In this document: positions 1-64,000 of the stretch, piece after piece
Position numbering within the stretch: position 1 is the first letter of the stretch
Layout of the letters: the number at the start of each line of letters is the position of its first letter
Program-made: the position numbers and the translations under genes
IMG/VR virus record: IMGVR_UViG_3300046786_000226
Location: 10,822 to 74,821 of that record
DNA length: 64,000 bases
Strand: one strand, 5' to 3'
Source of the DNA: a virus
Lineage: Duplodnaviria; Caudoviricetes
Notes under the pieces: generated by a model
Database searches by the model: none
What the model was told of the DNA's origin: nothing
Seen by the model: only the letters and a program-made list of their open reading frames with translations

Positions 1-442
1 GACTTTTCTCTAACATCTTCTCTGCCACAGGAATAGCAACACGTTTAACTTCGCTGTTCAAATAGCTGTCCCAATTACCATCGCCTGAGTGATTGTGAAA
101 TGTAGCCAATTCGTCAACAAATAAACCTTCGTCAACAAAGGCCTTTAACATGGTGTAACTGTCTGCTCCTCCACTCCACCAAAGAACAATGTAATCATAT
201 CGTTCTCTAATTTGTCTAGCACGACGTTGGTATAACTCTTTGATACTTTCGGTGGGTTCTATTTTCCAATTATAGTTTGAAAATTCAATGTCATTAAAGT
301 TCCAATGAACGTTATTTGGTTTGTTTATTCTTCTTGCCGCTTCAATTGCTTCTACTTTGCTGTAGGACTTAAAGTTGTCAACTTGGTAAAATCCAAACTT
401 GTCTTTAGACAAATATGGTTCTGCGATAAGACTAGGATTCAT
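1..442 (-). CDS. PP-loop (adenine nucleotide alpha-hydrolase) family protein, runs off the window edge; absent from the ORF track
   Basis: Manual translation from ATG at 442: MNPSLIAEPYLSKDKFGFYQV...YDYIVLWWSGGADSYTMLKAF...; SGGxDS PP-loop motif; no stop before position 1. Confidence 0.75.
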   Translation of the reverse strand, partial: MNPSLIAEPYLSKDKFGFYQVDNFKSYSKVEAIEAARRINKPNNVHWNFNDIEFSNYNWKIEPTESIKELYQRRARQIRERYDYIVLWWSGGADSYTMLKAFVDEGLFVDELATFHNHSGDGNWDSYLNSEVKRVAIPVAEKMLEKS

Positions 443-494
443 AAATATTATTGGAAGCTATTCGCTTCTATTTATAAAAAGAATCCTAATACAA

Positions 495-1406
495 ATGAAA
501 AAAATAATCGCATTGATAAGTGCAGTAATATTTGCGTCTGCGTCGTTAGCAAGTACAATAGAATTAACAGTACATCACGCACCCGGAGGACCTAGCGATA
601 GTATAACTAGGTTTATTGCTAAAGACATGCCAGATAACTATGTTGTTCAAAACAGGCCAGGAGCACAAGGCAGAATAGCAATGAAGCAAGTGCTCAAAGG
701 CGAAAGCGTTATTGCCGCTACTATGTCACAGATATACGTGACTAACCCAATGAATTTTAAAGACTTGGAATATAATCCAGAAAGAGATTTAGAAATATTG
801 GCAACTGTTGCAGTTATGCCAAATTTACTTGCATGCCGTAAAGGTCTGGGATTTAAAACTATTGATGATTTTTTAAAATACGAAGGCAAGCCGTTAAGTT
901 TTGCAGTTAACGGCTATGGTAGCAATGAACACATCGCCACAGAGTCTTTGTTAACAAAAATAAAGATGAAACACATAATTGTTCCATATGCCTCAGGCGG
1001 TAACAAAGGCGTCATTGATGTATTAGCCGGGAACGTTGACTGTTCATTTGCTAATTTCGCAACGTTAAAAGTATTTGTCAATGATAATAGAATTGATATC
1101 TTATTGAGTAGTCATGACATTGGACTTAAGGCAATTCCAACATGGGAAAAACAATTTAAAGAATCATACCCATACCAAAGTTATATTAGTCTAGTTGTTG
1201 CAAAGTCAATGAACGCCGCAACAAAGAAAAAAATTATCAGTGATCTAAATAAAGTTTTTACAAATAAAACTTTTAAAGAATCTGTATACAACTTGGGATT
1301 GATTCCAGTTGCATCATCTGAGATATGGTCAACTAATGCAGTATTGAAAAGCAACAGATTGCTTGAATATTTTATACTTAACAATAAATTAAATATCAGC
1401 CAATGA
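495..1406 (+). CDS. Bug/TctC-family tripartite tricarboxylate transporter substrate-binding protein
   Basis: Start moved to MKKIIALISAV (signal peptide); HHAPGGPSDSITR, VQNRPGAQGRIA, VPYASGG, DVLAGNVD match Bug/TctC motifs. Confidence 0.85.
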   Translation: MKKIIALISAVIFASASLASTIELTVHHAPGGPSDSITRFIAKDMPDNYVVQNRPGAQGRIAMKQVLKGESVIAATMSQIYVTNPMNFKDLEYNPERDLEILATVAVMPNLLACRKGLGFKTIDDFLKYEGKPLSFAVNGYGSNEHIATESLLTKIKMKHIIVPYASGGNKGVIDVLAGNVDCSFANFATLKVFVNDNRIDILLSSHDIGLKAIPTWEKQFKESYPYQSYISLVVAKSMNAATKKKIISDLNKVFTNKTFKESVYNLGLIPVASSEIWSTNAVLKSNRLLEYFILNNKLNISQ

Positions 1407-2326
1407 AAAAATTTTTATTTGTAATACTAGTGCTATTGAGTAATAGCATTTTTGCAAAAGAAAAAATAGCTATCTTTTTTCCTTATGCACCGAGCGCCAG
1501 CAGTACACCAGCAATGCTTCGAGTAGTAGATGAAGCAAACAAACTCCAAAGTGATTATAATTTTGTCTTAGAGTTTAAACCAGGCGGCAATCAAACACTA
1601 GCATTAAAAGCAATGGACCAGGATCCAAAAAATAGTCTAGCATTGATAGCACCTGCCTATGTTGAAAACTATCGTAGTAAAGTAATAGATCAAAATAACT
1701 ATGTTCCAGTATGGGCTATGGGCGATGCTTGCTGGGCAGTATTCACTAATGTAGGTGACACGGCTCGGGGAATTAAAAGCCTGTCCGGAATAAAAGAATT
1801 AGTAATAGGCGGTGTTGGCTTTGGAAATGCCGCGCATCTAACTGGCATTATGTTAGGAGAGAAATTTAAATTCGATACACGCTATATTGTTTTTAAATCA
1901 AACACAGATGCTTTAGTAAACATGGTAGGAAATAATGGAGTCAGTATGGCCATTGACAAGATCGAAGGTTATTCATCTTTTAAGCCTAAAAATAATGATT
2001 TACAAGTTCTTGCGGTAAGTTGTCCAAATCGGATGTCCGCAATGCCCGAAGTTAAAACACTTAAAGAACAAGGAATCAATGCCCCTACGGTTTTTAACAT
2101 CGTTGTTGCCAATAAATCTATGGATGATTATAAGCGTACAAAACTTCGCGCTATACTTACTTTAGCCGCAGAACGTATGGGTGCAGATGCTTTTATGAAA
2201 CTAAGCGGGATGATCCCCCCGCAATTTAACAAGGTTTCCCATGATGAATTTTATTCAAGAAGTACAGCAATATTTGATAGCTTATTAACTCGCTACGAAA
2301 ACATCATCGAAAATGCTAAGAAATAA
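1403..2326 (+). CDS. Bug/TctC-family substrate-binding protein (divergent paralog)
   Basis: Signal peptide MKKFLFVILVLL; EFKPGGNQTLA, GGVGFGNAAHL, PEVKTLKEQG; ATGA overlap with the upstream paralog. Confidence 0.8.
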   Translation: MKKFLFVILVLLSNSIFAKEKIAIFFPYAPSASSTPAMLRVVDEANKLQSDYNFVLEFKPGGNQTLALKAMDQDPKNSLALIAPAYVENYRSKVIDQNNYVPVWAMGDACWAVFTNVGDTARGIKSLSGIKELVIGGVGFGNAAHLTGIMLGEKFKFDTRYIVFKSNTDALVNMVGNNGVSMAIDKIEGYSSFKPKNNDLQVLAVSCPNRMSAMPEVKTLKEQGINAPTVFNIVVANKSMDDYKRTKLRAILTLAAERMGADAFMKLSGMIPPQFNKVSHDEFYSRSTAIFDSLLTRYENIIENAKK

Positions 2327-2367
2327 ATTTAAAGATAAATAAAGTAAACGAATTCTAGGAGATAATC

Positions 2368-2730
2368 GTGTATAAACAAACATTCACTACAGTTAGACCA
2401 AATACAGACGTACCATTCTTTATTAATACGCCATTGGGTCAAGAGTACGAAAAACTTGCAGTCGAAGCTAGGGATGCTCTTCCTACAAGCGACCCAACGC
2501 TTGGTGTAGATCAAGAAAATGCACTAATTGGATTTAATAGAGTGGAAAGTCCAGATGGATTAACATTGACAACTACTTTTCTTTATGTGTCAAGCACCGG
2601 CAAAGATCAGTTTAAAACTGATTTAGATGCCCGCGCTCTTGCAAAAAATATGGAACTAATGCAAACAGTTCGTAACGCATATAATGATGCTAATAATCAC
2701 AGTTCAACCGTAGAATTTGAAATTATTTAA
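2368..2730 (+). CDS. hypothetical protein
   Basis: 120 aa ORF, GTG start with AGGAG RBS and upstream TAAATA. Confidence 0.7.
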   Translation: MYKQTFTTVRPNTDVPFFINTPLGQEYEKLAVEARDALPTSDPTLGVDQENALIGFNRVESPDGLTLTTTFLYVSSTGKDQFKTDLDARALAKNMELMQTVRNAYNDANNHSSTVEFEII

Positions 2731-2731
2731 T

Positions 2732-3073
2732 TTACTCTTTATTCGCCCAAAGATTTATATCTCCTGCGTATAGCGTAAATTCAAAGGCGTCTAGTTCACT
2801 AAACAGTATAAGCTTTTTCTTACTTAGATAGTAGGGCCATTCCATCCTACTATCTAACATTAGTAGAGTTTTATTTAGAATCTTATAATCCTGCGGAATC
2901 TTAACAGTATAAGTTTCCCATAAAAAACTGGCTAGGTCGAAACCTAAGCCAGTAAATCTTGTACCCTTGCTATTTTTAAAAATTTGAAAAAAGTCTAATG
3001 GTTTATCAACGGATTTTTGTATCTCGTTTAAAACCAGTTTACTTATCTGCTCTTTTGATAAGGTCATATTCAT
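2732..3073 (-). CDS. hypothetical phage protein
   Basis: 113 aa ORF in the minus-strand run. Confidence 0.7.
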   Translation of the reverse strand: MNMTLSKEQISKLVLNEIQKSVDKPLDFFQIFKNSKGTRFTGLGFDLASFLWETYTVKIPQDYKILNKTLLMLDSRMEWPYYLSKKKLILFSELDAFEFTLYAGDINLWANKE

Positions 3074-3356
3074 TGACCTGTGTACCTTGTATAAGTTCTA
3101 CTACAGTAAAATCATTACATTTAAAAAGTTTATTCATCTTTTCCATTAAATTAAATGCATGTCCTGAATTACTGAAACTTACTTTTTTGTATTTTGGTCC
3201 TGGATAATCTTGTAAACTGTTTAAGTGTGTTCTAAGATTAAAAGGTTTACCTTGATAAAAAACAGCATAGATGGCTTCGGCTTCTAGAATCTCTTCGCTT
3301 TTGTAACTGCTGGGGTCTGTATATGTTAAAAGTATAGTAGGTTTCGGTCTAGCCAT
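3039..3356 (-). CDS. hypothetical phage protein
   Basis: 105 aa ORF with GGAG RBS, upstream TAAATA. Confidence 0.75.
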   Translation of the reverse strand: MARPKPTILLTYTDPSSYKSEEILEAEAIYAVFYQGKPFNLRTHLNSLQDYPGPKYKKVSFSNSGHAFNLMEKMNKLFKCNDFTVVELIQGTQVNEYDLIKRADK

Positions 3357-3405
3357 TTGTGTTTCTCCTACTTTTATTTATCAGAAAAACACATTAAATG
3401 CTAAC

Positions 3406-3870
3406 TTAATCTTCCAAAACTGCTTCCTTTTGTTGTCCCAAAACTACTTTAAGATCCATTTTAGTCTTATAAGGACCTACAAATATGTTAGTTTTAATAG
3501 TGCTAAAACGAGGACACAAGCTAGCTACCCAGCCATTTTTAAACTTTAAACCATACCAACCAGCTACATGAGTACTTTTACTAGCGGCCTTCTTAGTAAA
3601 TGTAGGAAATCCTTCGATTTCTTTGACGTTAAAAACTTCTTCTTGGTCAGTGGGAAAGCCCATTACTTCAATGTTGCCGCCCTGTGTTAAATCACGAACA
3701 ACAAATTCAATACCTAAGTTTTTAAGATCATTAGCATCATGTGCTACGAAATCTTTACGTTTAAGATTGATAGTATAATTGTCATCCTTAAAGTTCATCA
3801 TGCCAACACGCTTGGCATTTTCCTCTAGAATCCAAAACTTATCTTTAATAATACTTTTAGCCAAAATCAT
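3406..3870 (-). CDS. hypothetical phage protein
   Basis: 154 aa ORF coupled to the upstream nuclease gene. Confidence 0.7.
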   Translation of the reverse strand: MILAKSIIKDKFWILEENAKRVGMMNFKDDNYTINLKRKDFVAHDANDLKNLGIEFVVRDLTQGGNIEVMGFPTDQEEVFNVKEIEGFPTFTKKAASKSTHVAGWYGLKFKNGWVASLCPRFSTIKTNIFVGPYKTKMDLKVVLGQQKEAVLED

Positions 3871-4856
3871 TTATATGTTGCTCCGAGATACTCGCCATGT
3901 TCCGCCATTCTGTCTGCGATATTGACAAGGTTCCATTTACCGCAAAATTTAACAAAATGCATTCCTACTTGTTTAACAGGAGCCTTTCCTGCTACAGTGG
4001 CAATTGTTTCATCTAACGCTAGTTTAATATCTTCTGGCTGTTCTGTCAAGTCAATTAGTTGTTTATTGAACAAGTACTTGTCACGAACTCTGTGCTCGAC
4101 ACCTTCGTGGTCAACCCAACGCTGAAGCATGAGATTGTTCCAATTATAGCCCTTGGTATCTCTGTCAGCGAAAGCTTCGCGAAGACCAACTTTATTCTTT
4201 GTACCTTTTTCACGTACACCTGGATAAGCAGAGAAGACATTGTCGGATGTATCGCCTCGCATACATTTCTCGAACAACAACCATTGTGGATCAGGAGGGG
4301 CAAGATCTTCTTTAGTTTTCTTATCCTTAACTCGCTTGCCCTTTTCATCAAAAATACCGTCAACTGTAATTAATTGTTTAGTAATGCCATTGAACTGTTT
4401 AACATTCGGTGCCAGCAATTGATAAAAGTCGCTGTCACTGCTTACAATAATATGAGTATCGTCTGGATGTACTTGTGTCCAACGAGCAATGAAGTCATCA
4501 GCTTCGCAACGTTCATGTCTAAGTACGGTACAGTTACTTTTAGCTTCAAAGAACTCTTTGAGTTCATCAAAGGCTTTCCAAAACATTTGGTCTTCTTCTT
4601 GTTCTTTTGGACTCAATGCAGCACGAGCATCACTGCGGTTACGTTTATAGCCTTCGTAGACATCTTTGCGCCAGCTTCGACCTTCTAAACAAATAACGAC
4701 GTGACTGCCTTTAAAATCACGCCATACTTTGTTAATACTGTTAAACATAATATGGTAAGCCATACCAGCTTTTGTTTCAGCATCTTCTCCACGCACAACA
4801 TGTCGTGCTCTGAAGAACATATTAGCGGCATCTACGAGTAAGTAAGTTTTATTCAT
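3867..4856 (-). CDS. 5'-3' exonuclease / T4 RNase H-like flap endonuclease
   Basis: Start moved to MNKTYLLVDAANMFFR; acidic motifs LVDAAN, EADDFIA, SSDSDFYQL, GDTSDNV of the FEN/RNase H family. Confidence 0.9.
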   Translation of the reverse strand: MNKTYLLVDAANMFFRARHVVRGEDAETKAGMAYHIMFNSINKVWRDFKGSHVVICLEGRSWRKDVYEGYKRNRSDARAALSPKEQEEDQMFWKAFDELKEFFEAKSNCTVLRHERCEADDFIARWTQVHPDDTHIIVSSDSDFYQLLAPNVKQFNGITKQLITVDGIFDEKGKRVKDKKTKEDLAPPDPQWLLFEKCMRGDTSDNVFSAYPGVREKGTKNKVGLREAFADRDTKGYNWNNLMLQRWVDHEGVEHRVRDKYLFNKQLIDLTEQPEDIKLALDETIATVAGKAPVKQVGMHFVKFCGKWNLVNIADRMAEHGEYLGATYK

Positions 4857-5058
4857 TAAAATAAGATTCAATAATTTTCTGATCAAGTTGTTCTTTGAAA
4901 GCTAGATTAAACTCTTGCATAAGACTCATAAACTCTGCGTATTCTCTAGCTGTCATTAAGAACTCGTTCCAATTATCTTCTTCTTGTTTTTTGAGTCCAA
5001 CAACAATATGGTCGTCGCCAACCCAATTAACCTTAAAAGTTAAATTTTTAGAAGACAT
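4849..5058 (-). CDS. hypothetical protein
   Basis: 69 aa ORF in the operon-like run. Confidence 0.6.
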   Translation of the reverse strand: MSSKNLTFKVNWVGDDHIVVGLKKQEEDNWNEFLMTAREYAEFMSLMQEFNLAFKEQLDQKIIESYFNE

Positions 5059-5073
5059 GCTATTGTACCTTAA

Positions 5074-5403
5074 TTAAGACTTCTTGTCAACTTTTTTACG
5101 CTTTTTTGGTAAAATGTCAGCATCTGCTACAAATTTGGATTCTTCGTCCATTTGTTGCCCAATATTTTTACACAAATCGGTAAACCATTTGTCGACGATT
5201 TCTTCTTCATTATTACCTTGATAATTGTGTTCTTTAAGGAATGTAATAAAAGCAGGGTTCCATTCCAACTCCATAAAGCCTTGTCGAGGATTGTTTTCGT
5301 CAAAGTCCGTGTTGACTACACGAACTTGAGGTTCCTTACTTTCTTTCCAATTCTTGCCTGGTTCTTCTTTTTTGGCAAATAGATTTTTTAGTTTGTTTAG
5401 CAT
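5074..5403 (-). CDS. hypothetical phage protein
   Basis: Start moved to MLNKLKNLF, which overlaps the metK stop (TAATG). Confidence 0.7.
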   Translation of the reverse strand: MLNKLKNLFAKKEEPGKNWKESKEPQVRVVNTDFDENNPRQGFMELEWNPAFITFLKEHNYQGNNEEEIVDKWFTDLCKNIGQQMDEESKFVADADILPKKRKKVDKKS

Positions 5404-6503
5404 TAGAATAAATCCACTTCTTCCCATGGCAAATATGATTTACCAAAATGTCCGTAATTTGTTGTCAAGCTATAAATGGGACGGAACAAGTTGAAACGAT
5501 CAATGATGCCTTTTGGTGTCAAGTCGACATTATCTTGTACCCACTTGGTTAAATCTCTACTCTGTTTAGTATCGGCAGTTTCGATATAAAAACTCATTGG
5601 TTGTTCTAGACCAATAGCATAACTAATTTGACAAGTAGCCCATGGCGCTTGCCCACTTGCTACGATGTTCTTAGCAATGTAACGCATCATGTACGCGGCA
5701 GACCTATCAACTTTCGTAGGATCTTTACCACTAAACGCACCACCACCATGGGGACTATAACCACCATAAGTATCAACAATGATTTTTCTTCCGGTGAGTC
5801 CAGTGTCACCATCAGGACCGCCAATGACAAAACGACCAGTAGGATTGATAAAAAATTTAGTGTTGTCATCTAAGTATTTCCCGGGCAATATATTTCTAAT
5901 AAAGCCGCCTACTATTTTACGAACAGATTCGATGTCTGTATCTTCGCTATGTTGTGTACTACAAACCACTTTAGCAACACGTTTAGGAGTACCGTCATCG
6001 TTGTATTCAAATGTAACTTGACTCTTGGCATCTGGGCCTAAGAATTTCAGCAAACCATTCTTACGTGCTTCAGTTAGTCCTTCAACAATACGATGACTCC
6101 AATAAATTGCGCTAGGCATATATGTAGAAGTTTCATTACAAGCATAACCAAACATTAGGCCTTGGTCGCCGGCACCAAAGTTATCTGTGCCTAGTGCAAT
6201 GTCGGCACTTTGTCCATGTAGCAAGTTAGTAATTTCAACTGTGCGCCAATCAAATCCGCTTTGTTCATAGCCGACATCTTTAATGACTTTACGAATAGCA
6301 ACTTCGACTTCTTCGTTATGTAAAATGCCTTTGTATTCTCCAGCTACTACAACACGATTGGTAGTAACTAATGTTTCACAGGCACAACGAAGTGCTGGAT
6401 TTTGTTGCGACATAACTAAGTCTAAAACAGCATCACTGATAGCATCAGCAATTTTATCTGGGTGTCCTTCTGACACGCTTTCGCTAGTAAACAAATAACT
6501 CAT
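5403..6503 (-). CDS. metK: S-adenosylmethionine synthetase
   Basis: FTSESVSEGHPDK, GAGDQGLMFGYA, GGPDGDTGLTGRKIIVDTYGG, HGGGAFSGKDPTKVDRS signature motifs. Confidence 0.98.
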   Translation of the reverse strand: MSYLFTSESVSEGHPDKIADAISDAVLDLVMSQQNPALRCACETLVTTNRVVVAGEYKGILHNEEVEVAIRKVIKDVGYEQSGFDWRTVEITNLLHGQSADIALGTDNFGAGDQGLMFGYACNETSTYMPSAIYWSHRIVEGLTEARKNGLLKFLGPDAKSQVTFEYNDDGTPKRVAKVVCSTQHSEDTDIESVRKIVGGFIRNILPGKYLDDNTKFFINPTGRFVIGGPDGDTGLTGRKIIVDTYGGYSPHGGGAFSGKDPTKVDRSAAYMMRYIAKNIVASGQAPWATCQISYAIGLEQPMSFYIETADTKQSRDLTKWVQDNVDLTPKGIIDRFNLFRPIYSLTTNYGHFGKSYLPWEEVDLF

Positions 6504-6841
6504 TCTTTTCCTTGTAATTCTTCTATTACAGTTGTAATAGTATTAGCGACATTCAATGCCGCTTGTTTGCCTAAGATCAGTGAATGTTGATCTTCTCTAT
6601 AACCATGTATTAAAATATCCCAAGCGGCTTTAATACGACTAAAGCCTGGTTTCCACAATGGCGTGGTAGTATTTACATAAAAAGTCATTTCAATGTCTTG
6701 CGTATCTTTATCACCATTTAGTTCAATCCACATATGAACTTGGTGATCTCCGTCATGACAATCGCAGGCAATGGTATACGCTTTGCTTTTACCGTAATCT
6801 GCGTCAAACATTATACCTGCCGCAGGTGTTTGTGCTTTCAT
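6500..6841 (-). CDS. hypothetical protein
   Basis: ORF with probable start MKAQTP overlapping the queE stop; CDC...H motif. Confidence 0.65.
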   Translation of the reverse strand: MKAQTPAAGIMFDADYGKSKAYTIACDCHDGDHQVHMWIELNGDKDTQDIEMTFYVNTTTPLWKPGFSRIKAAWDILIHGYREDQHSLILGKQAALNVANTITTVIEELQGKE

Positions 6842-7701
6842 TACTTGCCCCATCCATTACTCCAGATGTCAACGTGTAGTCTAGGACTATAACGATAACC
6901 TTTTTCTAAGGCAATGTCAGCAATGTGTTTACTGTTAGCAAAGTAAGCCGCATCTGTACCGCCTACAGGCATAACAAATACTGGGCCTTTGAAGCCTGCT
7001 TCACGATACTCTGCAGTAGCGGCATCTACTTCTTTAAAGTCTTCTAGAGTATCAACTACAAACTTCAAATAAGTAAAACCACGTGTTTGATATTCTACAA
7101 CTACTTCGGGACAGATAGCATCCTTCCACAGTTCGCCACTGGCACTTAGCTTAGGACTAACGCTAAATGTAATTTGATCTTTGCGTAGATGATAGTCGTT
7201 CATTAAGAATCTTTTAAAATCCTCATGCAAGTGTTGAGTGCCGTTTGTCTCGAAAGTTAAGTTTTCGAGATCGCGCATCTTGTTTTCACTTAGCAAATCT
7301 GGATACAGTTGTTGCCAACCCAGCAAAGGTTCACCGCCAGTAATAACAAGATGAACGTCGTTGCCATTGTCTTGTTTCCAAGCATGATTGGGGGTTAACT
7401 CGAGCATCTTATCAATAGCTTCGTCGATACTGTAATACGGACTTAGGTGTTTAAATGCAGGATGCCATGACGCATAACTGTCACAGCCTGTTTGTGCCAA
7501 TGGCAAATCCATAAAAGTTGGATATAGATTAACAACTTGAGCAATGTCATCTGGCTCTGTAGTTTTCAAGCCTCGCTCTAGGCCAAAGCCCGGGCATTTG
7601 AAGTTACAACCAAATGTTCTAAAAAATACTGAAGGTACGCCAATAAAGCGACCTTCGCCTTGTGCGCTATAAAAGATTTCACTTACTTTAATTTTATCCA
7701 T
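6841..7701 (-). CDS. queE: 7-carboxy-7-deazaguanine synthase (radical SAM)
   Basis: SEIFYSAQGEG...FFRTFGCNFKC...CDS, VITGGEPLL, FETNGT, SVSPKL, PRLHVDIW typical of QueE. Confidence 0.9.
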   Translation of the reverse strand: MDKIKVSEIFYSAQGEGRFIGVPSVFFRTFGCNFKCPGFGLERGLKTTEPDDIAQVVNLYPTFMDLPLAQTGCDSYASWHPAFKHLSPYYSIDEAIDKMLELTPNHAWKQDNGNDVHLVITGGEPLLGWQQLYPDLLSENKMRDLENLTFETNGTQHLHEDFKRFLMNDYHLRKDQITFSVSPKLSASGELWKDAICPEVVVEYQTRGFTYLKFVVDTLEDFKEVDAATAEYREAGFKGPVFVMPVGGTDAAYFANSKHIADIALEKGYRYSPRLHVDIWSNGWGK

Positions 7702-7930
7702 GTCTTATTCCTGCGTTAGATACTGTTACTTTGTTGCCATATTTTAACTTAATAAGGCACTCAGTGTCAATGTCAATGTTACCTTCTATAGCATACCAAT
7801 CTTCTTCATCTGGAGATGTATATTTGTCATACAATGATCTAATTTTAAGTTCAGGGTAGTTATCAGACAACCAATATTCTAGTTGCTTGAATTCCCAAAA
7901 GTTTAAAAATAATTTCATCTGTGATAGCAT
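7694..7930 (-). CDS. hypothetical protein
   Basis: 78 aa ORF between coupled genes. Confidence 0.55.
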   Translation of the reverse strand: MLSQMKLFLNFWEFKQLEYWLSDNYPELKIRSLYDKYTSPDEEDWYAIEGNIDIDTECLIKLKYGNKVTVSNAGIRHG

Positions 7931-7931
7931 G

Positions 7932-8246
7932 TTACTTTGTTTTGCTTTTCTTTGATGCCGTAATCATTGCGGCTTCTTTCTTTTTCTTTTGAGTAAGAAC
8001 TTTTGCTTTTACATTTGGTTTCATATCAGCGGGAATATTACTTTCTGCTTTTAGTATAGCATTTCTTACATCCGCCATCAAAGCTTCATCGTCCCATTCC
8101 AATTTAATTGGATAATTATTAGCATCATACGTAATAGTAAGATGACTACCTTTAACTACCGTAGTTTCTGGTAATATAATTTTAGCACTACCAATAGTAC
8201 CTGGCATTTCTAGTGTAATGCTATCTTTTTTCTTTTTTGTTGCCAT
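7932..8246 (-). CDS. hypothetical protein, Lys-rich termini
   Basis: 104 aa ORF with GGAGG RBS. Confidence 0.65.
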   Translation of the reverse strand: MATKKKKDSITLEMPGTIGSAKIILPETTVVKGSHLTITYDANNYPIKLEWDDEALMADVRNAILKAESNIPADMKPNVKAKVLTQKKKKEAAMITASKKSKTK

Positions 8247-8247
8247 A

Positions 8248-8763
8248 TCAGCCTCCTTGTTCGCTGTCTTTGGGGAATGTTGTACTAAACGGCCATGATG
8301 TATTAGGATCGGGGCGTGATTTTAGTTTAACGTTTTCTTCAATTACTTCGCCAGTAAGCTCGTCGCACAAGCTTACTTGAAATGGTCCATATACAAGAAC
8401 AACACAGTCTTCTTCTAGCCAATTGTGCTCACCATCATAAAGCCAGCCCGCACCACCTTCATAGTATGCGTCTTTAATAGTTTGTTGTTCTTCTTCAGAT
8501 AAGTCGTCACTGAATTCAAATTCAATACTAACGCTGTCATCAAACTCACAGCCCCAACCTACATCTGCTTTAGTGTATGCTATTCGATCATCTTCCCATG
8601 GAAGATTACAATCCATGTCTTCTTCAATGAAGCCTTGCCCCCAGCGATATGTTTCGTCGATGTTAAACCAACTGACAGAGCCATCATCGTTGTTGCGAAA
8701 CATTTCTACGTGGTAAACAATGCTTTTCTTTTCCAATGGTTTAATTAAATATACGTTAGACAT
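8248..8763 (-). CDS. hypothetical acidic phage protein
   Basis: Start moved to MSNVYLIKP (AGGAG RBS upstream). Confidence 0.7.
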   Translation of the reverse strand: MSNVYLIKPLEKKSIVYHVEMFRNNDDGSVSWFNIDETYRWGQGFIEEDMDCNLPWEDDRIAYTKADVGWGCEFDDSVSIEFEFSDDLSEEEQQTIKDAYYEGGAGWLYDGEHNWLEEDCVVLVYGPFQVSLCDELTGEVIEENVKLKSRPDPNTSWPFSTTFPKDSEQGG

Positions 8764-8765
8764 TA

Positions 8766-9194
8766 TCATTCTCCTTTGAGTTTGTTCATCATCCAAGTAT
8801 GTGCCGCATCTTGTATATACGGATATTTAGATGCTAATTCCTGATCTTTGCTCATATCCATGATTAACTGTTTCATAACTTTAATAACAGATACCCAATC
8901 TTCTGCGGTAATAGTTCCTGCTTTAGTTGTTATATCACCATTGTGGTGAAATGTAATAGTGGGTTCAGGAGTGCCAATTTGAATAGCACTTGGCTGTGTG
9001 TTAATACCCTGACTCATCCAACTAGTACCATTCATACCATTGGCAGTTAGAACCTGCCCATTGGCTCCTTGGGCACCAGCTGCCATAATTGCTTTACCAT
9101 AAGGAGTTAATCCGGGAACATTTGGTACAGCACCGTAACCTGGCAATGAAGCGGGGTTAGCATTTTGTGCAGTATTTGGATTAGAGGTAGCCAT
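8766..9194 (-). CDS. hypothetical protein
   Basis: 142 aa ORF, low-complexity N-terminus. Confidence 0.65.
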   Translation of the reverse strand: MATSNPNTAQNANPASLPGYGAVPNVPGLTPYGKAIMAAGAQGANGQVLTANGMNGTSWMSQGINTQPSAIQIGTPEPTITFHHNGDITTKAGTITAEDWVSVIKVMKQLIMDMSKDQELASKYPYIQDAAHTWMMNKLKGE

Positions 9195-9390
9195 TATGCT
9201 CTTCTACTTTCCAAAGATTGATACTTTGGTTTATTGTGTTGTCTCTTGTAGAATAGTTAGGATCGTTTTTTGCTACATAGGCAATTCTAACTTCTACATT
9301 TAGATTTTGTAGCTCTAACATAATATCATTTACTTTAGCTACAAGATCTTTAAGAGCATCGACTTTAGATACTATTACAGGGTCTTTCAT
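9181..9390 (-). CDS. hypothetical protein
   Basis: 69 aa ORF overlapping the folE stop. Confidence 0.6.
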   Translation of the reverse strand: MKDPVIVSKVDALKDLVAKVNDIMLELQNLNVEVRIAYVAKNDPNYSTRDNTINQSINLWKVEEHNGYL

Positions 9391-10136
9391 TTTGATGCCC
9401 AGTCTTGTTGTAGTTTGATATTATCAAAAAACTCTTTCTTTGCACCTGGATCAGTTTTAAATGATCCTTTTAATACTGTAGTCTGTGTTAAACTAGAGTG
9501 TGCCATAATACCACGATTCTCACAGCATCCATGTACTGCTTGAATATAAACACCTAAGCTCTTGGCTCCTGTAGCTTTTTCGATTTCCCTAGCAATGTCA
9601 TTAGCAAGTTCCTCCTGGAGAGTACCTCTTCGGGCGCACCACTGGGCGATTCTTGTGTACTTTGAAAGTCCGATGAGTTTCTCAGCGGCAATAATACCAA
9701 TATAAGCAACGCCACTAACGGGTTGGTGATGATGGCTACACATACTGCGAAGCTCACTGCGAACAACAAGCATGCCTTCATAACGATCTTGCGTGTCGTT
9801 TGGAAATGCCGTTGCGTCTGGTCCTGGTTCATATCTACCTGCCATAATTTCATTAAAGTACATTTTGGCAAGTCGTCTTGCAGTACCTTTACTATTAGGG
9901 TCTGTTTCCCTGTCAATAAGCAAACGATCCAATACTAATTCAAAAGCTTCTGTGGCTTCGTCAATTAGTTGTTCTTTGTTATGGTCGTTAACATATTCGC
10001 TGATGTTATCACCTGCCCAGAAACGTTTATTGTCACGTCTCATTTTTGCGCGAAGATAGTTACCTAAGTATTTTTCTTCTTGATATCCGCCATCACCTGC
10101 CATTGCGTCCAGGCCTGTTTCTTTTTTGTCTGTCAT
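9387..10136 (-). CDS. folE: GTP cyclohydrolase I
   Basis: SMCSHHHQP, IGLSKYTRI, RRGTLQEEL, HGCCENRG Zn-binding and catalytic motifs. Confidence 0.95.
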   Translation of the reverse strand: MTDKKETGLDAMAGDGGYQEEKYLGNYLRAKMRRDNKRFWAGDNISEYVNDHNKEQLIDEATEAFELVLDRLLIDRETDPNSKGTARRLAKMYFNEIMAGRYEPGPDATAFPNDTQDRYEGMLVVRSELRSMCSHHHQPVSGVAYIGIIAAEKLIGLSKYTRIAQWCARRGTLQEELANDIAREIEKATGAKSLGVYIQAVHGCCENRGIMAHSSLTQTTVLKGSFKTDPGAKKEFFDNIKLQQDWASK

Positions 10137-10180
10137 TTTATTTTCCTATGTTAAGGCAGAGGTAGTTGCCATATTGTATT

Positions 10181-10209
10181 AGTATACAGTAGTATTTAGG
10201 TTAAGTCAA
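10181..10209 (-). promoter_or_regulatory. sigma70-type promoter upstream of folE, with a nested TAAATA element
   Basis: TTGACT-N17-TATACT on the minus strand; the spacer contains CTAAATA. Confidence 0.7.
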
Positions 10210-10995
10210 GCGAATTTTATTATTCTTTGCGACTGCGGTTGCCAAAACACTTAGGTCTTGTTCGCACCATTCTGCAAATTTCAACATAGCATTGGTGTCT
10301 TTTGGAAAGCACATACCACCAAAACCATAATCGCCATCTGGACCTGGAACTTGCATATGACTATTACCAAGTCGTTTATCTTGACTAACTGCTTGTTTAA
10401 TGTTATCCCAATTACATTGGTTATCTTCTGCTAGTTTGGCCATTTCGTTCATAAAAATAACTTTGGTAGCTAGAAAACTGTTTATAGTATATTTGGCAAA
10501 ACTAGCTTCGCCAATACTACAATGTGTCACGGAATTTAGATTTGGTTGGCTCATGCGAATGATTCGTTCTGCTTCATTTCTATATGCCATAGTTGAACCA
10601 CCAATGATAGCAAAACTTCCATTAACATAATCATTGACAGCATTTGCCGCAGTTAAGAATTCTGGAGCATGTACTAAGTTGGTATATGAGCATTGCAATC
10701 CTATATATACACTGGGTATAGCAGTTACTTTACTAATGATAACACCTTTAAAGCGTACCATTTCTAATTGCTTTAGAACATCAACTAATATACTAGTATC
10801 ACAGCTTCCATCATTACGTTGCGGACTTGGTACACAGACAAATACCGCGTCGTAGTTTATTATGTCATTATATGTTGCCATCCAACCTTTAGCTGGGTCT
10901 ATGGCCAATAGTTCTACATCAGAGTTATTGATAAAAGAACTATGTATAGCACCGCCGACAAAACCCATTCCTATGATTGCTACTTTTGTTTTCAT
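10201..10995 (-). CDS. UDP-glucose/GDP-mannose dehydrogenase family protein (short form)
   Basis: IIGMGFVGG Rossmann motif, FVCVPSP, IISKVT, PEFL, KYTINSFLATK, GFGGMCFPKD. Confidence 0.9.
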   Translation of the reverse strand: MKTKVAIIGMGFVGGAIHSSFINNSDVELLAIDPAKGWMATYNDIINYDAVFVCVPSPQRNDGSCDTSILVDVLKQLEMVRFKGVIISKVTAIPSVYIGLQCSYTNLVHAPEFLTAANAVNDYVNGSFAIIGGSTMAYRNEAERIIRMSQPNLNSVTHCSIGEASFAKYTINSFLATKVIFMNEMAKLAEDNQCNWDNIKQAVSQDKRLGNSHMQVPGPDGDYGFGGMCFPKDTNAMLKFAEWCEQDLSVLATAVAKNNKIRLT

Positions 10996-11462
10996 TTTAT
11001 TTCCTTGATCATTTCTGCGTGAGCCACACGTTTGCGTAGATTGCTAGAACTAAAGCTATGATCACGTTGGTTGAATACTAACTCAATGCCTCGGTCATAA
11101 CAAATATCTCTGCCTGTAAAATCCTTGTGTTCATATTCAACGCCAAGAATACGAACATCAATGGGTAATGTAAGTAGAATATCTTCAAGATCTTTTTCAG
11201 TTTGGTATACTACAGTTTCATCGACATAGCGAGTAGCTGCCAATTGTATTTGTCGTTCAACAATACTTTGTACTGGCGGGTTCTTACTTTCTGGTCTATC
11301 AATAGTAGGATCTGTTTGCAGGCCAGCAATTAAGTAATCACAATGATTCTTTGCTTCTGCTAGCATAGCAATATGCCCGGCATGTAGTAAGTCGAATGTA
11401 CTAAAGGTAATCCCTATCTTTAGTCCTTTGGCTTTTAAATCTTTAACTTTGTTGAATATCAT
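10992..11462 (-). CDS. cytidylyltransferase (TagD/RfaE-like, HxGH)
   Basis: TFSTFDLLHAGH, GLQTDP, FSSSNLRK. Confidence 0.9.
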   Translation of the reverse strand: MIFNKVKDLKAKGLKIGITFSTFDLLHAGHIAMLAEAKNHCDYLIAGLQTDPTIDRPESKNPPVQSIVERQIQLAATRYVDETVVYQTEKDLEDILLTLPIDVRILGVEYEHKDFTGRDICYDRGIELVFNQRDHSFSSSNLRKRVAHAEMIKEIK

Positions 11463-11793
11463 TTGTTTCTGGTCCTGCTGTAACTAATGCTTTAATCATT
11501 TCTAAGTGATTATACGCTTCATCTAGTGCTGGGTATTTACTACGCAAGTTCTTAAGTTCTTCTTCCTCTTGCATCTTTTTCATTACCCAATTCCCGATAA
11601 CATTTATATCATAGGTACCGCTGTTTTGAATTTGAACAGTATTATCTATTCGTTGCCAAGTACTGCCTGTGCTAACTTCAAAGCATTTAGTGGCGCCATT
11701 CCATTGAACTGCACCTGTAATACTTGGTTGATTATAACTAGTATCTATTTGATACCATCCAGGAGTAGATCCATAACTTTGTATTTTAATCAT
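11443..11793 (-). CDS. hypothetical protein
   Basis: 116 aa ORF, coupled. Confidence 0.65.
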   Translation of the reverse strand: MIKIQSYGSTPGWYQIDTSYNQPSITGAVQWNGATKCFEVSTGSTWQRIDNTVQIQNSGTYDINVIGNWVMKKMQEEEELKNLRSKYPALDEAYNHLEMIKALVTAGPETNDIQQS

Positions 11794-12695
11794 AGTTGTA
11801 TTTCCGTTTCTAAATTTTCAAAAGGCCTGTCAAAGAATTGTCGATAGATTAAACCATCGTTCTTTTGTTTTAAGAATTCTTCAAATTCTAAGACCATATG
11901 ATCTGTGTATTCAAATCCAGTTTGTTTTTTGCGATCAATAAGATCCGGATATGCTTCTCTGTATCCTTCTATCTTTGTAGAATTTACTCCAAGCTTACCT
12001 TTAAACTTATCACTGACTAATTGTTGACACCATTTTGTTTTTGTATATGACATTACCAAACCAGGTGTCCATTTAAACCATTCACCAACTGCGGGCTTGT
12101 TAATTGTTTTAATAAACTTACTCCATGCTACGTCATGTTCCCAGCATCTTACAGCCCACGATCCTTTTGTTGTATAGTCGTCATTTATTCTATGTATAGA
12201 AAGGTCACTGGCACCTAATATTGGTAATCCATCTGTTTGTTCTAAAAAACTACAATAAGGTAATGCCCTGGGTCTATCAATTTGTGCTAGCTCTGCTAAC
12301 CTTTCGGCATCTGCAGAAAAGAACTTTTCTAAATTAAAATCAATGATTTTATAGTCAACACCTAACATTGAACATATAGTTACAGCATAGCTTACATCAT
12401 ATATGTTATAATCCTTTTCATATCTATAGATATAGATATTTGGTTTGGCACCTGCAGCCAAAAAAGATCTAAGCATAATGTCGCTGTCTAGACCGCCGCT
12501 AAATAATATGCTGGGTTTATCAGTGTAATGATCCATTACACTCTTTGCGGCATTTATAAGTTCTTCTTTAAATGATAAAGGTTTGTTATCATACCCGCAA
12601 GAAAAACTGGTAGTAAATTTTTTACCAATACTTTGACTGCCGAATAAGTCAGCATCATAAAACCACTTATACCAATTGTTTTCACTGGTCCACAT
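11790..12695 (-). CDS. PP-loop ATPase / asparagine-synthase-like protein
   Basis: SILFSGGLDSD motif; no QueC-type C-terminal Cys cluster. Confidence 0.7.
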   Translation of the reverse strand: MWTSENNWYKWFYDADLFGSQSIGKKFTTSFSCGYDNKPLSFKEELINAAKSVMDHYTDKPSILFSGGLDSDIMLRSFLAAGAKPNIYIYRYEKDYNIYDVSYAVTICSMLGVDYKIIDFNLEKFFSADAERLAELAQIDRPRALPYCSFLEQTDGLPILGASDLSIHRINDDYTTKGSWAVRCWEHDVAWSKFIKTINKPAVGEWFKWTPGLVMSYTKTKWCQQLVSDKFKGKLGVNSTKIEGYREAYPDLIDRKKQTGFEYTDHMVLEFEEFLKQKNDGLIYRQFFDRPFENLETEIQL

Positions 12696-13119
12696 GTTTA
12701 TATGTTTTGAATACGATATCCCATATAGGAAAAAATAACCCGTAATTTTTAGTTGGGTGTCTATGATGTATTAGATGCCATTTTCCTGTACTAGCTAATG
12801 GAATATTAACATTTTTGTTATGTTCAAATCTTTCTTGAAAGAAAGCCGCCCATACATAATAGAATACACTGATCCACCATTGCCCTGTAATTAAACTAAA
12901 CAACAAAGTAGGAATGACTTCGGTTACATATAAATCCAATGTACTGATCCACGTATCATTGAACAAAAATAAATTATTCCAATGCCATCCAGGCGAACCA
13001 TGTCTAACTATATAGCTATGATGATCCCAATGCCATTCTTTAACATATGGAGTTTTATGCGCTATACGATGTACCCAGTATAATACAAAGGTCCATAACA
13101 AGAAATATATAATAATCAT
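12682..13119 (-). CDS. fatty acid hydroxylase / sterol desaturase superfamily membrane protein
   Basis: His boxes HRIAH, HWDHH, HLIHH plus NYGLFFPIWDIVF; hydrophobic segments. Confidence 0.85.
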   Translation of the reverse strand: MIIIYFLLWTFVLYWVHRIAHKTPYVKEWHWDHHSYIVRHGSPGWHWNNLFLFNDTWISTLDLYVTEVIPTLLFSLITGQWWISVFYYVWAAFFQERFEHNKNVNIPLASTGKWHLIHHRHPTKNYGLFFPIWDIVFKTYKHVDQ

Positions 13120-14174
13120 TTTAGATTATTTAATAAATCTTTCGCACTAAAGAAATTCATAGTTAAACTGGCCGCTTGTTCTTTAAGTTGGCGTAAGCGA
13201 GTATGATAATAATCCATGTGCGTCATAATGGCTCGGCACAAGTCTGGACGATAAACATTGTAAGCGTCCCATGATTCTGTCCATTCGCTTTTGTATTTAA
13301 ATACATCAAAATACATTTCACTATAGCTTAATCTATCTGGCACCATGGGTATAGCATCTACAACTGCACCTTCATAACAGCCAATGCCCAGTGTTTCTTG
13401 TAGGCTACAACTAAATACCATCTTAGCTTGACCTAACAATGTGTGATACTGTTTCTTAGTTAACTGTTCATCTTGACAAACAACAAACTTATATTGTGGC
13501 AAGTGAGTTGCCAAGTCGCGGAAGATTTCAACTTGTTTTTCAGGAGCAATACGATGCGGGAACAAAATAAGATCTTGTTTGTTTAAATTCTTAAATGGCT
13601 TTAGAGTCTCGTCCATATACTCCATGGGCCAGCCAGTGCGTATAACTTTGTTGTCTTCTAATTCCACTGTCTCGTCATGGAATAAGTTATCAGAGAACAT
13701 GTTAATATGAAAGTCTGTAGCAAAGTAGTTATGATCGAAGGCATGGAAGTAACTTTTCTCTGCGTGTCTAACCCAAGGAGCATCTCCTACTAAACGTCCG
13801 AGAAAGTCTTGTGGGTCATAGCTACCGGCGTGCCATAAGCCGTGTGTAACTACAGGAATACCTAGTAGTTCACTCATGTACTTTAAGTTTATGATACCAG
13901 GGTGCCAAGCATCAGTAAAGATAAAGTGATCGCCGGGAGAAACGGCTCCGTCACAAAATAAACGGCCCATCTGTTCAACTTGAGCTGACTTATATATGTT
14001 AGTACCGCCAAAATTAAGAAAAGCACCAGGAGTAGTGGCATTAGGAATATCTTCAGGGCCAGAAATAATTTGAACATTGTGTCCTGCCTTTCTAAGTAAT
14101 TGTGGAACATGATCTTTCCACTGTCCAGTGTAGCGTGTGCTCACTGATTCTAAATCAATTAAATAAATTTTCAT
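13116..14174 (-). CDS. glycosyltransferase (GT-B fold)
   Basis: ILFPHRIAPEKQ, QETLGIGCYEG...PMVPDRLSYSE GT-B C-terminal motifs. Confidence 0.75.
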   Translation of the reverse strand: MKIYLIDLESVSTRYTGQWKDHVPQLLRKAGHNVQIISGPEDIPNATTPGAFLNFGGTNIYKSAQVEQMGRLFCDGAVSPGDHFIFTDAWHPGIINLKYMSELLGIPVVTHGLWHAGSYDPQDFLGRLVGDAPWVRHAEKSYFHAFDHNYFATDFHINMFSDNLFHDETVELEDNKVIRTGWPMEYMDETLKPFKNLNKQDLILFPHRIAPEKQVEIFRDLATHLPQYKFVVCQDEQLTKKQYHTLLGQAKMVFSCSLQETLGIGCYEGAVVDAIPMVPDRLSYSEMYFDVFKYKSEWTESWDAYNVYRPDLCRAIMTHMDYYHTRLRQLKEQAASLTMNFFSAKDLLNNLK

Positions 14175-14180
14175 AGTTAT

Positions 14181-14209
14181 ATTGTAAGACCTTATAAGAT
14201 GATTGTCAA
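14181..14209 (-). promoter_or_regulatory. sigma70 promoter, 6 nt from the glycosyltransferase ATG (leaderless)
   Basis: TTGACA-N17-TACAAT-N6-ATG. Confidence 0.8.
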
Positions 14210-14225
14210 TAAATACTTTACCATT

Positions 14226-15158
14226 ATGAACGAATCCAAAAACATCGAACGCATATTAGAGCTAGCAAAAACACAGGACTGGTTACAGTTTCCCGGAGGC
14301 TCCGGAGGCGAGTTTTTTGCTTTGCTTATTAGTAAATATTCTCCTATTTATGAAAGCTTAACAAATATTACAACTGTTAATAGTGATAATAGAACATTAA
14401 TTGAACTGCCTAAATTTTTTAAGATGATGGCTAGTGTGCCTGCATTAGATGGAGACATAACAAACCTTTGTTCAGGAATAATTCGAGATTCCAAAATATT
14501 AAGATTAGATTTGGATAAAGAATTGGCTATCGCAGAAGAGTTTATCAAAGATAAAAAGTACTTATTGAGAATACATTATTCGTTCAATGACTATTTTAAT
14601 AAACAAAATACATTTGCAATCATACCAGATAGTTTATTATGGCTAGAATATACTTCGTTGATGTGCGTAATAAAGGCAGGCGGCTATAAAATAAACCATG
14701 AACTTGCGTCAATGTATTTCGATGAATATACAATCAAACGCGGCACTGATAGAAAAAGATATGACGATGCGTTAGACTGGATGTTACAAAATAATCACAG
14801 CGAAATTTATTTCGGTCATATACAATGTATCGAGTATATGGAAGAAATAGGCGGTTATAAAGACGTATTTGCTATGTCTTTAAAAGATATATACGATTTC
14901 TTTGCCAACAAGATTAACAACAATATAGATGTACCGTGGTGTCAAGTTTACCATCCAGAGTTTATAACTCAAACACAGACTTTACTAACAGACCGTATGA
15001 ACATTATTAATTATACTAAGATATTCGAAAAAGATTATTTGGAAAGCATGTTTAACATAACAGATCCTGCTTTTCACGATGAGTTAATTGCTTGGCATGA
15101 AAAAAACATTGCGTTAATTAAATCGCATGGATTTAATACAGATCAGTTTATCTTATGA
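14226..15158 (+). CDS. hypothetical protein, GGSGGEF family (sulfotransferase/P-loop-like?)
   Basis: Start moved to MNESKN; FPGGSGGEFF motif; C-terminal YTKIFEKDYLESMF...ELIAWHEKN. Confidence 0.7.
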   Translation: MNESKNIERILELAKTQDWLQFPGGSGGEFFALLISKYSPIYESLTNITTVNSDNRTLIELPKFFKMMASVPALDGDITNLCSGIIRDSKILRLDLDKELAIAEEFIKDKKYLLRIHYSFNDYFNKQNTFAIIPDSLLWLEYTSLMCVIKAGGYKINHELASMYFDEYTIKRGTDRKRYDDALDWMLQNNHSEIYFGHIQCIEYMEEIGGYKDVFAMSLKDIYDFFANKINNNIDVPWCQVYHPEFITQTQTLLTDRMNIINYTKIFEKDYLESMFNITDPAFHDELIAWHEKNIALIKSHGFNTDQFIL

Positions 15159-16120
15159 TTACAGAACAAGCAGTTAGACAATGTATCACTGATATATTTG
15201 ATCAATATACTTTACATTACCTTGCTTATCAAGGAGGATCAGGCGGCGAGTTTTTAATATCTAAAATCAGACAATACTCTGAAATTTATAATACTAAGAA
15301 TACATCATCGACGGTAGAATCGACAAACAGAACAATATTACAGATGAATCATTTTTTATCTGTAATTTATTTTTCAAGGCTTCATAACGGAAACCTAAGA
15401 GATATAAAAGATTTAATATTCACCGAATTAAGCAGGATTGCCAACGGAGATTTAAACTTAGTGTTATCGATGATAGACTCGACAAACTCGATATTAATTC
15501 CCAACAAGGCAAACTTATGTAAATTACATTTAACTTCTAATTCTTATTTTAACAAAGAAAACACATGGTCTATGTACATAGACAATAAAGACAGCTTTGA
15601 TTACGTAAACAAATTAAGATACTTAAAAGTGTTTAAAAATAAATGGACCATTGATAAGATAATAGATAATTATAAAATTAATTTTTGGAAGCTCAGCGAC
15701 AAATTAGATATACTAGATAAATTTGCCACTTGGGCAAATAATAAAGGCATTAATGAAATAGAAGAAATATACATCGCTTGTATGTTTATCGATCATGTAT
15801 TTTCTGATTTTGAAAATTTTGAAAAGCTATTGTCTGTACCTGCTGACGAATTATACTTACAATATTCATCGGACTTAGATGACAGTTATGAAAATCGAAA
15901 AGATTTTATGGAAGAAACAACAGCAAATACAAATAGAATCTATTACAGTAAATTACTTGACAAAGGCTATCTAGAAGATATGTTTAAAATATCTAACAGT
16001 GACTTCCGTAAGGATTTACTAGAATGGCATGATAAAAATATGAATAATGTTATGTTATTAGACAAAAAGACTTATTCGTCGACTTCTTCGTCGCCAACAT
16101 ACTCTTTCCAATCAGTATAA
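15155..16120 (+). CDS. hypothetical protein, GGSGGEF family paralog
   Basis: YQGGSGGEFL; C-terminal YSKLLDKGYLEDMF...DLLEWHDKN. Confidence 0.7.
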   Translation: MITEQAVRQCITDIFDQYTLHYLAYQGGSGGEFLISKIRQYSEIYNTKNTSSTVESTNRTILQMNHFLSVIYFSRLHNGNLRDIKDLIFTELSRIANGDLNLVLSMIDSTNSILIPNKANLCKLHLTSNSYFNKENTWSMYIDNKDSFDYVNKLRYLKVFKNKWTIDKIIDNYKINFWKLSDKLDILDKFATWANNKGINEIEEIYIACMFIDHVFSDFENFEKLLSVPADELYLQYSSDLDDSYENRKDFMEETTANTNRIYYSKLLDKGYLEDMFKISNSDFRKDLLEWHDKNMNNVMLLDKKTYSSTSSSPTYSFQSV

Positions 16121-16611
16121 ACTTTTCTATCCATCAAGTCGTGTAGACTATGGCACCATACTCCAGGATTGCTATGCCCCCAAGTTGTGTCATCAATCTT
16201 TAGTGTAGCATTGTAATTGTAAAGTTTGAGGTGTGGAAGTTTTACACTGATCATTGGAATGAATGTATTATACTCACACCAACCTTCTTCGTTGAATGTA
16301 TCAGCATATTCTACACCAAAGTCAAGTGTAACCCAATAACCAGCATCTAATAACTCTACAATCATTTTATCCCAAGCTTTCCAATCATCATAGTCTTTGG
16401 GAGTAAAACTTTGACTAGTCCCTAGATAGATATGTCTGATATGTTTGCTAGTATCATTATAAGAATTTTGTTCGTTGATGATACTTACAATTTTATCAAC
16501 GGGTTGAACACCTACTACAAATAGAGTGCGTTCACCATACATAGTAGTACGTTCTACTTCTATGCCGATAAAATAAGTTGCTGCCTTTCGGCCTACTGTG
16601 TCAATTGCCAT
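16072..16611 (-). CDS. hypothetical protein in the deazaguanine/sugar operon
   Basis: Start moved to MAIDTVGRK; coupled to the upstream dehydrogenase. Confidence 0.7.
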   Translation of the reverse strand: MAIDTVGRKAATYFIGIEVERTTMYGERTLFVVGVQPVDKIVSIINEQNSYNDTSKHIRHIYLGTSQSFTPKDYDDWKAWDKMIVELLDAGYWVTLDFGVEYADTFNEEGWCEYNTFIPMISVKLPHLKLYNYNATLKIDDTTWGHSNPGVWCHSLHDLMDRKVYTDWKEYVGDEEVDE

Positions 16612-17506
16612 TATTATTCCAATATATATAACCTCTGCTATAACCTGCAGGGCGGTTAAGGCCGTCAGCAAATGCTTGTTGCCATTCTGAATCTCTATTA
16701 TAACCTTTAGTCCAGAAACTGTCAACATTAATGTCGCCACTTTTAATCCACATAGCGGCGTCTTCCATACAATGATAAAATCTATCTGTTCGTGGACTTG
16801 GGAATATCATAGTACAGGCTTTCCAAAGTAAATTGGAGAAGTCTGTACTAACTTGTTTTTGACTTCCAAATACTACTAGTGCTTCATTATTTAGAATAGG
16901 TTTCTCAAAAACATCTGTCTTACTGCTCAAGTCAATGACTACATCAAATGTACCTTCATAGTCTTGATCTAAGACATCACCCCAAAGTTCTTTGTTGCTA
17001 TTACCTACTACTGTAATATCAAACTCTAAGTGATTAAGCAAGATAGTATTATAAGCAACCCAAGCAAGAAAACCACTGCCAAGTATTAATAGTCTCTTAC
17101 CTTCACTAGCCCTTTCAGCCATTTCTCTAATAGGTTGTTGTACTACATTAATTCCACAAGCCACTGGTTCTAAAATATATCTAGGATGTGCTTCGGGTAC
17201 AACGACATATTCATTGACTCTAACATTGTATACATCTGCGTAAGCAGGTTCGCCACGAGTAGCTACAATATCTCCTACTTGTGTTGTGCCAATGTTTTTA
17301 CCAACTTTAATTACTCGACCTAAACCTTCGTGTCCTTGCATATTAATAGGCAAAGGACCAAAGTCTCCATTCATCATATCGATATCACTGCGACAAACTC
17401 CTGTCATGATATTTTGCACAGTAATCTCGTGGTCACCACAATCTGGATTATCCCAAGTAGTTTCTATAAAATTACCCGTACCAGTTGTTTGTAGTATTCT
17501 TGTCAT
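16601..17506 (-). CDS. Zn-type (MDR) alcohol/sugar dehydrogenase
   Basis: GVCRSD, GHEGLGRV..VG, EPVACG, ILGSGFLA; start moved to MTRILQ. Confidence 0.85.
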   Translation of the reverse strand: MTRILQTTGTGNFIETTWDNPDCGDHEITVQNIMTGVCRSDIDMMNGDFGPLPINMQGHEGLGRVIKVGKNIGTTQVGDIVATRGEPAYADVYNVRVNEYVVVPEAHPRYILEPVACGINVVQQPIREMAERASEGKRLLILGSGFLAWVAYNTILLNHLEFDITVVGNSNKELWGDVLDQDYEGTFDVVIDLSSKTDVFEKPILNNEALVVFGSQKQVSTDFSNLLWKACTMIFPSPRTDRFYHCMEDAAMWIKSGDINVDSFWTKGYNRDSEWQQAFADGLNRPAGYSRGYIYWNNNGN

Positions 17507-18378
17507 AAATTTTCTATTTGTTTGTGTATCCATATATCCTGTGCAAGTTGTTCTTGCCAGAACTCATTATTATTTAGGTTAAGAACTGCGTTTTCTATCA
17601 TTGCTTTATAAGCATCTTCTGGGCATAGACCCAATGGAAACTTGTTGTCATCAAAGCTAATGTAAACATCGTCTGCTTTATCGTCTTTCCAATTAGCACT
17701 TAGTATCCACTTGGTACCACTATTACTGAATTCGAATTCACAAAAGTCGTCGACATTGTAAGTGCCATTATGATCAACCCTGCCGTAATCAGTATCAATA
17801 ATATTCTTGAGTTCATGTCGTTGTATTGCGTTACTGTATAGTTTAGTGCCTTTTGTGTAGTCTGTCAATGCTACATAGTAACTCAACATGTGTGGAATCA
17901 AATCACGACTAACTCCGCCGAATGCCAAATCTTTAGTAGTAAACCAACTGCCAGGATTTGGAATACGATTCTTATTATTCCAAATAACTTTAACTGTAGT
18001 GCTTTTGTCAGCTAGCTCTTTAAATTGTTTAATTGAATCTCTGTATTGATTATTTTTAACCATCATAAAACGAGTCTCAGGATAATCAACACAGAGCCAC
18101 CGCCATGCTTCACTGTTAACGACTCCGGGCTTTTCAACAAAAACTATCTTAGTGTGGTTAGCAACTTTTCTTGCTAGTTCAATGTGTGTAAAGTTTGGTG
18201 TACAAATATTTACAGTATCAAATTTACTGTGAACACGGATAGCATCTTCGACACTTGAAAAATCGGCGCCTTTAGATGTATCCATGTCAACAGTGATAAC
18301 CTCATAACCAAGTTCAGTTAGCACAGGCTTATAAACAGCCTGTCCAAAACCTAAGCCAATTATAAGTGCTTTAGCCAT
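17503..18378 (-). CDS. Gfo/Idh/MocA family oxidoreductase
   Basis: IIGLGFG, ICTPNFTH, VFVEKPG, GGVSRDLIPH. Confidence 0.85.
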   Translation of the reverse strand: MAKALIIGLGFGQAVYKPVLTELGYEVITVDMDTSKGADFSSVEDAIRVHSKFDTVNICTPNFTHIELARKVANHTKIVFVEKPGVVNSEAWRWLCVDYPETRFMMVKNNQYRDSIKQFKELADKSTTVKVIWNNKNRIPNPGSWFTTKDLAFGGVSRDLIPHMLSYYVALTDYTKGTKLYSNAIQRHELKNIIDTDYGRVDHNGTYNVDDFCEFEFSNSGTKWILSANWKDDKADDVYISFDDNKFPLGLCPEDAYKAMIENAVLNLNNNEFWQEQLAQDIWIHKQIENL

Positions 18379-19918
18379 TTAATGCCTCTGAGAGAATTTC
18401 ATCAGCTTGATCTTCATCCCAAGCTTCTGCAGCTTCTGCGTCATTGTCATTGCCCTTGTCGATGTCTTCGAACAACATACCATGACTGACAGCAGTGGTC
18501 TTAAGAGTTTTCTTGCCATTAAGTTCTGCTAACAATGCCTGAGCATTATCTAATTCACTGTATGGAGTTTCACTAGTAAACACACGATTGATAAGTTCGA
18601 CGCCATATATTACTGAACGAGGAACCCAATTGCTTAACTCTGCACTAACACCTTTGGCTTTGCTAAACTTACTAGGATCTGGTTTATGTAAAACACAGGC
18701 AGCATCTAACAATGCGTTGGCACGTTGTACTGATTCGATGTGTTGAAAAACATTATGTCCCATCATCATAAAGTAGCTAAAGCTATCCCAGCTTGTGCGA
18801 CTTTCTTTACCGAGCTTGTTTAAATCGCCTGGTTTATAATAACAGATATCACCCATAGTCATTCTGTCGCCAATTGGACTAGACCATGGCCACGGAGTTG
18901 TATTACCAGCCATACGTCTGTCATCGATAGCTTTGTCCATAATATAACTGAAACGCTTGTTCTGATGAACGTGTTGTGTGTATACCTGTCCATAAGCAGT
19001 AGCTAAGAACGGACTAGCACAGTCAAATGTAATCTTCATGTTAGGATTAACGTGTTCACGAATGTTACGTTGTACGGCAGTTAACAAACAAGCAAGTTCA
19101 AGTTTACTAGTACCCAAGAAGTGAATTACGTCACGACCTGGCTCGAGCAACTTTTCATCGCGTAGTTTGATTAGACGTCGCAACATCAAGTCCACGTCCT
19201 TCATGTTGTTACCACCCATCGCCCAGCCTTCAAATGGATAATGCTTAACAGCTTCATACCAAATCTCAGCATCAACATTATTGCCACCTTGTAGAACGTT
19301 TAAGAACTTAGTTCGACCTTTGCGATGCTTTAAAAAGAAATCATTGTTAAACAATGTACCTTGTAAGCAGTCGTTAAAAGTTTTAAGTCCTGTACGTTCT
19401 TGGTTAATAGGTGCGGCACTCCAAGTTGGAATATCAAGCACCATACTGTAATCAGCAGTATGTTCTAACCAGTTAAGGATGGCCATACGGGTCTTGTCAG
19501 CAGTACCAACATATCCTGCATCGCCTTGCTTCTCCCAGAAGCGTTGCCAGTCAAAGTTAATAACACCTTTACCAATTTGGAATCCACCCGAGTCGCCAAG
19601 AATAAAATTATTTTTCTTATCACGTTTTTGAATCATTGATTCTTCAACGTCACTCTTGGCAATATCAAGTTGTGCGTGTCCAGCAGAGTAAAGTGCGTCT
19701 GGGTAGTAGAAGTATGCTTCTTCTTTGTTAAGAAAGTTAAATCCTTCTATGCCATTCTCAAACTCTACTGGGATACGTCCAGGAGGAACATCCACCCCTG
19801 GATTGTTCCGTTCCTTACTGATAAAGGTTTGGTAAAAGCCGCTGATACTCGGAAGGAACACAGCATAATCTTTGTTCCTTGCTTGTAAATCAACTCTTGC
19901 TTTTTTACTTAGTGACAT
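18371..19918 (-). CDS. tRNA-guanine transglycosylase-like protein (DpdA-like base-exchange enzyme)
   Basis: ILGDSGGFQ (TGT catalytic Asp motif), MVLDIP, VLQGG, HFLG, FDCASP; same locus as folE/queE/queD-like. Confidence 0.8.
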   Translation of the reverse strand: MSLSKKARVDLQARNKDYAVFLPSISGFYQTFISKERNNPGVDVPPGRIPVEFENGIEGFNFLNKEEAYFYYPDALYSAGHAQLDIAKSDVEESMIQKRDKKNNFILGDSGGFQIGKGVINFDWQRFWEKQGDAGYVGTADKTRMAILNWLEHTADYSMVLDIPTWSAAPINQERTGLKTFNDCLQGTLFNNDFFLKHRKGRTKFLNVLQGGNNVDAEIWYEAVKHYPFEGWAMGGNNMKDVDLMLRRLIKLRDEKLLEPGRDVIHFLGTSKLELACLLTAVQRNIREHVNPNMKITFDCASPFLATAYGQVYTQHVHQNKRFSYIMDKAIDDRRMAGNTTPWPWSSPIGDRMTMGDICYYKPGDLNKLGKESRTSWDSFSYFMMMGHNVFQHIESVQRANALLDAACVLHKPDPSKFSKAKGVSAELSNWVPRSVIYGVELINRVFTSETPYSELDNAQALLAELNGKKTLKTTAVSHGMLFEDIDKGNDNDAEAAEAWDEDQADEILSEALNG

Positions 19919-20261
19919 AACCGCTACCGTTATATTTCATAGTAGTGGCCAAGTCAGGCCAAGCACTCTTATAAAGACCCACGTGGATCTTTAGTTTCTT
20001 GGGAGTACGATCATTAGTAATTTGAATACTAACGTCGTATGTATAGCTATGCTCTTTAAGCATAACTTCGGTGATTTCATAACTGTGAATCCACCGATCA
20101 GCTCGCATGTCGCTGAGATATGCTTGGAACATATCTGCAGGCAAGTGACCCAAGCCTTCTTGTAAAATGCCGTCATATAGTTCGGCAATTTTTAACAAGT
20201 CGTATTTAATATCATTGATATTAATCATTGCACGACTTACATTGCTATGATATTGATTCAT
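19905..20261 (-). CDS. hypothetical protein
   Basis: Start moved to MNQYHS. Confidence 0.6.
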   Translation of the reverse strand: MNQYHSNVSRAMININDIKYDLLKIAELYDGILQEGLGHLPADMFQAYLSDMRADRWIHSYEITEVMLKEHSYTYDVSIQITNDRTPKKLKIHVGLYKSAWPDLATTMKYNGSGYVTK

Positions 20262-20271
20262 AGTTCGCACC

Positions 20272-20646
20272 TTACTTCTGTTCAAATTGAATGTAGCATC
20301 CATTTTCACCATCCTCACTTACTTCTATGGTTACTGCTCTGCCGGGATGGCGAGCATTTATTTGTGTATACAAATCTTCTGCGATCATCTCGCAACTTTT
20401 AAAATCTAATGCTAGTATAGCACCTTTATAAAGATTTTCCAACCAGCGTTTAAATTGAATAAATTCAATGTCACGATCATCGTGAAACACTTCAATGGCT
20501 ACTTTAAAATGGAACATGTGTCTGTGAGGATAGCCGAGAAAGCTAACATCATATTCATCTCCTGTAGCCAAGTTCGGATCAGTTAGAGCCGCTGGATATT
20601 TGTGAATGCCTTCTTTTTGGAAGGTAACCCAAATCATTTTCTTCAT
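20272..20646 (-). CDS. QueD-like / 6-pyruvoyl-tetrahydropterin synthase-like T-fold protein
   Basis: Start moved to MKKMIWV; H...HRHMFH His cluster, SCEMIA, VSEDGENG; pathway context. Confidence 0.7.
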   Translation of the reverse strand: MKKMIWVTFQKEGIHKYPAALTDPNLATGDEYDVSFLGYPHRHMFHFKVAIEVFHDDRDIEFIQFKRWLENLYKGAILALDFKSCEMIAEDLYTQINARHPGRAVTIEVSEDGENGCYIQFEQK

Positions 20647-20647
20647 T

Positions 20648-20914
20648 TTAATTCCATTTTTCAATAGTTGGATAACCGACATTAGCTGAAGCTTTTTTGG
20701 TTTCTTCTGCTGGCTTTGCTTTTGGTGATTCAATGACTGCCGCTAACTGCTCGGTTTCTTCATCTTCACTGGTTGTAGCATTTGCCGATTCTGTGGTATT
20801 ACCATCACCTAGAACTTTTTGATGGAAATTCCATAGTTTCCAGTCAATGGCTTCAAGGAAGCTTTCGATTCTTTTAAGACTCTTTAGCATTGCATCTGCT
20901 TGTTTGTCATTCAT
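20648..20914 (-). CDS. hypothetical protein (DWKLW motif)
   Basis: 88 aa; GGAG RBS. Confidence 0.65.
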   Translation of the reverse strand: MNDKQADAMLKSLKRIESFLEAIDWKLWNFHQKVLGDGNTTESANATTSEDEETEQLAAVIESPKAKPAEETKKASANVGYPTIEKWN

Positions 20915-21231
20915 TATTCATTCTCCTTGATATTATCCATGTCGCTGAGACCTTGGTGTAGTCTAAATGTATAACCATTTTCTTCACCAATGATACGAAC
21001 CATGTTCATAATCATCCATAACTTCCAATCTACTCTGTGTAGATATTCTGTTTGCTTTTTAAGTTCTTCAAGAACTTCTGTACGTGTATACAAAGCACTG
21101 GGATCTGCTGCCGGTTCTTTCGCACTAGCAGTTTTTGCTTTTGCTTTAGCAGGCGCCACTTCTTCTTCAATGTCAATGTCATTGACAGGAGCAGGCTTGC
21201 GCTTCACTGGGGTTAATTTCTTTGTTGCCAT
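20914..21231 (-). CDS. hypothetical protein (DWKLW motif paralog)
   Basis: 105 aa; coupled. Confidence 0.65.
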   Translation of the reverse strand: MATKKLTPVKRKPAPVNDIDIEEEVAPAKAKAKTASAKEPAADPSALYTRTEVLEELKKQTEYLHRVDWKLWMIMNMVRIIGEENGYTFRLHQGLSDMDNIKENE

Positions 21232-21968
21232 TATCGTGTATGTCCTGGTAAAATGTAATTATACACACCGATACCGCTATCGATAGTAATCATACATGCA
21301 ACTTGGCTAAAATGTACTGTACATTCGCCGTTCATGCCTAGTTTAAGAATTGACAAGAATTTGTCAATAGGCCAAGCATAGCCTTCTTTAATATTACCAC
21401 TAACGCCTTGGGCAAGTGTCATACGTCCAAAGTGACTGCCAGCAGTATCGCTACCGAAAACAAGAACAAGGTCGTTGTTCTCAGTTTTAACAGTAAACGT
21501 TGGTTCTAACGAAGAGTAAACACTGGCTTTTTGTGCCATTTCGCTTACTTTGCTTTTCTTAGGTTCAAAGCTAACGTCCCATTTAACACCCTTGAACTTG
21601 CTTTGTTGCAGTTGTGTGTCAATGATCTCTTTGCTCATCAAACGATACTTGTCGTTGTTACCATCTGTGTCTTTAAACAGCAAATAGTCTGGCAATGTTT
21701 CGCCATTCTTGTCTACTGTAAGAACTTCTACTGTAGCACCTTCCTTGTTGTAAAGGCCTGTGATACCATTTAGGAAACCTAAGTTACCTAATCCAACTTC
21801 ACCAATTAATCCTGCTTCTGGTGATTTTAGTTTTGCGTCTAGTACAACGGTTTTCTTTTCATCACAAGTCCAAATTTCAGTTTCTGAATCTGTACCTGTA
21901 ATTTTAGCCAAGTCAAAAAAGCCAAGGCTTGCCGTATGTCTGACAATGTCAAAAATTGTGTCTTTCAA
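21231..21968 (-). CDS. probable DNA polymerase sliding clamp (T4 gp45/PCNA-like)
   Basis: 245 aa, two-domain beta-rich pattern, C-terminal IDSGIGVYNYILP, immediately downstream of the polymerase; TTG start with AGGAG RBS. Confidence 0.6.
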   Translation of the reverse strand: MKDTIFDIVRHTASLGFFDLAKITGTDSETEIWTCDEKKTVVLDAKLKSPEAGLIGEVGLGNLGFLNGITGLYNKEGATVEVLTVDKNGETLPDYLLFKDTDGNNDKYRLMSKEIIDTQLQQSKFKGVKWDVSFEPKKSKVSEMAQKASVYSSLEPTFTVKTENNDLVLVFGSDTAGSHFGRMTLAQGVSGNIKEGYAWPIDKFLSILKLGMNGECTVHFSQVACMITIDSGIGVYNYILPGHTR

Positions 21969-21988
21969 ATTATTCTCCTGTATAGTAA

Positions 21989-22018
21989 ATTATACTATAT
22001 TTAGGTTTAGATAGTCAA
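21989..22018 (-). promoter_or_regulatory. sigma70-type promoter with a nested TAAATA element
   Basis: TTGACT-N18-TATAAT; CTAAATA within the spacer. Confidence 0.65.
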
Positions 22019-22088
22019 ATTGTATATTACCAAAATATACTTTGCTAAGTGACGGACATGTACCAAACATGTCCTGTCTTTTATTTAG

Positions 22089-24734
22089 TTACCCGAACAA
22101 CATATCGAAGCTAGTTTTTTGATCACTAGCACTGATATCCCAGTCAAGAACTCCAATTAGGTTGTCCACTTTATTGTCAATAATAGTAGCTTCCATGGCC
22201 GCATTATCAAAAGATAATTCTTTAAACCATTCTGGTAGTCTAAGTTCATCTGTTGGATAAGCGATACTTGTAATACCCATTGGATTGGATTTTAGTTTAC
22301 AAACAATAACTTTCATACCATCAGTAATATCCATACTGCGTTGGTCACTGTGTGCTTTCTTAAATCTGTTCCAATTGATAGCCGCCATAGCATGTCCAAC
22401 TCCGCACTTGCCAGTCTTTTCAAAATTCTCAGTATGTTTGGTTAAGTTATTAACACGCTTAGGAGTACCTTTCTCCCATCCTGGTCGCTCTTTGAACTTT
22501 GTTCTAAACTCATTGATAGCATCAATAACGTCTTGCTTGTCCTGTCCATTAAGAACCATTAGTAGAATCTGCTCAAGAAACTTTTGCATGAACTCGGGAG
22601 TGTCTGATCTCTTAAGGTCAAGACCCATGGCCTTAATCTCGCCAAGCTCTCCGTTTATATCTTTGCGTTTACCTTCCTTATCATAGATAAGAACAGCATA
22701 ACGCTTTTTAGTAATGAACAAGCCTTTTGATGCAACAACCTCTCGACCGGCTTTAATAATCTCACCATAGTTAGTGGGACAATTAAATGCGTGATTCATA
22801 AAGCCAGGGAATGTGGCATTAACTTCATCGGCTACAGTATCGTATAACTCGATAATTTTATCACGAGTCCATTCGAGTTCATTTCTAGCAATTTGTTCTT
22901 TATAAATTGGATAAGCACTAAAATAACAAGAGTCAGTATCACCATAGATAATAGTCTTACCTAAGTGATCATATTCTCCTGTGAACATTTCATTTACTTG
23001 ACCTGCCATATGCTTGGCAACTTGCCTGCCACATAGTGTTGTACTTTGTCCTAATCGAATATCGAAGAACCTAGAACCTGCGTTAAGTAAAGCACCATAC
23101 AGTGAGTTCAAATTAATCTTTTTGACTAACTGTCGCTTGTCCCAATATTCAAACATATCAGTGCCATATGCTTCTTTGGCTTTCTTTTGTAAGTCTTTGC
23201 GCTCGCTGTACCAACGGGCTAGCAAGCCAGGAATAACGCCTTGCTTTTCAAAAGTAAACAATGTACCGTTAGCAGTCAACATCCAAGGATTGCCACTTAG
23301 ATAAATTAACTCATGTGCTTCTGCCGCTGACATTTCTGTGCTTCTGCCATCTTCCCAATCTATAATAATGGTATAGGCTTTATTCCTTGCCATAACTTGT
23401 TCGTATTCATGAATAGCAAATTTACCATCCCAATAATCAGCAAAGCCTTCGCCCTTAGCTAACCAATCTTTAAGTTCTTGCTTAGTTTGTTGCTGTCTAA
23501 TCTGTCCAACAATAGTCTCTGGACTCATGTTAAGCGCACGAATTAGAGAGGGATACAGACTGTTCAAGTCCATTGATCCAATCCAATCGTGAATGCCTTT
23601 TTTGGGATACGCAACATAAGCACCTGCTGCCTGTGTTTCAATCCCATCACCACGCTTACGATCCAAGACCATTAAGCCACGACTGTGAGCTTCGTTGATA
23701 ATCGCTTGGTCAGTCATAGCCACTGCGCCCATTGTTGTGCGTAGTGTAACTGTGTTTGCGTGTGCCAATACGTTAACTAAGTCAATGTATTGTAGTTTGG
23801 CATCCATCTTGTAAAGCAACATAGTATCTTGTCTGTTATAAGCAATAAACTTTTCAAAGTCATTGTTATACAGTTGATCCAATGTGCCTTCGTAATGAAC
23901 TTTAGTTTCACCAATCTCAATCTCACCGACATAGTCAAGACGATATGTATGAAGTTCATGATAGGTATACTTGCGATATAGATCAAGATAGTCTAAGTGT
24001 ACACGACCAACAAAGTCATATGTTTCGCTGATCTTGCCATACTTTTCGTATTCACGCTTTTTAGGTTTTTGACCCCACAAGCAGAATCGTTTAGTATGCT
24101 CTGCGCTCATTATTTTAATAATGCGATTAACAGTATAAGGTACGTCATAGCCTTCGCTGTTCCAGCCACTGATAATGTCAGCATCGTCGATGAGAGTTAG
24201 AAATGTTTCTAACATATCTACTTCGTCTGTACAAAGAATAGTGTCTTCAAAACGGGCAACGATTGCTTCTGCTTGATCCTGAGACATCTTTTCTGGTTTA
24301 ATAACCATTGTAATTAGTTTGTCTAACCAGCCGCAATGTACAGAGATAGCAGTAATAGGATTGAAAGGATCGCTGGGATCAGCAAAGCCTTTTTCTTTAT
24401 TGTACGCAACTTCGATATCGAAGAATGCCTTATTAAGTTTTGGAGCATCAGCATTGAGATAATTTGATTCTAAACAACGATTAAGAGGTTTGACATCACT
24501 TTCATAAAGTTGTTTGTGTCCGTAAATACGCTTTTCTTTTTCAAAAGCCTTATTACTAGACACAGCAACTTTGCTTAGTCTCTTACCATCAATGCCTGTG
24601 TATTGACCTTTATTGTCTTGGTAGTAAAACAAATAATGTGCTGGAAAGCTTTTAAACTTCCTAACGCCATCGACTCGTTCTACAACATTGATAAGGTCTT
24701 TATCTTTTACATAAACTGCGTCAACATAACTCAT
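22089..24734 (-). CDS. DNA polymerase, family B (T4 gp43-like)
   Basis: Exonuclease FDIEV, GWNSEGYD, YNRQD; polymerase MDLNSLYPS, KINLNSLYG, YGDTDS. Confidence 0.97.
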   Translation of the reverse strand: MSYVDAVYVKDKDLINVVERVDGVRKFKSFPAHYLFYYQDNKGQYTGIDGKRLSKVAVSSNKAFEKEKRIYGHKQLYESDVKPLNRCLESNYLNADAPKLNKAFFDIEVAYNKEKGFADPSDPFNPITAISVHCGWLDKLITMVIKPEKMSQDQAEAIVARFEDTILCTDEVDMLETFLTLIDDADIISGWNSEGYDVPYTVNRIIKIMSAEHTKRFCLWGQKPKKREYEKYGKISETYDFVGRVHLDYLDLYRKYTYHELHTYRLDYVGEIEIGETKVHYEGTLDQLYNNDFEKFIAYNRQDTMLLYKMDAKLQYIDLVNVLAHANTVTLRTTMGAVAMTDQAIINEAHSRGLMVLDRKRGDGIETQAAGAYVAYPKKGIHDWIGSMDLNSLYPSLIRALNMSPETIVGQIRQQQTKQELKDWLAKGEGFADYWDGKFAIHEYEQVMARNKAYTIIIDWEDGRSTEMSAAEAHELIYLSGNPWMLTANGTLFTFEKQGVIPGLLARWYSERKDLQKKAKEAYGTDMFEYWDKRQLVKKINLNSLYGALLNAGSRFFDIRLGQSTTLCGRQVAKHMAGQVNEMFTGEYDHLGKTIIYGDTDSCYFSAYPIYKEQIARNELEWTRDKIIELYDTVADEVNATFPGFMNHAFNCPTNYGEIIKAGREVVASKGLFITKKRYAVLIYDKEGKRKDINGELGEIKAMGLDLKRSDTPEFMQKFLEQILLMVLNGQDKQDVIDAINEFRTKFKERPGWEKGTPKRVNNLTKHTENFEKTGKCGVGHAMAAINWNRFKKAHSDQRSMDITDGMKVIVCKLKSNPMGITSIAYPTDELRLPEWFKELSFDNAAMEATIIDNKVDNLIGVLDWDISASDQKTSFDMLFG

Positions 24735-24970
24735 AGTATATTATATATTCCTGCAACATAGATTAATGTAACTATAAGTTGAACAATAATCAAACTCCAT
24801 TTGCGCCAAAGGATACCAAGAACAAACCAGCCTAGATTGCCTAGACAACTGAACCAAATGTTTAGAGGATAAACATTATAACTGGTCAGGGCAACACCGA
24901 CAATAAGAATAGCTGTACATAACCATTCAAAATAGAATTGCCAAGTTTGTTCTTTTAGGAATTTAATCAA
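24731..24970 (-). CDS. small 3-TM membrane protein
   Basis: 79 aa, three hydrophobic segments; YPLN...LGNLGW...W pattern. Confidence 0.65.
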   Translation of the reverse strand: MIKFLKEQTWQFYFEWLCTAILIVGVALTSYNVYPLNIWFSCLGNLGWFVLGILWRKWSLIIVQLIVTLIYVAGIYNIL

Positions 24971-25224
24971 CGATGACCTGCTACTTCAAGAACTTCTTCC
25001 ACTTCAGTGAAAGCATTTTGTTCTTTTTCAAATTCGTTTTTGTAAGCAATACGCAGAGCTTTTTTAAGTACACCAGGTTTCATGTCTAGTTCTTCTGCGA
25101 TAGCTTTGATAGTCTCGCTGAGACCTTCATTGAGCGCATTGACTTCGCTCATAACCTGAATGCCTTCAGCAAACAGTTTTTTAATTTTTGCCTTTTCATC
25201 GGCACTGAACATACGCGGGTCCAT
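24967..25224 (-). CDS. T4 DsbA/GapR-like small dsDNA-binding protein
   Basis: Helical 85 aa; IKAIAEELDMKPGVLKKALRIAYK resembles the DsbA C-terminus. Confidence 0.5.
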   Translation of the reverse strand: MDPRMFSADEKAKIKKLFAEGIQVMSEVNALNEGLSETIKAIAEELDMKPGVLKKALRIAYKNEFEKEQNAFTEVEEVLEVAGHR

Positions 25225-25245
25225 AGTAACTCCTTTAAAGTAACT

Positions 25246-25273
25246 ATTATAGCACCTTGTTGTTTAAAGTCAA
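25246..25273 (-). promoter_or_regulatory. sigma70-type promoter
   Basis: TTGACT-N16-TATAAT, then AAGGAG RBS. Confidence 0.7.
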
Positions 25274-25276
25274 TGA

Positions 25277-25531
25277 TTATTTGGTAAACAAAGCAATTTC
25301 TTTTTGGCGTAACTCTTCAAGTTCTGGACGAACTCTGCCATTTTCAATTACCCATTTTGCTAGTTCAGCGGGTACAGAATCAAAATCATTTTTGTTAATG
25401 ACTTTGAGTAAGTTGCTGTTTTTGAATATTGTTGTGCCGCGATCGTCAATGAATGATACTAATGCGGCGGTTTGAGATTCTGTTAATGTTACTTTAACTA
25501 AATCTTTTACTATCTTTTCAGTTTTTTGCAT
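25277..25531 (-). CDS. GH24 lysozyme C-terminal-lobe-only protein
   Basis: VTLTESQTAALVSF...SNLLKVIN...ELAKWV..GRVRPELEELRQKEIALF; catalytic N-lobe absent. Confidence 0.6.
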   Translation of the reverse strand: MQKTEKIVKDLVKVTLTESQTAALVSFIDDRGTTIFKNSNLLKVINKNDFDSVPAELAKWVIENGRVRPELEELRQKEIALFTK

Positions 25532-25971
25532 TATCTATTTTTTAATGTAGCTGTCAACATCCATGCGTGTTTTGCAAACGCATCCTGTCTTTCAGCCATC
25601 AAATTACTTAGTCCGTGATTACTGTTTTGTTCAGCCAAATCGTAGCAAACTTTAATACTAGTTTGTACTACGCTAATATCTGCTAATAATTTTTCGATCA
25701 TTGAACGAGAATTTGGAATCTCAACTTGATCTTCTATTTGACTTAGTTCTAAGTAACGTCTAAAACTGCCAGGTGTATAAAAGCCAATTGTGCGAACTCG
25801 TTCGGCAATAGTATCTACACTGCCATAAACTTCTTCATAGATATCTCCAAACAATCCATGATATTGCTTGAAGTCTGGTCCTTCTACGTTCCAGTGAAAG
25901 TTCTGTGCTTTTAAGCTAAATGCGTAATGATTTGCTAATACTATTTTAAGTGCTTGCGAGAGTTCGTCCAT
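25531..25971 (-). CDS. dps: Dps (DNA-binding ferritin-like protein)
   Basis: KAQNFHWNVEGPDFKQYHGLF...DTIAERVR, KHAWML. Confidence 0.93.
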   Translation of the reverse strand: MDELSQALKIVLANHYAFSLKAQNFHWNVEGPDFKQYHGLFGDIYEEVYGSVDTIAERVRTIGFYTPGSFRRYLELSQIEDQVEIPNSRSMIEKLLADISVVQTSIKVCYDLAEQNSNHGLSNLMAERQDAFAKHAWMLTATLKNR

Positions 25972-25986
25972 GACAATATATTCCTT

Positions 25987-26406
25987 TTAATTATTTATCT
26001 TTTGCTCAATGGGAGAACTAATACGAAGTATGGTGTTAGTAGTAGAGTAATCACCTACTCTATCATAATAAATTACTTGTTTACAGTATTGCTCTGCTGT
26101 GCTAGGACGATCTTTTTTCCAGTCACTGCCTTTAACATATACGTCAGGGCTGTATAATTTCATTATATCTATAAGCTGTTCTTTGCTGTCAAAGAATTGT
26201 ACTTCATCGACTGCTTTAAGATTTAATAAATGAAACTTGCGATCTTCTTGATTGTTAATAGGGCGTGTTTCGCCTTTTAATTCTTTAACTCTACGATCTG
26301 TGTCTATCGCTATTAGTAAATAATCACCACGACTCTTTGCGTAGTTTAACATTTCGATATGCCCGCGATGCAGGATATCAAACGTACCATTAACCATTAC
26401 TCGCAT
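25987..26406 (-). CDS. RfaE/HldE domain II-like adenylyl/cytidylyltransferase
   Basis: NGTFDILHRGH, LKGETRPIN, VKGSDW, YSTTN. Confidence 0.88.
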   Translation of the reverse strand: MRVMVNGTFDILHRGHIEMLNYAKSRGDYLLIAIDTDRRVKELKGETRPINNQEDRKFHLLNLKAVDEVQFFDSKEQLIDIMKLYSPDVYVKGSDWKKDRPSTAEQYCKQVIYYDRVGDYSTTNTILRISSPIEQKINN

Positions 26407-26758
26407 TTTGACTATCTCCGGGTGCTACTCTATAATTGTCTTCTACGCTGTCAGGAGTACTAACTTCAATAATAGTACCGGCTTCTAAACAAATTAATTG
26501 ATGAGGTTGCATGGGCCTATTGCGCCATGTTGTACCTGGTTTAAGTATAGCATCGTGTTGACTGGCATCTTTAGTTTCAATGAATACTACTTTAAATAGT
26601 CCATCTAACACATACCATGTCTCGTCTTTTTCGGCATGAAAATGCATACTGAATTTAGCACCTTGGTTAAACTTTAATAGCTTACCGCAGTATTTGTCAT
26701 TGGTGGCCCAAATGTTTTCCGAGCCCCAGCCCTTGGCTACAAAACCTTCTAATCTCAT
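26390..26758 (-). CDS. cupin (mannose-6-phosphate isomerase-like)
   Basis: KGWGSE, SMHFHAEKDETWYV, PHQL, IEVSTPD. Confidence 0.8.
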   Translation of the reverse strand: MRLEGFVAKGWGSENIWATNDKYCGKLLKFNQGAKFSMHFHAEKDETWYVLDGLFKVVFIETKDASQHDAILKPGTTWRNRPMQPHQLICLEAGTIIEVSTPDSVEDNYRVAPGDSQNASNG

Positions 26759-26763
26759 AGTTT

Positions 26764-26769
26764 TATTTA
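26764..26769 (-). promoter_or_regulatory. T4-late-like TAAATA element 5 nt before ATG
   Basis: ATAAATA-AAACT-ATG. Confidence 0.5.
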
Positions 26770-27024
26770 TTGACTCTCACCAACAGCACGACCTTTGAAA
26801 GGATGCTGTTTAGGTGCTTTGCCTAACACTGGACTAGTCTTTTTTGGCATTTCAGTTGCAGGAACTTGTTTAGCTTTCTTTTGACCAGCATCTAAGTCCT
26901 CGCCAATCTCCTTACAGCTACCTTTTTCGTTTCGTTTCTTGCCTGGTACTTTTCTAAAACCTGGCCAGCACTTGTCGTAGATTTTGCTATTACCGTGTGC
27001 TTCGAGGAGTTCTTGTATTTTCAT
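26767..27024 (-). CDS. putative virion internal protein (MKIQELLE N-terminus)
   Basis: Capsid-targeting-like N-terminus; basic segments. Confidence 0.65.
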   Translation of the reverse strand: MKIQELLEAHGNSKIYDKCWPGFRKVPGKKRNEKGSCKEIGEDLDAGQKKAKQVPATEMPKKTSPVLGKAPKQHPFKGRAVGESQ

Positions 27025-27025
27025 A

Positions 27026-27448
27026 TTAACAATTCCATTTGCGTAATGCCAATGCCTTGCGTGTTGGCTCGCCGTTGTCCTTTTTCATAGGGCCTTTCAT
27101 GCCACCCATTCTAGCACAGAATGATTTACGACGTTTGGCAGCTTTACTGCCTTTTTTAAGTTTACTAGGTTTAGTTGTCACAGCAGTTTGTAATTTACTA
27201 CCAGGATGTTCCCTGCGATAGCTGGCAACACCTTTGGCATTTAAACCGCCATTTTTATTCTTACCTGACTTCTTTTGCCAAGCGGCAGATTCTTTTAGTA
27301 AGTCATCATCGTCTAGATCTTCAAAGTCTTCCCAAATTACATCAGCATCGACGCCATGCTGTTCGGCAAGTTGTTCTACCCATTCTTCAATGATATCAAA
27401 TTGAGAATCTAAGTCTTGGATTGATTCAGTAAGTTCGTATAATCTCAT
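27026..27448 (-). CDS. putative virion internal protein, acidic N-half and basic C-half
   Basis: MRLYELTE; LLKE-SAAWQKKSGKNKNGGLNAKG...RRKSFCARM. Confidence 0.7.
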   Translation of the reverse strand: MRLYELTESIQDLDSQFDIIEEWVEQLAEQHGVDADVIWEDFEDLDDDDLLKESAAWQKKSGKNKNGGLNAKGVASYRREHPGSKLQTAVTTKPSKLKKGSKAAKRRKSFCARMGGMKGPMKKDNGEPTRKALALRKWNC

Positions 27449-28356
27449 TTGTCTTCTGCGCTCTTAGATAACATTACTTTACCTTGTAATGTAGGATTGT
27501 TTTTAACCATAGCAAGTGCATAGTTATTGGCGCCACGTTTCCAATCAAAGGACTTTGCTACACCTTTTTGTTTGTATATTCTACCATCTATGCGAATATA
27601 CCATGGACCACGATCTTTGTCAATTTGTTGTTGACGTAAGTTACGTTCAAAGTTAGGATCATCTTCATGTCCTAATTCGTGTTGCATTTCTCGACGTTTA
27701 AAGTCACGCTTGCCTTGATCCATTTGATCTTGTTGATAGCTATCGTAGTTAGTAGCACTCATGGTGTCTGGATTACGACTGCCGTATCTACCAGCTTCCG
27801 ACACACCTTCATTTACTTTGACGCCATATTTTTGTAATAGTTGAGCAGTTTTTTGTGCCCACTGCTTGTTATTTTCAGCAGATGCACCAGACATGCCTCT
27901 AACAATGGTTATGTTTAAGTCTGCGTGTTCTTTAGCATATCGAGGATTCTGTTCAATCATTGCAAAATGTTGCTGTTGTACTTTGTTAATAAACGTTGTG
28001 TCATTTGCGCCGGCTTGAGCATTAGTGGCAGCACCAACCCCAGCGGCACCTAATGCCGCTGCCGCTCCAAATTTTAAAAATCCTCTGCGACTCATATCGG
28101 CTTCGTCTACGTCACTACCCATGCCATCTAGTGTTTGTTCAACTTGTCTAACCCAACCACTGACATCACTGCTACCAATTTCTTCTGTGTCGCCAACAAA
28201 GTCAGAAACATCATCAATTGCGGCCATGACTTTTTGTGGGCCATATTTTTGTAACAAGTCTGAACGTTGCATCATAATACGACGAGTGATAGCACCAGCT
28301 ACTGGACTATCGCTTTCAGTTAAACTGTGTTCTTGTGCAAATTCAAATAATCTCAT
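27445..28356 (-). CDS. putative modular virion internal protein with an embedded Tat-like signal
   Basis: MRLFEFAQE; internal VDE-ADMSRRGFLKFGAAAALGAAGVGAATNAQA. Confidence 0.7.
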   Translation of the reverse strand: MRLFEFAQEHSLTESDSPVAGAITRRIMMQRSDLLQKYGPQKVMAAIDDVSDFVGDTEEIGSSDVSGWVRQVEQTLDGMGSDVDEADMSRRGFLKFGAAAALGAAGVGAATNAQAGANDTTFINKVQQQHFAMIEQNPRYAKEHADLNITIVRGMSGASAENNKQWAQKTAQLLQKYGVKVNEGVSEAGRYGSRNPDTMSATNYDSYQQDQMDQGKRDFKRREMQHELGHEDDPNFERNLRQQQIDKDRGPWYIRIDGRIYKQKGVAKSFDWKRGANNYALAMVKNNPTLQGKVMLSKSAEDK

Positions 28357-29603
28357 AGTACAGACCTAATCTCTTCTCTAGATTTATAACCTTCAGCTAC
28401 ATAACGTAGTTGTTCGATAAACTCACGAACTGGACGTGGACGACCTTTTGGCATCATAGCACTTTCTGCACGTCTAGATGGACGACCTCTTGCGCTCTTA
28501 TATGCTTGTAATTGTACCGCTGATACTTTTTTGCCTGCTTTTTGTGACAATGTACCAGCACCAGAATTCCATGAACCTACTACAGCAAATTTATCGCCAC
28601 TTGGAATAACTGCTACTGCGTTTTCTGCGCTACCTACAATTTTGCGCTCTGGGTGTAATCTCTTAGACTTGTGATACCATAGTCTATAATCTGTAATCTT
28701 TTCGCCAGCATCAGTTGTTTGAATACTAGCACTAGGACGGCCTGCGGCTCTAGGAACAGCAGTGGCTTTAGCCGCTACTTTAGCTGCCTTGGCCGCTGCC
28801 TTGGCAGCAGGCTTTTTGTTGCCCCACTCATCGTAATCATCTTCGTCGCCGTCATCGCCTTGATATTCGCTGCCGTATTTGCCTTTGTGTACCATGCCAC
28901 CACTTGTTTTGGTTACTGTAGTACCCATGCCTGTTTTGCGTGACTTATCATTGAAACCATACCAGTCGTCATCATCTTCATCGTCATAACGCTCACTGAT
29001 TTTTTTCTTGCTTTCAGTAATAGATTCTGTAATATAATCATGCACGTCCTGATCAAAACGCATATGAATCCATTCATAAGGATCACCATCACGGCCTTTA
29101 GCTGTGCCATATGGCATTTCGCCATGTAGGAAATAGTAATCGTATAATGCGTGATATAACTCATCACTTAGTTCAGCACCTGCGGCAAAGTCTTTAACTT
29201 CCTTAGGGAAACGTTTTACAATGTGTGCCAATGTATCATTTTGTTCTGGAGCCGCTTCTGCCACTGGTACAGCTTCTTGAACGCCTGGCTGTCCAATACG
29301 TGTAGCCGCTGCTTGCGCCATTTCTGGACCACGATCTTTGTACAACATATTACGCATACTAGACATGATTTGATCAAATGCTCTTGGGTCAGATAACATT
29401 TGCATGAATTGTTCTTGACGACCATTTTGTAATGCTTTTTTATACAAGCCATATACAAATCTAGCTTCTGGGTGTTCTAATGTAACTGGTTCTCCGCCAA
29501 GTGTAATAATAGCTTCGGAGCCCGTAGTTGCCGCATTGGCAATAGATTTTAAATTGTTTGCTCCAGCAATTACTGGGCTTTCAAATAGTTCAAATAAATT
29601 CAT
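28353..29603 (-). CDS. putative modular virion internal protein with an AT-hook-like basic tail
   Basis: MNLFELFE; ITESITE; KPAAKAAAK, RGRP, KGRP. Confidence 0.7.
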   Translation of the reverse strand: MNLFELFESPVIAGANNLKSIANAATTGSEAIITLGGEPVTLEHPEARFVYGLYKKALQNGRQEQFMQMLSDPRAFDQIMSSMRNMLYKDRGPEMAQAAATRIGQPGVQEAVPVAEAAPEQNDTLAHIVKRFPKEVKDFAAGAELSDELYHALYDYYFLHGEMPYGTAKGRDGDPYEWIHMRFDQDVHDYITESITESKKKISERYDDEDDDDWYGFNDKSRKTGMGTTVTKTSGGMVHKGKYGSEYQGDDGDEDDYDEWGNKKPAAKAAAKAAKVAAKATAVPRAAGRPSASIQTTDAGEKITDYRLWYHKSKRLHPERKIVGSAENAVAVIPSGDKFAVVGSWNSGAGTLSQKAGKKVSAVQLQAYKSARGRPSRRAESAMMPKGRPRPVREFIEQLRYVAEGYKSREEIRSVL

Positions 29604-29606
29604 GAT

Positions 29607-30239
29607 TTAACCTTTATAATTGCTGAAGTCGAAAACTTTTCTTAGTCTGTCGTAGGCTTCAGTGCTTATTTCTTCTTTTACTTCTTCTTTATCGTTTGTA
29701 CCGTGGTCTGTTGTTTTTGTAAATTCTTTACCACCTACTGTAAACTTATCACCTTTTTTAACTTGACGCATAGCATCAACAAAAGCATTGCGTTCTGCAA
29801 TAGAAGCTGTACTTTCTTGTGGAACATCTTTCTTAGGATTGCCGGATTTGATAATATTAGCAATATTTTGAATTGTTTGGTCATCGCCATTTTTCAAAAT
29901 ACTTAAAAACGCATCAGCAAGAGTTAGTGTATCTTGTCTTGTTGGATTGCCAACTAGGCTACGTTGAATAGCAGTTCTTAAAACTCTAGGATCAACACCA
30001 ATCTCACCGCCAAGCTTGTTTATATTGTAGTGTGTGCCTTGACCTGGTGTTTCATTGCCGCCTGCCTGTTCGATGCCGCTTGGTGCTACGGCAGCTTCGC
30101 GTATTTTTTTCATTTCTTCTTGTAAACGAGCAATCATTGAATTGCGTTCAGAAAGTTGTTGTTCGTTTAACTCACTGGCATTTACGTTACTTAAACGAGT
30201 TGCTAGTTCATACATTTTGCGGGCTTTTGCTTTATCCAT
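29607..30239 (-). CDS. hypothetical protein in the internal-protein array
   Basis: Start moved to MDKAKARK; internal LNE/LSE/IRE/VKE sites. Confidence 0.65.
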   Translation of the reverse strand: MDKAKARKMYELATRLSNVNASELNEQQLSERNSMIARLQEEMKKIREAAVAPSGIEQAGGNETPGQGTHYNINKLGGEIGVDPRVLRTAIQRSLVGNPTRQDTLTLADAFLSILKNGDDQTIQNIANIIKSGNPKKDVPQESTASIAERNAFVDAMRQVKKGDKFTVGGKEFTKTTDHGTNDKEEVKEEISTEAYDRLRKVFDFSNYKG

Positions 30240-30456
30240 TATTAATCCTTTTTTCGATCCATTTAGCTTCCAATGCACTTGCCAATTCTTCGGCTATATT
30301 TGCATATGGTATTCTGCGTAATATTTCAGCACCTGATTCCTTACGCATACTTCTTGTTTTTCTCTTGCGGTGCATTCGCATAAATGGCATAGAAACAGTA
30401 GAAATACTACCTGAGCCCATACCATCTGTGTCTTCTGTTAGTTCTTGGATCTTCAT
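30232..30456 (-). CDS. putative virion internal protein (MKIQELTE)
   Basis: 74 aa; TAAATA 5 nt upstream. Confidence 0.6.
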   Translation of the reverse strand: MKIQELTEDTDGMGSGSISTVSMPFMRMHRKRKTRSMRKESGAEILRRIPYANIAEELASALEAKWIEKRINNG

Positions 30457-30461
30457 AAGTT

Positions 30462-30467
30462 TATTTA
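30462..30467 (-). promoter_or_regulatory. T4-late-like TAAATA element
   Basis: ATAAATA-AACTT-ATG. Confidence 0.55.
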
Positions 30468-30499
30468 TCGAATTTGTTTCGATTTATTTTAAATTTAAG

Positions 30500-31606
30500 T
30501 TACAGTAATTCCCAGCCGATAAACTGTGGATTCTTTAAGCTTTGTACACGTACTGTAGGATTTGATTCAAACATGCCATTGGCATAGCGTACATAGATAT
30601 CTAGTTCAGCATTATCTTCGCTGTCAGGACGACCAATAACAGCAATAAATCGTTGACTAGTGCCGTCAGGTTGGGCATACTTTAAACCTTTTAACTTAAG
30701 ATCCGCTACTTCATCTTGTGCTGGAACATAGTAAAATCCTTTGGCACTTAGGTAATAGTAAGGCTTGTCGCCAAAGCGTAGAATACTGCTTAACTTGCCA
30801 GCTTTGTTTAATGTTTGTTCGATGGTAACTTCAAATACTTTGGCAATTTTAGAATACATTGGCGTAGCATAAGCTTTTTTAGTGGCCCAGTTAGCTTGGA
30901 ACCAATCGCCGAATACACGCTGCCATTGTGAGTTTTTAGTGATAGCACCCATTATATCTTGGCCAGTCATTGAAATATTCTTGTCGCCTTTTAAATTGAT
31001 AATATACTTTTTAGTTTTACTATCGTAGGTAATGCCATAACGATCGATAGGAATCAAAGGTACATCTGGAGTACTTTGTGCGGCGTTAAGTACATCAGTG
31101 AATACCTTTTCTTTCATGTCTTGATATTCTGTGCCAGCATGCATGGCAAACACGTCAACACCGCGATCTGTTAGAATACCCAGAGCTGCTGGAGTTAAGT
31201 TAGCCAATGTAATACCGCCTTCTGCTTTGACACTAATACCGGCTGTGGCACCGCTTTCAAATTCAATGTCAGTAACACCTGCGGCAATGTTTTGTCCACC
31301 TGCCCATCCTAGTTTAGTGGGAGCAGGCCCTTGTTTGGCTACAACCTTTTCACGTACCATAGAACCTTTTCCAGCCCAAGCATCGAAAGTAGCTTGATCA
31401 AAGTTAGGTACTAACAAGCTTTTAATGTCCTTGTATGTTTGTTCGGGATTTATTAAGATTCCTGCAGGAATAGATTTTTCAGGATTCCTAGGGTCAAATT
31501 TACCGTGACCTACTAGGCCATAAAGCAAGCCCACTTCGCTATTGTAGCGAATACCACCGCTTTTGCCGCCTTCGGTTATGGCTTGTTTAAGTTCTAATAA
31601 TTTCAT
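30500..31606 (-). CDS. putative virion internal protein, possible PD-(D/E)xK nuclease fold
   Basis: MKLLELKQAITE; TDIEF...GISVK resembles a D...(I/S)xK nuclease core. Confidence 0.5.
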   Translation of the reverse strand: MKLLELKQAITEGGKSGGIRYNSEVGLLYGLVGHGKFDPRNPEKSIPAGILINPEQTYKDIKSLLVPNFDQATFDAWAGKGSMVREKVVAKQGPAPTKLGWAGGQNIAAGVTDIEFESGATAGISVKAEGGITLANLTPAALGILTDRGVDVFAMHAGTEYQDMKEKVFTDVLNAAQSTPDVPLIPIDRYGITYDSKTKKYIINLKGDKNISMTGQDIMGAITKNSQWQRVFGDWFQANWATKKAYATPMYSKIAKVFEVTIEQTLNKAGKLSSILRFGDKPYYYLSAKGFYYVPAQDEVADLKLKGLKYAQPDGTSQRFIAVIGRPDSEDNAELDIYVRYANGMFESNPTVRVQSLKNPQFIGWELL

Positions 31607-31613
31607 AATATTA

Positions 31614-31619
31614 TATTTA
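31614..31619 (-). promoter_or_regulatory. T4-late-like TAAATA element
   Basis: ATAAATA-TAATATT-ATG. Confidence 0.55.
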
Positions 31620-31625
31620 TTTCAA

Positions 31626-32246
31626 TTAAATCTTGTCTAACAAATCTCTGTTAGATCTTAAGTATGCTTTGGCATTGTTTAAATCATCGAAGGCTTTGAT
31701 TGTAACACCGTTGCCATCAATGACATGATAACGAACTTCAGTTGAATCGTCGACACGTTTACGAGTCAAACGTTTAATGTATGCTCTACCATCGTCGATG
31801 CTTTCTTTTACGCCTGAACCTGTGTCTACATTATATGATCCACTAGATCTTGAAATCTGATGTTTAGCTTCCCATACTTCGTTCAATAGCAAATCAACTA
31901 ATTTACTACCCAAATCTTCTTCTGCCCACTCTATCATACTTTCTCTAAATTCTGTATCGTAGCTTAAGACAGCATCTGCGAGATCAAACCAATTTGGAGA
32001 ACCGTTACTGTTTAGTTTATTATAGGCTTCTCTAACGTCTGAAAGATCTTGTCCCCAACTTATTTCTTCTGGATTTTCTTCATCGTAGTCATTATCCTGA
32101 GCAGTTCCTAATGATATTATTATTTCAGATAAAAACTTCTTTACTGCTGATACTGTGTTAGTAGGAGCAGGCCTGAAAAATTTCGCATAAGTTTGTTTCA
32201 TCAAATCGCTGTGATAATTTTCGCTTATTATTTCGTTGAATCTCAT
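31626..32246 (-). CDS. putative virion internal protein (MRFNEIISE)
   Basis: Targeting-like N-terminus; internal LNE, VKE. Confidence 0.65.
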   Translation of the reverse strand: MRFNEIISENYHSDLMKQTYAKFFRPAPTNTVSAVKKFLSEIIISLGTAQDNDYDEENPEEISWGQDLSDVREAYNKLNSNGSPNWFDLADAVLSYDTEFRESMIEWAEEDLGSKLVDLLLNEVWEAKHQISRSSGSYNVDTGSGVKESIDDGRAYIKRLTRKRVDDSTEVRYHVIDGNGVTIKAFDDLNNAKAYLRSNRDLLDKI

Positions 32247-32247
32247 T

Positions 32248-32697
32248 TTATTTTCCTATCCTGCTTAGTTCATATATTACTTTGTTGCCTGTATCAGCAC
32301 GAAAGGCTCTAAAGCCCCAAGCTCTAGCATAACGCTGAACTAAGCTGTCATATAGTCTGGCTCTACTCTGTGCGTTCTGTCCTTGTTCAACTTCTTTGCT
32401 AGCTGAAAAGATTACTTTATTAGGCTTGTATTTCTTAATAAACTTTTGAATAGCACTTAATACTGTAGCAAATACTCGTTGAGCATCACCTTCACCTGTT
32501 ACTTCTTGGCTGTTGTTTCTAAAGAATTCAACGTTCCATGCTTCTTCTTTATCTTGGTTATAACCTTTATTGAACATAATGCTTAGATAGTTACCATCAT
32601 CTAATTTAGCGTATGCGTCAATATCACCATAGTCTCCTTGTTCCCAACGAAGTTGGTAGGGTTGATCAAATGCTTCTTTTAATTCCAGTAATCGCAT
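32248..32697 (-). CDS. putative virion internal protein (MRLLELKE)
   Basis: Targeting-like N-terminus; GEGDAQRVFATV...SRARLY domain of unknown function. Confidence 0.65.
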   Translation of the reverse strand: MRLLELKEAFDQPYQLRWEQGDYGDIDAYAKLDDGNYLSIMFNKGYNQDKEEAWNVEFFRNNSQEVTGEGDAQRVFATVLSAIQKFIKKYKPNKVIFSASKEVEQGQNAQSRARLYDSLVQRYARAWGFRAFRADTGNKVIYELSRIGK

Positions 32698-32698
32698 A

Positions 32699-35053
32699 TT
32701 ATTCTTGACTCATTACAGGAACCATTACAGGCACCATTCTAAGGCCTTCTGTATGCTCGTGTCCATTATTTCTTATCCACGGAACGGCTGCTCTATAAGC
32801 ATCTTCTGCATTATTACCAACGCCACTGAGGCGATATAATTCTCTGCCAGTTCCGTCTACTAATTTCCATATACCTGTAAATCTGCCACCTTCGTGCCGA
32901 CCAAATGTTGGCAGTGGCTCGTTTTCTCCCACTGGCTCGACTTGATAGTTACCGTCAAAGTTATTTTCTCTTGCCCATAAGGCAGCAAACTCATTGGCAA
33001 ATGCTCGTGTATTGTTAGCGGCAAAGAATACATATAATGGTCTACCAAGCCCGTCTATTATTTTCCATCGGTGAGTTGGACTTGTTTGAGCACGGCCTTG
33101 TTGAGCGTCATTGCGTTGGCGCTGTAAATCTAATGTACTTCCTGGAATAGGTGCTGACAATACCGAGCGAACATCATAATCAGTTGGGTCTCCGGGTAAA
33201 CCTAAGTCGGCTAAATGTCCGGCAATTTTGTTGGCAGCATCATCTGGACTATTTGCTCTAAATACAATAGGGCGACCTGAATTTCCTATCACTGTTCTGC
33301 CGTCGGCTTTGCGATACAATTCATATTCTGACGATTGTCCTACACTGCCGGCTGGTTGTGGTTCACCTACTGTTGCTTTAACAGGACTTTCATCATATGG
33401 CTTAATTGGCTTTGCTGTCATGTTTGTAGCGTTTGCCCAATCTGGGTATTCTGATTTGCCTTTTTGTATAGCTTCTTCTTTGCTAGTAGCAACGACTTGA
33501 ACACTAGCACCGAATCCTGGACGACCCACACTCCACCAATATTTTTGTCCACTTGTTGGATCTTTTTGTACTTTACGTTCTAACTGCGCTTGACGAACAA
33601 AACTCTTTAACGCACTCTGTGGTAATTCGCCGGCAGCATATCTAGCAAAATAAGCTAATGTGTCAGTGCCTGTGCTTTCATTGCCTGTTAATAATTTATA
33701 AAGTTTCTTTGCGTATTCTTGTTTGTATTTTGTTTCGTCTACTGCGGCATCCATAGCAACAACAAAACGATATAGTGTATTTTCAATCTTGTCAAAGTTA
33801 TCGTTTAACCAATCGCCACCTGGACTACGGAATTCGATGTAGCCTGTTTTAGTATTAATACTTGTATACTTTGATGTACTACCACTGTGAATTATTTTAG
33901 ATGCACTGGTGTTTAAGTGTTCGCGCATTTTGTCTAACAATGCTTTTGTATCATCTGGTCGTTGTACGATATGATTTTTAACCATCTTAAGGGCACTCTT
34001 ACAGTAAGTATTGCCTTGACGACCAAACTCCTGTAATACGTATTCGTCGCCCATTAGAATAGCAAGCTTGACAAAGTCTAAATTAGCAATGTTGCCATCC
34101 CAATTAGGAACACTGACGTTAATGTGTAAACCTGTACTGTCATTTGTATAGCAACCAGTTTTGTCTGCCCACGCTTTAACTTTCTTTAAGTCTTCGATTA
34201 ATTCATTAACAGGCATAGGAGGGCTAACAAATTCCAATCCACCGTCTGCATCGTCATCTGGCTCTAAACTACCATCGGGTTCTACAACATAGTGTCCTGG
34301 CTCTCGACGTGCGCCATGATAGTTATTGCTGGAGTTGATTGGCTTACCAATAGCACGACTGAAACTATCTGCGGCATCATCTATACTAACTTCTCCAGTT
34401 TCTCTTTCTGGAGTAAAGTAATGTGGCCAAACAATGTGGTAATTACTTTCCACATCCTGCATAGTATTAATATCAGCACTTTCAAGCCATTCGCTTTCTA
34501 AATCAGCACTACCATAAAAATTATCACGGAAATCTTCTTCAGCTTCTTCATACCAAGGATTGATTTGATCTTCTGAGACTTTGGCGGCAGCGTTTCTATA
34601 ATCTTCTTTTGTAGGATCCGGATAGTTGCCGTTTTCATCTTCTTCTACACCTAATATACCAAATACATCACTAGGAGCGGCATTATAGCGTAGCCAATCA
34701 TATATGACTTCATCTTTATCTGTTTCCCAACGATCCGCTAAATGTTGGTCCAACCATTCATGATAATCTTCAGTCATTTTATCGCGAAGTTGTTCACAGT
34801 CTCTACGACTGTTAAAATCACCATCATAGAAGAAATCAAAGGCATCTTGAATACTGTTTACGCTTTCATCCGCATCGTAGTCTGTTTCTCGATAGTCATC
34901 ATCATAATCATCATCGCCTTGGCTTGCACCTGGAACAATCATTTCAAATTCCATACCAGCTTGTGCGTTAATGTTAGCAACAAGACTGCGTAGGCCAGCA
35001 GGGCTCATATTAATTTCATTGATGATTTGTTCGAATATTTCTTTGTATTTCAT
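32699..35053 (-). CDS. putative amidoligase (COOH-NH2 ligase type 2) with a targeting-like N-terminus
   Basis: GMEFE, EPDGSL, GLEFVSP, TGLHINV, KYTSIN, YIEFRSPG motifs; MKYKEIFE start. Confidence 0.8.
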   Translation of the reverse strand: MKYKEIFEQIINEINMSPAGLRSLVANINAQAGMEFEMIVPGASQGDDDYDDDYRETDYDADESVNSIQDAFDFFYDGDFNSRRDCEQLRDKMTEDYHEWLDQHLADRWETDKDEVIYDWLRYNAAPSDVFGILGVEEDENGNYPDPTKEDYRNAAAKVSEDQINPWYEEAEEDFRDNFYGSADLESEWLESADINTMQDVESNYHIVWPHYFTPERETGEVSIDDAADSFSRAIGKPINSSNNYHGARREPGHYVVEPDGSLEPDDDADGGLEFVSPPMPVNELIEDLKKVKAWADKTGCYTNDSTGLHINVSVPNWDGNIANLDFVKLAILMGDEYVLQEFGRQGNTYCKSALKMVKNHIVQRPDDTKALLDKMREHLNTSASKIIHSGSTSKYTSINTKTGYIEFRSPGGDWLNDNFDKIENTLYRFVVAMDAAVDETKYKQEYAKKLYKLLTGNESTGTDTLAYFARYAAGELPQSALKSFVRQAQLERKVQKDPTSGQKYWWSVGRPGFGASVQVVATSKEEAIQKGKSEYPDWANATNMTAKPIKPYDESPVKATVGEPQPAGSVGQSSEYELYRKADGRTVIGNSGRPIVFRANSPDDAANKIAGHLADLGLPGDPTDYDVRSVLSAPIPGSTLDLQRQRNDAQQGRAQTSPTHRWKIIDGLGRPLYVFFAANNTRAFANEFAALWARENNFDGNYQVEPVGENEPLPTFGRHEGGRFTGIWKLVDGTGRELYRLSGVGNNAEDAYRAAVPWIRNNGHEHTEGLRMVPVMVPVMSQE

Positions 35054-35055
35054 AG

Positions 35056-35313
35056 TTAGCCTACAACTTTCGCAGTAATTTTATATTTATTGTAATAATG
35101 ATTGATATCAAAAATAGCAGATTTGTAATCATCGACAAGCCAATGATATACATAAAACTTTAACAAGCTTTTAGAATCCTCGCTGAACTTTGTAGCCGTT
35201 ACTCTTGCTAATGCCAATGACGGATAGCGACTTTTTAATTTAGAAATAATATACTCGTCGTATGTGTCTACTTCGACATCAAGTGTAGTATATGTTTGAT
35301 CAACACGCTTCAT
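35056..35313 (-). CDS. hypothetical protein
   Basis: 85 aa, coupled. Confidence 0.6.
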   Translation of the reverse strand: MKRVDQTYTTLDVEVDTYDEYIISKLKSRYPSLALARVTATKFSEDSKSLLKFYVYHWLVDDYKSAIFDINHYYNKYKITAKVVG

Positions 35314-36551
35314 TTTTTATGTTTAAAATAATTAATACGACGCTCTTGCTTCTCTACCCAATCCTTGCTGGGTTTGCCATCGCCTTTAAAATATACCAAA
35401 GGACGACCTTCTCGTTTACTTACTATGGCCCAACGCTTGTGTATCTTACGAAGGTATTCCAATAAGTTGGCAGCTTCTTCTTCTAGATTGTATTCTTCGC
35501 TGTCTGTAATTTGTTTTAAGTTGTGCTTTTTCAACCATTGCTGATATTCATATGGTGTTCTGAATTCTTTTCTTTTATTAGCAACTGCTTTAGGATCATA
35601 ATAAAGACGTTGTTTAGTAATCTCTAATGGGTCATGTGCTTTTTCATCACCAGCAAAGAAGTCACGCATAGTAGATAAACTTGTAGCTTCTTCTAAGTCA
35701 GCAACCGCAAAGCCAATATAACTATCGCCATTCTCGTCGCCTGATTGTACAACAAAGGCACCGCCTTCTTCTGATTCTAATTCGCCAATTTCCCAACCCA
35801 TACGTGCTAGTACTTGCTCTACTTGTTGCTGTGTGCCCAAGTCTCCATTGTACCACATACGAGCATATTTGTGTAATGTTTCTTCTTCTCCGCCATCGCC
35901 TGCGTCTGGAGCAAATTCATTTAAGCTTTCGGATACTGCTAGTCGTTTGTCAAATATTTGTTTAATCTTTTTTAACTGTCTACTCTGCGGATATAAGTCT
36001 TGTAGAATACTTAATTTAGTTTGATCATCTGCACCGCTGTATAGTTCTCTAACTTGACTGCCGCTGTAAACAGGATTACCGGCAATACTAAAGTCGTGCT
36101 TTTTAGTCACAAAAATATAGGCATGCTTGCTAAAAGGTTCTGCACCTTGTATACCTTGCCATGGTTGATAGTAACTCACATCCGTTGTTTTCATTGGATC
36201 ACGTTCACTGCGAACAATTACCAATACGTCGCGTTCTGGATTGAATTTTTGTAATACTTCTAAAGGATTTAACGGAGTGCTGGTTACTTTGCGACCATTG
36301 TCATTGACATAGCTCATTGTACCTACTTGTATAAATGGATCGACTACGCCTGCTTGCTGTGCTAAAAATTGTTTTTCTTTAAATTCAAATGGACGCTCTG
36401 TGGTTACGTTACTGGCAGCAACAAAGAAATGTGCGCCAGGAAAAGCTGTCTTAGCTTCTCTATAACTGCTGGCATGTCCTTCATGAAAGGGTTGAAAGCC
36501 GCCTCCATAGACAACTATAATGTTTGGTTGTTTAACTTCTAATAATCTCAT
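35310..36551 (-). CDS. HxGH-class nucleotidyltransferase with a targeting-like N-terminus and C-terminal modules
   Basis: YGGGFQPFHEGH, YSGSQVRE; MRLLEVKQ; LNE/LEE separators. Confidence 0.75.
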   Translation of the reverse strand: MRLLEVKQPNIIVVYGGGFQPFHEGHASSYREAKTAFPGAHFFVAASNVTTERPFEFKEKQFLAQQAGVVDPFIQVGTMSYVNDNGRKVTSTPLNPLEVLQKFNPERDVLVIVRSERDPMKTTDVSYYQPWQGIQGAEPFSKHAYIFVTKKHDFSIAGNPVYSGSQVRELYSGADDQTKLSILQDLYPQSRQLKKIKQIFDKRLAVSESLNEFAPDAGDGGEEETLHKYARMWYNGDLGTQQQVEQVLARMGWEIGELESEEGGAFVVQSGDENGDSYIGFAVADLEEATSLSTMRDFFAGDEKAHDPLEITKQRLYYDPKAVANKRKEFRTPYEYQQWLKKHNLKQITDSEEYNLEEEAANLLEYLRKIHKRWAIVSKREGRPLVYFKGDGKPSKDWVEKQERRINYFKHKK

Positions 36552-37828
36552 TAGCGTCTTGCTTTCAAAAAGTTCTCACGACTGAATTCTAATCTGTCTA
36601 CGATTTTAACTGCTTCAGTGCCGCCTGTGCCTAAATGGTCAACAATAACAACACCCTCTTCTGGCTTAACATCAAAGCTGCCATCTGGTCTAGCAATAAA
36701 TGTATTGATTTGACGTATTCTAGCATAGTGTAATTGTAACACATCTTTAACACGTTGTATACCCAGGAATAAGAAGTAAACATTGGTAATGCTTTCTTCG
36801 TGCTGTCTAATAAATTTCAATGCTTCTTCCTGTGCTTGTCGTTTACGGTCTTGACCAGTTTGTGTTTTTAGTTTAGCAATATCAGCAGTTAAACGTTCTT
36901 CTAACCGTCCAACAAACTTGCTAACATACACTGCAGGTTGATCCATTAAACCGCTACGCACCATTTTGTTTACGTCAATTTTAATTAAGTCTCTAATGCC
37001 ATGGCCAGCAATACTGGCTTCTAACCATTGGAATGTTTCTTGGCCAATACCCTGCAAGAAACTTGTTAGTTCAGTGATAGCATGTTCTAATTTATATGTT
37101 TCTTCTCTAGTCAATGTTACGCTACCGCTGACATCTTTTAATGCGGCATCTCTATAATAGACAAACGGACTAGATCCTAGTTCGCTGGTATCAGCACCAA
37201 AGCGGGCCTGCATGTCACTGATGCTGGTGCCTTCATAGGTTGTATGGAACACAACACCTACTTTAACTTTGCTCATTTTCTGTGCCAATGGTGTATCAGC
37301 AGGAACAGCATAAGTTAATAAGTTAGGCTTAAATGTCCAATAGTTTTCGCCGTCGATTTGTTGAAAGCCACTGTCGCCATCTCCTGCTGTCCATAACAAA
37401 TCACCTTGAAGAATTTTATCTCCAAAGTTTAAATCTTTTAAGTAATTAAATGCTACCTTTAGTTTAGTTCTAAGTCCACTGTAGTCTACTTTCGAACCGT
37501 CTTTGGCAGTTTTATCTGGCTTAATTCTATCAATGTCAGCGGCAGTATAGATTCTATTATCTTTAGTGCCAGCAAAAATACCTTTGTCGCCCATGATAAA
37601 TTGTCCTGTTTCTGGATCAGTGCCTACAAATATAGCTGGGCTACCATCCCATTTCTTAGTGGCAAAATAACGGCCGTCTGTGTTACCATGTAATAGTCCA
37701 GCGGCTCCTTGTAAGTAGCTTATAGCTTCAACAGCACCTTGATAACCCCTGTTCCAGATTTCATCATCCAAGTGTTCTAAGTGTGTGTTCTTGCCTTCTA
37801 CGGTTTCGACGAGTTGTTGTATCTTCAT
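36551..37828 (-). CDS. ligase-like nucleotidyltransferase (KxDG) with a targeting-like N-terminus
   Basis: MKIQQLVETVE; KNTHLEHL, KKWDGSPAIF, ILQGDL, EEGVV, AVKIVDRLEFS resemble ligase motifs I, III, IV, V. Confidence 0.6.
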   Translation of the reverse strand: MKIQQLVETVEGKNTHLEHLDDEIWNRGYQGAVEAISYLQGAAGLLHGNTDGRYFATKKWDGSPAIFVGTDPETGQFIMGDKGIFAGTKDNRIYTAADIDRIKPDKTAKDGSKVDYSGLRTKLKVAFNYLKDLNFGDKILQGDLLWTAGDGDSGFQQIDGENYWTFKPNLLTYAVPADTPLAQKMSKVKVGVVFHTTYEGTSISDMQARFGADTSELGSSPFVYYRDAALKDVSGSVTLTREETYKLEHAITELTSFLQGIGQETFQWLEASIAGHGIRDLIKIDVNKMVRSGLMDQPAVYVSKFVGRLEERLTADIAKLKTQTGQDRKRQAQEEALKFIRQHEESITNVYFLFLGIQRVKDVLQLHYARIRQINTFIARPDGSFDVKPEEGVVIVDHLGTGGTEAVKIVDRLEFSRENFLKARR

Positions 37829-37836
37829 ATAGTTAG

Positions 37837-37842
37837 TATTTA
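37837..37842 (-). promoter_or_regulatory. T4-late-like TAAATA element heading the internal-protein array
   Basis: ATAAATA-CTAACTAT-ATG. Confidence 0.6.
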
Positions 37843-37881
37843 TTAGAAATAAACATTTAATTGAAACAAATTGTAGTCATG

Positions 37882-37905
37882 AAAAAGCCCACTCAGTGGG
37901 CTTTT
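37882..37905 (-). terminator. rho-independent terminator
   Basis: AAAAGCCCAC-TGA-GTGGGCTTTTT hairpin after the fibre gene. Confidence 0.8.
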
Positions 37906-37917
37906 AATTGTGGTTAA

Positions 37918-38943
37918 TTAGTTTAAGTTAACCCATGCATTGCCAGTATAGCCTTTGAATACACCATTGTCTAAAACAATCATGCCGGCTTCTGGTGGAT
38001 TAGGTAAATTGCCGTTGCATTCAGCAACTTTCATGAAACCATTTACTCTTGCGCCACCGCCATCTACACGTAGCTTTTCTGTACCATTGCTAGATACACA
38101 AACTACGCCATCGGCTGGATGGAAAAGACCAGTATCAACACTACCGTCATTGCCAAATACTACGCTTGGATTGCTGGCTGTACCATCGCCTAATGTAATT
38201 TTATCAACATCAGGATTGCCGCCTAAGTCAGCATAGCTACCGCTAGAAGCTACCGCGGCCAAGTTTGGTTTGCCTGTTAAACTACCATATTGGCCGTCAA
38301 ACAATGTTGGCTTGCTAGTCAAACTATCATAATCGCCATCAAACAATGTTGGCTTGTGTGTCAAGTCGTCATAGTCACCACTGAACAATGTCGGCTTACT
38401 AGTTAAGTCGTCATAGTCACCACTGAACAATGTTGGCTTGTGCGATAAGCTGTCGTAGTCGCCATCAAACAATGTTGGTTTATTAGACAAATTATTGTAA
38501 TCGCCATTGAATAAAGTTGGCTTATTAGTCAATGAATTGTAGTTACCGTCGAACAATGTTGGCTTATTCAATAAGTCAGCATATTCACCGCTGGTAGCAA
38601 CAACTGATAAATCTGCTGTATTTGCTTTTAAGCCCAATTGTGTAGTAACTGTTGCGCTGAAGTTAGCATCGTTGCCCAATGCTTGTGCTAGTTCGTTTAA
38701 TGTGTCTAACGCACTACCAGCACCAGCTTTTAATGCAGTGATAGCATTATTAACATAAGTTTCGCTGGCCAAGCCTGCGACGCTAGGAATAACATAATCT
38801 AGATCAGTCCATGGACTAGTTCCATTACCAATTTTAATATTGCCAGTAGTCAAGTCTAAACCAATTTCGCCTTGGCTAAGTGTTGGATCTGCTGTAGTCC
38901 AATTTACTGTAGTATCTCTTCTAAGTTGAATTTTGTTTGCCAT
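37918..38943 (-). CDS. tail fibre/structural protein with an Mtd/hyaluronidase-like N-terminal domain
   Basis: KIQLRRDT..NW...PTLSQGEIG.D....KIGNG...W..L.Y; LDTLNELAQAL; 14-aa repeats. Confidence 0.8.
   Translation of the reverse strand: MANKIQLRRDTTVNWTTADPTLSQGEIGLDLTTGNIKIGNGTSPWTDLDYVIPSVAGLASETYVNNAITALKAGAGSALDTLNELAQALGNDANFSATVTTQLGLKANTADLSVVATSGEYADLLNKPTLFDGNYNSLTNKPTLFNGDYNNLSNKPTLFDGDYDSLSHKPTLFSGDYDDLTSKPTLFSGDYDDLTHKPTLFDGDYDSLTSKPTLFDGQYGSLTGKPNLAAVASSGSYADLGGNPDVDKITLGDGTASNPSVVFGNDGSVDTGLFHPADGVVCVSSNGTEKLRVDGGGARVNGFMKVAECNGNLPNPPEAGMIVLDNGVFKGYTGNAWVNLN
38270..38590 (-). repeat. 42-bp coding tandem repeat, 7 units (KPTLFxGxYxxLxx); boundaries approximate
   Basis: Seven KPTLF units counted in the translation; aacaatgttggctt recurs at 42-bp spacing. 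Confidence 0.9.
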
Positions 38944-38944
38944 T

Positions 38945-39166
38945 TTAAGCTGCGCCTCCGTCTAATTCGATATCATCAATTCCGTATACAGTCGTCGATG
39001 CTCCGCCGTCGACTTCGATAACCCCTGCAGAGTATCCTCTTGGACCCCTAGGACCTGGGTTACCTTTTTGGCCTGCAGGCCCTTGTGGACCATGTAATCC
39101 AGGTAAACCTCTAGGACCTTGTGGCCCAGTTAAACCACGTGGCCCGTTAATATATTGCACTGTCAT
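38945..39166 (-). CDS. short collagen-like (Gly-X-Y) structural protein
   Basis: [16 protein letters not shown]... then IEVDGG/IELDGG. Confidence 0.8.
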
Positions 39167-39205
39167 ATTCTGATTCTCCTGATATGCGTTGTATATTGTA
39201 TTTAG

Positions 39206-39742
39206 TTATTTTTGGGTATTAAACCATTCTACAAAGGCTGTTTGTCCTGCTAATAACGCATCTTCCCAAGTGGCGCCAGCTTCTCCGTCGGCATTGTCAC
39301 TGACCCATTTGCGGCTGATCCATGGTATTTTAACATGTTCACAGACTTTGGCAATACTCCATAATTCCATGTCAACTAAATCACAATGATCTAATGTCCA
39401 AGAATCTGGGTTAGTTACAAAGTTATTTCCCGATCCTACTATAACGCCTACTTCTTGACTATGATAGTATAATACATTCTCACCTAGCATATAACCACGT
39501 TCACGCAATGGACTACAATCTGCGTCACGTTGGCAAACACTGGCCACGCTGTTTAATCCCGTAATGCCTTTTAGACTGCCTGCACTTCCATAGTTAATAA
39601 CTAAATCGGGACGATGTTTAAGTATAGCCAATGTGGCATGCATTGCGGCATTTGATAGTCCTACTCCTGTATAAACTACAGGAGCGTCTACTAAATTTTT
39701 ATCTAATTCTTCGGGTAATGCTACTAATATTAATGTTTTCAT
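39206..39742 (-). CDS. MTA/SAH nucleosidase / purine nucleoside phosphorylase family
   Basis: Start moved to MKTLILVAL; TGVGLSNAA, INYGSAG, GNNFV, VDMEL, KWVSDNAD. Confidence 0.85.
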   Translation of the reverse strand: MKTLILVALPEELDKNLVDAPVVYTGVGLSNAAMHATLAILKHRPDLVINYGSAGSLKGITGLNSVASVCQRDADCSPLRERGYMLGENVLYYHSQEVGVIVGSGNNFVTNPDSWTLDHCDLVDMELWSIAKVCEHVKIPWISRKWVSDNADGEAGATWEDALLAGQTAFVEWFNTQK

Positions 39743-39754
39743 AATGTCAAAATA

Positions 39755-39866
39755 AAAGCTCACTTTGAACAAAGTCTGGCGTAACTTTTGTCCCAGGCAG
39801 CAGCCGCCTGTTTGACGCCCGGACTTTCGTCCTAACCGTTAGCGACAACGGCCCTAAGGTGGGTTC
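39755..39866 (-). ncRNA. putative structured RNA, family not recognised
   Basis: 46/80 G+C in 39781-39860 within an AT-rich genome; stems CCGTT/AACGG, GGAC-GAAA-GTCC, CAGGCGG/CTGCCTG, GGCGT/ACGCC. Confidence 0.6.
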
Positions 39867-40589
39867 TTACAATTTAACTATCTTATCTCTACTAGCTTCT
39901 GCTAGTACTTGTTCAGTTCTTTCAGTGACATTGCCAGTAATTTGTAACATAGGTCTATCGTGCCAGCCCATATTACAAGTACTGTGAGGAATATTTTTCC
40001 ATTCCCAAGTAATACAATCTCCCGCTGACCATTGTGTCCAAGCGGCATTGCCTAATTGAAATACCTGTCCTACTTCCCAGTCTGCTAACATAATAGCAAA
40101 GCGTCGAATGGTTTCCGGCTTCTTATCAAACTCTGTAACAATGAAACTATTTTCACGTTCTTCACGACCAGCAAAGTTATCAATGTGTAAATGCAACATT
40201 TGTCCTGTACGCTGATTGTGAAATTTAAGTGCGGAATTCTCTACACCTAAATATTCATTAATTTTTTGAAACAATTCAATGTCTTCTCCTTTACTTCTAT
40301 CAAAGATAGGAGACTTAGGATCAGCGCCTGCATTAATTAAATCTTGTTCTTCGGCACTGGCACTATACAATTCACCTTGAACTTTATAGTTATTTCTAGT
40401 GCTCCATGAACTTTCTACACCACGTGGTAAACATTGACGAATAGCATCCGTAAAGTCTGCGTCAAAACGACAGACATAGGTAAAACTATCCAGTCCTGGC
40501 TCTGGTGGCTTTTTTGTATCAAAGTGCCACTTACTTTGTTGTTTAGTGTAGTTCCAACGACTACCTTGCCAGTCTTGATATTCTGCCAT
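39867..40589 (-). CDS. 2OG-Fe(II) dioxygenase-like (DSBH) protein
   Basis: HLHID...PHSTCN...DRPMLQITG gives an HxD...H...R pattern. Confidence 0.65.
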   Translation of the reverse strand: MAEYQDWQGSRWNYTKQQSKWHFDTKKPPEPGLDSFTYVCRFDADFTDAIRQCLPRGVESSWSTRNNYKVQGELYSASAEEQDLINAGADPKSPIFDRSKGEDIELFQKINEYLGVENSALKFHNQRTGQMLHLHIDNFAGREERENSFIVTEFDKKPETIRRFAIMLADWEVGQVFQLGNAAWTQWSAGDCITWEWKNIPHSTCNMGWHDRPMLQITGNVTERTEQVLAEASRDKIVKL

Positions 40590-41548
40590 TATTCTGCTTT
40601 CATAGTTTTAACAATTGGTATCCATTGTTCTCTTAACTTATTTACCGCCGCTCTAGTACCTTTGGGCCCAAGCTCGTTGGCGTCAGTAAACATTAAATTC
40701 TCTTCAAAATAACGCTTGGCTTCTGCGCTTTTAATGGCATTAGTAAAGTTAGTTTCATACCAATCAGTGACCTCCTTGGGAGTACCGGGAGGTAGTGCAA
40801 CAACCCATCCAGCATATACGTTCATGCCAGGAACATAGTCTTTCATCAAAGGTGTTTTAGGTAATCCTGTGAGTTGTTGTTCTCCGATAAGAGCAATTAG
40901 TTTTACCTTGCCGCCTTCTACTAAAGGTTTAGCAATGGCAATAGGCATAATACCAAACTCTGTATCTCCCGCGGCAACACCCATGGCTGCCTGTGCTGGG
41001 CCTTTATAAAATACAACCTGTGAATTAGCTGTAGGTGCTTTTGTCTTTTCCATCATGTAAGTGAATGCTACTTTGTGTGCGCCGCCACCAATGGCAAAAT
41101 TGATATTACGATTTGGTTTCTTAATAGATTCCAGTAGTTCAGGTACTGTGTTTACTTTGCTACTTGGATGTGCGATAATACACAACGGACTTTTGGCAAT
41201 AACTGTAATCAAACTCCATTGTAATGGATCGTATTTGACCATGTCCTTGAACCAAATTTCACCTGTAACAAACTGTCCTTGTAAACTAGGTACGGCTACA
41301 GTATAACCGTCGGGCGCTGATTCAGTAAAGAAGTTTGCGGCAATGTTACCGTCGGCTCCTGGCTTGTGTTCAAATATAAAATTTACATTGGGATTTTTGT
41401 CAATGACAATCTTAGACATTGCTCTGAACGCAATTTCGTTGCCTGCTCCTGGCGCCTGTCCTAGAATAACCTTAATAGGTTTTGTTGGCTCCCAAGCATG
41501 TGCTGAAAGTGTTAATAGCATTAGTGCTAAAAATTTAATAAACTTCAT
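40589..41548 (-). CDS. Bug/TctC-family substrate-binding protein
   Basis: Signal peptide; WEPTKPIKVILGQAPGAG, EHKPGADGNIA, YKGPAQA, WVVALPPGTPKE. Confidence 0.9.
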   Translation of the reverse strand: MKFIKFLALMLLTLSAHAWEPTKPIKVILGQAPGAGNEIAFRAMSKIVIDKNPNVNFIFEHKPGADGNIAANFFTESAPDGYTVAVPSLQGQFVTGEIWFKDMVKYDPLQWSLITVIAKSPLCIIAHPSSKVNTVPELLESIKKPNRNINFAIGGGAHKVAFTYMMEKTKAPTANSQVVFYKGPAQAAMGVAAGDTEFGIMPIAIAKPLVEGGKVKLIALIGEQQLTGLPKTPLMKDYVPGMNVYAGWVVALPPGTPKEVTDWYETNFTNAIKSAEAKRYFEENLMFTDANELGPKGTRAAVNKLREQWIPIVKTMKAE

Positions 41549-41556
41549 GAATACTC

Positions 41557-41787
41557 CTATTTAAAATAAAGATAAGCCAGTCCCGGAATAATGATAGCAT
41601 ACTGCGGAAGAAAGTTTAATATAATTGCTTTCTCATTCCACTTGTATCCTACATATATCCAGCCAGCGGCACCTACCATTTGAACAATACTGTTCCAAGG
41701 TGTGATGCCTAAAACATGTAATACCATAGCGCAAAGAATCGTCAATGCGCTGGCATACTTGATATAAAATACGTGATCTCGTTTCAT
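41557..41787 (-). CDS. small 3-TM membrane protein
   Basis: 76 aa hydrophobic; TPWN...VGAAGW...W pattern. Confidence 0.65.
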   Translation of the reverse strand: MKRDHVFYIKYASALTILCAMVLHVLGITPWNSIVQMVGAAGWIYVGYKWNEKAIILNFLPQYAIIIPGLAYLYFK

Positions 41788-42365
41788 TTTAATATTGTAA
41801 TAAAAATGTCAGGCCATGTTCTTTCAACTTGAACATCAGCGTTAAAGTGTTCTTTGATCCATGTACTGTTAAATGAATCCCATTGTAAGTTGTGTTGTTT
41901 GGCAAATTCTTTAATAGCATTATTTTGCCATGAAATTTCTCGCATCATTACTTCATCGTTTTTATAAGACTTATAACTGGGATACATGATGTTAAAGCCA
42001 CCGGCTTCTTTCCACCAATCAAAACTTGCAGAATTATCTCTGTATACAAGTATAATCCAATCATTGGGGAATTGTTGTTTAATTTTATCTAAACTATAAG
42101 CCCAATCATGACTTTTAACTAGTTTAGTTCCAGGGCTTTTTGGATTCCAAGCTTGGTCTAAATAATCACCGTCTAATTTAGCGTCAAATTCCATTAGACG
42201 TCCAAAGTAAGCACCTTTGTGTCCACTGAATGCGCCATGAGAATATGTGCGCTCATGTGTTCTATCTGACGTATTAAAGCCAGGAACGGTTTCTATTGTT
42301 TGAGCGATTCCGCTCCAGCGACTTCCGGGTACGCCTGTAAAAAATATTCTTTGTGGTAGTGTCAT
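41784..42365 (-). CDS. hypothetical protein, sulfotransferase/P-loop-like
   Basis: Start moved to MTLPQRIFF; TGVPGSRWSG, LVKSHDW, ILVYRD. Confidence 0.5.
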   Translation of the reverse strand: MTLPQRIFFTGVPGSRWSGIAQTIETVPGFNTSDRTHERTYSHGAFSGHKGAYFGRLMEFDAKLDGDYLDQAWNPKSPGTKLVKSHDWAYSLDKIKQQFPNDWIILVYRDNSASFDWWKEAGGFNIMYPSYKSYKNDEVMMREISWQNNAIKEFAKQHNLQWDSFNSTWIKEHFNADVQVERTWPDIFITILK

Positions 42366-42372
42366 ATAAATA
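42365..42372 (+). promoter_or_regulatory. TATAAATA T4-late consensus in a 12-bp divergent gap
   Basis: TATAAATA-TTTGT-ATG; the opposite strand reads CAAATA-N5-ATG. Confidence 0.6.
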
Positions 42373-42377
42373 TTTGT

Positions 42378-42914
42378 ATGAATGTAGATCAACAATATTT
42401 AAACAATTATTTCAGTAAAGTTTGGCATCGCAAAAACGGTGACTTAACGCAATTTGATAAAACAGGCCTAGCACTTATATCTAAGGTACAACAGGGAGAA
42501 ACAGTCATTGACATTGGCTGTGGAGCAAATCCTTTTAAAGGACATATTCCTAATTTACTGGGCATCGATCCTGCATTTGATCAAGCAGATGTTAAATGTA
42601 CTATAGATGAATTTACCACAGACGCTAAATTCGATGTGGCATTTTGCTTGGGCAGTATTAACTTTGGCGATGTAAATGACATTGAACGTCAAATTGCTAA
42701 AATAACTACATTGCTTAAACCTCGAGCAAGAATTTACTGGCGCAGTAATCCTGGCTTACAGGATCATAACAATGAAGAATGTAAACAAATCCCCTTCTAT
42801 CCATGGAGCATAGAAGAACATGTTAGACTATCAGACAAATTTGGATTCAAATTAGTACAATGTGAATGGGACACTAAGAATCGTATCTATGCCGAATGGG
42901 TCAGATTAGCTTAA
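42378..42914 (+). CDS. class I SAM-dependent methyltransferase
   Basis: VIDIGCGAN, FDVAFCLGSINF, LLKP. Confidence 0.8.
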   Translation: MNVDQQYLNNYFSKVWHRKNGDLTQFDKTGLALISKVQQGETVIDIGCGANPFKGHIPNLLGIDPAFDQADVKCTIDEFTTDAKFDVAFCLGSINFGDVNDIERQIAKITTLLKPRARIYWRSNPGLQDHNNEECKQIPFYPWSIEEHVRLSDKFGFKLVQCEWDTKNRIYAEWVRLA

Positions 42915-43812
42915 ACTGAGTATAATCTATATTATATTCACTGAGCAATTCTAAATTCTTTTCGTGCCATTCTATTAATTCGTCATTGAATGTCGTAGAA
43001 TCAATTTCAAATATATCTTCTAAATATCCTTTTTCAAAATATTTAGAATAATTGACTATTTTTAGAAATGGTAAATTTGCTATTTGTCGATAGTCTGAGT
43101 AAGTTCCGGCCAATGAATATCTATGTTTATAATATAATTCGCCGACCGGCATATTTAACACAGTATCTGCAGAGTCTACATCTGTTATTTTTTTATTTAT
43201 TAAGCACCTGGCATAGATTTCTGAAATAGAATCTAGATTATTAGAGTCCAAGTATTCCACTACTTGTTTAATAATTGTATCTACTTCAGCCAAATCATTA
43301 TAAGGTAATGTTTTATATCTGTTGTAATTAAAAGTCAATGAAGGTTCTAAATCTAGTCTGGATGTTCTATTTTTAATACAGGCTAACAATCCACCGTAAT
43401 CACTCCAACGTTCTTCATCTAAGAATATTAGAAAACTTCTTTTAATAAAATAATTTGAATTTATAAAATGACATCGATGTAAAGGTGTATAATTTATATA
43501 ATTTTCTAAATATACTTCAACTTCATCTAACATATTAGAATCTACTAATTTCAGTAAATGTGATAATATAAGTGGCTGTTGCTGTGGAACTGTAAAAAGT
43601 CTTTCATAAAATGCAGGATAAAATATTCGAGTCTTATTACCAATTTCATCGTCTTTCTTTATGTAATTAATATTTTTAAATTTATTCGAATATTGATAAA
43701 TTTTAGAAATAAGAAATTCCCCGCCAGAACCTCCTCTAAACATGAGAAAGTTCTGCGGAGTATCTAAAATGTTTTGTATTCTTAGATTAATCTGCTTTTC
43801 CACACTTAGCAC
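42901..43812 (-). CDS. hypothetical protein, GGSGGEF family paralog (start may be GTG at 43803)
   Basis: FRGGSGGEFL; YSKYFEKGYLEDIF...ELIEWHEKN. Confidence 0.7.
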   Translation of the reverse strand: MLSVEKQINLRIQNILDTPQNFLMFRGGSGGEFLISKIYQYSNKFKNINYIKKDDEIGNKTRIFYPAFYERLFTVPQQQPLILSHLLKLVDSNMLDEVEVYLENYINYTPLHRCHFINSNYFIKRSFLIFLDEERWSDYGGLLACIKNRTSRLDLEPSLTFNYNRYKTLPYNDLAEVDTIIKQVVEYLDSNNLDSISEIYARCLINKKITDVDSADTVLNMPVGELYYKHRYSLAGTYSDYRQIANLPFLKIVNYSKYFEKGYLEDIFEIDSTTFNDELIEWHEKNLELLSEYNIDYTQFKLI

Positions 43813-44632
43813 GTTTAGCGTTAGTTAATGCGCCATAGTCAACTGGCCATTCTGCTCCAGGATTGATCTCTTTGGCATTAGCAGGAAACTTATATTGTAC
43901 TCCTGCAGTTGCTTGGATTTGGCTAATAGGTAAGCGGAATTTAGTTAAATCATTACCTAAGTTAACATAAGGTTTTGTATGCGGGAATGCCCATCCAGCA
44001 ACTTCGCCTGTTGCGTTGTTAATTACAATTTTATAATAACCATGCGGAACAACAACTTTACCTGCGCCAATTGTTTCATTACCAGCGCCATAGAATGCGC
44101 CAACGTATATGGTAAAAGGCTGGTTGCGTTGGACTGCCCAACCTCTGATGGACGTCTCTAATAATTTCCATATTCCCCGATTTAAAGAGCCGTGCTGAGG
44201 ATACATATTTGTCATTAAAAAACTTTCGTACTCAACAATTTCACTCCAGGATAAATCACCGTCCGGAGCGGCATGACCTTTGTCATAACCTGTACCAGCA
44301 TAGTCAGCAGGAGTAGCACCACCTGATACTGATTTATCTGCTACGAAAGCATTTGTACGTGGCCAGCATCCTAGTGCGTTTGGCGGTGTTAGCGTATAAG
44401 CAACATAAACAGGAATCTTAGCAGGAGCATCATAAGCAACCAGATATGCTTCACGACATATGGGTTGTGCTGTGCGTTGTGTGGCCGCAAAGCCGTAAGG
44501 GCTGTGTGGTTGACAAGCTTGTACAGGTAGTGGAGCACGTTGTTCCCACGCAAATGCGTTATTATTCCATGTTAGGAACATAACGCCGGTGGCAAACATA
44601 GTTGCCCATAGTATTTGTTTTAGTGTTTTCAT
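43787..44632 (-). CDS. DNA/RNA non-specific endonuclease (NucA/EndA-like), exported
   Basis: N-terminal hydrophobic signal; GYDKGHAAP, MTNMYPQ..LNRGIWKLLE, VPHGYYK. Confidence 0.9.
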   Translation of the reverse strand: MKTLKQILWATMFATGVMFLTWNNNAFAWEQRAPLPVQACQPHSPYGFAATQRTAQPICREAYLVAYDAPAKIPVYVAYTLTPPNALGCWPRTNAFVADKSVSGGATPADYAGTGYDKGHAAPDGDLSWSEIVEYESFLMTNMYPQHGSLNRGIWKLLETSIRGWAVQRNQPFTIYVGAFYGAGNETIGAGKVVVPHGYYKIVINNATGEVAGWAFPHTKPYVNLGNDLTKFRLPISQIQATAGVQYKFPANAKEINPGAEWPVDYGALTNAKRAKCGKAD

Positions 44633-44668
44633 AGTAGTCCTTAAATTAACTACTACTATTTAGTTTGA

Positions 44669-45184
44669 TTACTTAATTGGCCAATGCTTATTGAATTTCT
44701 CGAAATAGAACATCAATTCTTTTTCATTGTCATCGTAGTATTCACTTACATAGTCTGACTTTACTCTAGAGTTAACATTTTCGCACATAGCTACCAATGT
44801 AATATCTTCTCTTTTGTATTCGAATTCACGAATCAATGAGTCTAGTATCCATTCCCAATTACCGCCTCTAATGATACCAGCTTCGACACATATTACTTTT
44901 TTATATTGTTTAATTTCCATGTACAATGAACGAAATTTATCTTTGTAGGATTTGTAATCTTCGTCTGGGTAAGGAACTTCCACAGTTAACAAAGGCAGCA
45001 TATCACCATGCCTGGACCATGAATGAGCTAAGTGCATACTAACCGTCGCAGAATAATCAGGCGACACCATTAATACAACTGTAGTTTTTGGATCAAAATC
45101 CGACGAATCTACCAAAGTTTCCAATCTTTGTATCAATTCCCATTCTTTTTCCCTGGTAATAAAATGTAAAGGTCTGCGATTCAT
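44669..45184 (-). CDS. phosphoribosyltransferase-like protein
   Basis: VICVEAGIIRGG resembles a variant PRPP-binding loop. Confidence 0.5.
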   Translation of the reverse strand: MNRRPLHFITREKEWELIQRLETLVDSSDFDPKTTVVLMVSPDYSATVSMHLAHSWSRHGDMLPLLTVEVPYPDEDYKSYKDKFRSLYMEIKQYKKVICVEAGIIRGGNWEWILDSLIREFEYKREDITLVAMCENVNSRVKSDYVSEYYDDNEKELMFYFEKFNKHWPIK

Positions 45185-45190
45185 AATGTC

Positions 45191-45916
45191 TTATTTAGTT
45201 TGTGCTATTCTATCCAGGATTATTTTAGCAAAATTCATATTGGATTTTTCTCCTGCATGGCCTAAATCCCTGGCATGGTCAATTATAGAAATTTCATCGC
45301 TGTGAGCATATATGAATTTAATATTGAGATGATTACATATCATTTCAATGGCTAACTTATGTTTCAAAGAATGCAATACAACGTTTTCATGTAGAGATAA
45401 CCAATGTTCGTAAAAACTTCTAAAAGAAGGCTCTCGATATTGATCCGGTTGTATAGTAGCCCAAAAATCATAGATCCTGCGCTTGGCACTATATAAAGCC
45501 ATTCTACCCGGTGGCGGTTCTAGTAATACAACTATTTTAGGTTTTACTTGCGGTATATAATGATTAGCCAATCTGAATGCAGTGTCAGGTCCGCATCCCG
45601 GCATGCCTAAATTAAAATTCTTCAGATCCAATGTTTTTGCAACGTTATATGCCCATGTACTTTCATAGGGCAAGCCAATGCCAGCAGTATGACTACATCC
45701 AAAAAACATTATATTGTCGTCATGACTAAACTCTTCTGAACGAAATCCATAGCCATTAAATTTGTATGTAAATTGTCTACCTACCCAGTTATTTTGGCTC
45801 ATTTGATCATAATTATTTTCAATATTATACAAGTAAAGTTCTTCGGTGTCATTGGGTAGCCATGATAGTTCTTTATCTATATTATGAATGTTTTGATGAT
45901 GTATTGTATTAAACAT
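45191..45916 (-). CDS. SGNH/GDSL-like hypothetical protein
   Basis: FNGYGFRSEEF, FFGCSHTAG, NLGMPGCG, DLGHAG. Confidence 0.55.
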   Translation of the reverse strand: MFNTIHHQNIHNIDKELSWLPNDTEELYLYNIENNYDQMSQNNWVGRQFTYKFNGYGFRSEEFSHDDNIMFFGCSHTAGIGLPYESTWAYNVAKTLDLKNFNLGMPGCGPDTAFRLANHYIPQVKPKIVVLLEPPPGRMALYSAKRRIYDFWATIQPDQYREPSFRSFYEHWLSLHENVVLHSLKHKLAIEMICNHLNIKFIYAHSDEISIIDHARDLGHAGEKSNMNFAKIILDRIAQTK

Positions 45917-45922
45917 ATACTT

Positions 45923-45930
45923 TATTTATA
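45923..45930 (-). promoter_or_regulatory. TATAAATA T4-late consensus
   Basis: TATAAATA-AAGTAT-ATG. Confidence 0.6.
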
Positions 45931-45935
45931 GTCAT

Positions 45936-45961
45936 AAAAAAAGCACCTTGCGGTGCTTTTA
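45936..45961 (-). terminator. rho-independent terminator after the phasin-like gene
   Basis: AAAAGCACC-GCAA-GGTGCTTTTTTT. Confidence 0.85.
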
Positions 45962-45973
45962 AAATAATTTAAA

Positions 45974-46246
45974 TTATTTTTTAGTTGTAGCTGTATAAGC
46001 TTTCATAATGCCTTCACCAAATTTAACATAGTCAAATTTCATAGCATTTTGAACTGCTTTAGTTGTTTCACTGGCCAATGTTGTAGCTGTATCCATACCG
46101 ACTTTAGCGGCTTTTTTAGTGTATTCGGCTTGTGCATCAATGAATGTGTTCATTGCTTCTGCCACTGTTTCGTTTTGAACAAAGGTCTTAACGAAAGTTT
46201 TCTTTGCACCTTGAATGGTGTCGATTGATTGATCTACTGTAAACAT
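45974..46246 (-). CDS. phasin-like amphipathic helical protein (tentative)
   Basis: 90 aa, Ala/Thr/Lys-rich helical; AAGGAG RBS; monocistronic with its own terminator; PhaR-like box upstream. Confidence 0.45.
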   Translation of the reverse strand: MFTVDQSIDTIQGAKKTFVKTFVQNETVAEAMNTFIDAQAEYTKKAAKVGMDTATTLASETTKAVQNAMKFDYVKFGEGIMKAYTATTKK

Positions 46247-46320
46247 AATTTTCTCCTTAATGTAAGCAAGTAATAAAATAGCTCTATCTTAGACGCTATA
46301 AGTTTATTATAACATTATTT

Positions 46321-46337
46321 ATGTTGCGACGCAACAT
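46321..46337. promoter_or_regulatory. perfect palindromic operator, PhaR-like
   Basis: ATGTTGCG-A-CGCAACAT, 75 bp upstream of the 46246 ATG. Confidence 0.6.
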
Positions 46338-46371
46338 TTTTCAGTGATTATTTTAGTGAATGGTCACTAAT

Positions 46372-46764
46372 TTAACTGTGTAATGTTACCAAAATATCTT
46401 TGATTGATTCTTTGGGCAATTCATTGACATCGCCTTTAATTGTTGTACAAATTTTGTTAAACCAAATTCGTGCTTCAGTAGCAGGATCTCTAGTATCATC
46501 GTAGTAAACATCAACAAAGAAATCGCTGTCTTTGATAGCATTAAATCTATTTGAGTATTTTTCAAATGCTGATATTTTTACGCTGTCGCTGACAGGGACT
46601 TGATTATAAACCTTTAACAATGCAATAATGGCAGTGGCTTTATCTACAACTTTGCCATTCCAAGCAAATACATCATCAAACACATGAGCAGGTTTGCCGC
46701 TGAGTGTGCTGATTAGTGCCGCTTGGCCCAGCTCAGTATCCAAGAGTTGTTGCGTCAAATTCAT
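46372..46764 (-). CDS. hypothetical protein
   Basis: Start moved to MNLTQQ (GAGG RBS). Confidence 0.6.
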   Translation of the reverse strand: MNLTQQLLDTELGQAALISTLSGKPAHVFDDVFAWNGKVVDKATAIIALLKVYNQVPVSDSVKISAFEKYSNRFNAIKDSDFFVDVYYDDTRDPATEARIWFNKICTTIKGDVNELPKESIKDILVTLHS

Positions 46765-47350
46765 AGTTGATTTCCTCATTGTTGATAATGTCTAAAAATT
46801 CACTGTTGGGCATAACATAACCATAGCCCACATATTTGGCATAACGTGCCAGGAATCCACGACGGTCCAATTTGTTTACTTTAAGTACATTGTTTCTAGC
46901 ATCTTCGATACCAGGACCTGACAAATTTAAATCTTTGTCCACAGCAATTTGACAGCAAGTAAAGTCAAAGTTAGCAAACACATCGTCTAATGTTTCATAG
47001 TATGCTCTGCGAATTAATTGTACTTTGTAATCACCTACTGTATACGTTCGAGCATTGTCACTGCTAAATGTTTCATAGATATGATTACCAAATGTGTTGT
47101 CCAATCTAATCAAGCATTGTTCGTAGCTTTTGGCATTATTGAACCATATATCAATGTCAGCAAATGATTGACAAGTAGGGTCAATGGCAAGCTGTCTGCC
47201 CATGCCTCCGGCGATCCAGGGACCTTGTTCCTGTGTGCTGTCTAAGTAGATTGTATCTACAATGTTTTTTAATGTGGGTGCTGTGTAGTTACGTGCTTTA
47301 TAGTCAGAGCTAGTAATACTGCCAAATAATTCAGTTAGGTTTGTGTACAT
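46733..47350 (-). CDS. Pol-beta-type nucleotidyltransferase (CCA/poly(A) polymerase head-like)
   Basis: WIAGG, ADIDIWF, VQLI, FDFTCCQIA. Confidence 0.65.
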   Translation of the reverse strand: MYTNLTELFGSITSSDYKARNYTAPTLKNIVDTIYLDSTQEQGPWIAGGMGRQLAIDPTCQSFADIDIWFNNAKSYEQCLIRLDNTFGNHIYETFSSDNARTYTVGDYKVQLIRRAYYETLDDVFANFDFTCCQIAVDKDLNLSGPGIEDARNNVLKVNKLDRRGFLARYAKYVGYGYVMPNSEFLDIINNEEINYEFDATTLGY

Positions 47351-47356
47351 TTTTAA

Positions 47357-48073
47357 TCAACTTATAAAATTTAATATCTTTTCAGTAGTTGCGCGATGTG
47401 AAAGTATTCCTGGATGCGATAAATCTCTTGCCAAATCATTTTCTATAAAACAAAAATCAGATTCTATGTTAAAATTTAAAAATTTAATACCCTGTGTATT
47501 ACACAAATGTTTAATTGCTAGTTGATTCTTTAATTGATTCAATCTGGCATTTTCTTCATGCATGATCCATTTTAAATAAAAAGAATTAGTCATCGCATAA
47601 TTCTGAACTGTGTTGTTTACTCTGAAATGAATACTACTTCCTTCTGGCTCAGCTGTTGTTATTTCTAGTCTTGACTTATCCGGAGACATTAATAGCACTA
47701 TATCAGGTTTAATTCTCGAAAGCCATGTTTCTGCTAATCTAAATGCGGTGTCATTGGAAGATCCCGACAATGCTAAATTACAACAATTATAGCCTAATGC
47801 CCTGGATACTTGCGTGGGAAATATATCTTCATTTCTTAGTGCCGTACCAAAAGTTATACTACATCCTAAAAATAAGATGTTTTTACTTTCTTTGAATTCC
47901 TCGCATCTAAAACCGTGACTGTTAAACTTGTATTTGATAGTTTTATCTATCCATCCAGCACTATGTAATTCTTCAAATCGATGTTCTAAGTTATGGCGGT
48001 AAAGATCCTGTGTATCTCCCAAATGCCATTCTGTTTCTGTACTGCGAAATTGTAAATTGTCAATTACTAACAT
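47357..48073 (-). CDS. SGNH/GDSL-like hypothetical protein (paralog of 45191)
   Basis: FNSHGFRCEEF, FLGCSITFG, NLALSGSSND, DLSHPG. Confidence 0.55.
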   Translation of the reverse strand: MLVIDNLQFRSTETEWHLGDTQDLYRHNLEHRFEELHSAGWIDKTIKYKFNSHGFRCEEFKESKNILFLGCSITFGTALRNEDIFPTQVSRALGYNCCNLALSGSSNDTAFRLAETWLSRIKPDIVLLMSPDKSRLEITTAEPEGSSIHFRVNNTVQNYAMTNSFYLKWIMHEENARLNQLKNQLAIKHLCNTQGIKFLNFNIESDFCFIENDLARDLSHPGILSHRATTEKILNFIS

Positions 48074-48203
48074 TGCGATTAATCAATTTGAAAAGTTTAA
48101 CATAATAAGCAAACTGAATTGGATGATGTTCAAAGTTTGGCAACATATCGCCAAACTCTGCTTCCATTGCGGCATATAATGCTAATGCTTGCTCGTCGGT
48201 CAT
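48060..48203 (-). CDS. small hypothetical protein, missed by the ORF track
   Basis: Manual translation MTDEQALALYAAMEAEFGDMLPNFEHHPIQFAYYVKLFKLINRNVSN (47 aa); fills the gap and overlaps both neighbours. Confidence 0.6.
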   Translation of the reverse strand: MTDEQALALYAAMEAEFGDMLPNFEHHPIQFAYYVKLFKLINRNVSN

Positions 48204-49504
48204 TTAACTTTTAACTTAGCTTCGACATTGAATTTAGACATTGCTTCTGTGGCCAATTCAAAATCACTTTCTTTTACATAAAGAATTGGATTTTTTAATC
48301 CGTCAATAACTTCAAACTTTATCTCACTGAGAGGAATTCCGCTACGTTCTGTAAATAATTTTTGAAAATCCCCGAGTTCGTATAGTACATGAGCCATTCT
48401 TATTTTAAGAATTAATTTCCCAGTTAATTTAAATCTAGTACCGTTGTCCAGTAATTCAATAGTATCTTCGGTGACTATATTGTTTCTAAATGATCCTGGT
48501 AATTCATTAAAAACATTATCATCGACGGCAGAGAACATTAACTGGTCAGTGCCTTCTTTCTTTTTAAGTTTGACGAATTCATTGATCCATTTAAAGCTAG
48601 TGTCTGTTAGTGTGTGTCTAATAGCCAATGGTGGAGGACATCTGGCAGTGCCAAAACAATCTACAATGTTTTCAATTTCTGATCTACTGGTCACATACTC
48701 GACACATTCAGAGTTAAAATTATAACCTCCCGAAGTTAACATTCTAAGTTTCTTAGGTAACTCACAGCCAAAATTCATCATTTGTTTATCAATGTGAATA
48801 TGTGTTGCTTTATGATATTCAGAGGGCCAGTCAGCAGGGAATGGACATATCGAAATATTTTTAACTTTAAAAAATGCAGGATAGATTGACAATGTGCCCA
48901 CTCCGATATGGCTAAAAGGTCTCATCATGACTACATAGTCATCTTCAATGAAGTAGTTTTTCATTGCAGCGGCGATGCTACTGCCTTCTATTTTTTCTGT
49001 GGTATATAACAATGTAATGTCATTGGCTTCGATGATACCAACAATATTAACTTTCTTATTCTTAGAATAATCAAATACCAAATCATCACATTTGTAATAT
49101 GAAAACGCAGAGATTTCCATGTTCTTAGTATCAGTTAATGTGATACAAGTAGGATCATTTGACAAAATACTGTCTAACTTTGCTACGCCATCTTCGTTGG
49201 GAACCCCAGTAAAGAATAAATGAGAATACAAATGTTTGTAATCATCGAAGTTAAATGTGCCATTGTGATAAACCATTGTGTATTCTTTGCCGCTTTTGTG
49301 CAATGCCAGCATAAATGCCACTGACAACAAAGATAAGTTACCAAATCCAACAGCAATTTTTTCATATTTAGAATACATGATCAAGTCTAAATAATAAGCC
49401 ACAGCACGGCCAATATCTTCCTTGGAATAATCTTTATATTCCGAATAAACTAATGATTTTGTTCGAACATTAATGTCGTCACGAATAGCAAATCTAAAAT
49501 TCAT
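48200..49504 (-). CDS. degenerate ANL (adenylate-forming/AMP-binding)-like protein
   Basis: PFSHIGVG, MLTSGG, DCFGTA, TEDTIE..F.LTGK weakly match ANL motifs. Confidence 0.4.
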   Translation of the reverse strand: MNFRFAIRDDINVRTKSLVYSEYKDYSKEDIGRAVAYYLDLIMYSKYEKIAVGFGNLSLLSVAFMLALHKSGKEYTMVYHNGTFNFDDYKHLYSHLFFTGVPNEDGVAKLDSILSNDPTCITLTDTKNMEISAFSYYKCDDLVFDYSKNKKVNIVGIIEANDITLLYTTEKIEGSSIAAAMKNYFIEDDYVVMMRPFSHIGVGTLSIYPAFFKVKNISICPFPADWPSEYHKATHIHIDKQMMNFGCELPKKLRMLTSGGYNFNSECVEYVTSRSEIENIVDCFGTARCPPPLAIRHTLTDTSFKWINEFVKLKKKEGTDQLMFSAVDDNVFNELPGSFRNNIVTEDTIELLDNGTRFKLTGKLILKIRMAHVLYELGDFQKLFTERSGIPLSEIKFEVIDGLKNPILYVKESDFELATEAMSKFNVEAKLKVK

Positions 49505-49505
49505 T

Positions 49506-50516
49506 TTACAATAATTCTTTTAACTTAAAGCTAGCAAGGTTCTTACCTTTGCTTTCGCACATAATGTCTGCCCAAGAACTGTGCGTTATAGCCCACGTAT
49601 TTACTGCATCATTCCAGTAGAAGTCACTGTGTGCTCTGAGCTTGCCTCGCTTATGGCCCGTTTCCATTAGCGTACTAAGAGTGGGACGCTGTGATCCGGA
49701 ATGTCCGACAAGTACGTCTTCACGGCTGACGGAGTAGTGTATAACAGGACGAGTACCACGCCAGCTATCAACAATCTTTTTAATGCGTTCATCAGTGTTT
49801 TCAATATATTCTCCAGTTTTAATCCAATGGTGATGGATATCAAGTACTAGAGCACAAGTATCCACTAATTCTAAACTACTTTCAATACCCCAAGAAATTT
49901 CATCATTCTCGATGGTAATCATGTTTCGTGCTTCGGGACTGAGACGTTTCATTACATCTTTAATGCCCTGTGGACCACGACGTCCTGCGATATGTACATT
50001 AATCTTAAAGTCTTGGAATGTCTTACCATAGCCCATGTAACGAGCCATGTCAACGTGATATTCAAATTCTTCTATACTGCGATCAACAATGCTAGGAGTT
50101 TCGCTAGCAAGGACACAAAACTGGCCAGGATGAAAACTAAGGCGTACACCACGAGCCCTAGCAACATCGCCAATACTAGAAAAAACTCTACTACAATACT
50201 CCACAACATCTGGCCTACGCCAGAAGTAACTCCAGCTGGGTTCTGTATAAGCAGGTAGCAGATCACTGCTAATACGCACCATCCTAAGACTTTCATCGAG
50301 TTCACCTACTCTTTCAATGAGTTTACGTGTAGCTTCTAAGTTTTGAACCATCAGGTCCCATAGCTTTTGTTCGGCTACATCCTTAGTTTGGCGTTTAAGC
50401 CAAGTAATAGTGGTCGTGCCTGTGTTGTACTGCTTACAGTCGTCTTTGGGTTTGATACCATCAACCTGATGTGGATGGTCAATCCACTTACAAGCAAAAC
50501 CAATTTTCTTTGTCAT
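49506..50516 (-). CDS. uvsE: UV-damage endonuclease (UvsE/UvdE)
   Basis: IGFACK, RISSDLLP, RLSFHPGQF, INVHIAG, TIENDE, LDIHHHW, HYS, AHSD, MCESKGK. Confidence 0.92.
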   Translation of the reverse strand: MTKKIGFACKWIDHPHQVDGIKPKDDCKQYNTGTTTITWLKRQTKDVAEQKLWDLMVQNLEATRKLIERVGELDESLRMVRISSDLLPAYTEPSWSYFWRRPDVVEYCSRVFSSIGDVARARGVRLSFHPGQFCVLASETPSIVDRSIEEFEYHVDMARYMGYGKTFQDFKINVHIAGRRGPQGIKDVMKRLSPEARNMITIENDEISWGIESSLELVDTCALVLDIHHHWIKTGEYIENTDERIKKIVDSWRGTRPVIHYSVSREDVLVGHSGSQRPTLSTLMETGHKRGKLRAHSDFYWNDAVNTWAITHSSWADIMCESKGKNLASFKLKELL

Positions 50517-51010
50517 ACGTTACCAAGTAAGTTAAACATAAAGATTTCTTCTTTTGGAATAATGTACACATTCCAACCTTCACGTCTATAATTTTTATAT
50601 GCTGGCACACTTCCGCCCAATGCTCTAATTGTAATATCTTTTTTCTTAATAGCAGGTACCAGTGTCAGTGTCGTTTCATTTAATTTTAACACCTTAAAGG
50701 GAAAAGGTCTATTATTTTGGACAGCCAAAACAAAGTCACCTTGGTTAATTTGTTTACCCATCATATCCCTGTGATGCTTGTTGGGTTCAACACTAACTAC
50801 ATCTTTGGTTACACGCTTTTTGGGTTTTGGTTTCGAAGGCGGCATGGGCAAACTAGCACCTCCACCAGTTAAGTATCCAAAAGTTTGTGCTTGAGCTCTT
50901 CCACCTGGGCCCTTGGGTCCCTTTTTTGGTTTCGAAACAGGTGTTCCGATATAAGCACTGAATGGGCTAGCGGCTGTTCGCTGTGCCTGTGTCATTGGTC
51001 TCATAGCCAT
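50513..51010 (-). CDS. hypothetical protein, basic low-complexity N-terminus
   Basis: 165 aa ORF under a sigma70 promoter. Confidence 0.65.
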   Translation of the reverse strand: MAMRPMTQAQRTAASPFSAYIGTPVSKPKKGPKGPGGRAQAQTFGYLTGGGASLPMPPSKPKPKKRVTKDVVSVEPNKHHRDMMGKQINQGDFVLAVQNNRPFPFKVLKLNETTLTLVPAIKKKDITIRALGGSVPAYKNYRREGWNVYIIPKEEIFMFNLLGNV

Positions 51011-51038
51011 AATAATCCTAATAAGTTAATATACTAGA

Positions 51039-51067
51039 ATTATACACTATACATTAATATATGTCAA
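51039..51067 (-). promoter_or_regulatory. consensus sigma70 promoter
   Basis: TTGACA-N17-TATAAT. Confidence 0.85.
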
Positions 51068-51432
51068 TGCTTAGATTTGTAAATAATCCAACGCCCATAA
51101 CAATATTCGGTTTTTTCACAGTAAACACGCCAATTTAATTTGGATATTAATTTCCCAGGATCTTCATAGGTAAAGTCTACAGTAACCAATTTATCTGCGG
51201 GTAACTTGTTTCTAAACTTGGCTTCCAAAATCATGCTAACACTATGAGTATAACCTTCATGTAAGTTATCTCTGGTCATTATATCATTTAAGATTTTTGG
51301 TAAACAGCTAATAATTAATCCGCCTTGTACCATTAAGTCGACACTATGTACAGGGCCGGAGTCTCCAGTGATTTTACCGAATTCAATGACTTGTTCTTTA
51401 GAAAATTGTAGTTGTGTTGACAGTACACGCAT
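51064..51432 (-). CDS. MaoC/hotdog-fold protein
   Basis: FSKEQVIEFGKITGDSGPVH, VQGGL, KFRNKL. Confidence 0.65.
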   Translation of the reverse strand: MRVLSTQLQFSKEQVIEFGKITGDSGPVHSVDLMVQGGLIISCLPKILNDIMTRDNLHEGYTHSVSMILEAKFRNKLPADKLVTVDFTYEDPGKLISKLNWRVYCEKTEYCYGRWIIYKSKH

Positions 51433-51438
51433 ACATAT

Positions 51439-51467
51439 ATTATATGCTATACAATTAAAAATGTCAA
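51439..51467 (-). promoter_or_regulatory. consensus sigma70 promoter, 6 nt from ATG (leaderless)
   Basis: TTGACA-N17-TATAAT-N6-ATG. Confidence 0.85.
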
Positions 51468-51805
51468 ACTAATTTGTTGCTTAATTGTTCCATAACAGCA
51501 CGATTTAGATATTGCTGTTCTTCTACTATGCTCATGCTACTTTCACATTCAAAATCATCATTGGGAAATAACTCTTCTAAACTGTAAAGTATATCGTCAC
51601 CTTCATCGCCCGAAATATCTTTGGATAAACGCACATCATAACAATGTGCGTTTTCGTCTTCATGATAAACCATTACTACGTCATTGTCGTCTGCGTGGGC
51701 AGGTGAAACGTCATTAACAGCAAAGAGGAAATCTCGCGCCTCTTCACTGCTAATTGTTCTAGGCATGCGTAGCCTAAAGTAATGTTCGAACTCGTCTGTT
51801 ATCAT
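51464..51805 (-). CDS. hypothetical acidic protein
   Basis: 113 aa ORF. Confidence 0.65.
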   Translation of the reverse strand: MITDEFEHYFRLRMPRTISSEEARDFLFAVNDVSPAHADDNDVVMVYHEDENAHCYDVRLSKDISGDEGDDILYSLEELFPNDDFECESSMSIVEEQQYLNRAVMEQLSNKLV

Positions 51806-51813
51806 ACAGTTAC

Positions 51814-52398
51814 TTAGTTGGCTTTACCTTCAACTTTTTCTTTTGTACGACCATATGCGGCAATACCAAGAACAGCACCCATAGCAATATGATATAAACC
51901 AGCACCTTGTAGTGTTAATGGTTGCCATTGACTAGTCACGTTGCCTTTTGTAAGGGCTTGTAATAAACTCCATAAAATTGGGAATAACACAAAGTCCATG
52001 GTACATGTTAACATGTAAACCCAACCCATAACTGGACGCCATTTTTTGTTAATCCAATCTGTGGCATCTTTGTCTAAGGCTACTGTGCTTTCTCCACCTT
52101 GATGCATTGCGCCTGCAGCTTGACCGCTAGTGTTATTAACTGGTGCACTGGCAAAATTACTTGGGGCGGATGGTGCACCAAATCCACCGGTGCTCTGGCC
52201 ACCGAATCCGCTTGCTGATGGGCTACTAAAACCTCCAGAACTCGGACTACCAAATCCTGAACTTGCTGGAGCTGTTGCGGCAGCGGCACCGAAGCCTCCG
52301 CCGAATCCACCAGTGCTTCCTGGAGGTGGAGTTTTGCTTTGTGCAATCTGTGGTAAATTACCTGGATCAACGAAATCGTCTTCATCTAACTTTGGCAT
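51814..52398 (-). CDS. holin-like membrane protein (GTA 3TM holin-like) with a Gly/Phe-repeat N-terminus
   Basis: WINKKWRPVMGW...DFVLFP...HIAMGAVLGIAAYGRTKEK; repeated GGFG/SGFG. Confidence 0.6.
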   Translation of the reverse strand: MPKLDEDDFVDPGNLPQIAQSKTPPPGSTGGFGGGFGAAAATAPASSGFGSPSSGGFSSPSASGFGGQSTGGFGAPSAPSNFASAPVNNTSGQAAGAMHQGGESTVALDKDATDWINKKWRPVMGWVYMLTCTMDFVLFPILWSLLQALTKGNVTSQWQPLTLQGAGLYHIAMGAVLGIAAYGRTKEKVEGKAN

Positions 52399-52410
52399 TT
52401 TAATTTTCCT

Positions 52411-54417
52411 TTATACGTATGTTAATTTAATAGTAACTATTCCAGTGTTACCTTGATAATTATTTAGGTTAGCAAATATAGTTGTGTAATCTGTGGTTAT
52501 ATATTCAGGATCCACTGTGAATATTGCATTGCCTATTAATCGACTGTCTCTGTTTTCTAATAACATTTCTTCCTGATCTGTATAGATTTCTACTAGACTT
52601 ATATCTGTGTTAAATGTAGCATTTTCGACTTCGATGCCGATGTTTATTATTTTTCTTCCTATGCTAATTGTTCCTAGCTCAATTACACTACTAGGTTTTG
52701 TTGCTAGGTTATATGAAGTTACAAGAGTTCTTGCATCTGTTGCTACGCTTCGCTCACCGCCAACTTTAGTCCATTGTTCACCATCGTATGTGTATGTTGC
52801 CCATTCTCCATTACCAGCATCTATGACATAACATTGATCGCCTACTAGTGCATTCAATGCGTCCCTGCCTGTTAAGTCAGCTACTACAGTAGTAGCACTT
52901 GAACGCAGACCTTGTTCAATGTTTAGACCCAACGCATAACGGCCGTTTTGTCCGCTTAATACACCTGCTGTATCTAAAAACTGTCCAGCAAAGTCCCTTA
53001 TAGTTAATGGGCCACCATCTAAACGCATTAATCGTAGAGCAGATGTTGTAGTGTTAGCAGGTGTGCTTTCTGGTAAACTAGATACAGAGCTTGCGCCAGC
53101 AAAGTTATTACCGTTTAAGTCTGCGCTAACATTAACAATATCAATTGCGCCACCAGCATTATGTCTTAATTTAATATCACTGCCGTTAACTACACTAGCA
53201 ATAATGTCTGTGATTTTAGCGGCATTGATATCAGCAACCATGTCATTGACATCAGCAACTGTAGGATCGCCATAGGCAGCACTACCGCTTGTGGTTGTTG
53301 TAAAATTAACTGTAGTGCCATTGATACTTGCGCTAAATGGAACATAACCAGCAACAATACCATAAGCACTACCCTGCCCTGCTACATCGCTGACTACTTC
53401 TGTAGCGGCACCTACTTTAACGGCTGTTACTTTATGTGTACTAGTTTCGGCATTGATTAAAGTAACTGCGTCATCTAATGTATATGTGCCATTGCCGCTG
53501 GCCAATGTAATTTGAGTTCTATTAATTTCGACAATATCGCCGTCATTACCGGCGGGGTCAATGCCTGTACCAGTAGTAGATGTTGTAATAGCATCTGCTA
53601 CTTTCATGTAAATTGGTCGACGACTATTATCATTAGTTGTTAAATCACCACTGCCGTCTAAGCTAGGATATAAGTAATCTCCAACTGAACCAGGTAGTCC
53701 TGGAACAAAGTCTACTATACCATTAGCTGGACGAAGAATAAATTGATCCGGTCCAGGACCCGGATATACAACTGTGCCTAAAAATCTACTAATGTTATTA
53801 GAGTTGCTCAGTGAAAACGCACCGTTTTCAATACAAATAGCATCGCCTTGTTCAAAGCCATGATTCACTTGCTCCAACAAATAATTTGTTAGTGGGTTCA
53901 TGTACTGGAAGCGACTCATTACGTTTGTAAAGAAGTCTGCGGCAGCATCTCCTGGAATAGGATCCAACATTGGGAATCCTAGTTCGTTAATTTGGAAGAA
54001 TACTACAGGACCAGGAGTACCAAACAAACCAAAGCCAGTTGGATCACGGAATGTATTATAGCGCAGTCTATCTTCTACAATAGCAGTTAGTGTATTGTTA
54101 CCCTTTTCACTGATGCTCATAATTTGACAGACTTTACCGTCTAAAGCACCTGCGACGAAATCACCTACTTCGATATCTTGAGCATTAAAACTAAATGGAG
54201 TTCTAGTTAAGTTACTACCGTGGTTTCTTTCATTGACTGTAAATGTAACTTCCCACCGATAGTACTGTGGATTACCGCCACCACTCCAATATGGATCATC
54301 TACGGCATTGGCATAAGGCCAAAGAGCTACAGTAGTAAAAGCATCAGCGGTGCCCGAAAGCACCTTTGCTGGCTTGTTTAATCCGATAAAGCTAGTTTTC
54401 CAAGCGTTGATTGTCAT
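52411..54417 (-). CDS. virion structural protein (tail/baseplate-like)
   Basis: 668 aa, Thr/Gly/Asp-rich, in the structural cluster. Confidence 0.6.
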   Translation of the reverse strand: MTINAWKTSFIGLNKPAKVLSGTADAFTTVALWPYANAVDDPYWSGGGNPQYYRWEVTFTVNERNHGSNLTRTPFSFNAQDIEVGDFVAGALDGKVCQIMSISEKGNNTLTAIVEDRLRYNTFRDPTGFGLFGTPGPVVFFQINELGFPMLDPIPGDAAADFFTNVMSRFQYMNPLTNYLLEQVNHGFEQGDAICIENGAFSLSNSNNISRFLGTVVYPGPGPDQFILRPANGIVDFVPGLPGSVGDYLYPSLDGSGDLTTNDNSRRPIYMKVADAITTSTTGTGIDPAGNDGDIVEINRTQITLASGNGTYTLDDAVTLINAETSTHKVTAVKVGAATEVVSDVAGQGSAYGIVAGYVPFSASINGTTVNFTTTTSGSAAYGDPTVADVNDMVADINAAKITDIIASVVNGSDIKLRHNAGGAIDIVNVSADLNGNNFAGASSVSSLPESTPANTTTSALRLMRLDGGPLTIRDFAGQFLDTAGVLSGQNGRYALGLNIEQGLRSSATTVVADLTGRDALNALVGDQCYVIDAGNGEWATYTYDGEQWTKVGGERSVATDARTLVTSYNLATKPSSVIELGTISIGRKIINIGIEVENATFNTDISLVEIYTDQEEMLLENRDSRLIGNAIFTVDPEYITTDYTTIFANLNNYQGNTGIVTIKLTYV

Positions 54418-54426
54418 TGTTGTCCT

Positions 54427-57400
54427 TTAAGCACTTAGTAAGAATTGAATTACGCAATGTGTTGTTTGACCTACTGCGGCTGTCGAACCTGTTAATGCCT
54501 TTGTTAAACTTAGTGTCATAGTGTTAGCACTTGCATCAAATGCGGAGAATGCACTAGGTGAACCACTTGATCCACCGCCAGCAAGTGTTCTTGCTGAATA
54601 GTCACTACCGATGCCACGTGTTACATAAACGTTACTTGCACGTTGATAACCATAAACTTGTATGTTCAACGGAGCACAACTACTGCCTGTGAATGTAAAT
54701 GTCACTGTAGCTGTTGTACTTGTTGCTGTTGCAATTACTGCGCTGATACCGCCGTCTAATACACTTACACTGGATAAGTTACCACTTGCATCGTATTCGA
54801 CTTGTACTGCGGCTTTGAATATACCCGAACTTGAACCGCCACCACCTCCACCAGAACTGATAGTTGTTGGAGCCCAAGCACTACCATTCCAAGCAAGAGC
54901 TTGTCCAGTAGTTGGGGTTGTGTTAGTAACGTCAGCAAGTTGGTTTAAGTTACTTTGACCTAAACGTGTATCAAACCGTGTACTTGTGTAATATAAATTT
55001 GAGCTACCTTCAGTGACATTGTCTGTACTTGTGTTCAATGTGAATGTACCAGTTGAACTGTTATAGCTTAAACCTGTACCAGCTGCCATGGCATTACGTG
55101 CCAATGTATTACTGAAGTATTTGTTAGTTGTACCTTCGCTTAGGTTATCAGTTGATTTGGCAGCAAGTCTTGTATCCCAACGAGAGTTAGTATAATATAA
55201 GTTGCTTGTGCCTTCACTGATATCGTCTGTGCTTAGAACAACTGAACCAGTTTTTGTGTTAACACTAGACACAGCTCCACTGCCGCCACTTACGCTACTT
55301 GGTGTCCAAGCACTACCAGTCCAAGTCAATACTTGTCCATTAGTTGGAGCCGTTGTAGCTGTGTCAACGTCTGATAGTGCGTTAATACTGGCTGCCGCAA
55401 TACGTGCGTCTGCGCGAGCATCTGCTCTAGTATTTGTAAAGTATAAGTTACTACCTTCTGTAACATAACTTGTATTAGCACGATATTTAATTTGACCAGT
55501 TGTATCATCATAACTAATCAAGCTAGTGATGTTACTGTCGCTGATAGAGCTTAATGCTAGTCTTGCTCTAGCATCTGTATAGTATTTGTTTGTACCTTCA
55601 GTAACGTCGTTGGTTGTAACACCACTGATAGCAGTAGTAATACTAACGTTGCCGCTACCATCGAAACTTGTTAAACCAGTAACTTTACCAGTTAAGCTAA
55701 TGTTTCTTGCTGTTGTTAGTTTATTAGCTTTGTTAGATAAGTCAACTTCAAAGTTATAACCTGGCTGTGTTGTACTAGATAAACCATATATTTGTACACT
55801 ACCACTGGTGCCATTAACTGTGTAACTTGTTCCTTGTGGTCCCGTAGCACCTGTAGCGCCTGTTTCGCCCGTGTCGCCTTTATCGCCCTTGGCTCCTGTA
55901 GCGCCTGTACTGCCTTGTGGACCAACAACATAACCTGCGTTGATTGTTGTACCGTCTGTTAATGTAACTTGTAGGTAACCACTACTGTCAACTACAACAC
56001 CACTGTTGGCGATACTACGACCAGCTGGACCTTGTACACCCTGTGCGCCTTGAGGACCGATAACGCTGCCAGCATTAATTTGACTAGCATCATCTAATGT
56101 AATCTGTAAATTGCCATCACCGTCAACTACTGCTTGATATACACTGATACCACGGTCACCTTTAGTACCCGTTGCGCCTGTAGCACCTGTGGCGCCTTGA
56201 TCGCCCTTTGGACCAATTACACTACCAGCATCAACAGTTGAGCTGTCTGTTTTTGTAATAATTAAATGACCGCTACCATTTACAGTAGCACTACTGAATC
56301 CAACGCCCGCGGCGCCTGTTGCGCCTGTAGCGCCTGTAGATCCTGTTGCGCCTGTAGCGCCTGTAGCACCTTGTGGACCAACTACGCTACCTGCGTTGAT
56401 TGTTGAGTTATCTTGTTTTGTTAATATTAATTCACCGTTGCCGTTTACTGTAGCAGTTTTGATACCGGATACATTGCCAGCATCAACTACTGTGTTGTCG
56501 CTGAGTGTTAATTGTAAACGTCCTGCTAGTGTAACTGTGGCAGAACTAATAGTTAAGCCTGGCTCGCCCTGCGGACCTTGAGCACCAGTATCACCTTTTT
56601 CACCTGCGTTAGCAACTGGAACCCATGCAGTACCACTCCACCCTAATATCTGCCCAGCACTTACGCTAGATGCGTTAACATCGGCAAAAGAGTTAATACT
56701 TGTTGCGCTTGGAAGAGCGGCAATAGTATCGTCGACATATTTCTTAGTTGCGGCTTGTAAATCTGCTGTAGGAGCACTGGCCAATGTTAATGTACCAGTC
56801 ATTGTGCCGCCAGTCTTTAGCAATACATCTGCGGCAAAGTTTGGATTATCAGCTAGTGCCGCTGCCAATTCATTTAATGTGTTTAGTAATGTAGGAGCAC
56901 CATCGACGATGTTACTGATTTGATTGTTTACATAAGTTTGTGTAGCATAACCATTTGTAGTTAAGTAATTACCCAATGCTGTCAAGTCGATGCCGCCAGA
57001 GCCGCCACTAACTGCGCTGATAACGCCATTGCCATCAATTACGATTGTTGTGCCGTCAATTTTAACGCCACCTTTAGTTACTGTACTTGCTGTTGGTAAT
57101 GTATAAGTCCCGCCACCAGAACCGCCACCGCTGTTTGCGATAGCTTCATCAACATAAGCTTGTGTAGCAAATATACTTAAATCTGGACCTGCTACTGTTA
57201 CAATATCGCCATCTAAGCTAACTGTTAAATTCTCAAAGTTAAAGTTTTGTACATCGCCTTGGTTAACACCATTATCATAGATACGGATGTGATCCATTAA
57301 TCCCTGTATAGTTGCCGTACCATTATTAATAGCAACGCTACCTCCAACAAAGTCTAATGTAGTAGCAACGCCACGAGTCGCACCATTTTCTTTAACAGCG

Positions 57401-57690
57401 ATACCGGAAAGTCCGCCGCCACTTCCGCCACCATCAGCTACAACATTAAATGTTAGCTTACCAGTAGCATCATCGTAGTTACTAACCAAACGCAGACTTA
57501 CTTGACTGCCATCTGGATCTACTTCTAGCATTTCTGCTACAGTATCTTGAATTGTTTCTGTACTAGTTGAGCTAGGAGCATTGATAAACGCACCTGAGGC
57601 CTCATCCCATACTAGACTTTCGCCTTCTTGCGGATTATTAAGTGTTACTGGAAGTTCTCCGCTGCCCAGATTGTTTACATAGATTGCCAT
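54427..57690 (-). CDS. long tail fibre-like protein with collagen and several repeat modules
   Basis: GATGATG/GPQG triplets, 5x beta-hairpin module, 5x TxxxxEG.N.Y[YF] module, 3x DV...GQ.L.W.G..W.P module. Confidence 0.85.
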   Translation of the reverse strand: MAIYVNNLGSGELPVTLNNPQEGESLVWDEASGAFINAPSSTSTETIQDTVAEMLEVDPDGSQVSLRLVSNYDDATGKLTFNVVADGGGSGGGLSGIAVKENGATRGVATTLDFVGGSVAINNGTATIQGLMDHIRIYDNGVNQGDVQNFNFENLTVSLDGDIVTVAGPDLSIFATQAYVDEAIANSGGGSGGGTYTLPTASTVTKGGVKIDGTTIVIDGNGVISAVSGGSGGIDLTALGNYLTTNGYATQTYVNNQISNIVDGAPTLLNTLNELAAALADNPNFAADVLLKTGGTMTGTLTLASAPTADLQAATKKYVDDTIAALPSATSINSFADVNASSVSAGQILGWSGTAWVPVANAGEKGDTGAQGPQGEPGLTISSATVTLAGRLQLTLSDNTVVDAGNVSGIKTATVNGNGELILTKQDNSTINAGSVVGPQGATGATGATGSTGATGATGAAGVGFSSATVNGSGHLIITKTDSSTVDAGSVIGPKGDQGATGATGATGTKGDRGISVYQAVVDGDGNLQITLDDASQINAGSVIGPQGAQGVQGPAGRSIANSGVVVDSSGYLQVTLTDGTTINAGYVVGPQGSTGATGAKGDKGDTGETGATGATGPQGTSYTVNGTSGSVQIYGLSSTTQPGYNFEVDLSNKANKLTTARNISLTGKVTGLTSFDGSGNVSITTAISGVTTNDVTEGTNKYYTDARARLALSSISDSNITSLISYDDTTGQIKYRANTSYVTEGSNLYFTNTRADARADARIAAASINALSDVDTATTAPTNGQVLTWTGSAWTPSSVSGGSGAVSSVNTKTGSVVLSTDDISEGTSNLYYTNSRWDTRLAAKSTDNLSEGTTNKYFSNTLARNAMAAGTGLSYNSSTGTFTLNTSTDNVTEGSSNLYYTSTRFDTRLGQSNLNQLADVTNTTPTTGQALAWNGSAWAPTTISSGGGGGGSSSGIFKAAVQVEYDASGNLSSVSVLDGGISAVIATATSTTATVTFTFTGSSCAPLNIQVYGYQRASNVYVTRGIGSDYSARTLAGGGSSGSPSAFSAFDASANTMTLSLTKALTGSTAAVGQTTHCVIQFLLSA
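55820..56600 (-). repeat. collagen triplets alternating with 5 xxVxxxGxLxxTxxDxxxxxAGxV modules (boundaries approximate)
   Basis: Visible in the translation and as gcgcctgtagc repeats in DNA. Confidence 0.8.
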
Positions 57691-57693
57691 TGT

Positions 57694-58053
57694 TTATATA
57701 CTCAACATAACTTTAGTGATATCGCCTACTGGTGATGTCGTATTTAAATATTCACGTTCCTTACGGAATCTTACTAACACAAAATTACCTTGGAAGGTAA
57801 ATGCTTCTGTACCTGTTTTAGGTGTATTAAATTCCTTGTAAGCATGACTAGGTGTTAGCCAAATTGGGAACCAATCTCTGGGTCCAGGATCTAACTCTAG
57901 TGTTGCTTCAATTTGAATCTTACCAAGAAATTGGTTAAATTGTATAGCCATAGTATGTACGCCATCTCTATAACCATAATAACCGTCGCCACGAACAGCA
58001 TCGCTTAGTTGATCGTTTTGCCCGTTACCAATCATCATAGTAACATTGCTCAT
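57694..58053 (-). CDS. hypothetical structural-cluster protein
   Basis: Likely start MSNVTM just after the upstream stop. Confidence 0.65.
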   Translation of the reverse strand: MSNVTMMIGNGQNDQLSDAVRGDGYYGYRDGVHTMAIQFNQFLGKIQIEATLELDPGPRDWFPIWLTPSHAYKEFNTPKTGTEAFTFQGNFVLVRFRKEREYLNTTSPVGDITKVMLSI

Positions 58054-58054
58054 A

Positions 58055-58228
58055 TTAGTTGCCATCTTTTATAACCTCAACAACTATTGCATCGCCTACT
58101 AGTTCCTGCGCTACTTGTTCAAGTGCGGCTTGTACTTCTGTGCCTGCAATATCAGTACCAGCAGATTCGCTGTCCTTTACAATTTTGCTGAATTTAATTA
58201 TTAGTATGTCTTCGACTATTTTAGCCAT
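58055..58228 (-). CDS. small hypothetical protein, missed by the ORF track
   Basis: Manual translation MAKIVEDILIIKFSKIVKD...VEVIKDGN (57 aa) with GGAG RBS and upstream CTAAATA (58248-58253). Confidence 0.7.
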   Translation of the reverse strand: MAKIVEDILIIKFSKIVKDSESAGTDIAGTEVQAALEQVAQELVGDAIVVEVIKDGN

Positions 58229-58259
58229 GTTTGTTCTCCGTTAGTAATATTTAGCCAAA

Positions 58260-58291
58260 AAGAAAGGCGTAACCGAAATTACGCCTTTCTT
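58260..58291 (-). terminator. rho-independent terminator
   Basis: 13-bp stem AAGAAAGGCGTAA/TTACGCCTTTCTT followed by a T-run on the minus strand. Confidence 0.8.
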
Positions 58292-58312
58292 GATTTTAAT
58301 TAATTAAACTAA

Positions 58313-58678
58313 TTAATCATCCCAAACCATGCTATTTCCGTTAAATGCGGCATAATAAACATAAGAGCTTTCACCGGTAGCAGAATCAATGGCAGCTTGT
58401 AAATTACTATTTCTGCCACTAGTAGCACCTGGATTACGTCCTGGGCAGGTATTGCTTACTACTGCAAATGTAAAGTATCGACCATTTGGACGACCAACCA
58501 TGTACAAAGTAGCTACAAGTTGAATACCACGAACTGCTTTAGAATACAAGCTGTCACTTGCTTCCCAATCAATTTCACCTTCAACGTCTGCGCCTACGTC
58601 AACAACGTAGAAATCTAAAGCTGGAGTACCAAATGTTGTACTTGGTGCTGTTCTTTGCCAGTTATCTGAAATTGCCAT
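58313..58678 (-). CDS. hypothetical (probably late/virion) protein
   Basis: 121 aa, AAGGA RBS, TAAATA at 58729-58734, own terminator. Confidence 0.7.
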   Translation of the reverse strand: MAISDNWQRTAPSTTFGTPALDFYVVDVGADVEGEIDWEASDSLYSKAVRGIQLVATLYMVGRPNGRYFTFAVVSNTCPGRNPGATSGRNSNLQAAIDSATGESSYVYYAAFNGNSMVWDD

Positions 58679-58746
58679 AATAATATTTCCTTATTCTTTA
58701 ACTACCACTATGTGTAGTATGTTAATGATATTTATCCAAAGATCAC

Positions 58747-59433
58747 TTATAAACTGCTAATAAGCACCGCTTCTTCAATCTTTTGGATATCGTTGTTAAA
58801 TCTAAGTTGGAACATCATTAAATCACTGGGATCATCTAGATAAACAGCCGCAGTCCAGCCTATTCCTCTGCTGAGATTGGTTGTGTAAAAAAAGCGATCC
58901 AATGTAGAGTTTAACCCATAGTTTGCGACATTTTCTAGATACAGTTTAACATCATTGTATCTAGATTCTCTTAGGGCATAGTCGCATTTCAAATAAACTT
59001 TGAATTTAAACTGTTTATCAAACAATGTATTTCTGACAACCACAGCACGATGGCGGTCTAATACATCACTGTGATTGGAATTTATTGGCATTTGTATTTG
59101 ATAAAAATGCTGTGGAAGTTGACTCATTATAGCATTTAGATCAGTGACATCATTAGTAAAAATACTTAGATGTCGGCCTTCTGCTCGCAGTCTATAATCA
59201 TCATTGACAATGATTTTTTTAACATCTTTAACTAATTGGCCCAACAATTCAAATCTGTTTGTATAAGAATTATACCTGCTCCAAGTAGGACGAAAGGCTG
59301 AAGCAATTTTAGTTGCTTTAACCTTAGACTCATCAATTTTTAAAACTAATTTACAAAAATACTTGTCGTAGAATTTTTTGCTAATATGTTTAGGTTCATG
59401 GCGTCCGGGTAATTGTAGTTTATCGAAGTTCAT
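58747..59433 (-). CDS. hypothetical phage protein
   Basis: Likely start MNFDKLQ overlapping the clpA end. Confidence 0.65.
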   Translation of the reverse strand: MNFDKLQLPGRHEPKHISKKFYDKYFCKLVLKIDESKVKATKIASAFRPTWSRYNSYTNRFELLGQLVKDVKKIIVNDDYRLRAEGRHLSIFTNDVTDLNAIMSQLPQHFYQIQMPINSNHSDVLDRHRAVVVRNTLFDKQFKFKVYLKCDYALRESRYNDVKLYLENVANYGLNSTLDRFFYTTNLSRGIGWTAAVYLDDPSDLMMFQLRFNNDIQKIEEAVLISSL

Positions 59434-61618
59434 AGTCTTGCCCATTGTGATGTACTACCAATGTACAATCTCTTAGATTTTCAAATACAATACGCTTACT
59501 TAATGGCTTTTTAATTTTGTCAGAGATCAAACGTTTCATAGGTCTAGCACCCATCTTTTCGTCGAATCCTTCTTCAATTAATTTAGACAAAGCAGATTCT
59601 TCAACTCCAATTTTAATTCCTTTTTGTGCCAACAAATCATTAAGTTCGTCAATAAACTTTGTAGCAATAGGACGAACTTGTTCTTTGTCCAATCTATTAA
59701 ATTCAATAATAGAATCTAAACGATTGCGGAACTCTGGAGTAAAATGTTTGTTAACTGCGTCATAACTAGCAGACTTATTAGGACTATTATCAAATCCAAT
59801 GCGACTGCGTTCACCATCTCTAGCACCTAAGTTACTGGTCATAATAAGAATAATATTACGACAGCTTACAGTTTTACCATTGCTACTTGTTAGCATACCA
59901 TTATCCATAACACCTAGCAAGATATTAAGAACGTCGGGGTGAGCTTTTTCAACTTCATCTAACAACAGAATAGCACTAGGGTTTTGTTCCAAATCATTGA
60001 TAAGTTTACCACCACCAGCGCCACCTTCTCCATAGCCAACATAGCCAGGAGGAGCGCCAATCAAGCTGGCAACTTTATGACTTTCCATATACTCGCCCAT
60101 GTCATAGCGTAGCAATGTCATACCCAAGTTATTGGCAAGTTGTTGTGCTAGTTCTGTTTTACCTACACCAGTTGGACCAACAAACAAGTAACTGCCCATT
60201 GGTTTAGTTAGATCTTTAAGTCCAGCTTTGGCAATATAAACGCTGTCCAGCAGTTTATCAACAGCTTGATCTTGTCCAAAAACTTTCTTCTTAATCTGTG
60301 TTTCATAGTCTAGATTAACTGCTTCTTGTTCAGTGTTCAATTGTTCAAGCGGAACTTTAGCTTGTTTGCTGATTTCATGCTTGACATCTTCTAATGTTAA
60401 GAAGTTTTCAATCTTTTCAACTTTCATCAATGCCATGGCACTGTCTAGAATATCAATAGCTTTGTCTGGCAAAAACTTATCATGCATGTGTTTGACTGTT
60501 AGATCTACAACTGCGTCAATTGCTGTCATTTCAACTTCGATACCATGATACTTTTCGTATTCAGGCATAATACAATGTAGCATGTTCTTACAATCTTCGG
60601 CACTCATTTCTTTAACATCTAGCTTGGTAAAGCGACGAGCAAGAGCACGTTCTGGTTCGATAGTTTCGCGATATTCTTCGTAGGTTGTTGAGCCAATAAT
60701 TTGTACACGCCCGCGAGTTAATGCCGGCTTAATTAAATTAGCCATGTCCATGGCACTATTACTACCAGCACCTGCACCAACTACAGTATGAATTTCGTCA
60801 ATGAACAAAATAGCATTATCACGCTTTTCTAGAATGTCAATAACTTGTTTAATACGCTCTTCAAAATCACCACGGTATTTTGTACCAGCCATTAAACTTC
60901 CCATATCCAAACTATAAATGATACAGTCTTTGATAGTATGCGGAACTTTGTCTTCGATGATTCTACGAGCAAGGCCTTCTACGATATGTGTTTTACCTAC
61001 ACCTGGCTCACCAACTAGAATAGCATTACGCTTTTTACGACGAGCGAGAATTTGTGTAAGTGAATCTACTTCTTTGTTTCGGCCGATTAGAGGATCAATT
61101 CTACTTGCTTTGGCTTCTTCATTTAGGTTGACACAGAATTCATTGAGTAGTCGTTCTGCCACAGCTTCTGCTTTATTGCTTGCAGGTTTAACATTTTTAC
61201 CTAGAATTTCTAGGAACGTTTCTTTCGTAACTCCATGCTGTGCCAAATAATAGCAAGCATGGCTATTACGTTCGCTGAGGATACTTAACATCATATCCTG
61301 ACTGGCAATGCCACCTCTGCCATTGAACAGAGCTTGTGTAAATGCACGATTAAATGCTCGCTCTAGTGTCTGTGTTTTACGTGGCTTAGTCAAGCCCTGT
61401 ACAATTAGATAATCTTGGCTAGCTAAGAAGTTATTAATATCTTCTACAATTGGTTCTACATGAACACCCATTGTTGAAAGAAAATCTATAATTTCTTTAT
61501 TTTCTAACATAACCAATGTTAGATGTTCTAGTGTAACGTATTCGTGTTCTTTGTTCAAAGCTAGTCTAAAAGCTTTTTCAAGAATTTCGTTAATCGGTTG
61601 ATTGTCTTCCATTGGCAT
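59420..61618 (-). CDS. clpA: ATP-dependent Clp protease ATP-binding subunit ClpA
   Basis: N-domain HEYVTLEHL; NBD1 GEPGVGKT, LFIDEIH, LARRF; NBD2 GPTGVGKTE, GAPPGYVG, LLDEVEKAH, PEFRNRLD, GARP; no ClpB middle coil. Confidence 0.93.
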   Translation of the reverse strand: MPMEDNQPINEILEKAFRLALNKEHEYVTLEHLTLVMLENKEIIDFLSTMGVHVEPIVEDINNFLASQDYLIVQGLTKPRKTQTLERAFNRAFTQALFNGRGGIASQDMMLSILSERNSHACYYLAQHGVTKETFLEILGKNVKPASNKAEAVAERLLNEFCVNLNEEAKASRIDPLIGRNKEVDSLTQILARRKKRNAILVGEPGVGKTHIVEGLARRIIEDKVPHTIKDCIIYSLDMGSLMAGTKYRGDFEERIKQVIDILEKRDNAILFIDEIHTVVGAGAGSNSAMDMANLIKPALTRGRVQIIGSTTYEEYRETIEPERALARRFTKLDVKEMSAEDCKNMLHCIMPEYEKYHGIEVEMTAIDAVVDLTVKHMHDKFLPDKAIDILDSAMALMKVEKIENFLTLEDVKHEISKQAKVPLEQLNTEQEAVNLDYETQIKKKVFGQDQAVDKLLDSVYIAKAGLKDLTKPMGSYLFVGPTGVGKTELAQQLANNLGMTLLRYDMGEYMESHKVASLIGAPPGYVGYGEGGAGGGKLINDLEQNPSAILLLDEVEKAHPDVLNILLGVMDNGMLTSSNGKTVSCRNIILIMTSNLGARDGERSRIGFDNSPNKSASYDAVNKHFTPEFRNRLDSIIEFNRLDKEQVRPIATKFIDELNDLLAQKGIKIGVEESALSKLIEEGFDEKMGARPMKRLISDKIKKPLSKRIVFENLRDCTLVVHHNGQDYELR

Positions 61619-61642
61619 ATTTTACTTCCTTTAATATAGCCT

Positions 61643-61671
61643 AGTATAGCAATTTAATAACAGTTTGTCAA
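61643..61671 (-). promoter_or_regulatory. sigma70 promoter for clpA
   Basis: TTGACA-N17-TATACT. Confidence 0.8.
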
Positions 61672-61932
61672 TTAAAAGCCTAACCAATTCTTAGGTTGTT
61701 GGATAACAATGTCTTTTTTATTGCGCTGTATTTCTTGCAATGCTTCGATGGCTTTAACTTTTACTTCTCGTTCTGGGCTTTTGGATAATTCCACTAATGC
61801 TGCAATTCGAGCAGTTTCAGATACTGTAGCATCTCTGCTCACTGATTTTTGTGCTTCAAGATATATGCCATAATTATTAGTAGAAGCGCAACCTGCTACT
61901 AATAATACACTGGCTAAGATTAGATATTTCAT
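61672..61932 (-). CDS. small lipoprotein
   Basis: Start moved to MKYLILASVLLVAGC (lipobox). Confidence 0.7.
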   Translation of the reverse strand: MKYLILASVLLVAGCASTNNYGIYLEAQKSVSRDATVSETARIAALVELSKSPEREVKVKAIEALQEIQRNKKDIVIQQPKNWLGF

Positions 61933-62192
61933 TTTACAGTTTCGTAAATTTTCTTTTGTTCGTTGTACCATTTGTTCCATCCGTCATTTTTTAGACTGCA
62001 TTCATAGTACATATTATAGTTGGTAATTACAGATTTAAGCAAGTCTGTGATTGCCACTTTGTCGCCTTCGATTTGTTTAAGATCCGGGCATTTTTCTTTT
62101 AGTTCTGGAATAGCTTCTGGAAACTTTTGTTTGATTGGAACTGCTGTACAACCTGCTAATGTCAATGCAATAATAAGTGTTAGATATTTCAT
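61929..62192 (-). CDS. o-spanin-like (Rz1-like) lipoprotein
   Basis: LAGC lipobox; Pro-rich FPEAIPELKEKCPDL; further Cys. Confidence 0.65.
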   Translation of the reverse strand: MKYLTLIIALTLAGCTAVPIKQKFPEAIPELKEKCPDLKQIEGDKVAITDLLKSVITNYNMYYECSLKNDGWNKWYNEQKKIYETVK

Positions 62193-62650
62193 TGCTTAAC
62201 TCCTTTGGCAGCTTCGTTGATTTGATCGATTATAGTTTTAGGAACAGGGCAGTTTTCGATGTACTTGATAACTTCCTTGTCCTTGACTATTTCACGGTCA
62301 ACATATTCGATTTGTGTCTTTGCTCGTTCTTTTACTACTTTGACTTTTTCAACTACTTCCGTTTTGATAACTGTGTTAGTGTCTGCGCTTTTTGCTTCAG
62401 CTACTTTAACTTGCTCTTCTAATTCTCTAATTTTTGCTTGCCATTTTTCTTCGTTGGCAATAACACCATAAAAATAAACGCCGATTAGAACTGCTACAAC
62501 ACCGCCTACTCTTAGAGGAATTTTATATTGCTTGACAAAAGGAATCTTGCCCAACAAGTAACTTGCTATAACGGACAGCACACCCGCCCAAAGCAACAAT
62601 GTCCAGAATATATCTGGAATTAGATTTATCATCCATATCAATTGACTCAT
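62189..62650 (-). CDS. i-spanin-like (Rz-like) membrane protein
   Basis: N-terminal TM segments, coiled coil, C-terminal CPVP; directly upstream of the lipoprotein. Confidence 0.65.
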
Positions 62651-62871
62651 GATTTATACCTAAATGTAATGCGACCTTTCGTTAGGTCGTATGGCGTGAG
62701 TTCTATCTCAACCATGTCATACTTTAATATGTTTATGTTATGTTTTCTGATTTTTCCGGATATAGTTGCTAAAACAATCTTTTTTACGTCATCTAGCTCT
62801 ACTTTGAATGTGGCGTTTGGTAAACATTCAACCACACGCCCTTTGATTTTGATTAGGTCTTCTTTGCTCAT
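62647..62871 (-). CDS. infA: translation initiation factor IF-1
   Basis: [26 protein letters not shown]...SGKIR...[17 protein letters not shown]. Confidence 0.93.
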
Positions 62872-63437
62872 TAATATTTCATTAAAAATTTCAGCCTAGA
62901 TTTGATGCTTTCCTGAACGCTTTCTTCTGGTGTTTGTTCAGGCTCAACTTCGGCTTGGGGTTCAGGTTGTTCTTCTGGTTCTTCAACCTGAGGATGTTTC
63001 TGATCGTATAGTACAGGATCAGTGATAACATATTGTTTAAATGATTCTTCGTCAAACGGAATATAATTTGTCAAACCCAAAGTTTTAAAATTCCAGTTAT
63101 CAATACCACTTAATTTATTGCTATCATGTAAGACACCACTAATAGATTTAAATGATTCTGGATTGCGTTCCATTTCTACATAAACAAGATATCTGCCCTT
63201 GCTGTCTGTAGCAGGACTTACTTCTACGTCTTTGAATTTATGTACGCTGTTTTCGATAAAGCGAGCAAGGTCGTGTGCAGGTTCCCTATCATTGACAGCA
63301 ATACTAAGAACAAGGTAATCTTTATCAGCACCTAACTTTGTTTTGTGCATGTCAATAAGAATATTGTCGTCAACTAACCACTTAAGGTCGTTTTCGCTTA
63401 AATGTTCTTTAAGCGTTTTGCTGTTGTGTTGTTTCAT
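62871..63437 (-). CDS. hypothetical phage protein
   Basis: Likely start [11 protein letters not shown]; Glu/Pro-rich C-terminus. Confidence 0.65.
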
Positions 63438-63966
63438 CTGCGGCGTTACCTTTTGCGGCTTCTTCATCGTTTAAGTTTTCATCATAGGCATCAGATACTG
63501 TGTCCATGTCAACATCTGATTTGCCAGCTTGTTCTTTGTTTGTCTTATCTTCGTCAACAAAGTGACGTGGCATTGTTACTTCAACTAACCATACTTTACT
63601 TTTAAGTAACTTAGGTTCTATTTTGCCCATTTGATTAGTTTTATCAGCATCAGTGGCTTGATCTTCTGCTGTTACTCGACCAACGTACTTTAACTCGTCT
63701 TGACTGTAAACTACTTTACATCCGTGATCAGTTAAGCGTAGTGCGCCTTCTGGATCAGGCATTAGTTTGTGCGGATACATTAAGGTAACTGTAATCCAGT
63801 AGCGGTCGATTTTTGGACCTTCTACGATTTCTCCCTTGATCCAGTTTTTGTAGACATAAACATCCAAGTCGTCAAACACACGCTCGAATTCTACTAAAAT
63901 GTCAAGAATGTTTTCACTGCTATAAACGTCGTCTAATGTGCTGTATATTAAGTCAATGTCAATCAT
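63409..63966 (-). CDS. hypothetical phage protein
   Basis: Start moved to MIDIDL; CTAAATA-N5-ATG upstream. Confidence 0.7.
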   Translation of the reverse strand: MIDIDLIYSTLDDVYSSENILDILVEFERVFDDLDVYVYKNWIKGEIVEGPKIDRYWITVTLMYPHKLMPDPEGALRLTDHGCKVVYSQDELKYVGRVTAEDQATDADKTNQMGKIEPKLLKSKVWLVEVTMPRHFVDEDKTNKEQAGKSDVDMDTVSDAYDENLNDEEAAKGNAADETTQQQNA

Positions 63967-64000
63967 GTATATATTTAGCCGCAAATTTAAATTTCAAAAG

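Follow-up and report, generated by a model that had tools for sequence, protein, structure and literature searches.

We analysed a 64,000-nt stretch of viral DNA (the window), part of a 74.8-kb contig, and found an array of 13 consecutive ORFs on the minus strand at window positions 26767-37828 (Table 1). All 13 ORFs and the 11 similar N-termini quoted in a preliminary description of this DNA were confirmed, together with their coordinates and orientation. Eleven of the 13 proteins open with a leader of the form M-[KRN]-hydrophobic-x-[EQ]-hydrophobic (loose pattern), which is 8-12 residues long and usually 8. The array comes after a tail-fibre-like gene.

Table 1. Features of the array, in window coordinates and in the direction of transcription. 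A slash marks the predicted cleavage boundary.
Feature	Position	Strand	Basis
T4-late-promoter-like AATAAATA, upstream of first array gene	37837..37844	-	motif match
First array gene, 425-aa DUF6267 protein, leader MKIQQLVE, predicted RNA-ligase-like nucleotidyltransferase fold	36551..37828	-	Pfam DUF6267
413-aa cytidylyltransferase-like (HxGH) nucleotidyltransferase, leader MRLLEVKQ, variable C-terminal modules	35310..36551	-	Pfam CTP_transf_like, residues 14-146
AATAAATA, upstream of 784-aa gene	35084..35091	-	motif match
85-aa ORF without leader (exception 1), starts MKRVDQ	35056..35313	-	ORF translation
784-aa amidoligase-domain protein, leader MKYKEIFE, three small C-terminal repeats	32699..35053	-	Pfam Amidoligase_2, residues 219-414
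149-aa DUF6934 protein, leader MRLLELKE	32248..32697	-	Pfam DUF6934 and PHROG matches
206-aa acidic two-module protein, leader MRFNEIISE	31626..32246	-	C-terminal module after VKE/S
AATAAATA, upstream of 368-aa gene	31614..31621	-	motif match
368-aa protein, large uncharacterised family, leader MKLLELKQAITE/GG	30500..31606	-	184 homologue clusters
GATAAATA, upstream of 74-aa gene	30462..30469	-	motif match
74-aa basic protein, leader MKIQELTE	30232..30456	-	conserved in L001, L088, L089, L091
223-aa ORF without leader (exception 2)	29607..30278	-	ORF translation
416-aa protein, leader MNLFELFE/S, Ala/Lys-rich stretch, three GRP (AT-hook-like) motifs	28353..29603	-	sequence
303-aa protein, leader MRLFEFAQE, inserted module headed by twin-arginine-type signal	27445..28356	-	sequence
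Twin-arginine-type signal in 303-aa protein, residues 88-115	28012-28095	-	sequence
140-aa protein, leader MRLYELTE/S, acidic N-terminal half, basic DUF6321 C-terminal half	27026..27448	-	Pfam DUF6321, E = 1e-22
Last array gene, 85-aa basic protein (pI 9.9 past leader), leader MKIQELLE/A	26767..27024	-	sequence

We scanned all six frames of the 74.8-kb contig for M[KRN][ILFVYM]x[EQK][ILVF] at the starts of ORFs of at least 40 aa, and found the 11 array genes and four matches elsewhere, which lack the following Glu. A strict pattern, ^M[KRN][ILFVYMT].[EQ][ILVFM].{1,6}E, matched 10 of the 13 array genes and 0 of the 93 other ORFs on the contig (Fisher p = 9e-12), in agreement with the earlier claim that the motif is missing outside the array. 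Since the strict pattern came from the array itself, we also applied a second pattern built from T4 leaders alone (hydrophobic-x-E-hydrophobic-hydrophobic-x-E within the first 12 residues). It matched two ORFs, both of them array genes, and when shortened by one residue it gave seven matches, all of them array genes.

The leader is conserved at the protein level: codons differ between genes and the upstream DNA is unconserved. A hydrophobic-x-Glu site is located at residue 8, 9 or 12 in 10 of the 11 leaders. The residue two before the Glu is L, I, V or F, and the residue after it is A, S, G or T in seven leaders. A good cleavage site is lacking in the nucleotidyltransferase leader (MRLLEVKQPN), which has no hydrophobic-x-E site before a small residue at position 8. 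The proteins were described as otherwise unrelated, and all-against-all BLASTP of the 13 detected no similarity past residue 12; they are assigned to five different Pfam families.

The Pfam domain of the first protein (DUF6267, E = 5e-79) begins at residue 14. In its AF2 model (pLDDT 81), residues 1-14 are disordered and lie outside the fold, and the top VIA matches are RNA ligases (5cot Z 7.7, 1xdn Z 7.6, 1s68 Z 7.1), all of them below the Z 8 caution line of structure comparison. The residues K59-x-D61-G62 are invariant. Orthologues of the 413-aa nucleotidyltransferase (207-663 aa) have the leader and the nucleotidyltransferase domain in common and differ in their C-terminal modules. The Atu_ph07 homologue of the 784-aa amidoligase adjoins portal and prohead-core genes, and in the related contig L001 the slot of the 149-aa DUF6934 gene is taken by an amidoligase paralogue of 634 aa that has the same leader. 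In the AF2 model of the 368-aa protein (pLDDT 90), residues 1-15 are again disordered and outside the fold; comparison with the PDB gave no significant fold, the best weak matches being restriction-endonuclease-like with Z 4.7 or less. Taken together, the cargo is predicted from sequences and models to include an RNA-ligase-like enzyme, an HxGH nucleotidyltransferase, an amidoligase and this widespread 368-aa protein.

The 74-aa gene and the start of its downstream neighbour overlap in the window and in all four related arrays that conserve the 74-aa gene. This neighbour is one of the two exceptions without a leader, and the true start of the 223-aa ORF is probably the ATG at 30239, judging from its orthologues, which begin MDKAKARKMYELA. 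The other exception, the 85-aa leaderless ORF, is not present in the related arrays L088, L089 and L091. The 416-aa protein has orthologues in four related arrays, and its leader resembles T4 Alt MELITELFDE. The DUF6321 domain of the 140-aa protein also terminates several larger PHROG families. Several cargo proteins are basic and probably DNA-binding.

Matches to the late-promoter-like motif NATAAATA are located directly 5' of four array gene starts. Three of them, upstream of the first, 368-aa and 74-aa genes, are the TAAATA elements of the preliminary description, to which we add the one upstream of the 784-aa gene. On the minus strand, a start follows within 60 nt for 10 of the 14 NATAAATA matches; overall the motif does not exceed the base-composition expectation in number, and only its placement stands out.

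The leader boundary is retained far beyond the window. In more than 200 environmental homologues of the 368-aa and DUF6267 proteins, the tag start is preserved, as is a hydrophobic-x-Glu boundary immediately before the conserved core, with tags of 8 to 55 residues in which the linker between leader start and boundary varies in length and sequence. For each family we examined 120 homologues with 41-93% identity and a boundary of the form hydrophobic-x-E/G/A/S. Among the 120 listed for the 184 clusters of the 368-aa family, the leader start and [LIV]xE/GG are retained with leaders of 9-17 residues, and in DUF6267 the leader and boundary are retained before GKNTHLEH. One 368-aa homologue begins MGGKS and the DUF6267 protein of cyanophage P-HM2 begins MSKNTHLEH, each corresponding to the predicted mature N-terminus.

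The array recurs on related contigs, where cargo has been gained or lost and modules swapped; in total, about 25 cargo families were found. Orthologues in L001 and the window are 87% identical, with gene and module indels. Specifically, the L001 orthologue of the 303-aa protein has 203 aa and lacks the insert, and that of the last, 85-aa protein shares its leader and C-terminus, between which it is about 245 residues longer. L088, L089, L091 and L094 carry other cargo under the same leader, and comparison of the window with these four contigs and L001 showed cargo exchange in which the leader is retained. Related arrays also include an HD hydrolase and, in one relative, a leader-tagged NUDIX and ADP-ribosyltransferase protein.

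We compared the array leaders with those of T4 (NC_000866), which are MKTYQEFIAE/A (IPII, IPIII), MAKINELLRE/S (gp24), MELITELFDE/D (Alt) and, in gp23, a leader ending FLTE/A. The internal proteins of T-even phages are a diverse set with the capsid-targeting sequence (CTS) as the only common part (PMC3012670). The CTS is found on IPI, IPII, IPIII and Alt and is removed by gp21 (Mullaney and Black 1996, as cited in PMC5694885), which cleaves off propeptides of 10-20 residues after Glu (PMC5694885). Both the CTS and the array leaders are short, acidic/hydrophobic N-terminal sequences on otherwise unrelated proteins and end in hydrophobic-x-Glu before a small residue; T4 MKTYQEFIAE and MELITELFDE resemble MKYKEIFE, MNLFELFE and MRFNEIISE of the array. 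The cargo overlaps as well, since the tagged ADP-ribosyltransferase of the one related array belongs to the enzyme class of packaged T4 Alt.

The two systems also differ. In the array, 11 tagged genes sit together in an operon-like block of 11 kb, whereas the three IP genes and alt are scattered in T4, and the array cargo consists mostly of large enzymes (up to 784 aa), whereas that of T4 consists of small basic proteins. The two Glu residues are three apart in most array leaders and four apart in T4. At the polymorphic internal-protein loci of T-even phages (Repoila et al.), relatives likewise swap, gain and lose cargo and keep the leader. However, the array does this on a larger scale, with its many cargo families spread over a handful of related contigs, and modules are shuffled within its cargo proteins too; its carriers are uncultured jumbo phages and those of the T-even loci are coliphages. 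By this comparison, the array system appears to be a variant of the T4 capsid-targeting system. We found no publication on such arrays in the literature.

Since the tag closely resembles the T4 head-loading signal, it is probably the mark of a large and rapidly changing collection of enzymes made in advance for delivery into the host. We consider it likely, though well short of certain, that the array represents, in a jumbo phage of the T4 superfamily, a hyperplastic 'head cargo' locus with leader-targeted, protease-cut and injected products. By analogy with T4, we infer that the leader would attach each protein to the scaffold core while the prohead assembles, and that a T4-type prohead protease (Peptidase S77) would remove it after Glu. 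The mature cargo would be retained in the DNA-filled head and enter the host together with the DNA, where it may act in takeover or anti-defence. The preliminary description had proposed capsid targeting, cleavage and injection in much the same terms. The T4-like leader, the conserved boundary, the swapped cargo, the S77 genes of relatives and the mass spectrometry of phage PA5oct speak for its core, a removable capsid-targeting leader on a variable range of proteins inside the head, several of which are enzymes. Injection and a takeover or anti-defence role are more conjectural, and the part that treats the products as polyproteins is weak.

The prohead protease gene that this proposal calls for was not found on the 74.8-kb fragment (about 21% complete), nor were capsid and scaffold genes. 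The tag-bearing phages G003, PA5oct and Atu_ph07 encode Peptidase_S77, the protease type of T4. Thus, with no protease gene on the fragment, the link between tag and protease comes from relatives.

In the cultured phage PA5oct (Lood et al. 2020, PMC7318152), the strict pattern matched 3 of 455 ORFs, the adjacent EST35_0380-0382, with leaders of the same type (MRLNEINLIE, MKILEFNLTE, MKLSEICILE). EST35_0380 and EST35_0381 are annotated 'structural protein, ESI-MS/MS', so that two of three tagged genes are virion genes against a background of 20% (93/461 genes), which alone gives about p = 0.1. EST35_0382 consists of a leader plus a 44-residue module that is 59% identical to the final 44 residues of the window nucleotidyltransferase. 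PA5oct has only these three tagged genes, none of them a recognised enzyme, compared to 11 in the array. The terms 'gp380', 'gp381', 'gp382', 'prohead protease' and 'propeptide' are all absent from the main text of the PA5oct paper.

The ejection (E) proteins of the phiKZ-like phage SPN3US offer a second comparison. Here too a jumbo head is loaded with many proteins, and a T4-related prohead protease, gp245, cuts propeptides after Glu (PMC5694885, PMC7411985); the conserved N-termini of E protein paralogues are a further likeness. However, SPN3US propeptides are mostly longer than 100 residues and cut at A-x-E, in contrast to array leaders of 8-12 aa, and the E protein genes are not grouped as one tagged array. 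We rejected ejection proteins of the phiKZ/SPN3US type for the array, since its leaders are too short and have L/I/V/F instead of A/S/G two before the Glu (criteria of PMC5694885). A phiKZ-like identity of the window phage was also rejected: the nearest relatives of its PolB are those of Atu_ph07, Phosso and other jumbo phages of 320-490 kb.

[quoted passage not shown] In P-HM2, T4-GC190 and the neighbouring cytidylyltransferase T4-GC534 are both HxGH nucleotidyltransferases, as is the window protein, and BLASTP of the window protein against these two found no similarity. The P-HM2 copy of T4-GC190 has no such leader, yet its orthologue in S-SM1 is a virion protein, indicating that a leader is not the sole route into the head.

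An unlikely alternative is that the leader does target the prohead and the proteins are core or scaffold parts, degraded and expelled at maturation, and thus neither retained nor injected. The T4 core proteins gp22, gp67 and gp68 are cut by gp21 and lost (PMC5694885), and several array proteins are acidic or low-complexity. But a disposable scaffold would not need folded enzymes with invariant catalytic motifs (KxDG, HxGH, amidoligase, and ADP-ribosyltransferase in a relative), the tagged PA5oct proteins occur in mature virions, and the rapid gene turnover among relatives is unlike that of essential scaffolds. We give equally little weight to a virion-unrelated role of the N-terminus in expression or stability (an A-rich unstructured start, co-translational folding or N-end protection) or as a helix of a cytoplasmic complex. 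Codons after the ATG are indeed A-rich (AAA, AGA, GAA), and MK and MR starts are frequent in AT-rich genomes. However, the 93 other contig ORFs lack the leader, including those preceded by late promoters, and residue classes are conserved while codons vary. An expression signal would also leave unexplained why hydrophobic-x-E and a small residue are kept at variable distance in hundreds of homologues.

Somewhat less probable again is a tag recognised by a modifying or partner enzyme, for example a radical-SAM protein, instead of a capsid address. Radical-SAM genes are plentiful in relatives (14 in G001, 17 in G003), but their blocks and the arrays are over 40 kb apart in both, the only match on the contig (PF04055) is about 35 kb from the array, and PA5oct has tagged virion proteins and no radical-SAM match. 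Moreover, the tag ends in a T4-type protease cleavage motif and agrees with the known propeptides of T4. Serial duplication of one gene, with the N-terminus as residual homology, is very improbable: the genes are tandem and co-oriented, and the 784-aa protein and the L001 634-aa protein are paralogous, but the 13 proteins lack detectable similarity past residue 12 and differ in Pfam family and predicted fold, and the same families are found elsewhere both with and without the leader.

Within the head-cargo reading, we also assessed the earlier claim that internal [ILV]xE sites separate polyprotein modules. These sites are not enriched in array proteins (14.2 per 1000 residues, compared to 14.9 in other contig ORFs), and [ILV]xE[SAG] is weakly above shuffled sequences (z = 2.1). 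The polyprotein claim therefore depends on one or two orthologue indels. One falls exactly at VKE/S in the window and INE/S in L001, where the orthologue of the 206-aa protein has 67 aa and its leader, MRLNEFINE/S, is fused straight to the same C-terminal module. In addition, one border, V-x-E/AGRYGS, is conserved.

More speculatively, and doubtful at present, one cargo code, M-[KR]-hydrophobic-x-E-hydrophobic ... hydrophobic-x-E/small, might be shared across a broad group of aquatic T4-superfamily jumbo phages, in which it would load a large and quickly exchanged repertoire of pre-formed enzymes into the head for delivery with the DNA, with some multi-module chains released by the protease. 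The enzymes concerned would be RNA-ligase-like, NMNAT/cytidylyltransferase-like, amidoligase, NUDIX-ADP-ribosyltransferase and HD hydrolase proteins, which would make up an injected toolkit of RNA-repair and NAD/nucleotide enzymes. The twin-arginine export signal of one module would then become N-terminal only after the cut.

The shared start noted in the preliminary description was seen on 11 of the 13 array genes as quoted there. Its restriction to the array held when the full contig was scanned in six frames as a profile-type check; outside the array, this gave four loose matches without a downstream Glu. A strict pattern (M[KRN][ILFVYMT].[EQ][ILVFM].{1,6}E at the start of an ORF) was present in 10/13 array genes and in 0/93 outside ORFs (p = 9e-12). 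Since the array had supplied this pattern, the test was repeated with one built from T4 leaders alone. The latter gave 2 ORF matches, a one-residue-shorter version gave 7, and every match lay within the array. The codons of the tag are variable and the upstream DNA is unconserved, indicating that selection acts on the tag peptide. Past residue 12 the array proteins are mutually dissimilar. They include members of the Pfam families DUF6267, CTP_transf_like, Amidoligase_2, DUF6934, and DUF6321; among the 11 tagged proteins, 6 belong to no Pfam family. We also found NATAAATA motifs upstream of four array genes; their placement near the starts is non-random, and their total count is not above the base-composition expectation.

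The strongest new evidence is the conservation of the leader across entire protein families. The DUF6267 protein (425 aa, first gene of the array) has more than 4,400 homologues. In the best 120 of these (41-93% identity), the conserved GKNTHLEH is preceded by 8-55 extra residues; this extension carries the same start except in 7 truncated or short-start entries, and ends in hydrophobic-x-E followed by A or S. In Stenotrophomonas phage DLP_6, the DUF6267 protein begins MMKFTQFLAE/S (a slash marks the predicted cut position), and the orthologue of cyanophage P-HM2 starts with MSKNTHLEH, the leader being absent. The 368-aa protein has 184 homologue clusters, all environmental. The 120 listed clusters (45-87% identity) start with M-[RK]-[FIL]-x-E-[FIV] and carry [LIV]-x-E directly before the core GG[KA]S..RYNSEVG, with 0 to about 10 residues between start and boundary; one listed homologue begins MGGKS. 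AlphaFold models of the 368-aa protein (pLDDT 90) and the DUF6267 protein (pLDDT 81) are confident, with residues 1-14/15 disordered. The leader thus has a conserved address at its start and a conserved boundary resembling a cut site, joined by a free linker; this arrangement is exactly what a removable propeptide predicts.

The capsid targeting sequence (CTS) of T4 and its polymorphic internal protein (IP) loci are already known. All T4 internal head proteins enter the core by a CTS of 10-20 residues, which is removed by the prohead protease gp21 after Glu (PMC5694885), and the T-even internal proteins, diverse and defence-related, have only the CTS in common (PMC3012670). In the T4 record, IPII and IPIII begin MKTYQEFIAE/A, the vertex protein gp24 begins MAKINELLRE/S, gp23 is preceded by ..FLTE/A, and Alt begins MELITELFDE and is annotated as 'present in T4 capsid and enters the host with the infecting DNA'. 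The window leaders MKIQELLE/A, MNLFELFE/S, MKYKEIFE/Q, MRFNEIISE/N, and MKLLELKQAITE/G are of the same character, although in most of them the gap between the two Glu is one residue shorter than in T4. T4 has Alt and three small internal proteins; the array suggests enzymatic cargo that is far more numerous and far larger than these. Our literature search found no paper describing CTS-type enzyme arrays in T4-related jumbo phages.

We infer that the tagged proteins are packaged, cleaved, and injected. A role of the tagged proteins as scaffold only fits poorly, since the cargo has conserved catalytic motifs and rapid turnover. If the tag were an expression signal, the second conserved element and the restriction to the array locus would be left unexplained. 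Residual paralogy fails as the source of the shared tag, because the folds and families in the array are unrelated. A recognition signal for a radical-SAM partner was rejected on location and on the lack of any radical-SAM gene in the Pseudomonas jumbo phage PA5oct.

PA5oct also offers suggestive virion data on tagged proteins. The last 44 residues of the window nucleotidyltransferase share 59% identity with a 64-aa PA5oct protein, which consists of the leader MKLSEICILE and that module. Its two neighbours, which start with MKILEFNLTE and MRLNEINLIE, each bear the annotation 'structural protein, ESI-MS/MS'. The strict pattern matches 3/455 PA5oct ORFs, namely the 64-aa protein and these two neighbours only, and the phage encodes an S77 protease. 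With 93 virion proteins among 461 genes (PMC7318152), finding 2 of 3 tagged proteins in the virion amounts to no more than a suggestive signal (p about 0.1). The PA5oct paper (PMC7318152) does not discuss propeptides or a prohead protease. The cytidylyltransferase T4-GC190 of cyanophage S-SM1 is an MS-detected virion protein (PMC3037559), and in P-HM2 its gene adjoins the DUF6267 orthologue. BLASTP of the P-HM2 T4-GC190 protein against the window enzyme gave no similarity, though both are HxGH nucleotidyltransferases. The cyanophage DUF6267 orthologue (T4-GC71) has no virion flag in Sullivan 2010; this is consistent with the missing leader in the one orthologue checked, that of P-HM2, and gives no positive support.

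The internal [ILV]xE sites had been proposed as cuts between modules, and neither their density nor shuffles gave convincing enrichment. What remains of the polyprotein proposal is one conserved V-x-E/AGRYGS border and one exact case, the 206-aa protein, whose C-terminal module follows VKE/S; its orthologue in L001, a related stretch with 87%-identical orthologues, is INE/S plus the same module. Modules of about 40 residues with the form W/Y-x-I/V-x-D-G-x-G-R recur in the array: three copies end the 784-aa protein, and the 206-aa, 303-aa, and 413-aa proteins also terminate in such a module. The copy in the 413-aa protein shares 59% identity with small free-standing proteins of PA5oct and 53% with Stenotrophomonas jumbo phage proteins. 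A jackhmmer search with the small C-terminal module returned the orthologue only, whereas regex and BLAST do show related repeats. The module may act as a common cargo element or bind DNA. The 303-aa protein holds a twin-arginine-type signal (MSRRGFLKF, an Ala/Gly-rich stretch, and AQA; residues 88-115) two residues past a VDE site, and the whole insert of about 85 residues is missing from the L001 orthologue. An internal start could give a Tat-exported product, or a protease cut could expose the signal.

Positions of the array and associated features (window coordinates unless L094, a related stretch, is named)
Feature	Position	Strand	Remark
Family-B DNA polymerase	22089-24734	minus	43-49% identical to T4-superfamily jumbo phage homologues
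Array	26767-37828	minus	13 tightly packed genes, several 1-4-nt overlaps
Twin-arginine-type signal	28012-28095	minus	inside 303-aa ORF 27445-28356
Overlap of 74-aa tagged gene with next gene	30232-30278		8 nt in relatives
368-aa protein	30500-31606		
W/Y-x-I/V-x-D-G-x-G-R modules	32699-33400; 31626-31800; 35310-35450		first range, C-terminal 230 residues of 784-aa protein
DUF6267 protein	36551-37828		
Tail-fibre-like gene	37918-39166	minus	Mtd_N domain, ~8 KPTLF-x-G-D/Q-Y repeats; array directly downstream
TctC/Bug-family solute-binding protein	40589-41548	minus	
NUDIX + ADP-ribosyltransferase (ADPrib_exo_Tox) protein	L094:15547-16857		leader-tagged
HD_4 hydrolase	L094:10196-10741		leader-tagged; a different protein

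The cargo leans to NAD, nucleotide, and RNA-end chemistry (NUDIX + ADP-ribosyltransferase, HD_4 hydrolase, nucleotidyltransferase, RNA-ligase-like enzyme). The model of the DUF6267 protein is consistent with an RNA-ligase-like covalent nucleotidyltransferase. K59-x-D61-G62 is invariant, and the top VIA matches are the Naegleria nick-sealing RNA ligase, T. brucei REL1, and T4 Rnl2 (Z 7.1-7.7 over 178-197 aligned residues, below the Z 8 caution line). No paper mentioning DUF6267 was found. The 413-aa protein has its HxGH nucleotidyltransferase domain straight after the leader, and an amidoligase domain is present in the 784-aa protein, whose homologue in Agrobacterium phage Atu_ph07 adjoins portal and prohead-core genes. 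Several of the small proteins have a basic pI (9-10) past the leader, and the 416-aa protein has three GRP motifs. When the DUF6267, nucleotidyltransferase, and 368-aa sequences were searched against the PDB, no hit had an E value under 0.29. The 368-aa protein had no tblastn match among phages; its model gave nothing significant against the PDB in Foldseek, VIA scores within noise (Z <= 4.7; top rows MspI, HinP1I, and a Cas4-like nuclease), and only uncharacterised phage proteins in BFVD. D113...S125-x-K127 is invariant in the family. A PD-(D/E)xK-like nuclease is possible but unproven, the nuclease-like motif being only a lead.

Related arrays carry different cargo under the same leader. L001 has the same array with a 634-aa amidoligase paralogue in place of the DUF6934 gene, an additional 228-aa tagged gene, and module indels within three proteins. 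L088, L089, L091, and L094, stretches whose DUF6267 genes are 69-77% identical, hold arrays in which 8-12 tagged genes encode other cargo; through its ADP-ribosyltransferase domain, the L094 NUDIX protein belongs to the same enzyme class as the packaged Alt of T4. Across 12 related stretches (703 ORFs) we counted 95 leader-bearing proteins in about 25 families, some joined by common C-terminal modules. By megablast, the 11-kb array had zero matches in 50,697 phage records. The IMG/VR viral contig that contains the window (74,821 bp, CheckV completeness about 21%) implies a genome near 350 kb, and its polymerase relatives are Sinorhizobium phage Phosso, Atu_ph07, and 320-370-kb jumbo phages of Vibrio, Salmonella, Klebsiella, and Escherichia. 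No prohead protease gene was found on this ~21%-complete contig; on G003, a more distant contig, there is a further array of this kind, and a T4-type head module there includes a Peptidase_S77 prohead protease. Atu_ph07, the second-closest cultured polymerase match after Phosso, was rejected as an array carrier (strict pattern in 4/846 ORFs, scattered, no array).

Should the tag prove to be a capsid address, the sequences of uncultured T4-related jumbo phages could directly reveal which proteins they inject. Such proteins would act ahead of any phage gene expression, making them prime candidates for anti-defence and host-takeover functions, and DUF6267, DUF6321, DUF6934, and the 368-aa family would gain a first functional context. 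As a short natural signal conserved in thousands of proteins, the tag could in addition serve to load large capsids with foreign proteins. PA5oct, which is cultured and has virion mass-spectrometry data, is an immediate test bed.

Several further observations were made. The 74-aa tagged gene always overlaps the start of the next, untagged gene (MDKAKARKMYELA...), in relatives by 8 nt, which suggests that their products, one tagged and one untagged, are coupled in translation. The tail-fibre-like gene is preceded by a 73-aa collagen-like (G-P-x) ORF; as an insertion, this pair separates the nucleosidase gene from the array, which is not the arrangement in L088, L089, and L091. The radical-SAM (PF04055) expansion in relatives is striking for a phage: blocks of 14 genes in G001, the contig of L001 (50-93 kb), and 17 in G003 (47-89 kb) are not adjacent to tag arrays, contig G002 has 4 genes, and this contig has 1, outside the window. 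The TctC/Bug-family protein, a phage gene product, is secreted, with a signal peptide, and has orthologues near the arrays of L089 and L091.

What the first reader, a model, noticed from the sequence alone, without database searches (positions are those of the whole stretch)
28012..28095. Cryptic internal twin-arginine (Tat) signal unmasked by a predicted capsid-protease cut
Seen: in the middle of the 303-aa ORF is DVDE-ADMSRRGFLKFGAAAALGAAGVGAATNAQA-G. It has an exact S-R-R-x-F-L-K Tat consensus, an Ala/Gly h-region and an AQA signal-peptidase site. It lies 2 residues after a VDE site, and no clear Shine-Dalgarno precedes the internal ATG at 28095. Known: Tat signals work only near an N-terminus. 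Inference: head maturation exposes the signal, so after ejection into the cytoplasm the module would be exported or membrane-anchored by the host Tat system. That would be maturation-gated re-targeting of an injected protein to the envelope (superinfection exclusion, channel sealing or Tat jamming). I know of no described example.
Basis: partly seen in the sequence, partly recalled or inferred. Interest (0 to 1): 0.85.

Follow-up and report, generated by a model that had tools for sequence, protein, structure and literature searches.

The report
Buried Tat export signal in phage polyprotein
An uncultured giant T4-related phage carries a complete, strongly conserved bacterial Tat export signal in the middle of a three-module protein, directly after a head-protease-type cutting site, which suggests (untested) that cutting exposes an export address on a protein delivered with the phage DNA.

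Summary
ORF 27445-28356 (-) has V83-D84-E85 | A-D-M-S-R90-R91-G-F-L-K, an Ala/Gly h-region and A113-Q-A115 | G116. Chance expectation in the window's proteome is about 1e-6. It passes NCBIfam's Tat model (17.1 bits, cut-off 16.7) but not Pfam's.

The contig is about a fifth of a roughly 350-kb jumbo phage related to Atu_ph07 and Rak2-type phages. The protein has a T4-CTS-like leader and three shuffling cassettes, each preceded by [VILM]-x-E.

In homologues I found 43 occurrences (29 distinct) of the same signal, at residues 7 to 714, in front of several different cargo domains. All have [VILM]-x-E 2-4 residues before RR. No short stand-alone form was found.

Three orthologues show 0 nonsynonymous and 8 synonymous columns in the signal. 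The codon at M88 is CTA or ATA in some homologues, so an internal start is not the general explanation.

A 95%-complete relative with two such genes encodes a gp21-type prohead protease and no Tat genes. Packaging, cleavage, injection and export are all untested.

Verdict: a real, selected Tat signal. The unmasking-by-head-protease reading is the best explanation but is only partly supported. Earlier notes of this scan describe the same layout in at least 8 other genomes. I found no paper on it.

The parts
27445..28356 (-). 303-aa modular precursor: leader, cassette A, Tat signal plus cassette B, cassette C
   Evidence: ORF list. Homologues show three independently shuffling modules.
28315..28356 (-). 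N-terminal leader MRLFEFAQE...LTE14, resembling a T4 capsid-targeting sequence
   Evidence: The motif M-[KR]-[LIF]-x-[EQ]-[LFI]-x(1-2)-E heads the consecutive genes 26767-32697 and gene 36551-37828. T4 IPII/IPIII start MKTYQEFIAE and T4 gp24 starts MAKINELLRE.
28111..28314 (-). Cassette A (residues 15-82), unknown function
   Evidence: It occurs at many positions in other long proteins. In orthologues it is joined directly to C (P0004, P0016) or to other cassettes.
28102..28110 (-). V83-D84-E85, a predicted prohead-protease-type site (hydrophobic-x-Glu)
   Evidence: [VILM]-x-E lies 2-4 residues before RR in 43 of 43 occurrences. G[VIM]xE is seen 468 times against 89.5 +/- 9.3 in shuffles, while G[VIM]xD is not enriched. 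The V codon is GTA, which is not a start codon.
28012..28101 (-). Tat-type signal peptide A86..A115: n-region ADMS, R90-R91, h-region, A-Q-A c-region
   Evidence: TIGR01409 scores 17.1 bits against a 16.7 cut-off. 0 nonsynonymous and 8 synonymous columns. Mean Kyte-Doolittle value of the h-core over 29 distinct signals is 1.43, and 28 of 29 have A-x-A. The segment is disordered in the AF2 model.
27808..28011 (-). Cassette B mature domain (G116-E183), the predicted Tat cargo: a small three-helix domain
   Evidence: AF2 pLDDT 80-88 with helices at residues 120-136, 138-147 and 158-176. No fold match in the PDB and none in the Atlas.
27796..27807 (-). Linker G-V-S-E187 (with V-N-E183 just before it), a second predicted cut site
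   Evidence: This is the consensus inter-cassette linker (Q)G[VIM]xE|[GAS]. It is disordered in the model. Hydrophobic-x-E lies within 2 residues of the start of module C in 64% of 80 occurrences in homologues.
27448..27795 (-). Cassette C (A188-K303): long helix plus a small alpha/beta domain, unknown function
   Evidence: 162 of the fetched homologues carry it, often directly after an N-terminal leader. AF2 pLDDT is about 90 for the last 55 residues. No PDB fold match.
26767..37828 (-). Array of genes sharing the leader motif, the context of the finding
   Evidence: motif scan; sites in each ORF. The array is syntenic in relatives.
30462..30468 (-). ATAAATA element upstream of the co-oriented gene run that contains the ORF; possibly a T4-late-type promoter
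   Evidence: The heptamer is depleted in the window (17 observed, 30.2 +/- 5.4 expected), and most copies lie just upstream of gene starts: 26764, 30462, 31614, 35084, 37837. Promoter function is an inference.

Best explanation
The ORF is a head-targeted precursor of a T4-related jumbo phage. It consists of a short CTS-like leader and three exchangeable cassettes, each separated by a hydrophobic-x-Glu site of the kind cut by the T4 gp21-type prohead protease.

Cassette B begins with a complete Tat signal peptide. A cut after E85 would make this signal N-terminal (ADMSRRGFLKF...AQA). A second cut at VNE183 or VSE187 would release a precursor of about 100 residues.

After ejection with the DNA into a new host's cytoplasm, the host Tat system would export the small folded three-helix domain. 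Signal peptidase I would then remove the signal after A115.

Shown: the signal, its selection, the conserved upstream site, the cassette architecture, and the protease gene in a relative.

Inferred: packaging, cleavage, injection, Tat export, and whatever the domain does in the periplasm.
For: 1. Signal quality. It has SRRGFLK, an Ala/Gly h-region and AQA. TIGR01409 is passed by the window fragment and by 7 of 9 homologues. 28 of 29 distinct signals keep A-x-A, and the modest h-core hydrophobicity (mean 1.43) is, from my own knowledge, typical of Tat signals.

2. Selection. The signal shows 0 nonsynonymous against 8 synonymous columns among three orthologues. Cassettes A and C show 20/23 and 24/25.

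3. Conservation in context. There are 43 occurrences at residues 7-714 of different proteins, in front of several unrelated downstream domains. One protein (P0095) has two. All have [VILM]-x-E 2-4 residues before RR. RR precedes 27 of 31 distinct copies of the B domain.

4. No stand-alone form of 165 aa or less was found. The one apparently N-terminal form (P0162) is a contig cut by an Illumina adapter.

5. Cassette logic. Orthologues are A-C, A-[Tat+B]-C or A-[other cassette]-C, always joined through (Q)G-V-x-E|[AG]. QG[VIM]xE occurs 217 times against 4.3 in shuffles, and the Asp version is not enriched.

6. Head link.
- The leader resembles those of T4 IPII/IPIII and gp24, and T4 gp23 has L-T-E65|A (the 65-residue propeptide and the CTS role are from PMC5694885).
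- G001 is 95% complete, has two adjacent genes with internal Tat signals, and encodes Peptidase_S77 (81 bits) and a Gp23-type capsid protein.
- 37 of 262 family members end in [KRQ]LAG[LAIV], as does the scaffold-position ORF of G001.

7. Two signals in one chain (P0095) cannot both work unless the chain is cut.

8. Relatives also carry Sec-like and lipobox signals directly after the same kind of site.

9. No TatA or TatC gene was found in the phage records, so the host system would have to be used.
Against: - There is no virion proteome, no mapped N-terminus and no export assay for any member. No cultured phage in the collection carries these cassettes.
- The window's own contig (21% of a genome) holds no head genes or protease. 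The protease is known only from a relative.
- V and M at P3 go beyond the published L/I-x-E rule for T4 gp21.
- Internal Tat signals can work without being N-terminal (Streptomyces Rieske, PMC13186574), so cutting is not strictly needed.
- One lineage (P0259-P0262) replaced RR by K-E-K while keeping the hydrophobic stretch, and P0206 has the B domain with no signal.
- Pfam's Tat model is below its threshold on the window protein.
- The cargo's function is unknown.
Confidence: 0.5

Rival explanations
1. The signal is real but acts in the producing cell. The precursor, or a fragment made by a cytoplasmic protease, is recognised by Tat during late infection. Either the signal works from its internal position (the N-terminal part stays in the cytoplasm) or it works after a cut made outside the capsid. 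The B domain would then act in the envelope of the infected cell, for example in superinfection exclusion or lysis control.
For: Internal Tat signals are functional in the Streptomyces Rieske protein (PMC13186574, PMC3471239). All the signal conservation data fit this reading equally well. There is no direct evidence of packaging.
Against: It does not explain the invariant hydrophobic-x-E 2-4 residues before RR, the CTS-like leader, or the two signals in one chain in P0095. In the known internal case, Sec-inserted transmembrane helices precede the signal; here the upstream cassette is soluble.
Confidence: 0.2
2. The RR plus Gly/Ala-rich stretch is a membrane anchor or membrane-insertion element rather than a cleaved export signal. 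It would tether the ejected or assembling protein to the inner membrane, for example at the DNA entry site or during prohead assembly.
For: The Gly/Ala-rich stretch resembles glycine-zipper membrane segments. Other family members carry uncharged Gly/Ala stretches after E sites with no RR and no A-x-A (P0121, P0122, P0190, P0218). The K-E-K variant keeps only the hydrophobic part.
Against: The full tripartite signal is kept: RR in 27 of 31 and A-x-A in 28 of 29, with a small polar start of the mature part. h-core hydrophobicity of 1.43 is low for a stable anchor.
Confidence: 0.15
3. An internal translation start at ATG 28095 makes an ordinary stand-alone Tat pre-protein (M88-K303) from a nested gene.
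For: There is an in-frame ATG two codons before RR. SD use is weak throughout this genome, so the weak SD (-2.1 kcal/mol) does not exclude a start. T4 gene 21 itself has an annotated internal start.
Against: The same position is CTA (L027, L028), ATA (L009) or TTG (L001, L002) in homologues. No stand-alone form was found. The upstream V-x-E is conserved although it would lie outside such a product.
Confidence: 0.07
4. The signal is a functionless relic of a cassette captured from a gene for an exported protein and fused into the polyprotein.
For: Cassettes are clearly exchanged by recombination at the linkers.
Against: 0 nonsynonymous against 8 synonymous columns. The signal is conserved over many divergent contexts and different cargos.
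Confidence: 0.03

Closest known systems
T4 internal proteins IPI, IPII, IPIII and Alt, with the capsid-targeting sequence processed by gp21
   Same: A short N-terminal leader ending in hydrophobic-x-E (T4 MKTYQEFIAE; here MRLFEFAQE). Several neighbouring genes with unrelated bodies share the leader. A gp21-family protease is present in a close relative. Delivery with the DNA is the presumed purpose (PMC3012670, PMC5694885).
   Different: The T4 proteins are single-domain, and none is reported to carry an export signal. Here the proteins are multi-cassette precursors with internal cut sites, and one cassette starts with a Tat signal. Packaging has not been shown here.
Multiply processed head and ejection proteins of giant phages (phiKZ, SPN3US)
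   Same: Head proteins are cut at several x-E sites by a prohead protease related to gp21, and many are ejection proteins (PMC5694885, PMC10052503).
   Different: Those phages use an S/A/G-x-E motif and long propeptides. No export signals have been described. There is no sequence relation to the cassettes here.
Bacterial Tat signal peptides (TIGR01409, PF10518)
   Same: An S/T-R-R-x-F-L-K motif, a weakly hydrophobic h-region and an A-x-A site; it passes the TIGR01409 cut-off.
   Different: It is encoded 85 residues inside the protein, and up to 700 residues inside in relatives, rather than at the N-terminus. It is phage-encoded and always follows a hydrophobic-x-E site.
Internal Tat signal of the polytopic Rieske protein of Streptomyces (Sec-Tat cooperation)
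   Same: A twin-arginine signal that is not N-terminal directs a C-terminal folded domain through Tat (PMC3471239, PMC13186574).
   Different: In that case the signal is the third transmembrane helix of a membrane protein whose first helices are inserted by Sec. Here the upstream part is a soluble cassette and no proteolytic unmasking is involved in the Rieske case.

Membership tests
Tat signal peptide (TIGR01409 / PF10518) | Twin-arginine consensus S/T-R-R-x-F-L-K | tested here: met
   S89-R-R-G-F-L-K95. TIGR01409 scores 17.1 bits against a 16.7 cut-off. PF10518 scores 14.9 bits, below its 22.7 cut-off.
Tat signal peptide (TIGR01409 / PF10518) | Weakly hydrophobic h-region followed by an A-x-A signal-peptidase site | tested here: met
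   F96..T111 is uncharged, followed by A113-Q-A115|G. The h-core Kyte-Doolittle mean is 1.34, and 28 of 29 distinct homologous signals keep A-x-A.
Tat signal peptide (TIGR01409 / PF10518) | Located at the N-terminus of the translated protein | tested here: not met
   It starts at residue 86 of 303. In homologues it lies at residues 7-714, and the single N-terminal case is an assembly artefact. It would be N-terminal only after a cut at E85.
Tat signal peptide (TIGR01409 / PF10518) | Export depends on TatABC and on the RR pair | not testable with these tools
   This needs tat+ and tatC- hosts and an RR-to-KK control.
T4-type head cargo (CTS plus gp21 processing) | Short N-terminal leader ending in hydrophobic-x-E, shared by neighbouring unrelated genes | tested here: met
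   Eight ORFs matched the scan pattern (26767-32697 and 36551-37828), and 30500-31606 starts with a similar leader, MKLLELKQAITE. 157 of 262 fetched homologues have such a start. The T4 leaders were read from NC_000866.
T4-type head cargo (CTS plus gp21 processing) | A gp21-family (Peptidase_S77) prohead protease in the same genome | tested here: inconclusive
   It is absent from the 74.8-kb contig, which is only 21% of a genome. It is present at 81 bits in G001, a 95%-complete relative with two genes of this type.
T4-type head cargo (CTS plus gp21 processing) | Cleavage after Glu in L/I-x-E | tested here: inconclusive
   Candidate sites are LTE14, VDE85, VNE183 and VSE187. The linker is strongly enriched and Glu-specific. 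P3 is often V or M, and no cleavage has been observed.
T4-type head cargo (CTS plus gp21 processing) | Protein present in mature virions and ejected with the DNA | not testable with these tools
   No cultured relative carries these cassettes.

The most novel reading that the evidence does not exclude
Jumbo T4-related phages use a two-step address code. A leader sends multi-cassette precursors into the prohead. There the head protease cuts at hydrophobic-x-Glu linkers and so unmasks bacterial sorting signals of all three classes: Tat (this ORF), Sec-like (P0125, P0179) and lipoprotein (P0135, P0150). The newly infected host would then distribute the injected phage proteins to its cytoplasm, membrane and periplasm before any phage gene is expressed.
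Probability: 0.35. Interest if true: 0.85.

Novelty: new variant of a known kind. Interest (0 to 1): 0.7.

Why it matters
Proteins injected with phage DNA are the first phage factors to act in a cell, and known examples act in the cytoplasm or form the entry channel. A packaged protein that carries a latent host export signal would extend this early arsenal to the periplasm and envelope. It would do so through Tat, the one general pathway that takes folded proteins after translation.

The layout also provides a natural switch. If the precursor's buried signal is not recognised before cutting, export could not happen in the producing cell; this depends on internal signals being inactive here, which is untested. 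It could be tested directly with simple export assays in laboratory strains.

The cassette-and-linker architecture, with QGVAE-type joints, also suggests how these phages swap cargo modules rapidly.

Tried and rejected
- tblastn of the whole protein, of cassette B and of cassette C against 50,697 phage records found nothing, so no cultured model is at hand.
- A word-indexed search for stand-alone short forms of cassette B found none.
- Foldseek against the PDB gave no match for either the cassette B or the cassette C model. The protein Atlas gave only sub-0.5 TM rows.
- The exact T4 late promoter TATAAATA is not enriched (3 observed, 8.2 expected). Only the shorter ATAAATA shows a positional pattern.
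- A lead from earlier scan notes, a Tat signal in front of a GH19 lysozyme, was not reproduced in my relatives. GH19 in G001 and G002 is a stand-alone 203-205-aa gene without a signal.
- Pfam on ten Tat-bearing homologues named no cargo domain following a signal; GP88 in P0249 lies about 260 residues further on.
- A second RRGFL in the window (ORF 46733-47350) is not followed by a hydrophobic stretch and is not a signal.
- The antisense ORF 28025-28369 (+) is only the mirror of the Gly/Ala codons. The synonymous-site pattern supports the minus-strand frame.
- The genome search could not reach the 360-kb JGI contig of L001.

Full report
**Observation.** ORF 27445..28356 on the minus strand encodes 303 residues.
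- Residues 83-116 read V-D-E, then A-D-M-S-R-R-G-F-L-K-F, then an uncharged Ala/Gly stretch, then A-Q-A, then G.
- The finding's coordinates 28012-28095 are exactly M88..A115.
- Given the composition of the window's genes, the motif plus 18 uncharged residues is expected about 1.3e-6 times. It occurs once.
- NCBIfam TIGR01409 scores the fragment starting at A86 at 17.1 bits against a cut-off of 16.7.
- Pfam PF10518 gives 14.9 bits, below its cut-off of 22.7.

**What the genome is.**
- The window lies in a 74.8-kb IMG/VR virus record that CheckV estimates to be 21% complete, which implies a jumbo phage of roughly 350 kb.
- Its family-B DNA polymerase is closest (43-49% identity) to Sinorhizobium phage Phosso, Agrobacterium phage Atu_ph07 and the 121Q/Munch group of 350-kb myoviruses.
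- The window also has a ClpA/B-like ATPase, UvdE, an amidoligase and DUF6267.
- No tRNA genes were found.

**The leader array.**
- Eight ORFs match the scan pattern M-[KR]-[LIF]-x-[EQ]-[LFI]-x(1-2)-E: seven between 26767 and 32697, and gene 36551-37828. ORF 30500-31606 starts with a similar leader, MKLLELKQAITE.
- Read from the T4 record, IPII and IPIII start MKTYQEFIAE and gp24 starts MAKINELLRE. gp23 has F-L-T-E65 followed by A.
- The role of the 10-20-residue T4 leaders as capsid-targeting sequences removed by gp21, and the 65-residue gp23 propeptide, are stated in PMC5694885 and PMC3012670.
- The heptamer ATAAATA is depleted in the window (17 against 30.2 expected). Most copies lie just upstream of gene starts, including 30462, 31614, 35084 and 37837. 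This resembles T4 late promoters, but that is an inference.

**Architecture of the protein.** The searches show three modules that occur independently in hundreds of metagenomic proteins: A (residues 15-82), B (83-190) and C (188-303).
- The closest orthologues are A-C (P0004, P0016), A-[Tat+B]-C (this ORF, P0002, P0003), or A-[another cassette]-C (P0005, P0008, P0010, P0012).
- The joints always read (Q)G-V-x-E followed by A or G.
- Across 262 fetched proteins, G[VIM]xE occurs 468 times against 89.5 +/- 9.3 in shuffles, and QG[VIM]xE occurs 217 times against 4.3.
- The Asp version is not enriched, and the next residue is mostly G, A or S.
- In this ORF the candidate sites are LTE14, VDE85, VNE183 and VSE187.

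**The Tat cassette in relatives.**
- I found 43 occurrences (29 distinct sequences) of RRGFL followed by a Gly/Ala h-region, at residues 7 to 714 of their proteins.
- Every one has [VILM]-x-E 2-4 residues before RR.
- 28 of the 29 distinct signals keep A-x-A 18-36 residues after the first Arg. The mean h-core hydrophobicity is 1.43.
- Seven of nine tested homologues pass TIGR01409. One of seven signal-bearing homologues passes PF10518 and six fall just below its cut-off.
- The signal precedes the B domain in 27 of 31 distinct B copies. Three proteins of one lineage have M-A-E|G-W-K-E-K plus the hydrophobic stretch, and one has no signal.
- The same signal also precedes several unrelated downstream sequences (P0095's second copy, P0205, P0210, P0215, and L009's 402-aa ORF).
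- P0095 has two signals in one chain.
- No protein of 165 residues or fewer with the B cassette was found.
- The one seemingly N-terminal case, P0162, is an artefact. Its contig begins with an Illumina adapter, and the called start is the GTG of S-V-E-E-D-L.

**Selection.** I compared the window gene codon by codon with two orthologues (L022, L023; 80-86% protein identity).
- The signal (residues 86-115) has 0 nonsynonymous and 8 synonymous-only columns.
- Cassette A has 20 and 23, and cassette C has 24 and 25.
- Within V-D-E only the middle residue changes.

**Internal start.**
- SD pairing before ATG 28095 is -2.1 kcal/mol. That equals the background for internal ATGs, but a third of the true starts are equally weak.
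- The homologue codons at this position are more telling: ATG, TTG, CTA and ATA.
- The V codon is GTA here, which is not a start.
- An internal start therefore cannot explain the conserved layout, although it cannot be excluded for this one gene.

**Link to the head.**
- G001 is a 331.6-kb record estimated 95% complete. It has two adjacent genes with internal Tat signals within a run of leader-bearing genes.
- It encodes a Peptidase_S77 (gp21-type) protease at 81 bits and a Gp23-type capsid protein. Between them lies a coiled-coil ORF at the position of gp22.
- That ORF ends in K-R-L-A-G-L. 37 of the 262 family proteins end in [KRQ]LAG[LAIV], against 0.16 in shuffles, and the motif occurs only 3 times elsewhere in these proteins.
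- The window's own contig holds no head genes.
- No TatA or TatC was found in G000-G003.

**Cargo.**
- AlphaFold2 with 27 sequences models residues 86-116 and 184-190 as disordered. Residues 120-176 form a three-helix domain with pLDDT 80-88.
- Cassette C has a long helix and a confident small alpha/beta domain.
- Neither model has a PDB fold match, and the Atlas gave nothing usable. The function in the periplasm is unknown.

**Interpretation.** The simplest account of all these facts is as follows.
1. The signal is functional.
2. It is made N-terminal by a cut after the conserved Glu.
3. The cutting enzyme is the gp21-type head protease, because the leader, the linker motif and the relative's protease all point there.

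Tat suits a pre-made, folded, injected protein because it acts after translation. That the signal itself is real and under selection I put at about 0.9.

The main rival (0.2) is export in the producing cell, with or without a cut. Internal Tat signals do work in the Streptomyces Rieske protein (PMC13186574, PMC3471239). The other rivals are a membrane-anchor role (0.15), an internal start (0.07) and a relic (0.03).

**Novelty.** Five full-text searches found no paper describing Tat signals in phage head cargo. Earlier notes of this same scan report the same layout in at least 8 other genomes. These are AI notes, not independent evidence, but they mean this window is a further member rather than the first sighting. 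I rate it as a new variant of known kinds: T4-type head cargo combined with a Tat signal.

Noticed in passing
homologues P0125, P0131, P0179, P0200, P0228 (Sec-like); P0135 and P0150 (lipobox): Other members of the polyprotein family carry internal signals of other classes directly after [VILM]-x-E. One type reads E|G-W-K-E-K, then a hydrophobic stretch, then A-N-A|R, which looks like a Sec/SPase I signal. The other reads E|G-I-[RK]-[DK], then a hydrophobic stretch, then L-S-G-C, which is a lipoprotein box.
   Followed up: partly
L024:225-1319 (G001) and the C-termini of 37 of 262 homologues: The ORF at the scaffold (gp22) position of a relative ends in KRLAGL. The motif [KRQ]LAG[LAIV] is strongly enriched at the C-termini of the polyproteins (37 against 0.16 expected) and is almost absent elsewhere in them. 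It may be a motif that binds the prohead core.
   Followed up: partly
window 26764, 30462, 31614, 35084, 37837, 45923, 58729 (minus strand): ATAAATA is depleted overall (17 against 30 expected), and most copies lie a few bases upstream of gene starts. It is a candidate late-promoter element like the T4 TATAAATA.
   Followed up: partly
L028:1-27: The metagenomic contig that encodes P0162 begins with an Illumina adapter sequence, so its 'N-terminal Tat signal' protein is a truncated call.
   Followed up: yes
window 29607-30278 (-): The listed GTG start is probably wrong. The internal M-D-K-A-K-A-R-K-M-Y-E-L-A matches the N-termini of homologues P0069 and P0138 (MNKQRARQLYELA, MDKEQARKLYE). This is a second leader type within the array.
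   Followed up: no
window 59420-61618 (-); L001:1-203; L027:6038-8841: A ClpA/B-like double AAA+ ATPase with a Clp_N domain lies near the polyprotein array in the window and in two relatives. In L027 a DnaJ-like gene is next to it. Any role in handling the cargo proteins is unknown.
   Followed up: no
window 27026-27448 (-); L025:1712-4231: The DUF6321 module of the next gene is also the C-terminal end of an 839-aa protein lying between gp16 and gp17 of a T4-like cyanophage. Its last 30 residues recur in Pelagibacter podoviruses.
   Followed up: partly
window 28353-28356 and 27445-27448: The ORF overlaps both neighbouring genes by 4 bases (ATGA-type overlaps). This suggests translational coupling within the array, and SD sequences are weak throughout the window.
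   Followed up: no

Follow-up and report, generated by a model that had tools for sequence, protein, structure and literature searches.

The window analysed here, a stretch of 64,000 nucleotides, was taken from a 74.8-kb IMG/VR record (IMGVR_UViG_3300046786_000226, positions 10,822 to 74,821) that is 21% complete by CheckV. A T4-type DNA polymerase, tail fibres and a Lon-like protease are encoded in the window and relatives of the gene described below lie on viral contigs of 320–378 kb, and the window was therefore taken to be a fragment of a giant T4-related phage. The source is an uncultured giant T4-related phage of fresh water (lake), and searches of cultured-phage databases returned no DNA or protein match for the locus. 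The features of the locus, which is centered on a short gene on the minus strand and the palindrome upstream of it, are collected in Table 1.

Table 1. Features, in part predicted, of the 90-aa gene and its control region, in window coordinates.
Feature	Position	Strand	Basis and remarks
Intrinsic terminator, AGCACC-loop-GGTGCU (6–9 bp GC stem, loop GCAA, then U7)	~45935..45961	minus	folding
90-aa gene (stop included)	45974..46246	minus	ORF list, sequence
Shine-Dalgarno AAGGAG	46253..46258	minus	6 nt before ATG; read from sequence
5' mRNA hairpin (window copy diverged, weak)	46278..46299	minus	covariation in relatives, folding
Extended -10 TGTTATAAT (TGnTAYAAT), predicted	46306..46314	minus	motif; TAYAAT >90% conserved in 65 regions
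Candidate T4-type late promoter CATAAATA (type NATAAATA)	46316..46323	minus	first three bases are the palindrome's last three
Candidate PhaR-type operator, perfect 8+1+8 palindrome ATGTTGCG-N-CGCAACAT (N = A here), core TGCRNYGCA	46321..46337	both	sequence, consensus, weight matrix
Second palindrome, TTAGTGA-N4-TCACTAA	46353..46370	both	perfect; z -3.45; immediately 3' of the stop codon of the 135-aa gene upstream

The original prediction described a monocistronic gene with a strong ribosome binding site and its own terminator, and each element was located. AGGAG is kept in nearly all of the 65 distinct upstream regions that were aligned, and the terminator folds at -13.8 kcal/mol (z -4.68), with none of 200 shuffled sequences folding equally well. 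Most relatives also carry a hairpin followed by a T-run 3' of the gene, with unrelated stem sequences. The gene unit is thus self-contained, having its own promoter and terminator, and its neighbour genes vary between relatives. In the window it is flanked by two paralogues of ~240 aa, both on the minus strand (45191–45916 and 47357–48073; 35% identity, E 2e-45), which have in common a GCS-x-T-x-G motif that recalls SGNH/GDSL hydrolases and received no Pfam or PHROG assignment. In many relatives a nested terminator-promoter module was seen 3' of the gene, with TTGACC just before the 5' arm of the hairpin and TATAAT in its loop; the example at L040:5295-5345 has a 16 bp hairpin (dG -24 kcal/mol, z -4.9) followed by a T-run, and the module occupies the same position in L017, L018, L020, L025, L034, L038, L043, L056, L064, L068, L077, L081, L082 and L084.

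Relatives of the gene were confirmed in IMG/VR in 131 cases, of which 80 were kept as loci; locus L103 (genome G028) was excluded from all analyses. Homologues fall into more than 973 clusters at 90% identity, almost all on viral contigs, and into 382 clusters at 50% identity, and all proteins in the clusters are 50–160 aa long. The gene is present in four of four near-complete relatives (320–364 kb). A close-relative scan of 185,579 bacterial genomes, one per species, gave only three matches, all on MAG contigs of a single study; these contigs carry the labels Polynucleobacter and Haliscomenobacter and may be phage DNA that was mis-binned. Neighbouring clusters in the protein atlas are 88–100% viral. 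An alignment of 50 sequences with identities as low as 53% has 18 invariant columns and 21 that are nearly so, and the C-terminal motif KFDYxKFGEGIMKAY is nearly invariant in the family. The cluster counts, the scarcity of bacterial matches, the viral neighbours and the conserved columns together indicate a viral and strongly constrained family.

A perfect palindrome had been reported 75 bp upstream of the gene beside a TAAATA element, and it was found there, 75 nt before the ATG with AAATA adjoining. It is the single copy in the 64-kb window even when three mismatches are allowed, and it also holds the window's single TTGC-N3-GCAA. The site was compared with published binding sites of PhaR, the regulator of phasin genes. 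DNase footprinting gave the consensus TG[N]TGC[N]3GCAA for the Herbaspirillum seropedicae homologue PhbF (PMC3206438), and the window site, TGTTGCGTCGCAA, fits it exactly. For Cupriavidus necator PhaR the consensus is YTKNTGCRNYGCANMAR, in which positions 1–4 and 7 from the centre are almost invariant (PMC12849132); the window site agrees at 15 of 17 positions, these included, and differs in the outermost pair alone. The Sinorhizobium meliloti core YGCRNYGCR, which has AT-rich arms and was established by EMSA with mutated sites (PMC12542648), is fitted as well.

Comparison was then extended to the promoters of 28 phaP genes from Burkholderiales genomes, and for 26 of them the 300 nt upstream hold between one and four such boxes. 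The box of one phasin gene in a Polynucleobacter MAG (L086), TGTTGCGTCGCAACA, is identical to the 15-nt core of the window site, and that of another host phaP gene (L110), ATGTTGCACTGCAACAT, is the full 17-mer found at phage loci L017 and L022. An extended form of the motif, TKNTGCRNYGCANMA, occurs at 25 sites in 6.2 kb of sequence upstream of host phaP and at none in the remaining 85 kb of the host loci; among distinct phage upstream regions (9.1 kb) it occurs at 28 sites, in 28 of 65 regions, and in the rest of the phage loci (607 kb) at five. A weight matrix was built from the 47 boxes upstream of Burkholderiales phaP only (consensus TTTTGTTGCAATGCAACAAAA; T at -7 in 90% of the boxes). On this matrix the window site scores 20.1 bits, the 99.9th percentile of the null being 15.1, where the flanking positions alone count as independent evidence since the cores in the matrix were selected with the consensus expression.

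Conservation of the palindrome upstream of homologues was among the checks proposed with the original prediction, and both position and core sequence are kept across relatives. Of the distinct homologous phage promoters, 49 of 65 exceed the 99th percentile of the null on the host-box matrix; all 49 sites lie 43–105 nt before the ATG, and 47 of them at 81–105 nt. The other 16 have no convincing box, some having a TTGAT -35 instead, and a few relatives carry a variant box with 2-nt spacing. The motif occurs in one or two copies per genome in the four near-complete relatives, one always being at this gene, and the sole intergenic copy in each of the four is the one at this gene. The two extra copies, in G043 and G044, are intragenic and most likely due to chance. 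A role as a general phage promoter motif was ruled out, the palindrome being unique per genome. Agreement with the consensus, identity with phaP boxes and near-uniqueness in the genomes lend strong comparative support to the prediction of a PhaR-type operator.

In the 65 upstream regions the elements keep a fixed order: the stop of the preceding gene is followed by TTAGTGA-N4-TCACTAA and an A-run, then come the PhaR box and, at about half of the loci, (C/T)ATAAATA; these are followed by TGnTAYAAT or TATAAT, the stem-loop, TAAACTYGCTTAA and, last before the ATG, AGGAG. In the window the box ends 6 nt before the predicted extended -10 and occupies the -35 position relative to it, and it overlaps the predicted late-type promoter. 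At three loci (L037, L075 and L082) the box instead lies in the spacer of a predicted promoter TTGAC(T/A)-N17-TAnAnT, with the canonical TTGAC(T/A) upstream of it. Host phaP promoters are laid out as PhaR box, ~5 nt, TTGACA, 17 nt, TAnAAT, ~8 nt and a second PhaR box; usually two boxes thus flank the TTGACA -35, the second at the start site, and the pair is 53–58 bp apart (L086 and L087 of the Polynucleobacter MAG; other host loci, L089–L116), whereas the phage promoter has one box, over the -35 position. An extended -10 without a -35 was also considered as an escape from an AsiA-type anti-sigma factor and was set aside, no AsiA having been found, although the search matched nothing, its controls included, and so carries little weight.

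The element CATAAATA was taken to be a late promoter from general knowledge of the late promoters of T4. ATAAATA lies 12–37 nt upstream of seven other minus-strand ORF starts (3356, 25971, 26758, 31606, 35053, 37828 and 45916), and for this reason NATAAATA is plausibly the T4-type late promoter of this phage; in the window 9 of 17 copies of ATAAATA are within 80 nt upstream of an ORF. Several of the ORF starts preceded by ATAAATA have no recognisable Shine-Dalgarno sequence. Three bases of the late-type copy at the locus belong also to the PhaR box, so that a repressor bound there could shut off both predicted promoters.

Downstream of the -10, the relatives carry a stem-loop made of a 6-bp stem, a bulged G, a 4-bp stem and a 5-nt loop AUAGG (e.g. 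L004:5944-5973 and L017:4944-4973). Its start is mostly 5–9 nt 3' of the -10, at some loci as far as ~24 nt, and so falls at or close to the predicted mRNA 5' end; the conserved TAAACTYGCTTAA follows the stem-loop. Over its ten pairs, 89.9% of cells are paired, compared with 77.4% in shuffled alignments and at most 51% when the pairing is slid; cells changed on both sides number 73 against 22 in shuffles, and one pair is seen as CG, GC, AU and UA with no unpaired case. The hairpins of relatives fold at -15 to -18 kcal/mol. A search of the region against Rfam gave nothing near any gathering score. The stem-loop would be an mRNA-stabilising 5' hairpin, and its conserved bulge and loop may be recognised by a protein. 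The second palindrome lies ~32 bp from the centre of the PhaR box, roughly at -62 from the predicted start site, and is kept in about half of the related loci; TAGTG-N6-CACTA has exactly one copy in each of five phage records, always here. It may be the site of another regulator or a 3' hairpin of the upstream mRNA.

PhaR (PF07879), PhaC and PHB depolymerase (PhaZ) were looked for in the five phage records, of which four have a completeness of 92% or more, and none of the three was found. A phage that brings its own PhaR or PHA enzymes was accordingly dropped for the phages searched, and since these encode no PhaR, it is PhaR of the host that would have to bind. In the sampled Burkholderiales phaR adjoins the box-bearing phaP. 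PhaR was not found in the Polynucleobacter MAG bearing the phage gene, a MAG that may be incomplete. As a clue to the hosts of the clade, the candidate operator would point to PhaR-bearing, PHB-storing bacteria, probably Burkholderiales.

The product had been described as amphipathic and rich in Ala, Thr and Lys, in agreement with its sequence and with an all-helical AlphaFold2 model (mean pLDDT 85.9), a two-helix hairpin of a short helix (residues 2–22) and a long one (26–88). It had also been called phasin-like, and a comparison with the phasin families had been proposed. The comparison gave a confident helical hairpin, and the description stands in part, on sub-threshold and indirect Phasin_2 signals, with the Pfam, NCBIfam and hhalign results against it. 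The window protein has no phasin match at E≤1 in Pfam and NCBIfam and no meaningful match in PHROGs, and it does not reach the curated cut-off of PF09361 (Phasin_2; 24.9 bits). Among 96 diverse family members Phasin_2 is the sole recurrent Pfam family: a few distant members score 16.2–22.6 bits against the same cut-off, and four of them align in one register (residues ~26–74 to profile positions 48–98; 18.6–22.6 bits). TIGR01841 is matched by one of the 96 (E 0.0044), and NCBIfam assignment of this set was rejected as noise. With an HMM of PhaP, two family members score 19.0 and 16.7 bits, where the maxima of reversed and shuffled controls are 10.5 and 12.4. Profile-profile comparison by hhalign (A1 and A3) with the 28 PhaP proteins extracted from the Burkholderiales genomes gave probabilities below 1%.

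Structure searches (Foldseek against the PDB, and VIA-align wide) returned generic helical hairpins with no phasin standing out, so the fold cannot discriminate, and a profile search of PDB sequences returned nothing. The best match in BFVD, and the best structural match of the window protein, is A0A6J7WGJ6, 'Phasin [uncultured Caudovirales phage]' (74 aa; probability 1.0; TM 0.63/0.76; 35% identity over 69 columns). It probably belongs to the same wider viral family, and its name is assumed to be an automatic annotation; a literature search found no study of it. The nearest named clusters in the protein atlas are Phasin_2, PHB_acc (the PHB-binding domain of PhaR) and PHA_synth_III_E (PhaE), all below 0.9, and are leads only. 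The window protein has the small, non-enzymatic, amphipathic alpha-helical character of phasins, a feature that is not specific to them. Judged on sequence, 'phasin-like' is used here as a working hypothesis, and the protein is no demonstrable member of a phasin family.

For proteobacteria of fresh water and soil, PHB granules are a major store of carbon and energy. The promoter of the phage gene carries the palindrome that PhaR binds at real phasin genes, and the phage therefore probably switches the gene according to the carbon store of its host. The reading favoured here, with moderate confidence, is that the gene is wired into the PhaR/phasin circuit of the host and that its product acts at the surface of the PHB granule. 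Transcription would start from the extended -10 and possibly from an overlapping late-type element, with the PhaR operator in place of a -35. When no PHB granules are growing, PhaR of the host would be free to occupy the palindrome, blocking RNA polymerase; when PHB is being made, PhaR would be drawn onto the granules and the gene transcribed. The 5' stem-loop and the strong Shine-Dalgarno sequence would then give a high output of a small amphipathic two-helix protein, which would most likely bind the granule surface as phasins do. There it could displace host phasins, PhaR or regulators of the depolymerase, and a granule-bound product would feed back on its own promoter. The purpose of the protein may be the mobilisation or remodelling of stored host carbon, as had been proposed.

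Host PhaR may instead gate the gene as a mere read-out of carbon status, with a product that is no granule coat and acts, for example, as a chaperone-like or regulatory factor, or as a decoy binding PhaR or another host protein. This is unlikely on balance and still the most serious alternative, as the operator evidence is independent of what the protein does, the phasin homology is below every curated threshold and the most conserved part of the protein, the C-terminal motif, resembles a site of protein-protein contact more than it does a generic amphipathic surface. It has to be set against several weak and partly independent signals that lead to PHA-granule proteins and to no other family, and against phasins being the strongest PhaR targets in bacteria (PMC12542648).

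The palindrome could also be the operator of a phage regulator, or a DNA or RNA hairpin such as a terminator for antisense transcription, with an abundant phage protein unrelated to PHA as the product. A T-run follows the palindrome on the plus strand and a terminator scan lists it there as a terminator-like site, the arms show compensatory changes (ATGTTGC/GCAACAT and ATGCTGC/GCAGCAT), the second unique palindrome nearby makes a phage-specific regulator conceivable, and the protein can be assigned to no family. The true terminators 3' of the gene vary freely in sequence between loci, however, whereas here the stem sequence itself is conserved (TGC...GCA, with T at -7 and A at +7); moreover the palindrome's hairpin is weak (dG -6.9, z -1.8), no plus-strand gene reads into it, and the identity with host phaP boxes, including flanks that the search did not impose, would be coincidence. 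This explanation is accordingly given a low probability. That gene and promoter are a neutral passenger captured from a host, the operator being a relic with no role in infection, is very improbable: the unit is self-contained among differing neighbours and its operator is indistinguishable from those of hosts, but the invariant and nearly invariant columns (18 and 21) speak of strong constraint, hundreds of clusters and each of the four near-complete genomes contain the gene, the close-relative scan of species genomes matched just the three MAG contigs, and promoter, UTR hairpin and box hold their positions across the clade.

The preferred reading, control by host PhaR of a granule-surface protein, joins two things already known, the PhaR-phaP circuit and boxes for host factors on genes of T4-like phages. 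With the circuit of C. necator (PMC12849132), H. seropedicae (PMC3206438) and S. meliloti (PMC12542648), in which the regulator is PhaR (PhbF/AniA), the phage unit has in common the operator sequence (TG-N-TGC-N3-GCAA / TGCRNYGCA with T/A at +/-7), its overlap with the core promoter, in the phage a predicted one, and a small amphipathic helical protein as the downstream product. It differs in standing on a lytic-type giant phage without PhaR, PhaC or PhaZ of its own, in the single box described above, in a protein of 90 aa rather than the ~170–200 aa of PhaP that falls below the Phasin_2 thresholds, and in the addition of a conserved 5' mRNA stem-loop and a second palindrome. The nearest phage parallel is the PhoBR/Pho-box system of T4-like cyanophages (PMC10976474, and the work on P-SSM2 pstS cited there), where a host-factor site likewise stands on a phage gene and expression of a T4-related phage follows the nutrient state of the host. 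The sensor in that case is a two-component activator responding to phosphate, whose binding was demonstrated by EMSA, whereas here it would be a granule-titrated repressor. The cyanophage study also cautions that predicted host-factor boxes in phage genomes are unreliable predictors of binding (PMC10976474).

A literature search found no PhaR operator described on a phage gene. To our knowledge, the handling or exploitation of the PHB reserve by phages is essentially unstudied. The wider proposal, put forward tentatively and at less than even confidence, is that giant freshwater phages of a widespread clade read the PHB reserve through host PhaR and make a granule-surface protein of their own for a takeover of the granule proteome, for instance to make stored carbon available for phage replication or to reset the PhaR regulon. 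Experiments would have a concrete and simple handle in a 17-bp site and a protein of 90 aa; the operator provides a host clue for an uncultured jumbo-phage clade, and the protein might serve as a small, natural tag for binding PHB. A conserved phage gene with an operator for host PhaR would demonstrate sensing of the host's storage state by phages, by analogy with the Pho-box control of cyanophages but with the signal passed through a granule-titrated repressor. If the proposal is true, the virus would be the first shown to draw on a storage-polymer organelle of bacteria together with its sensor.
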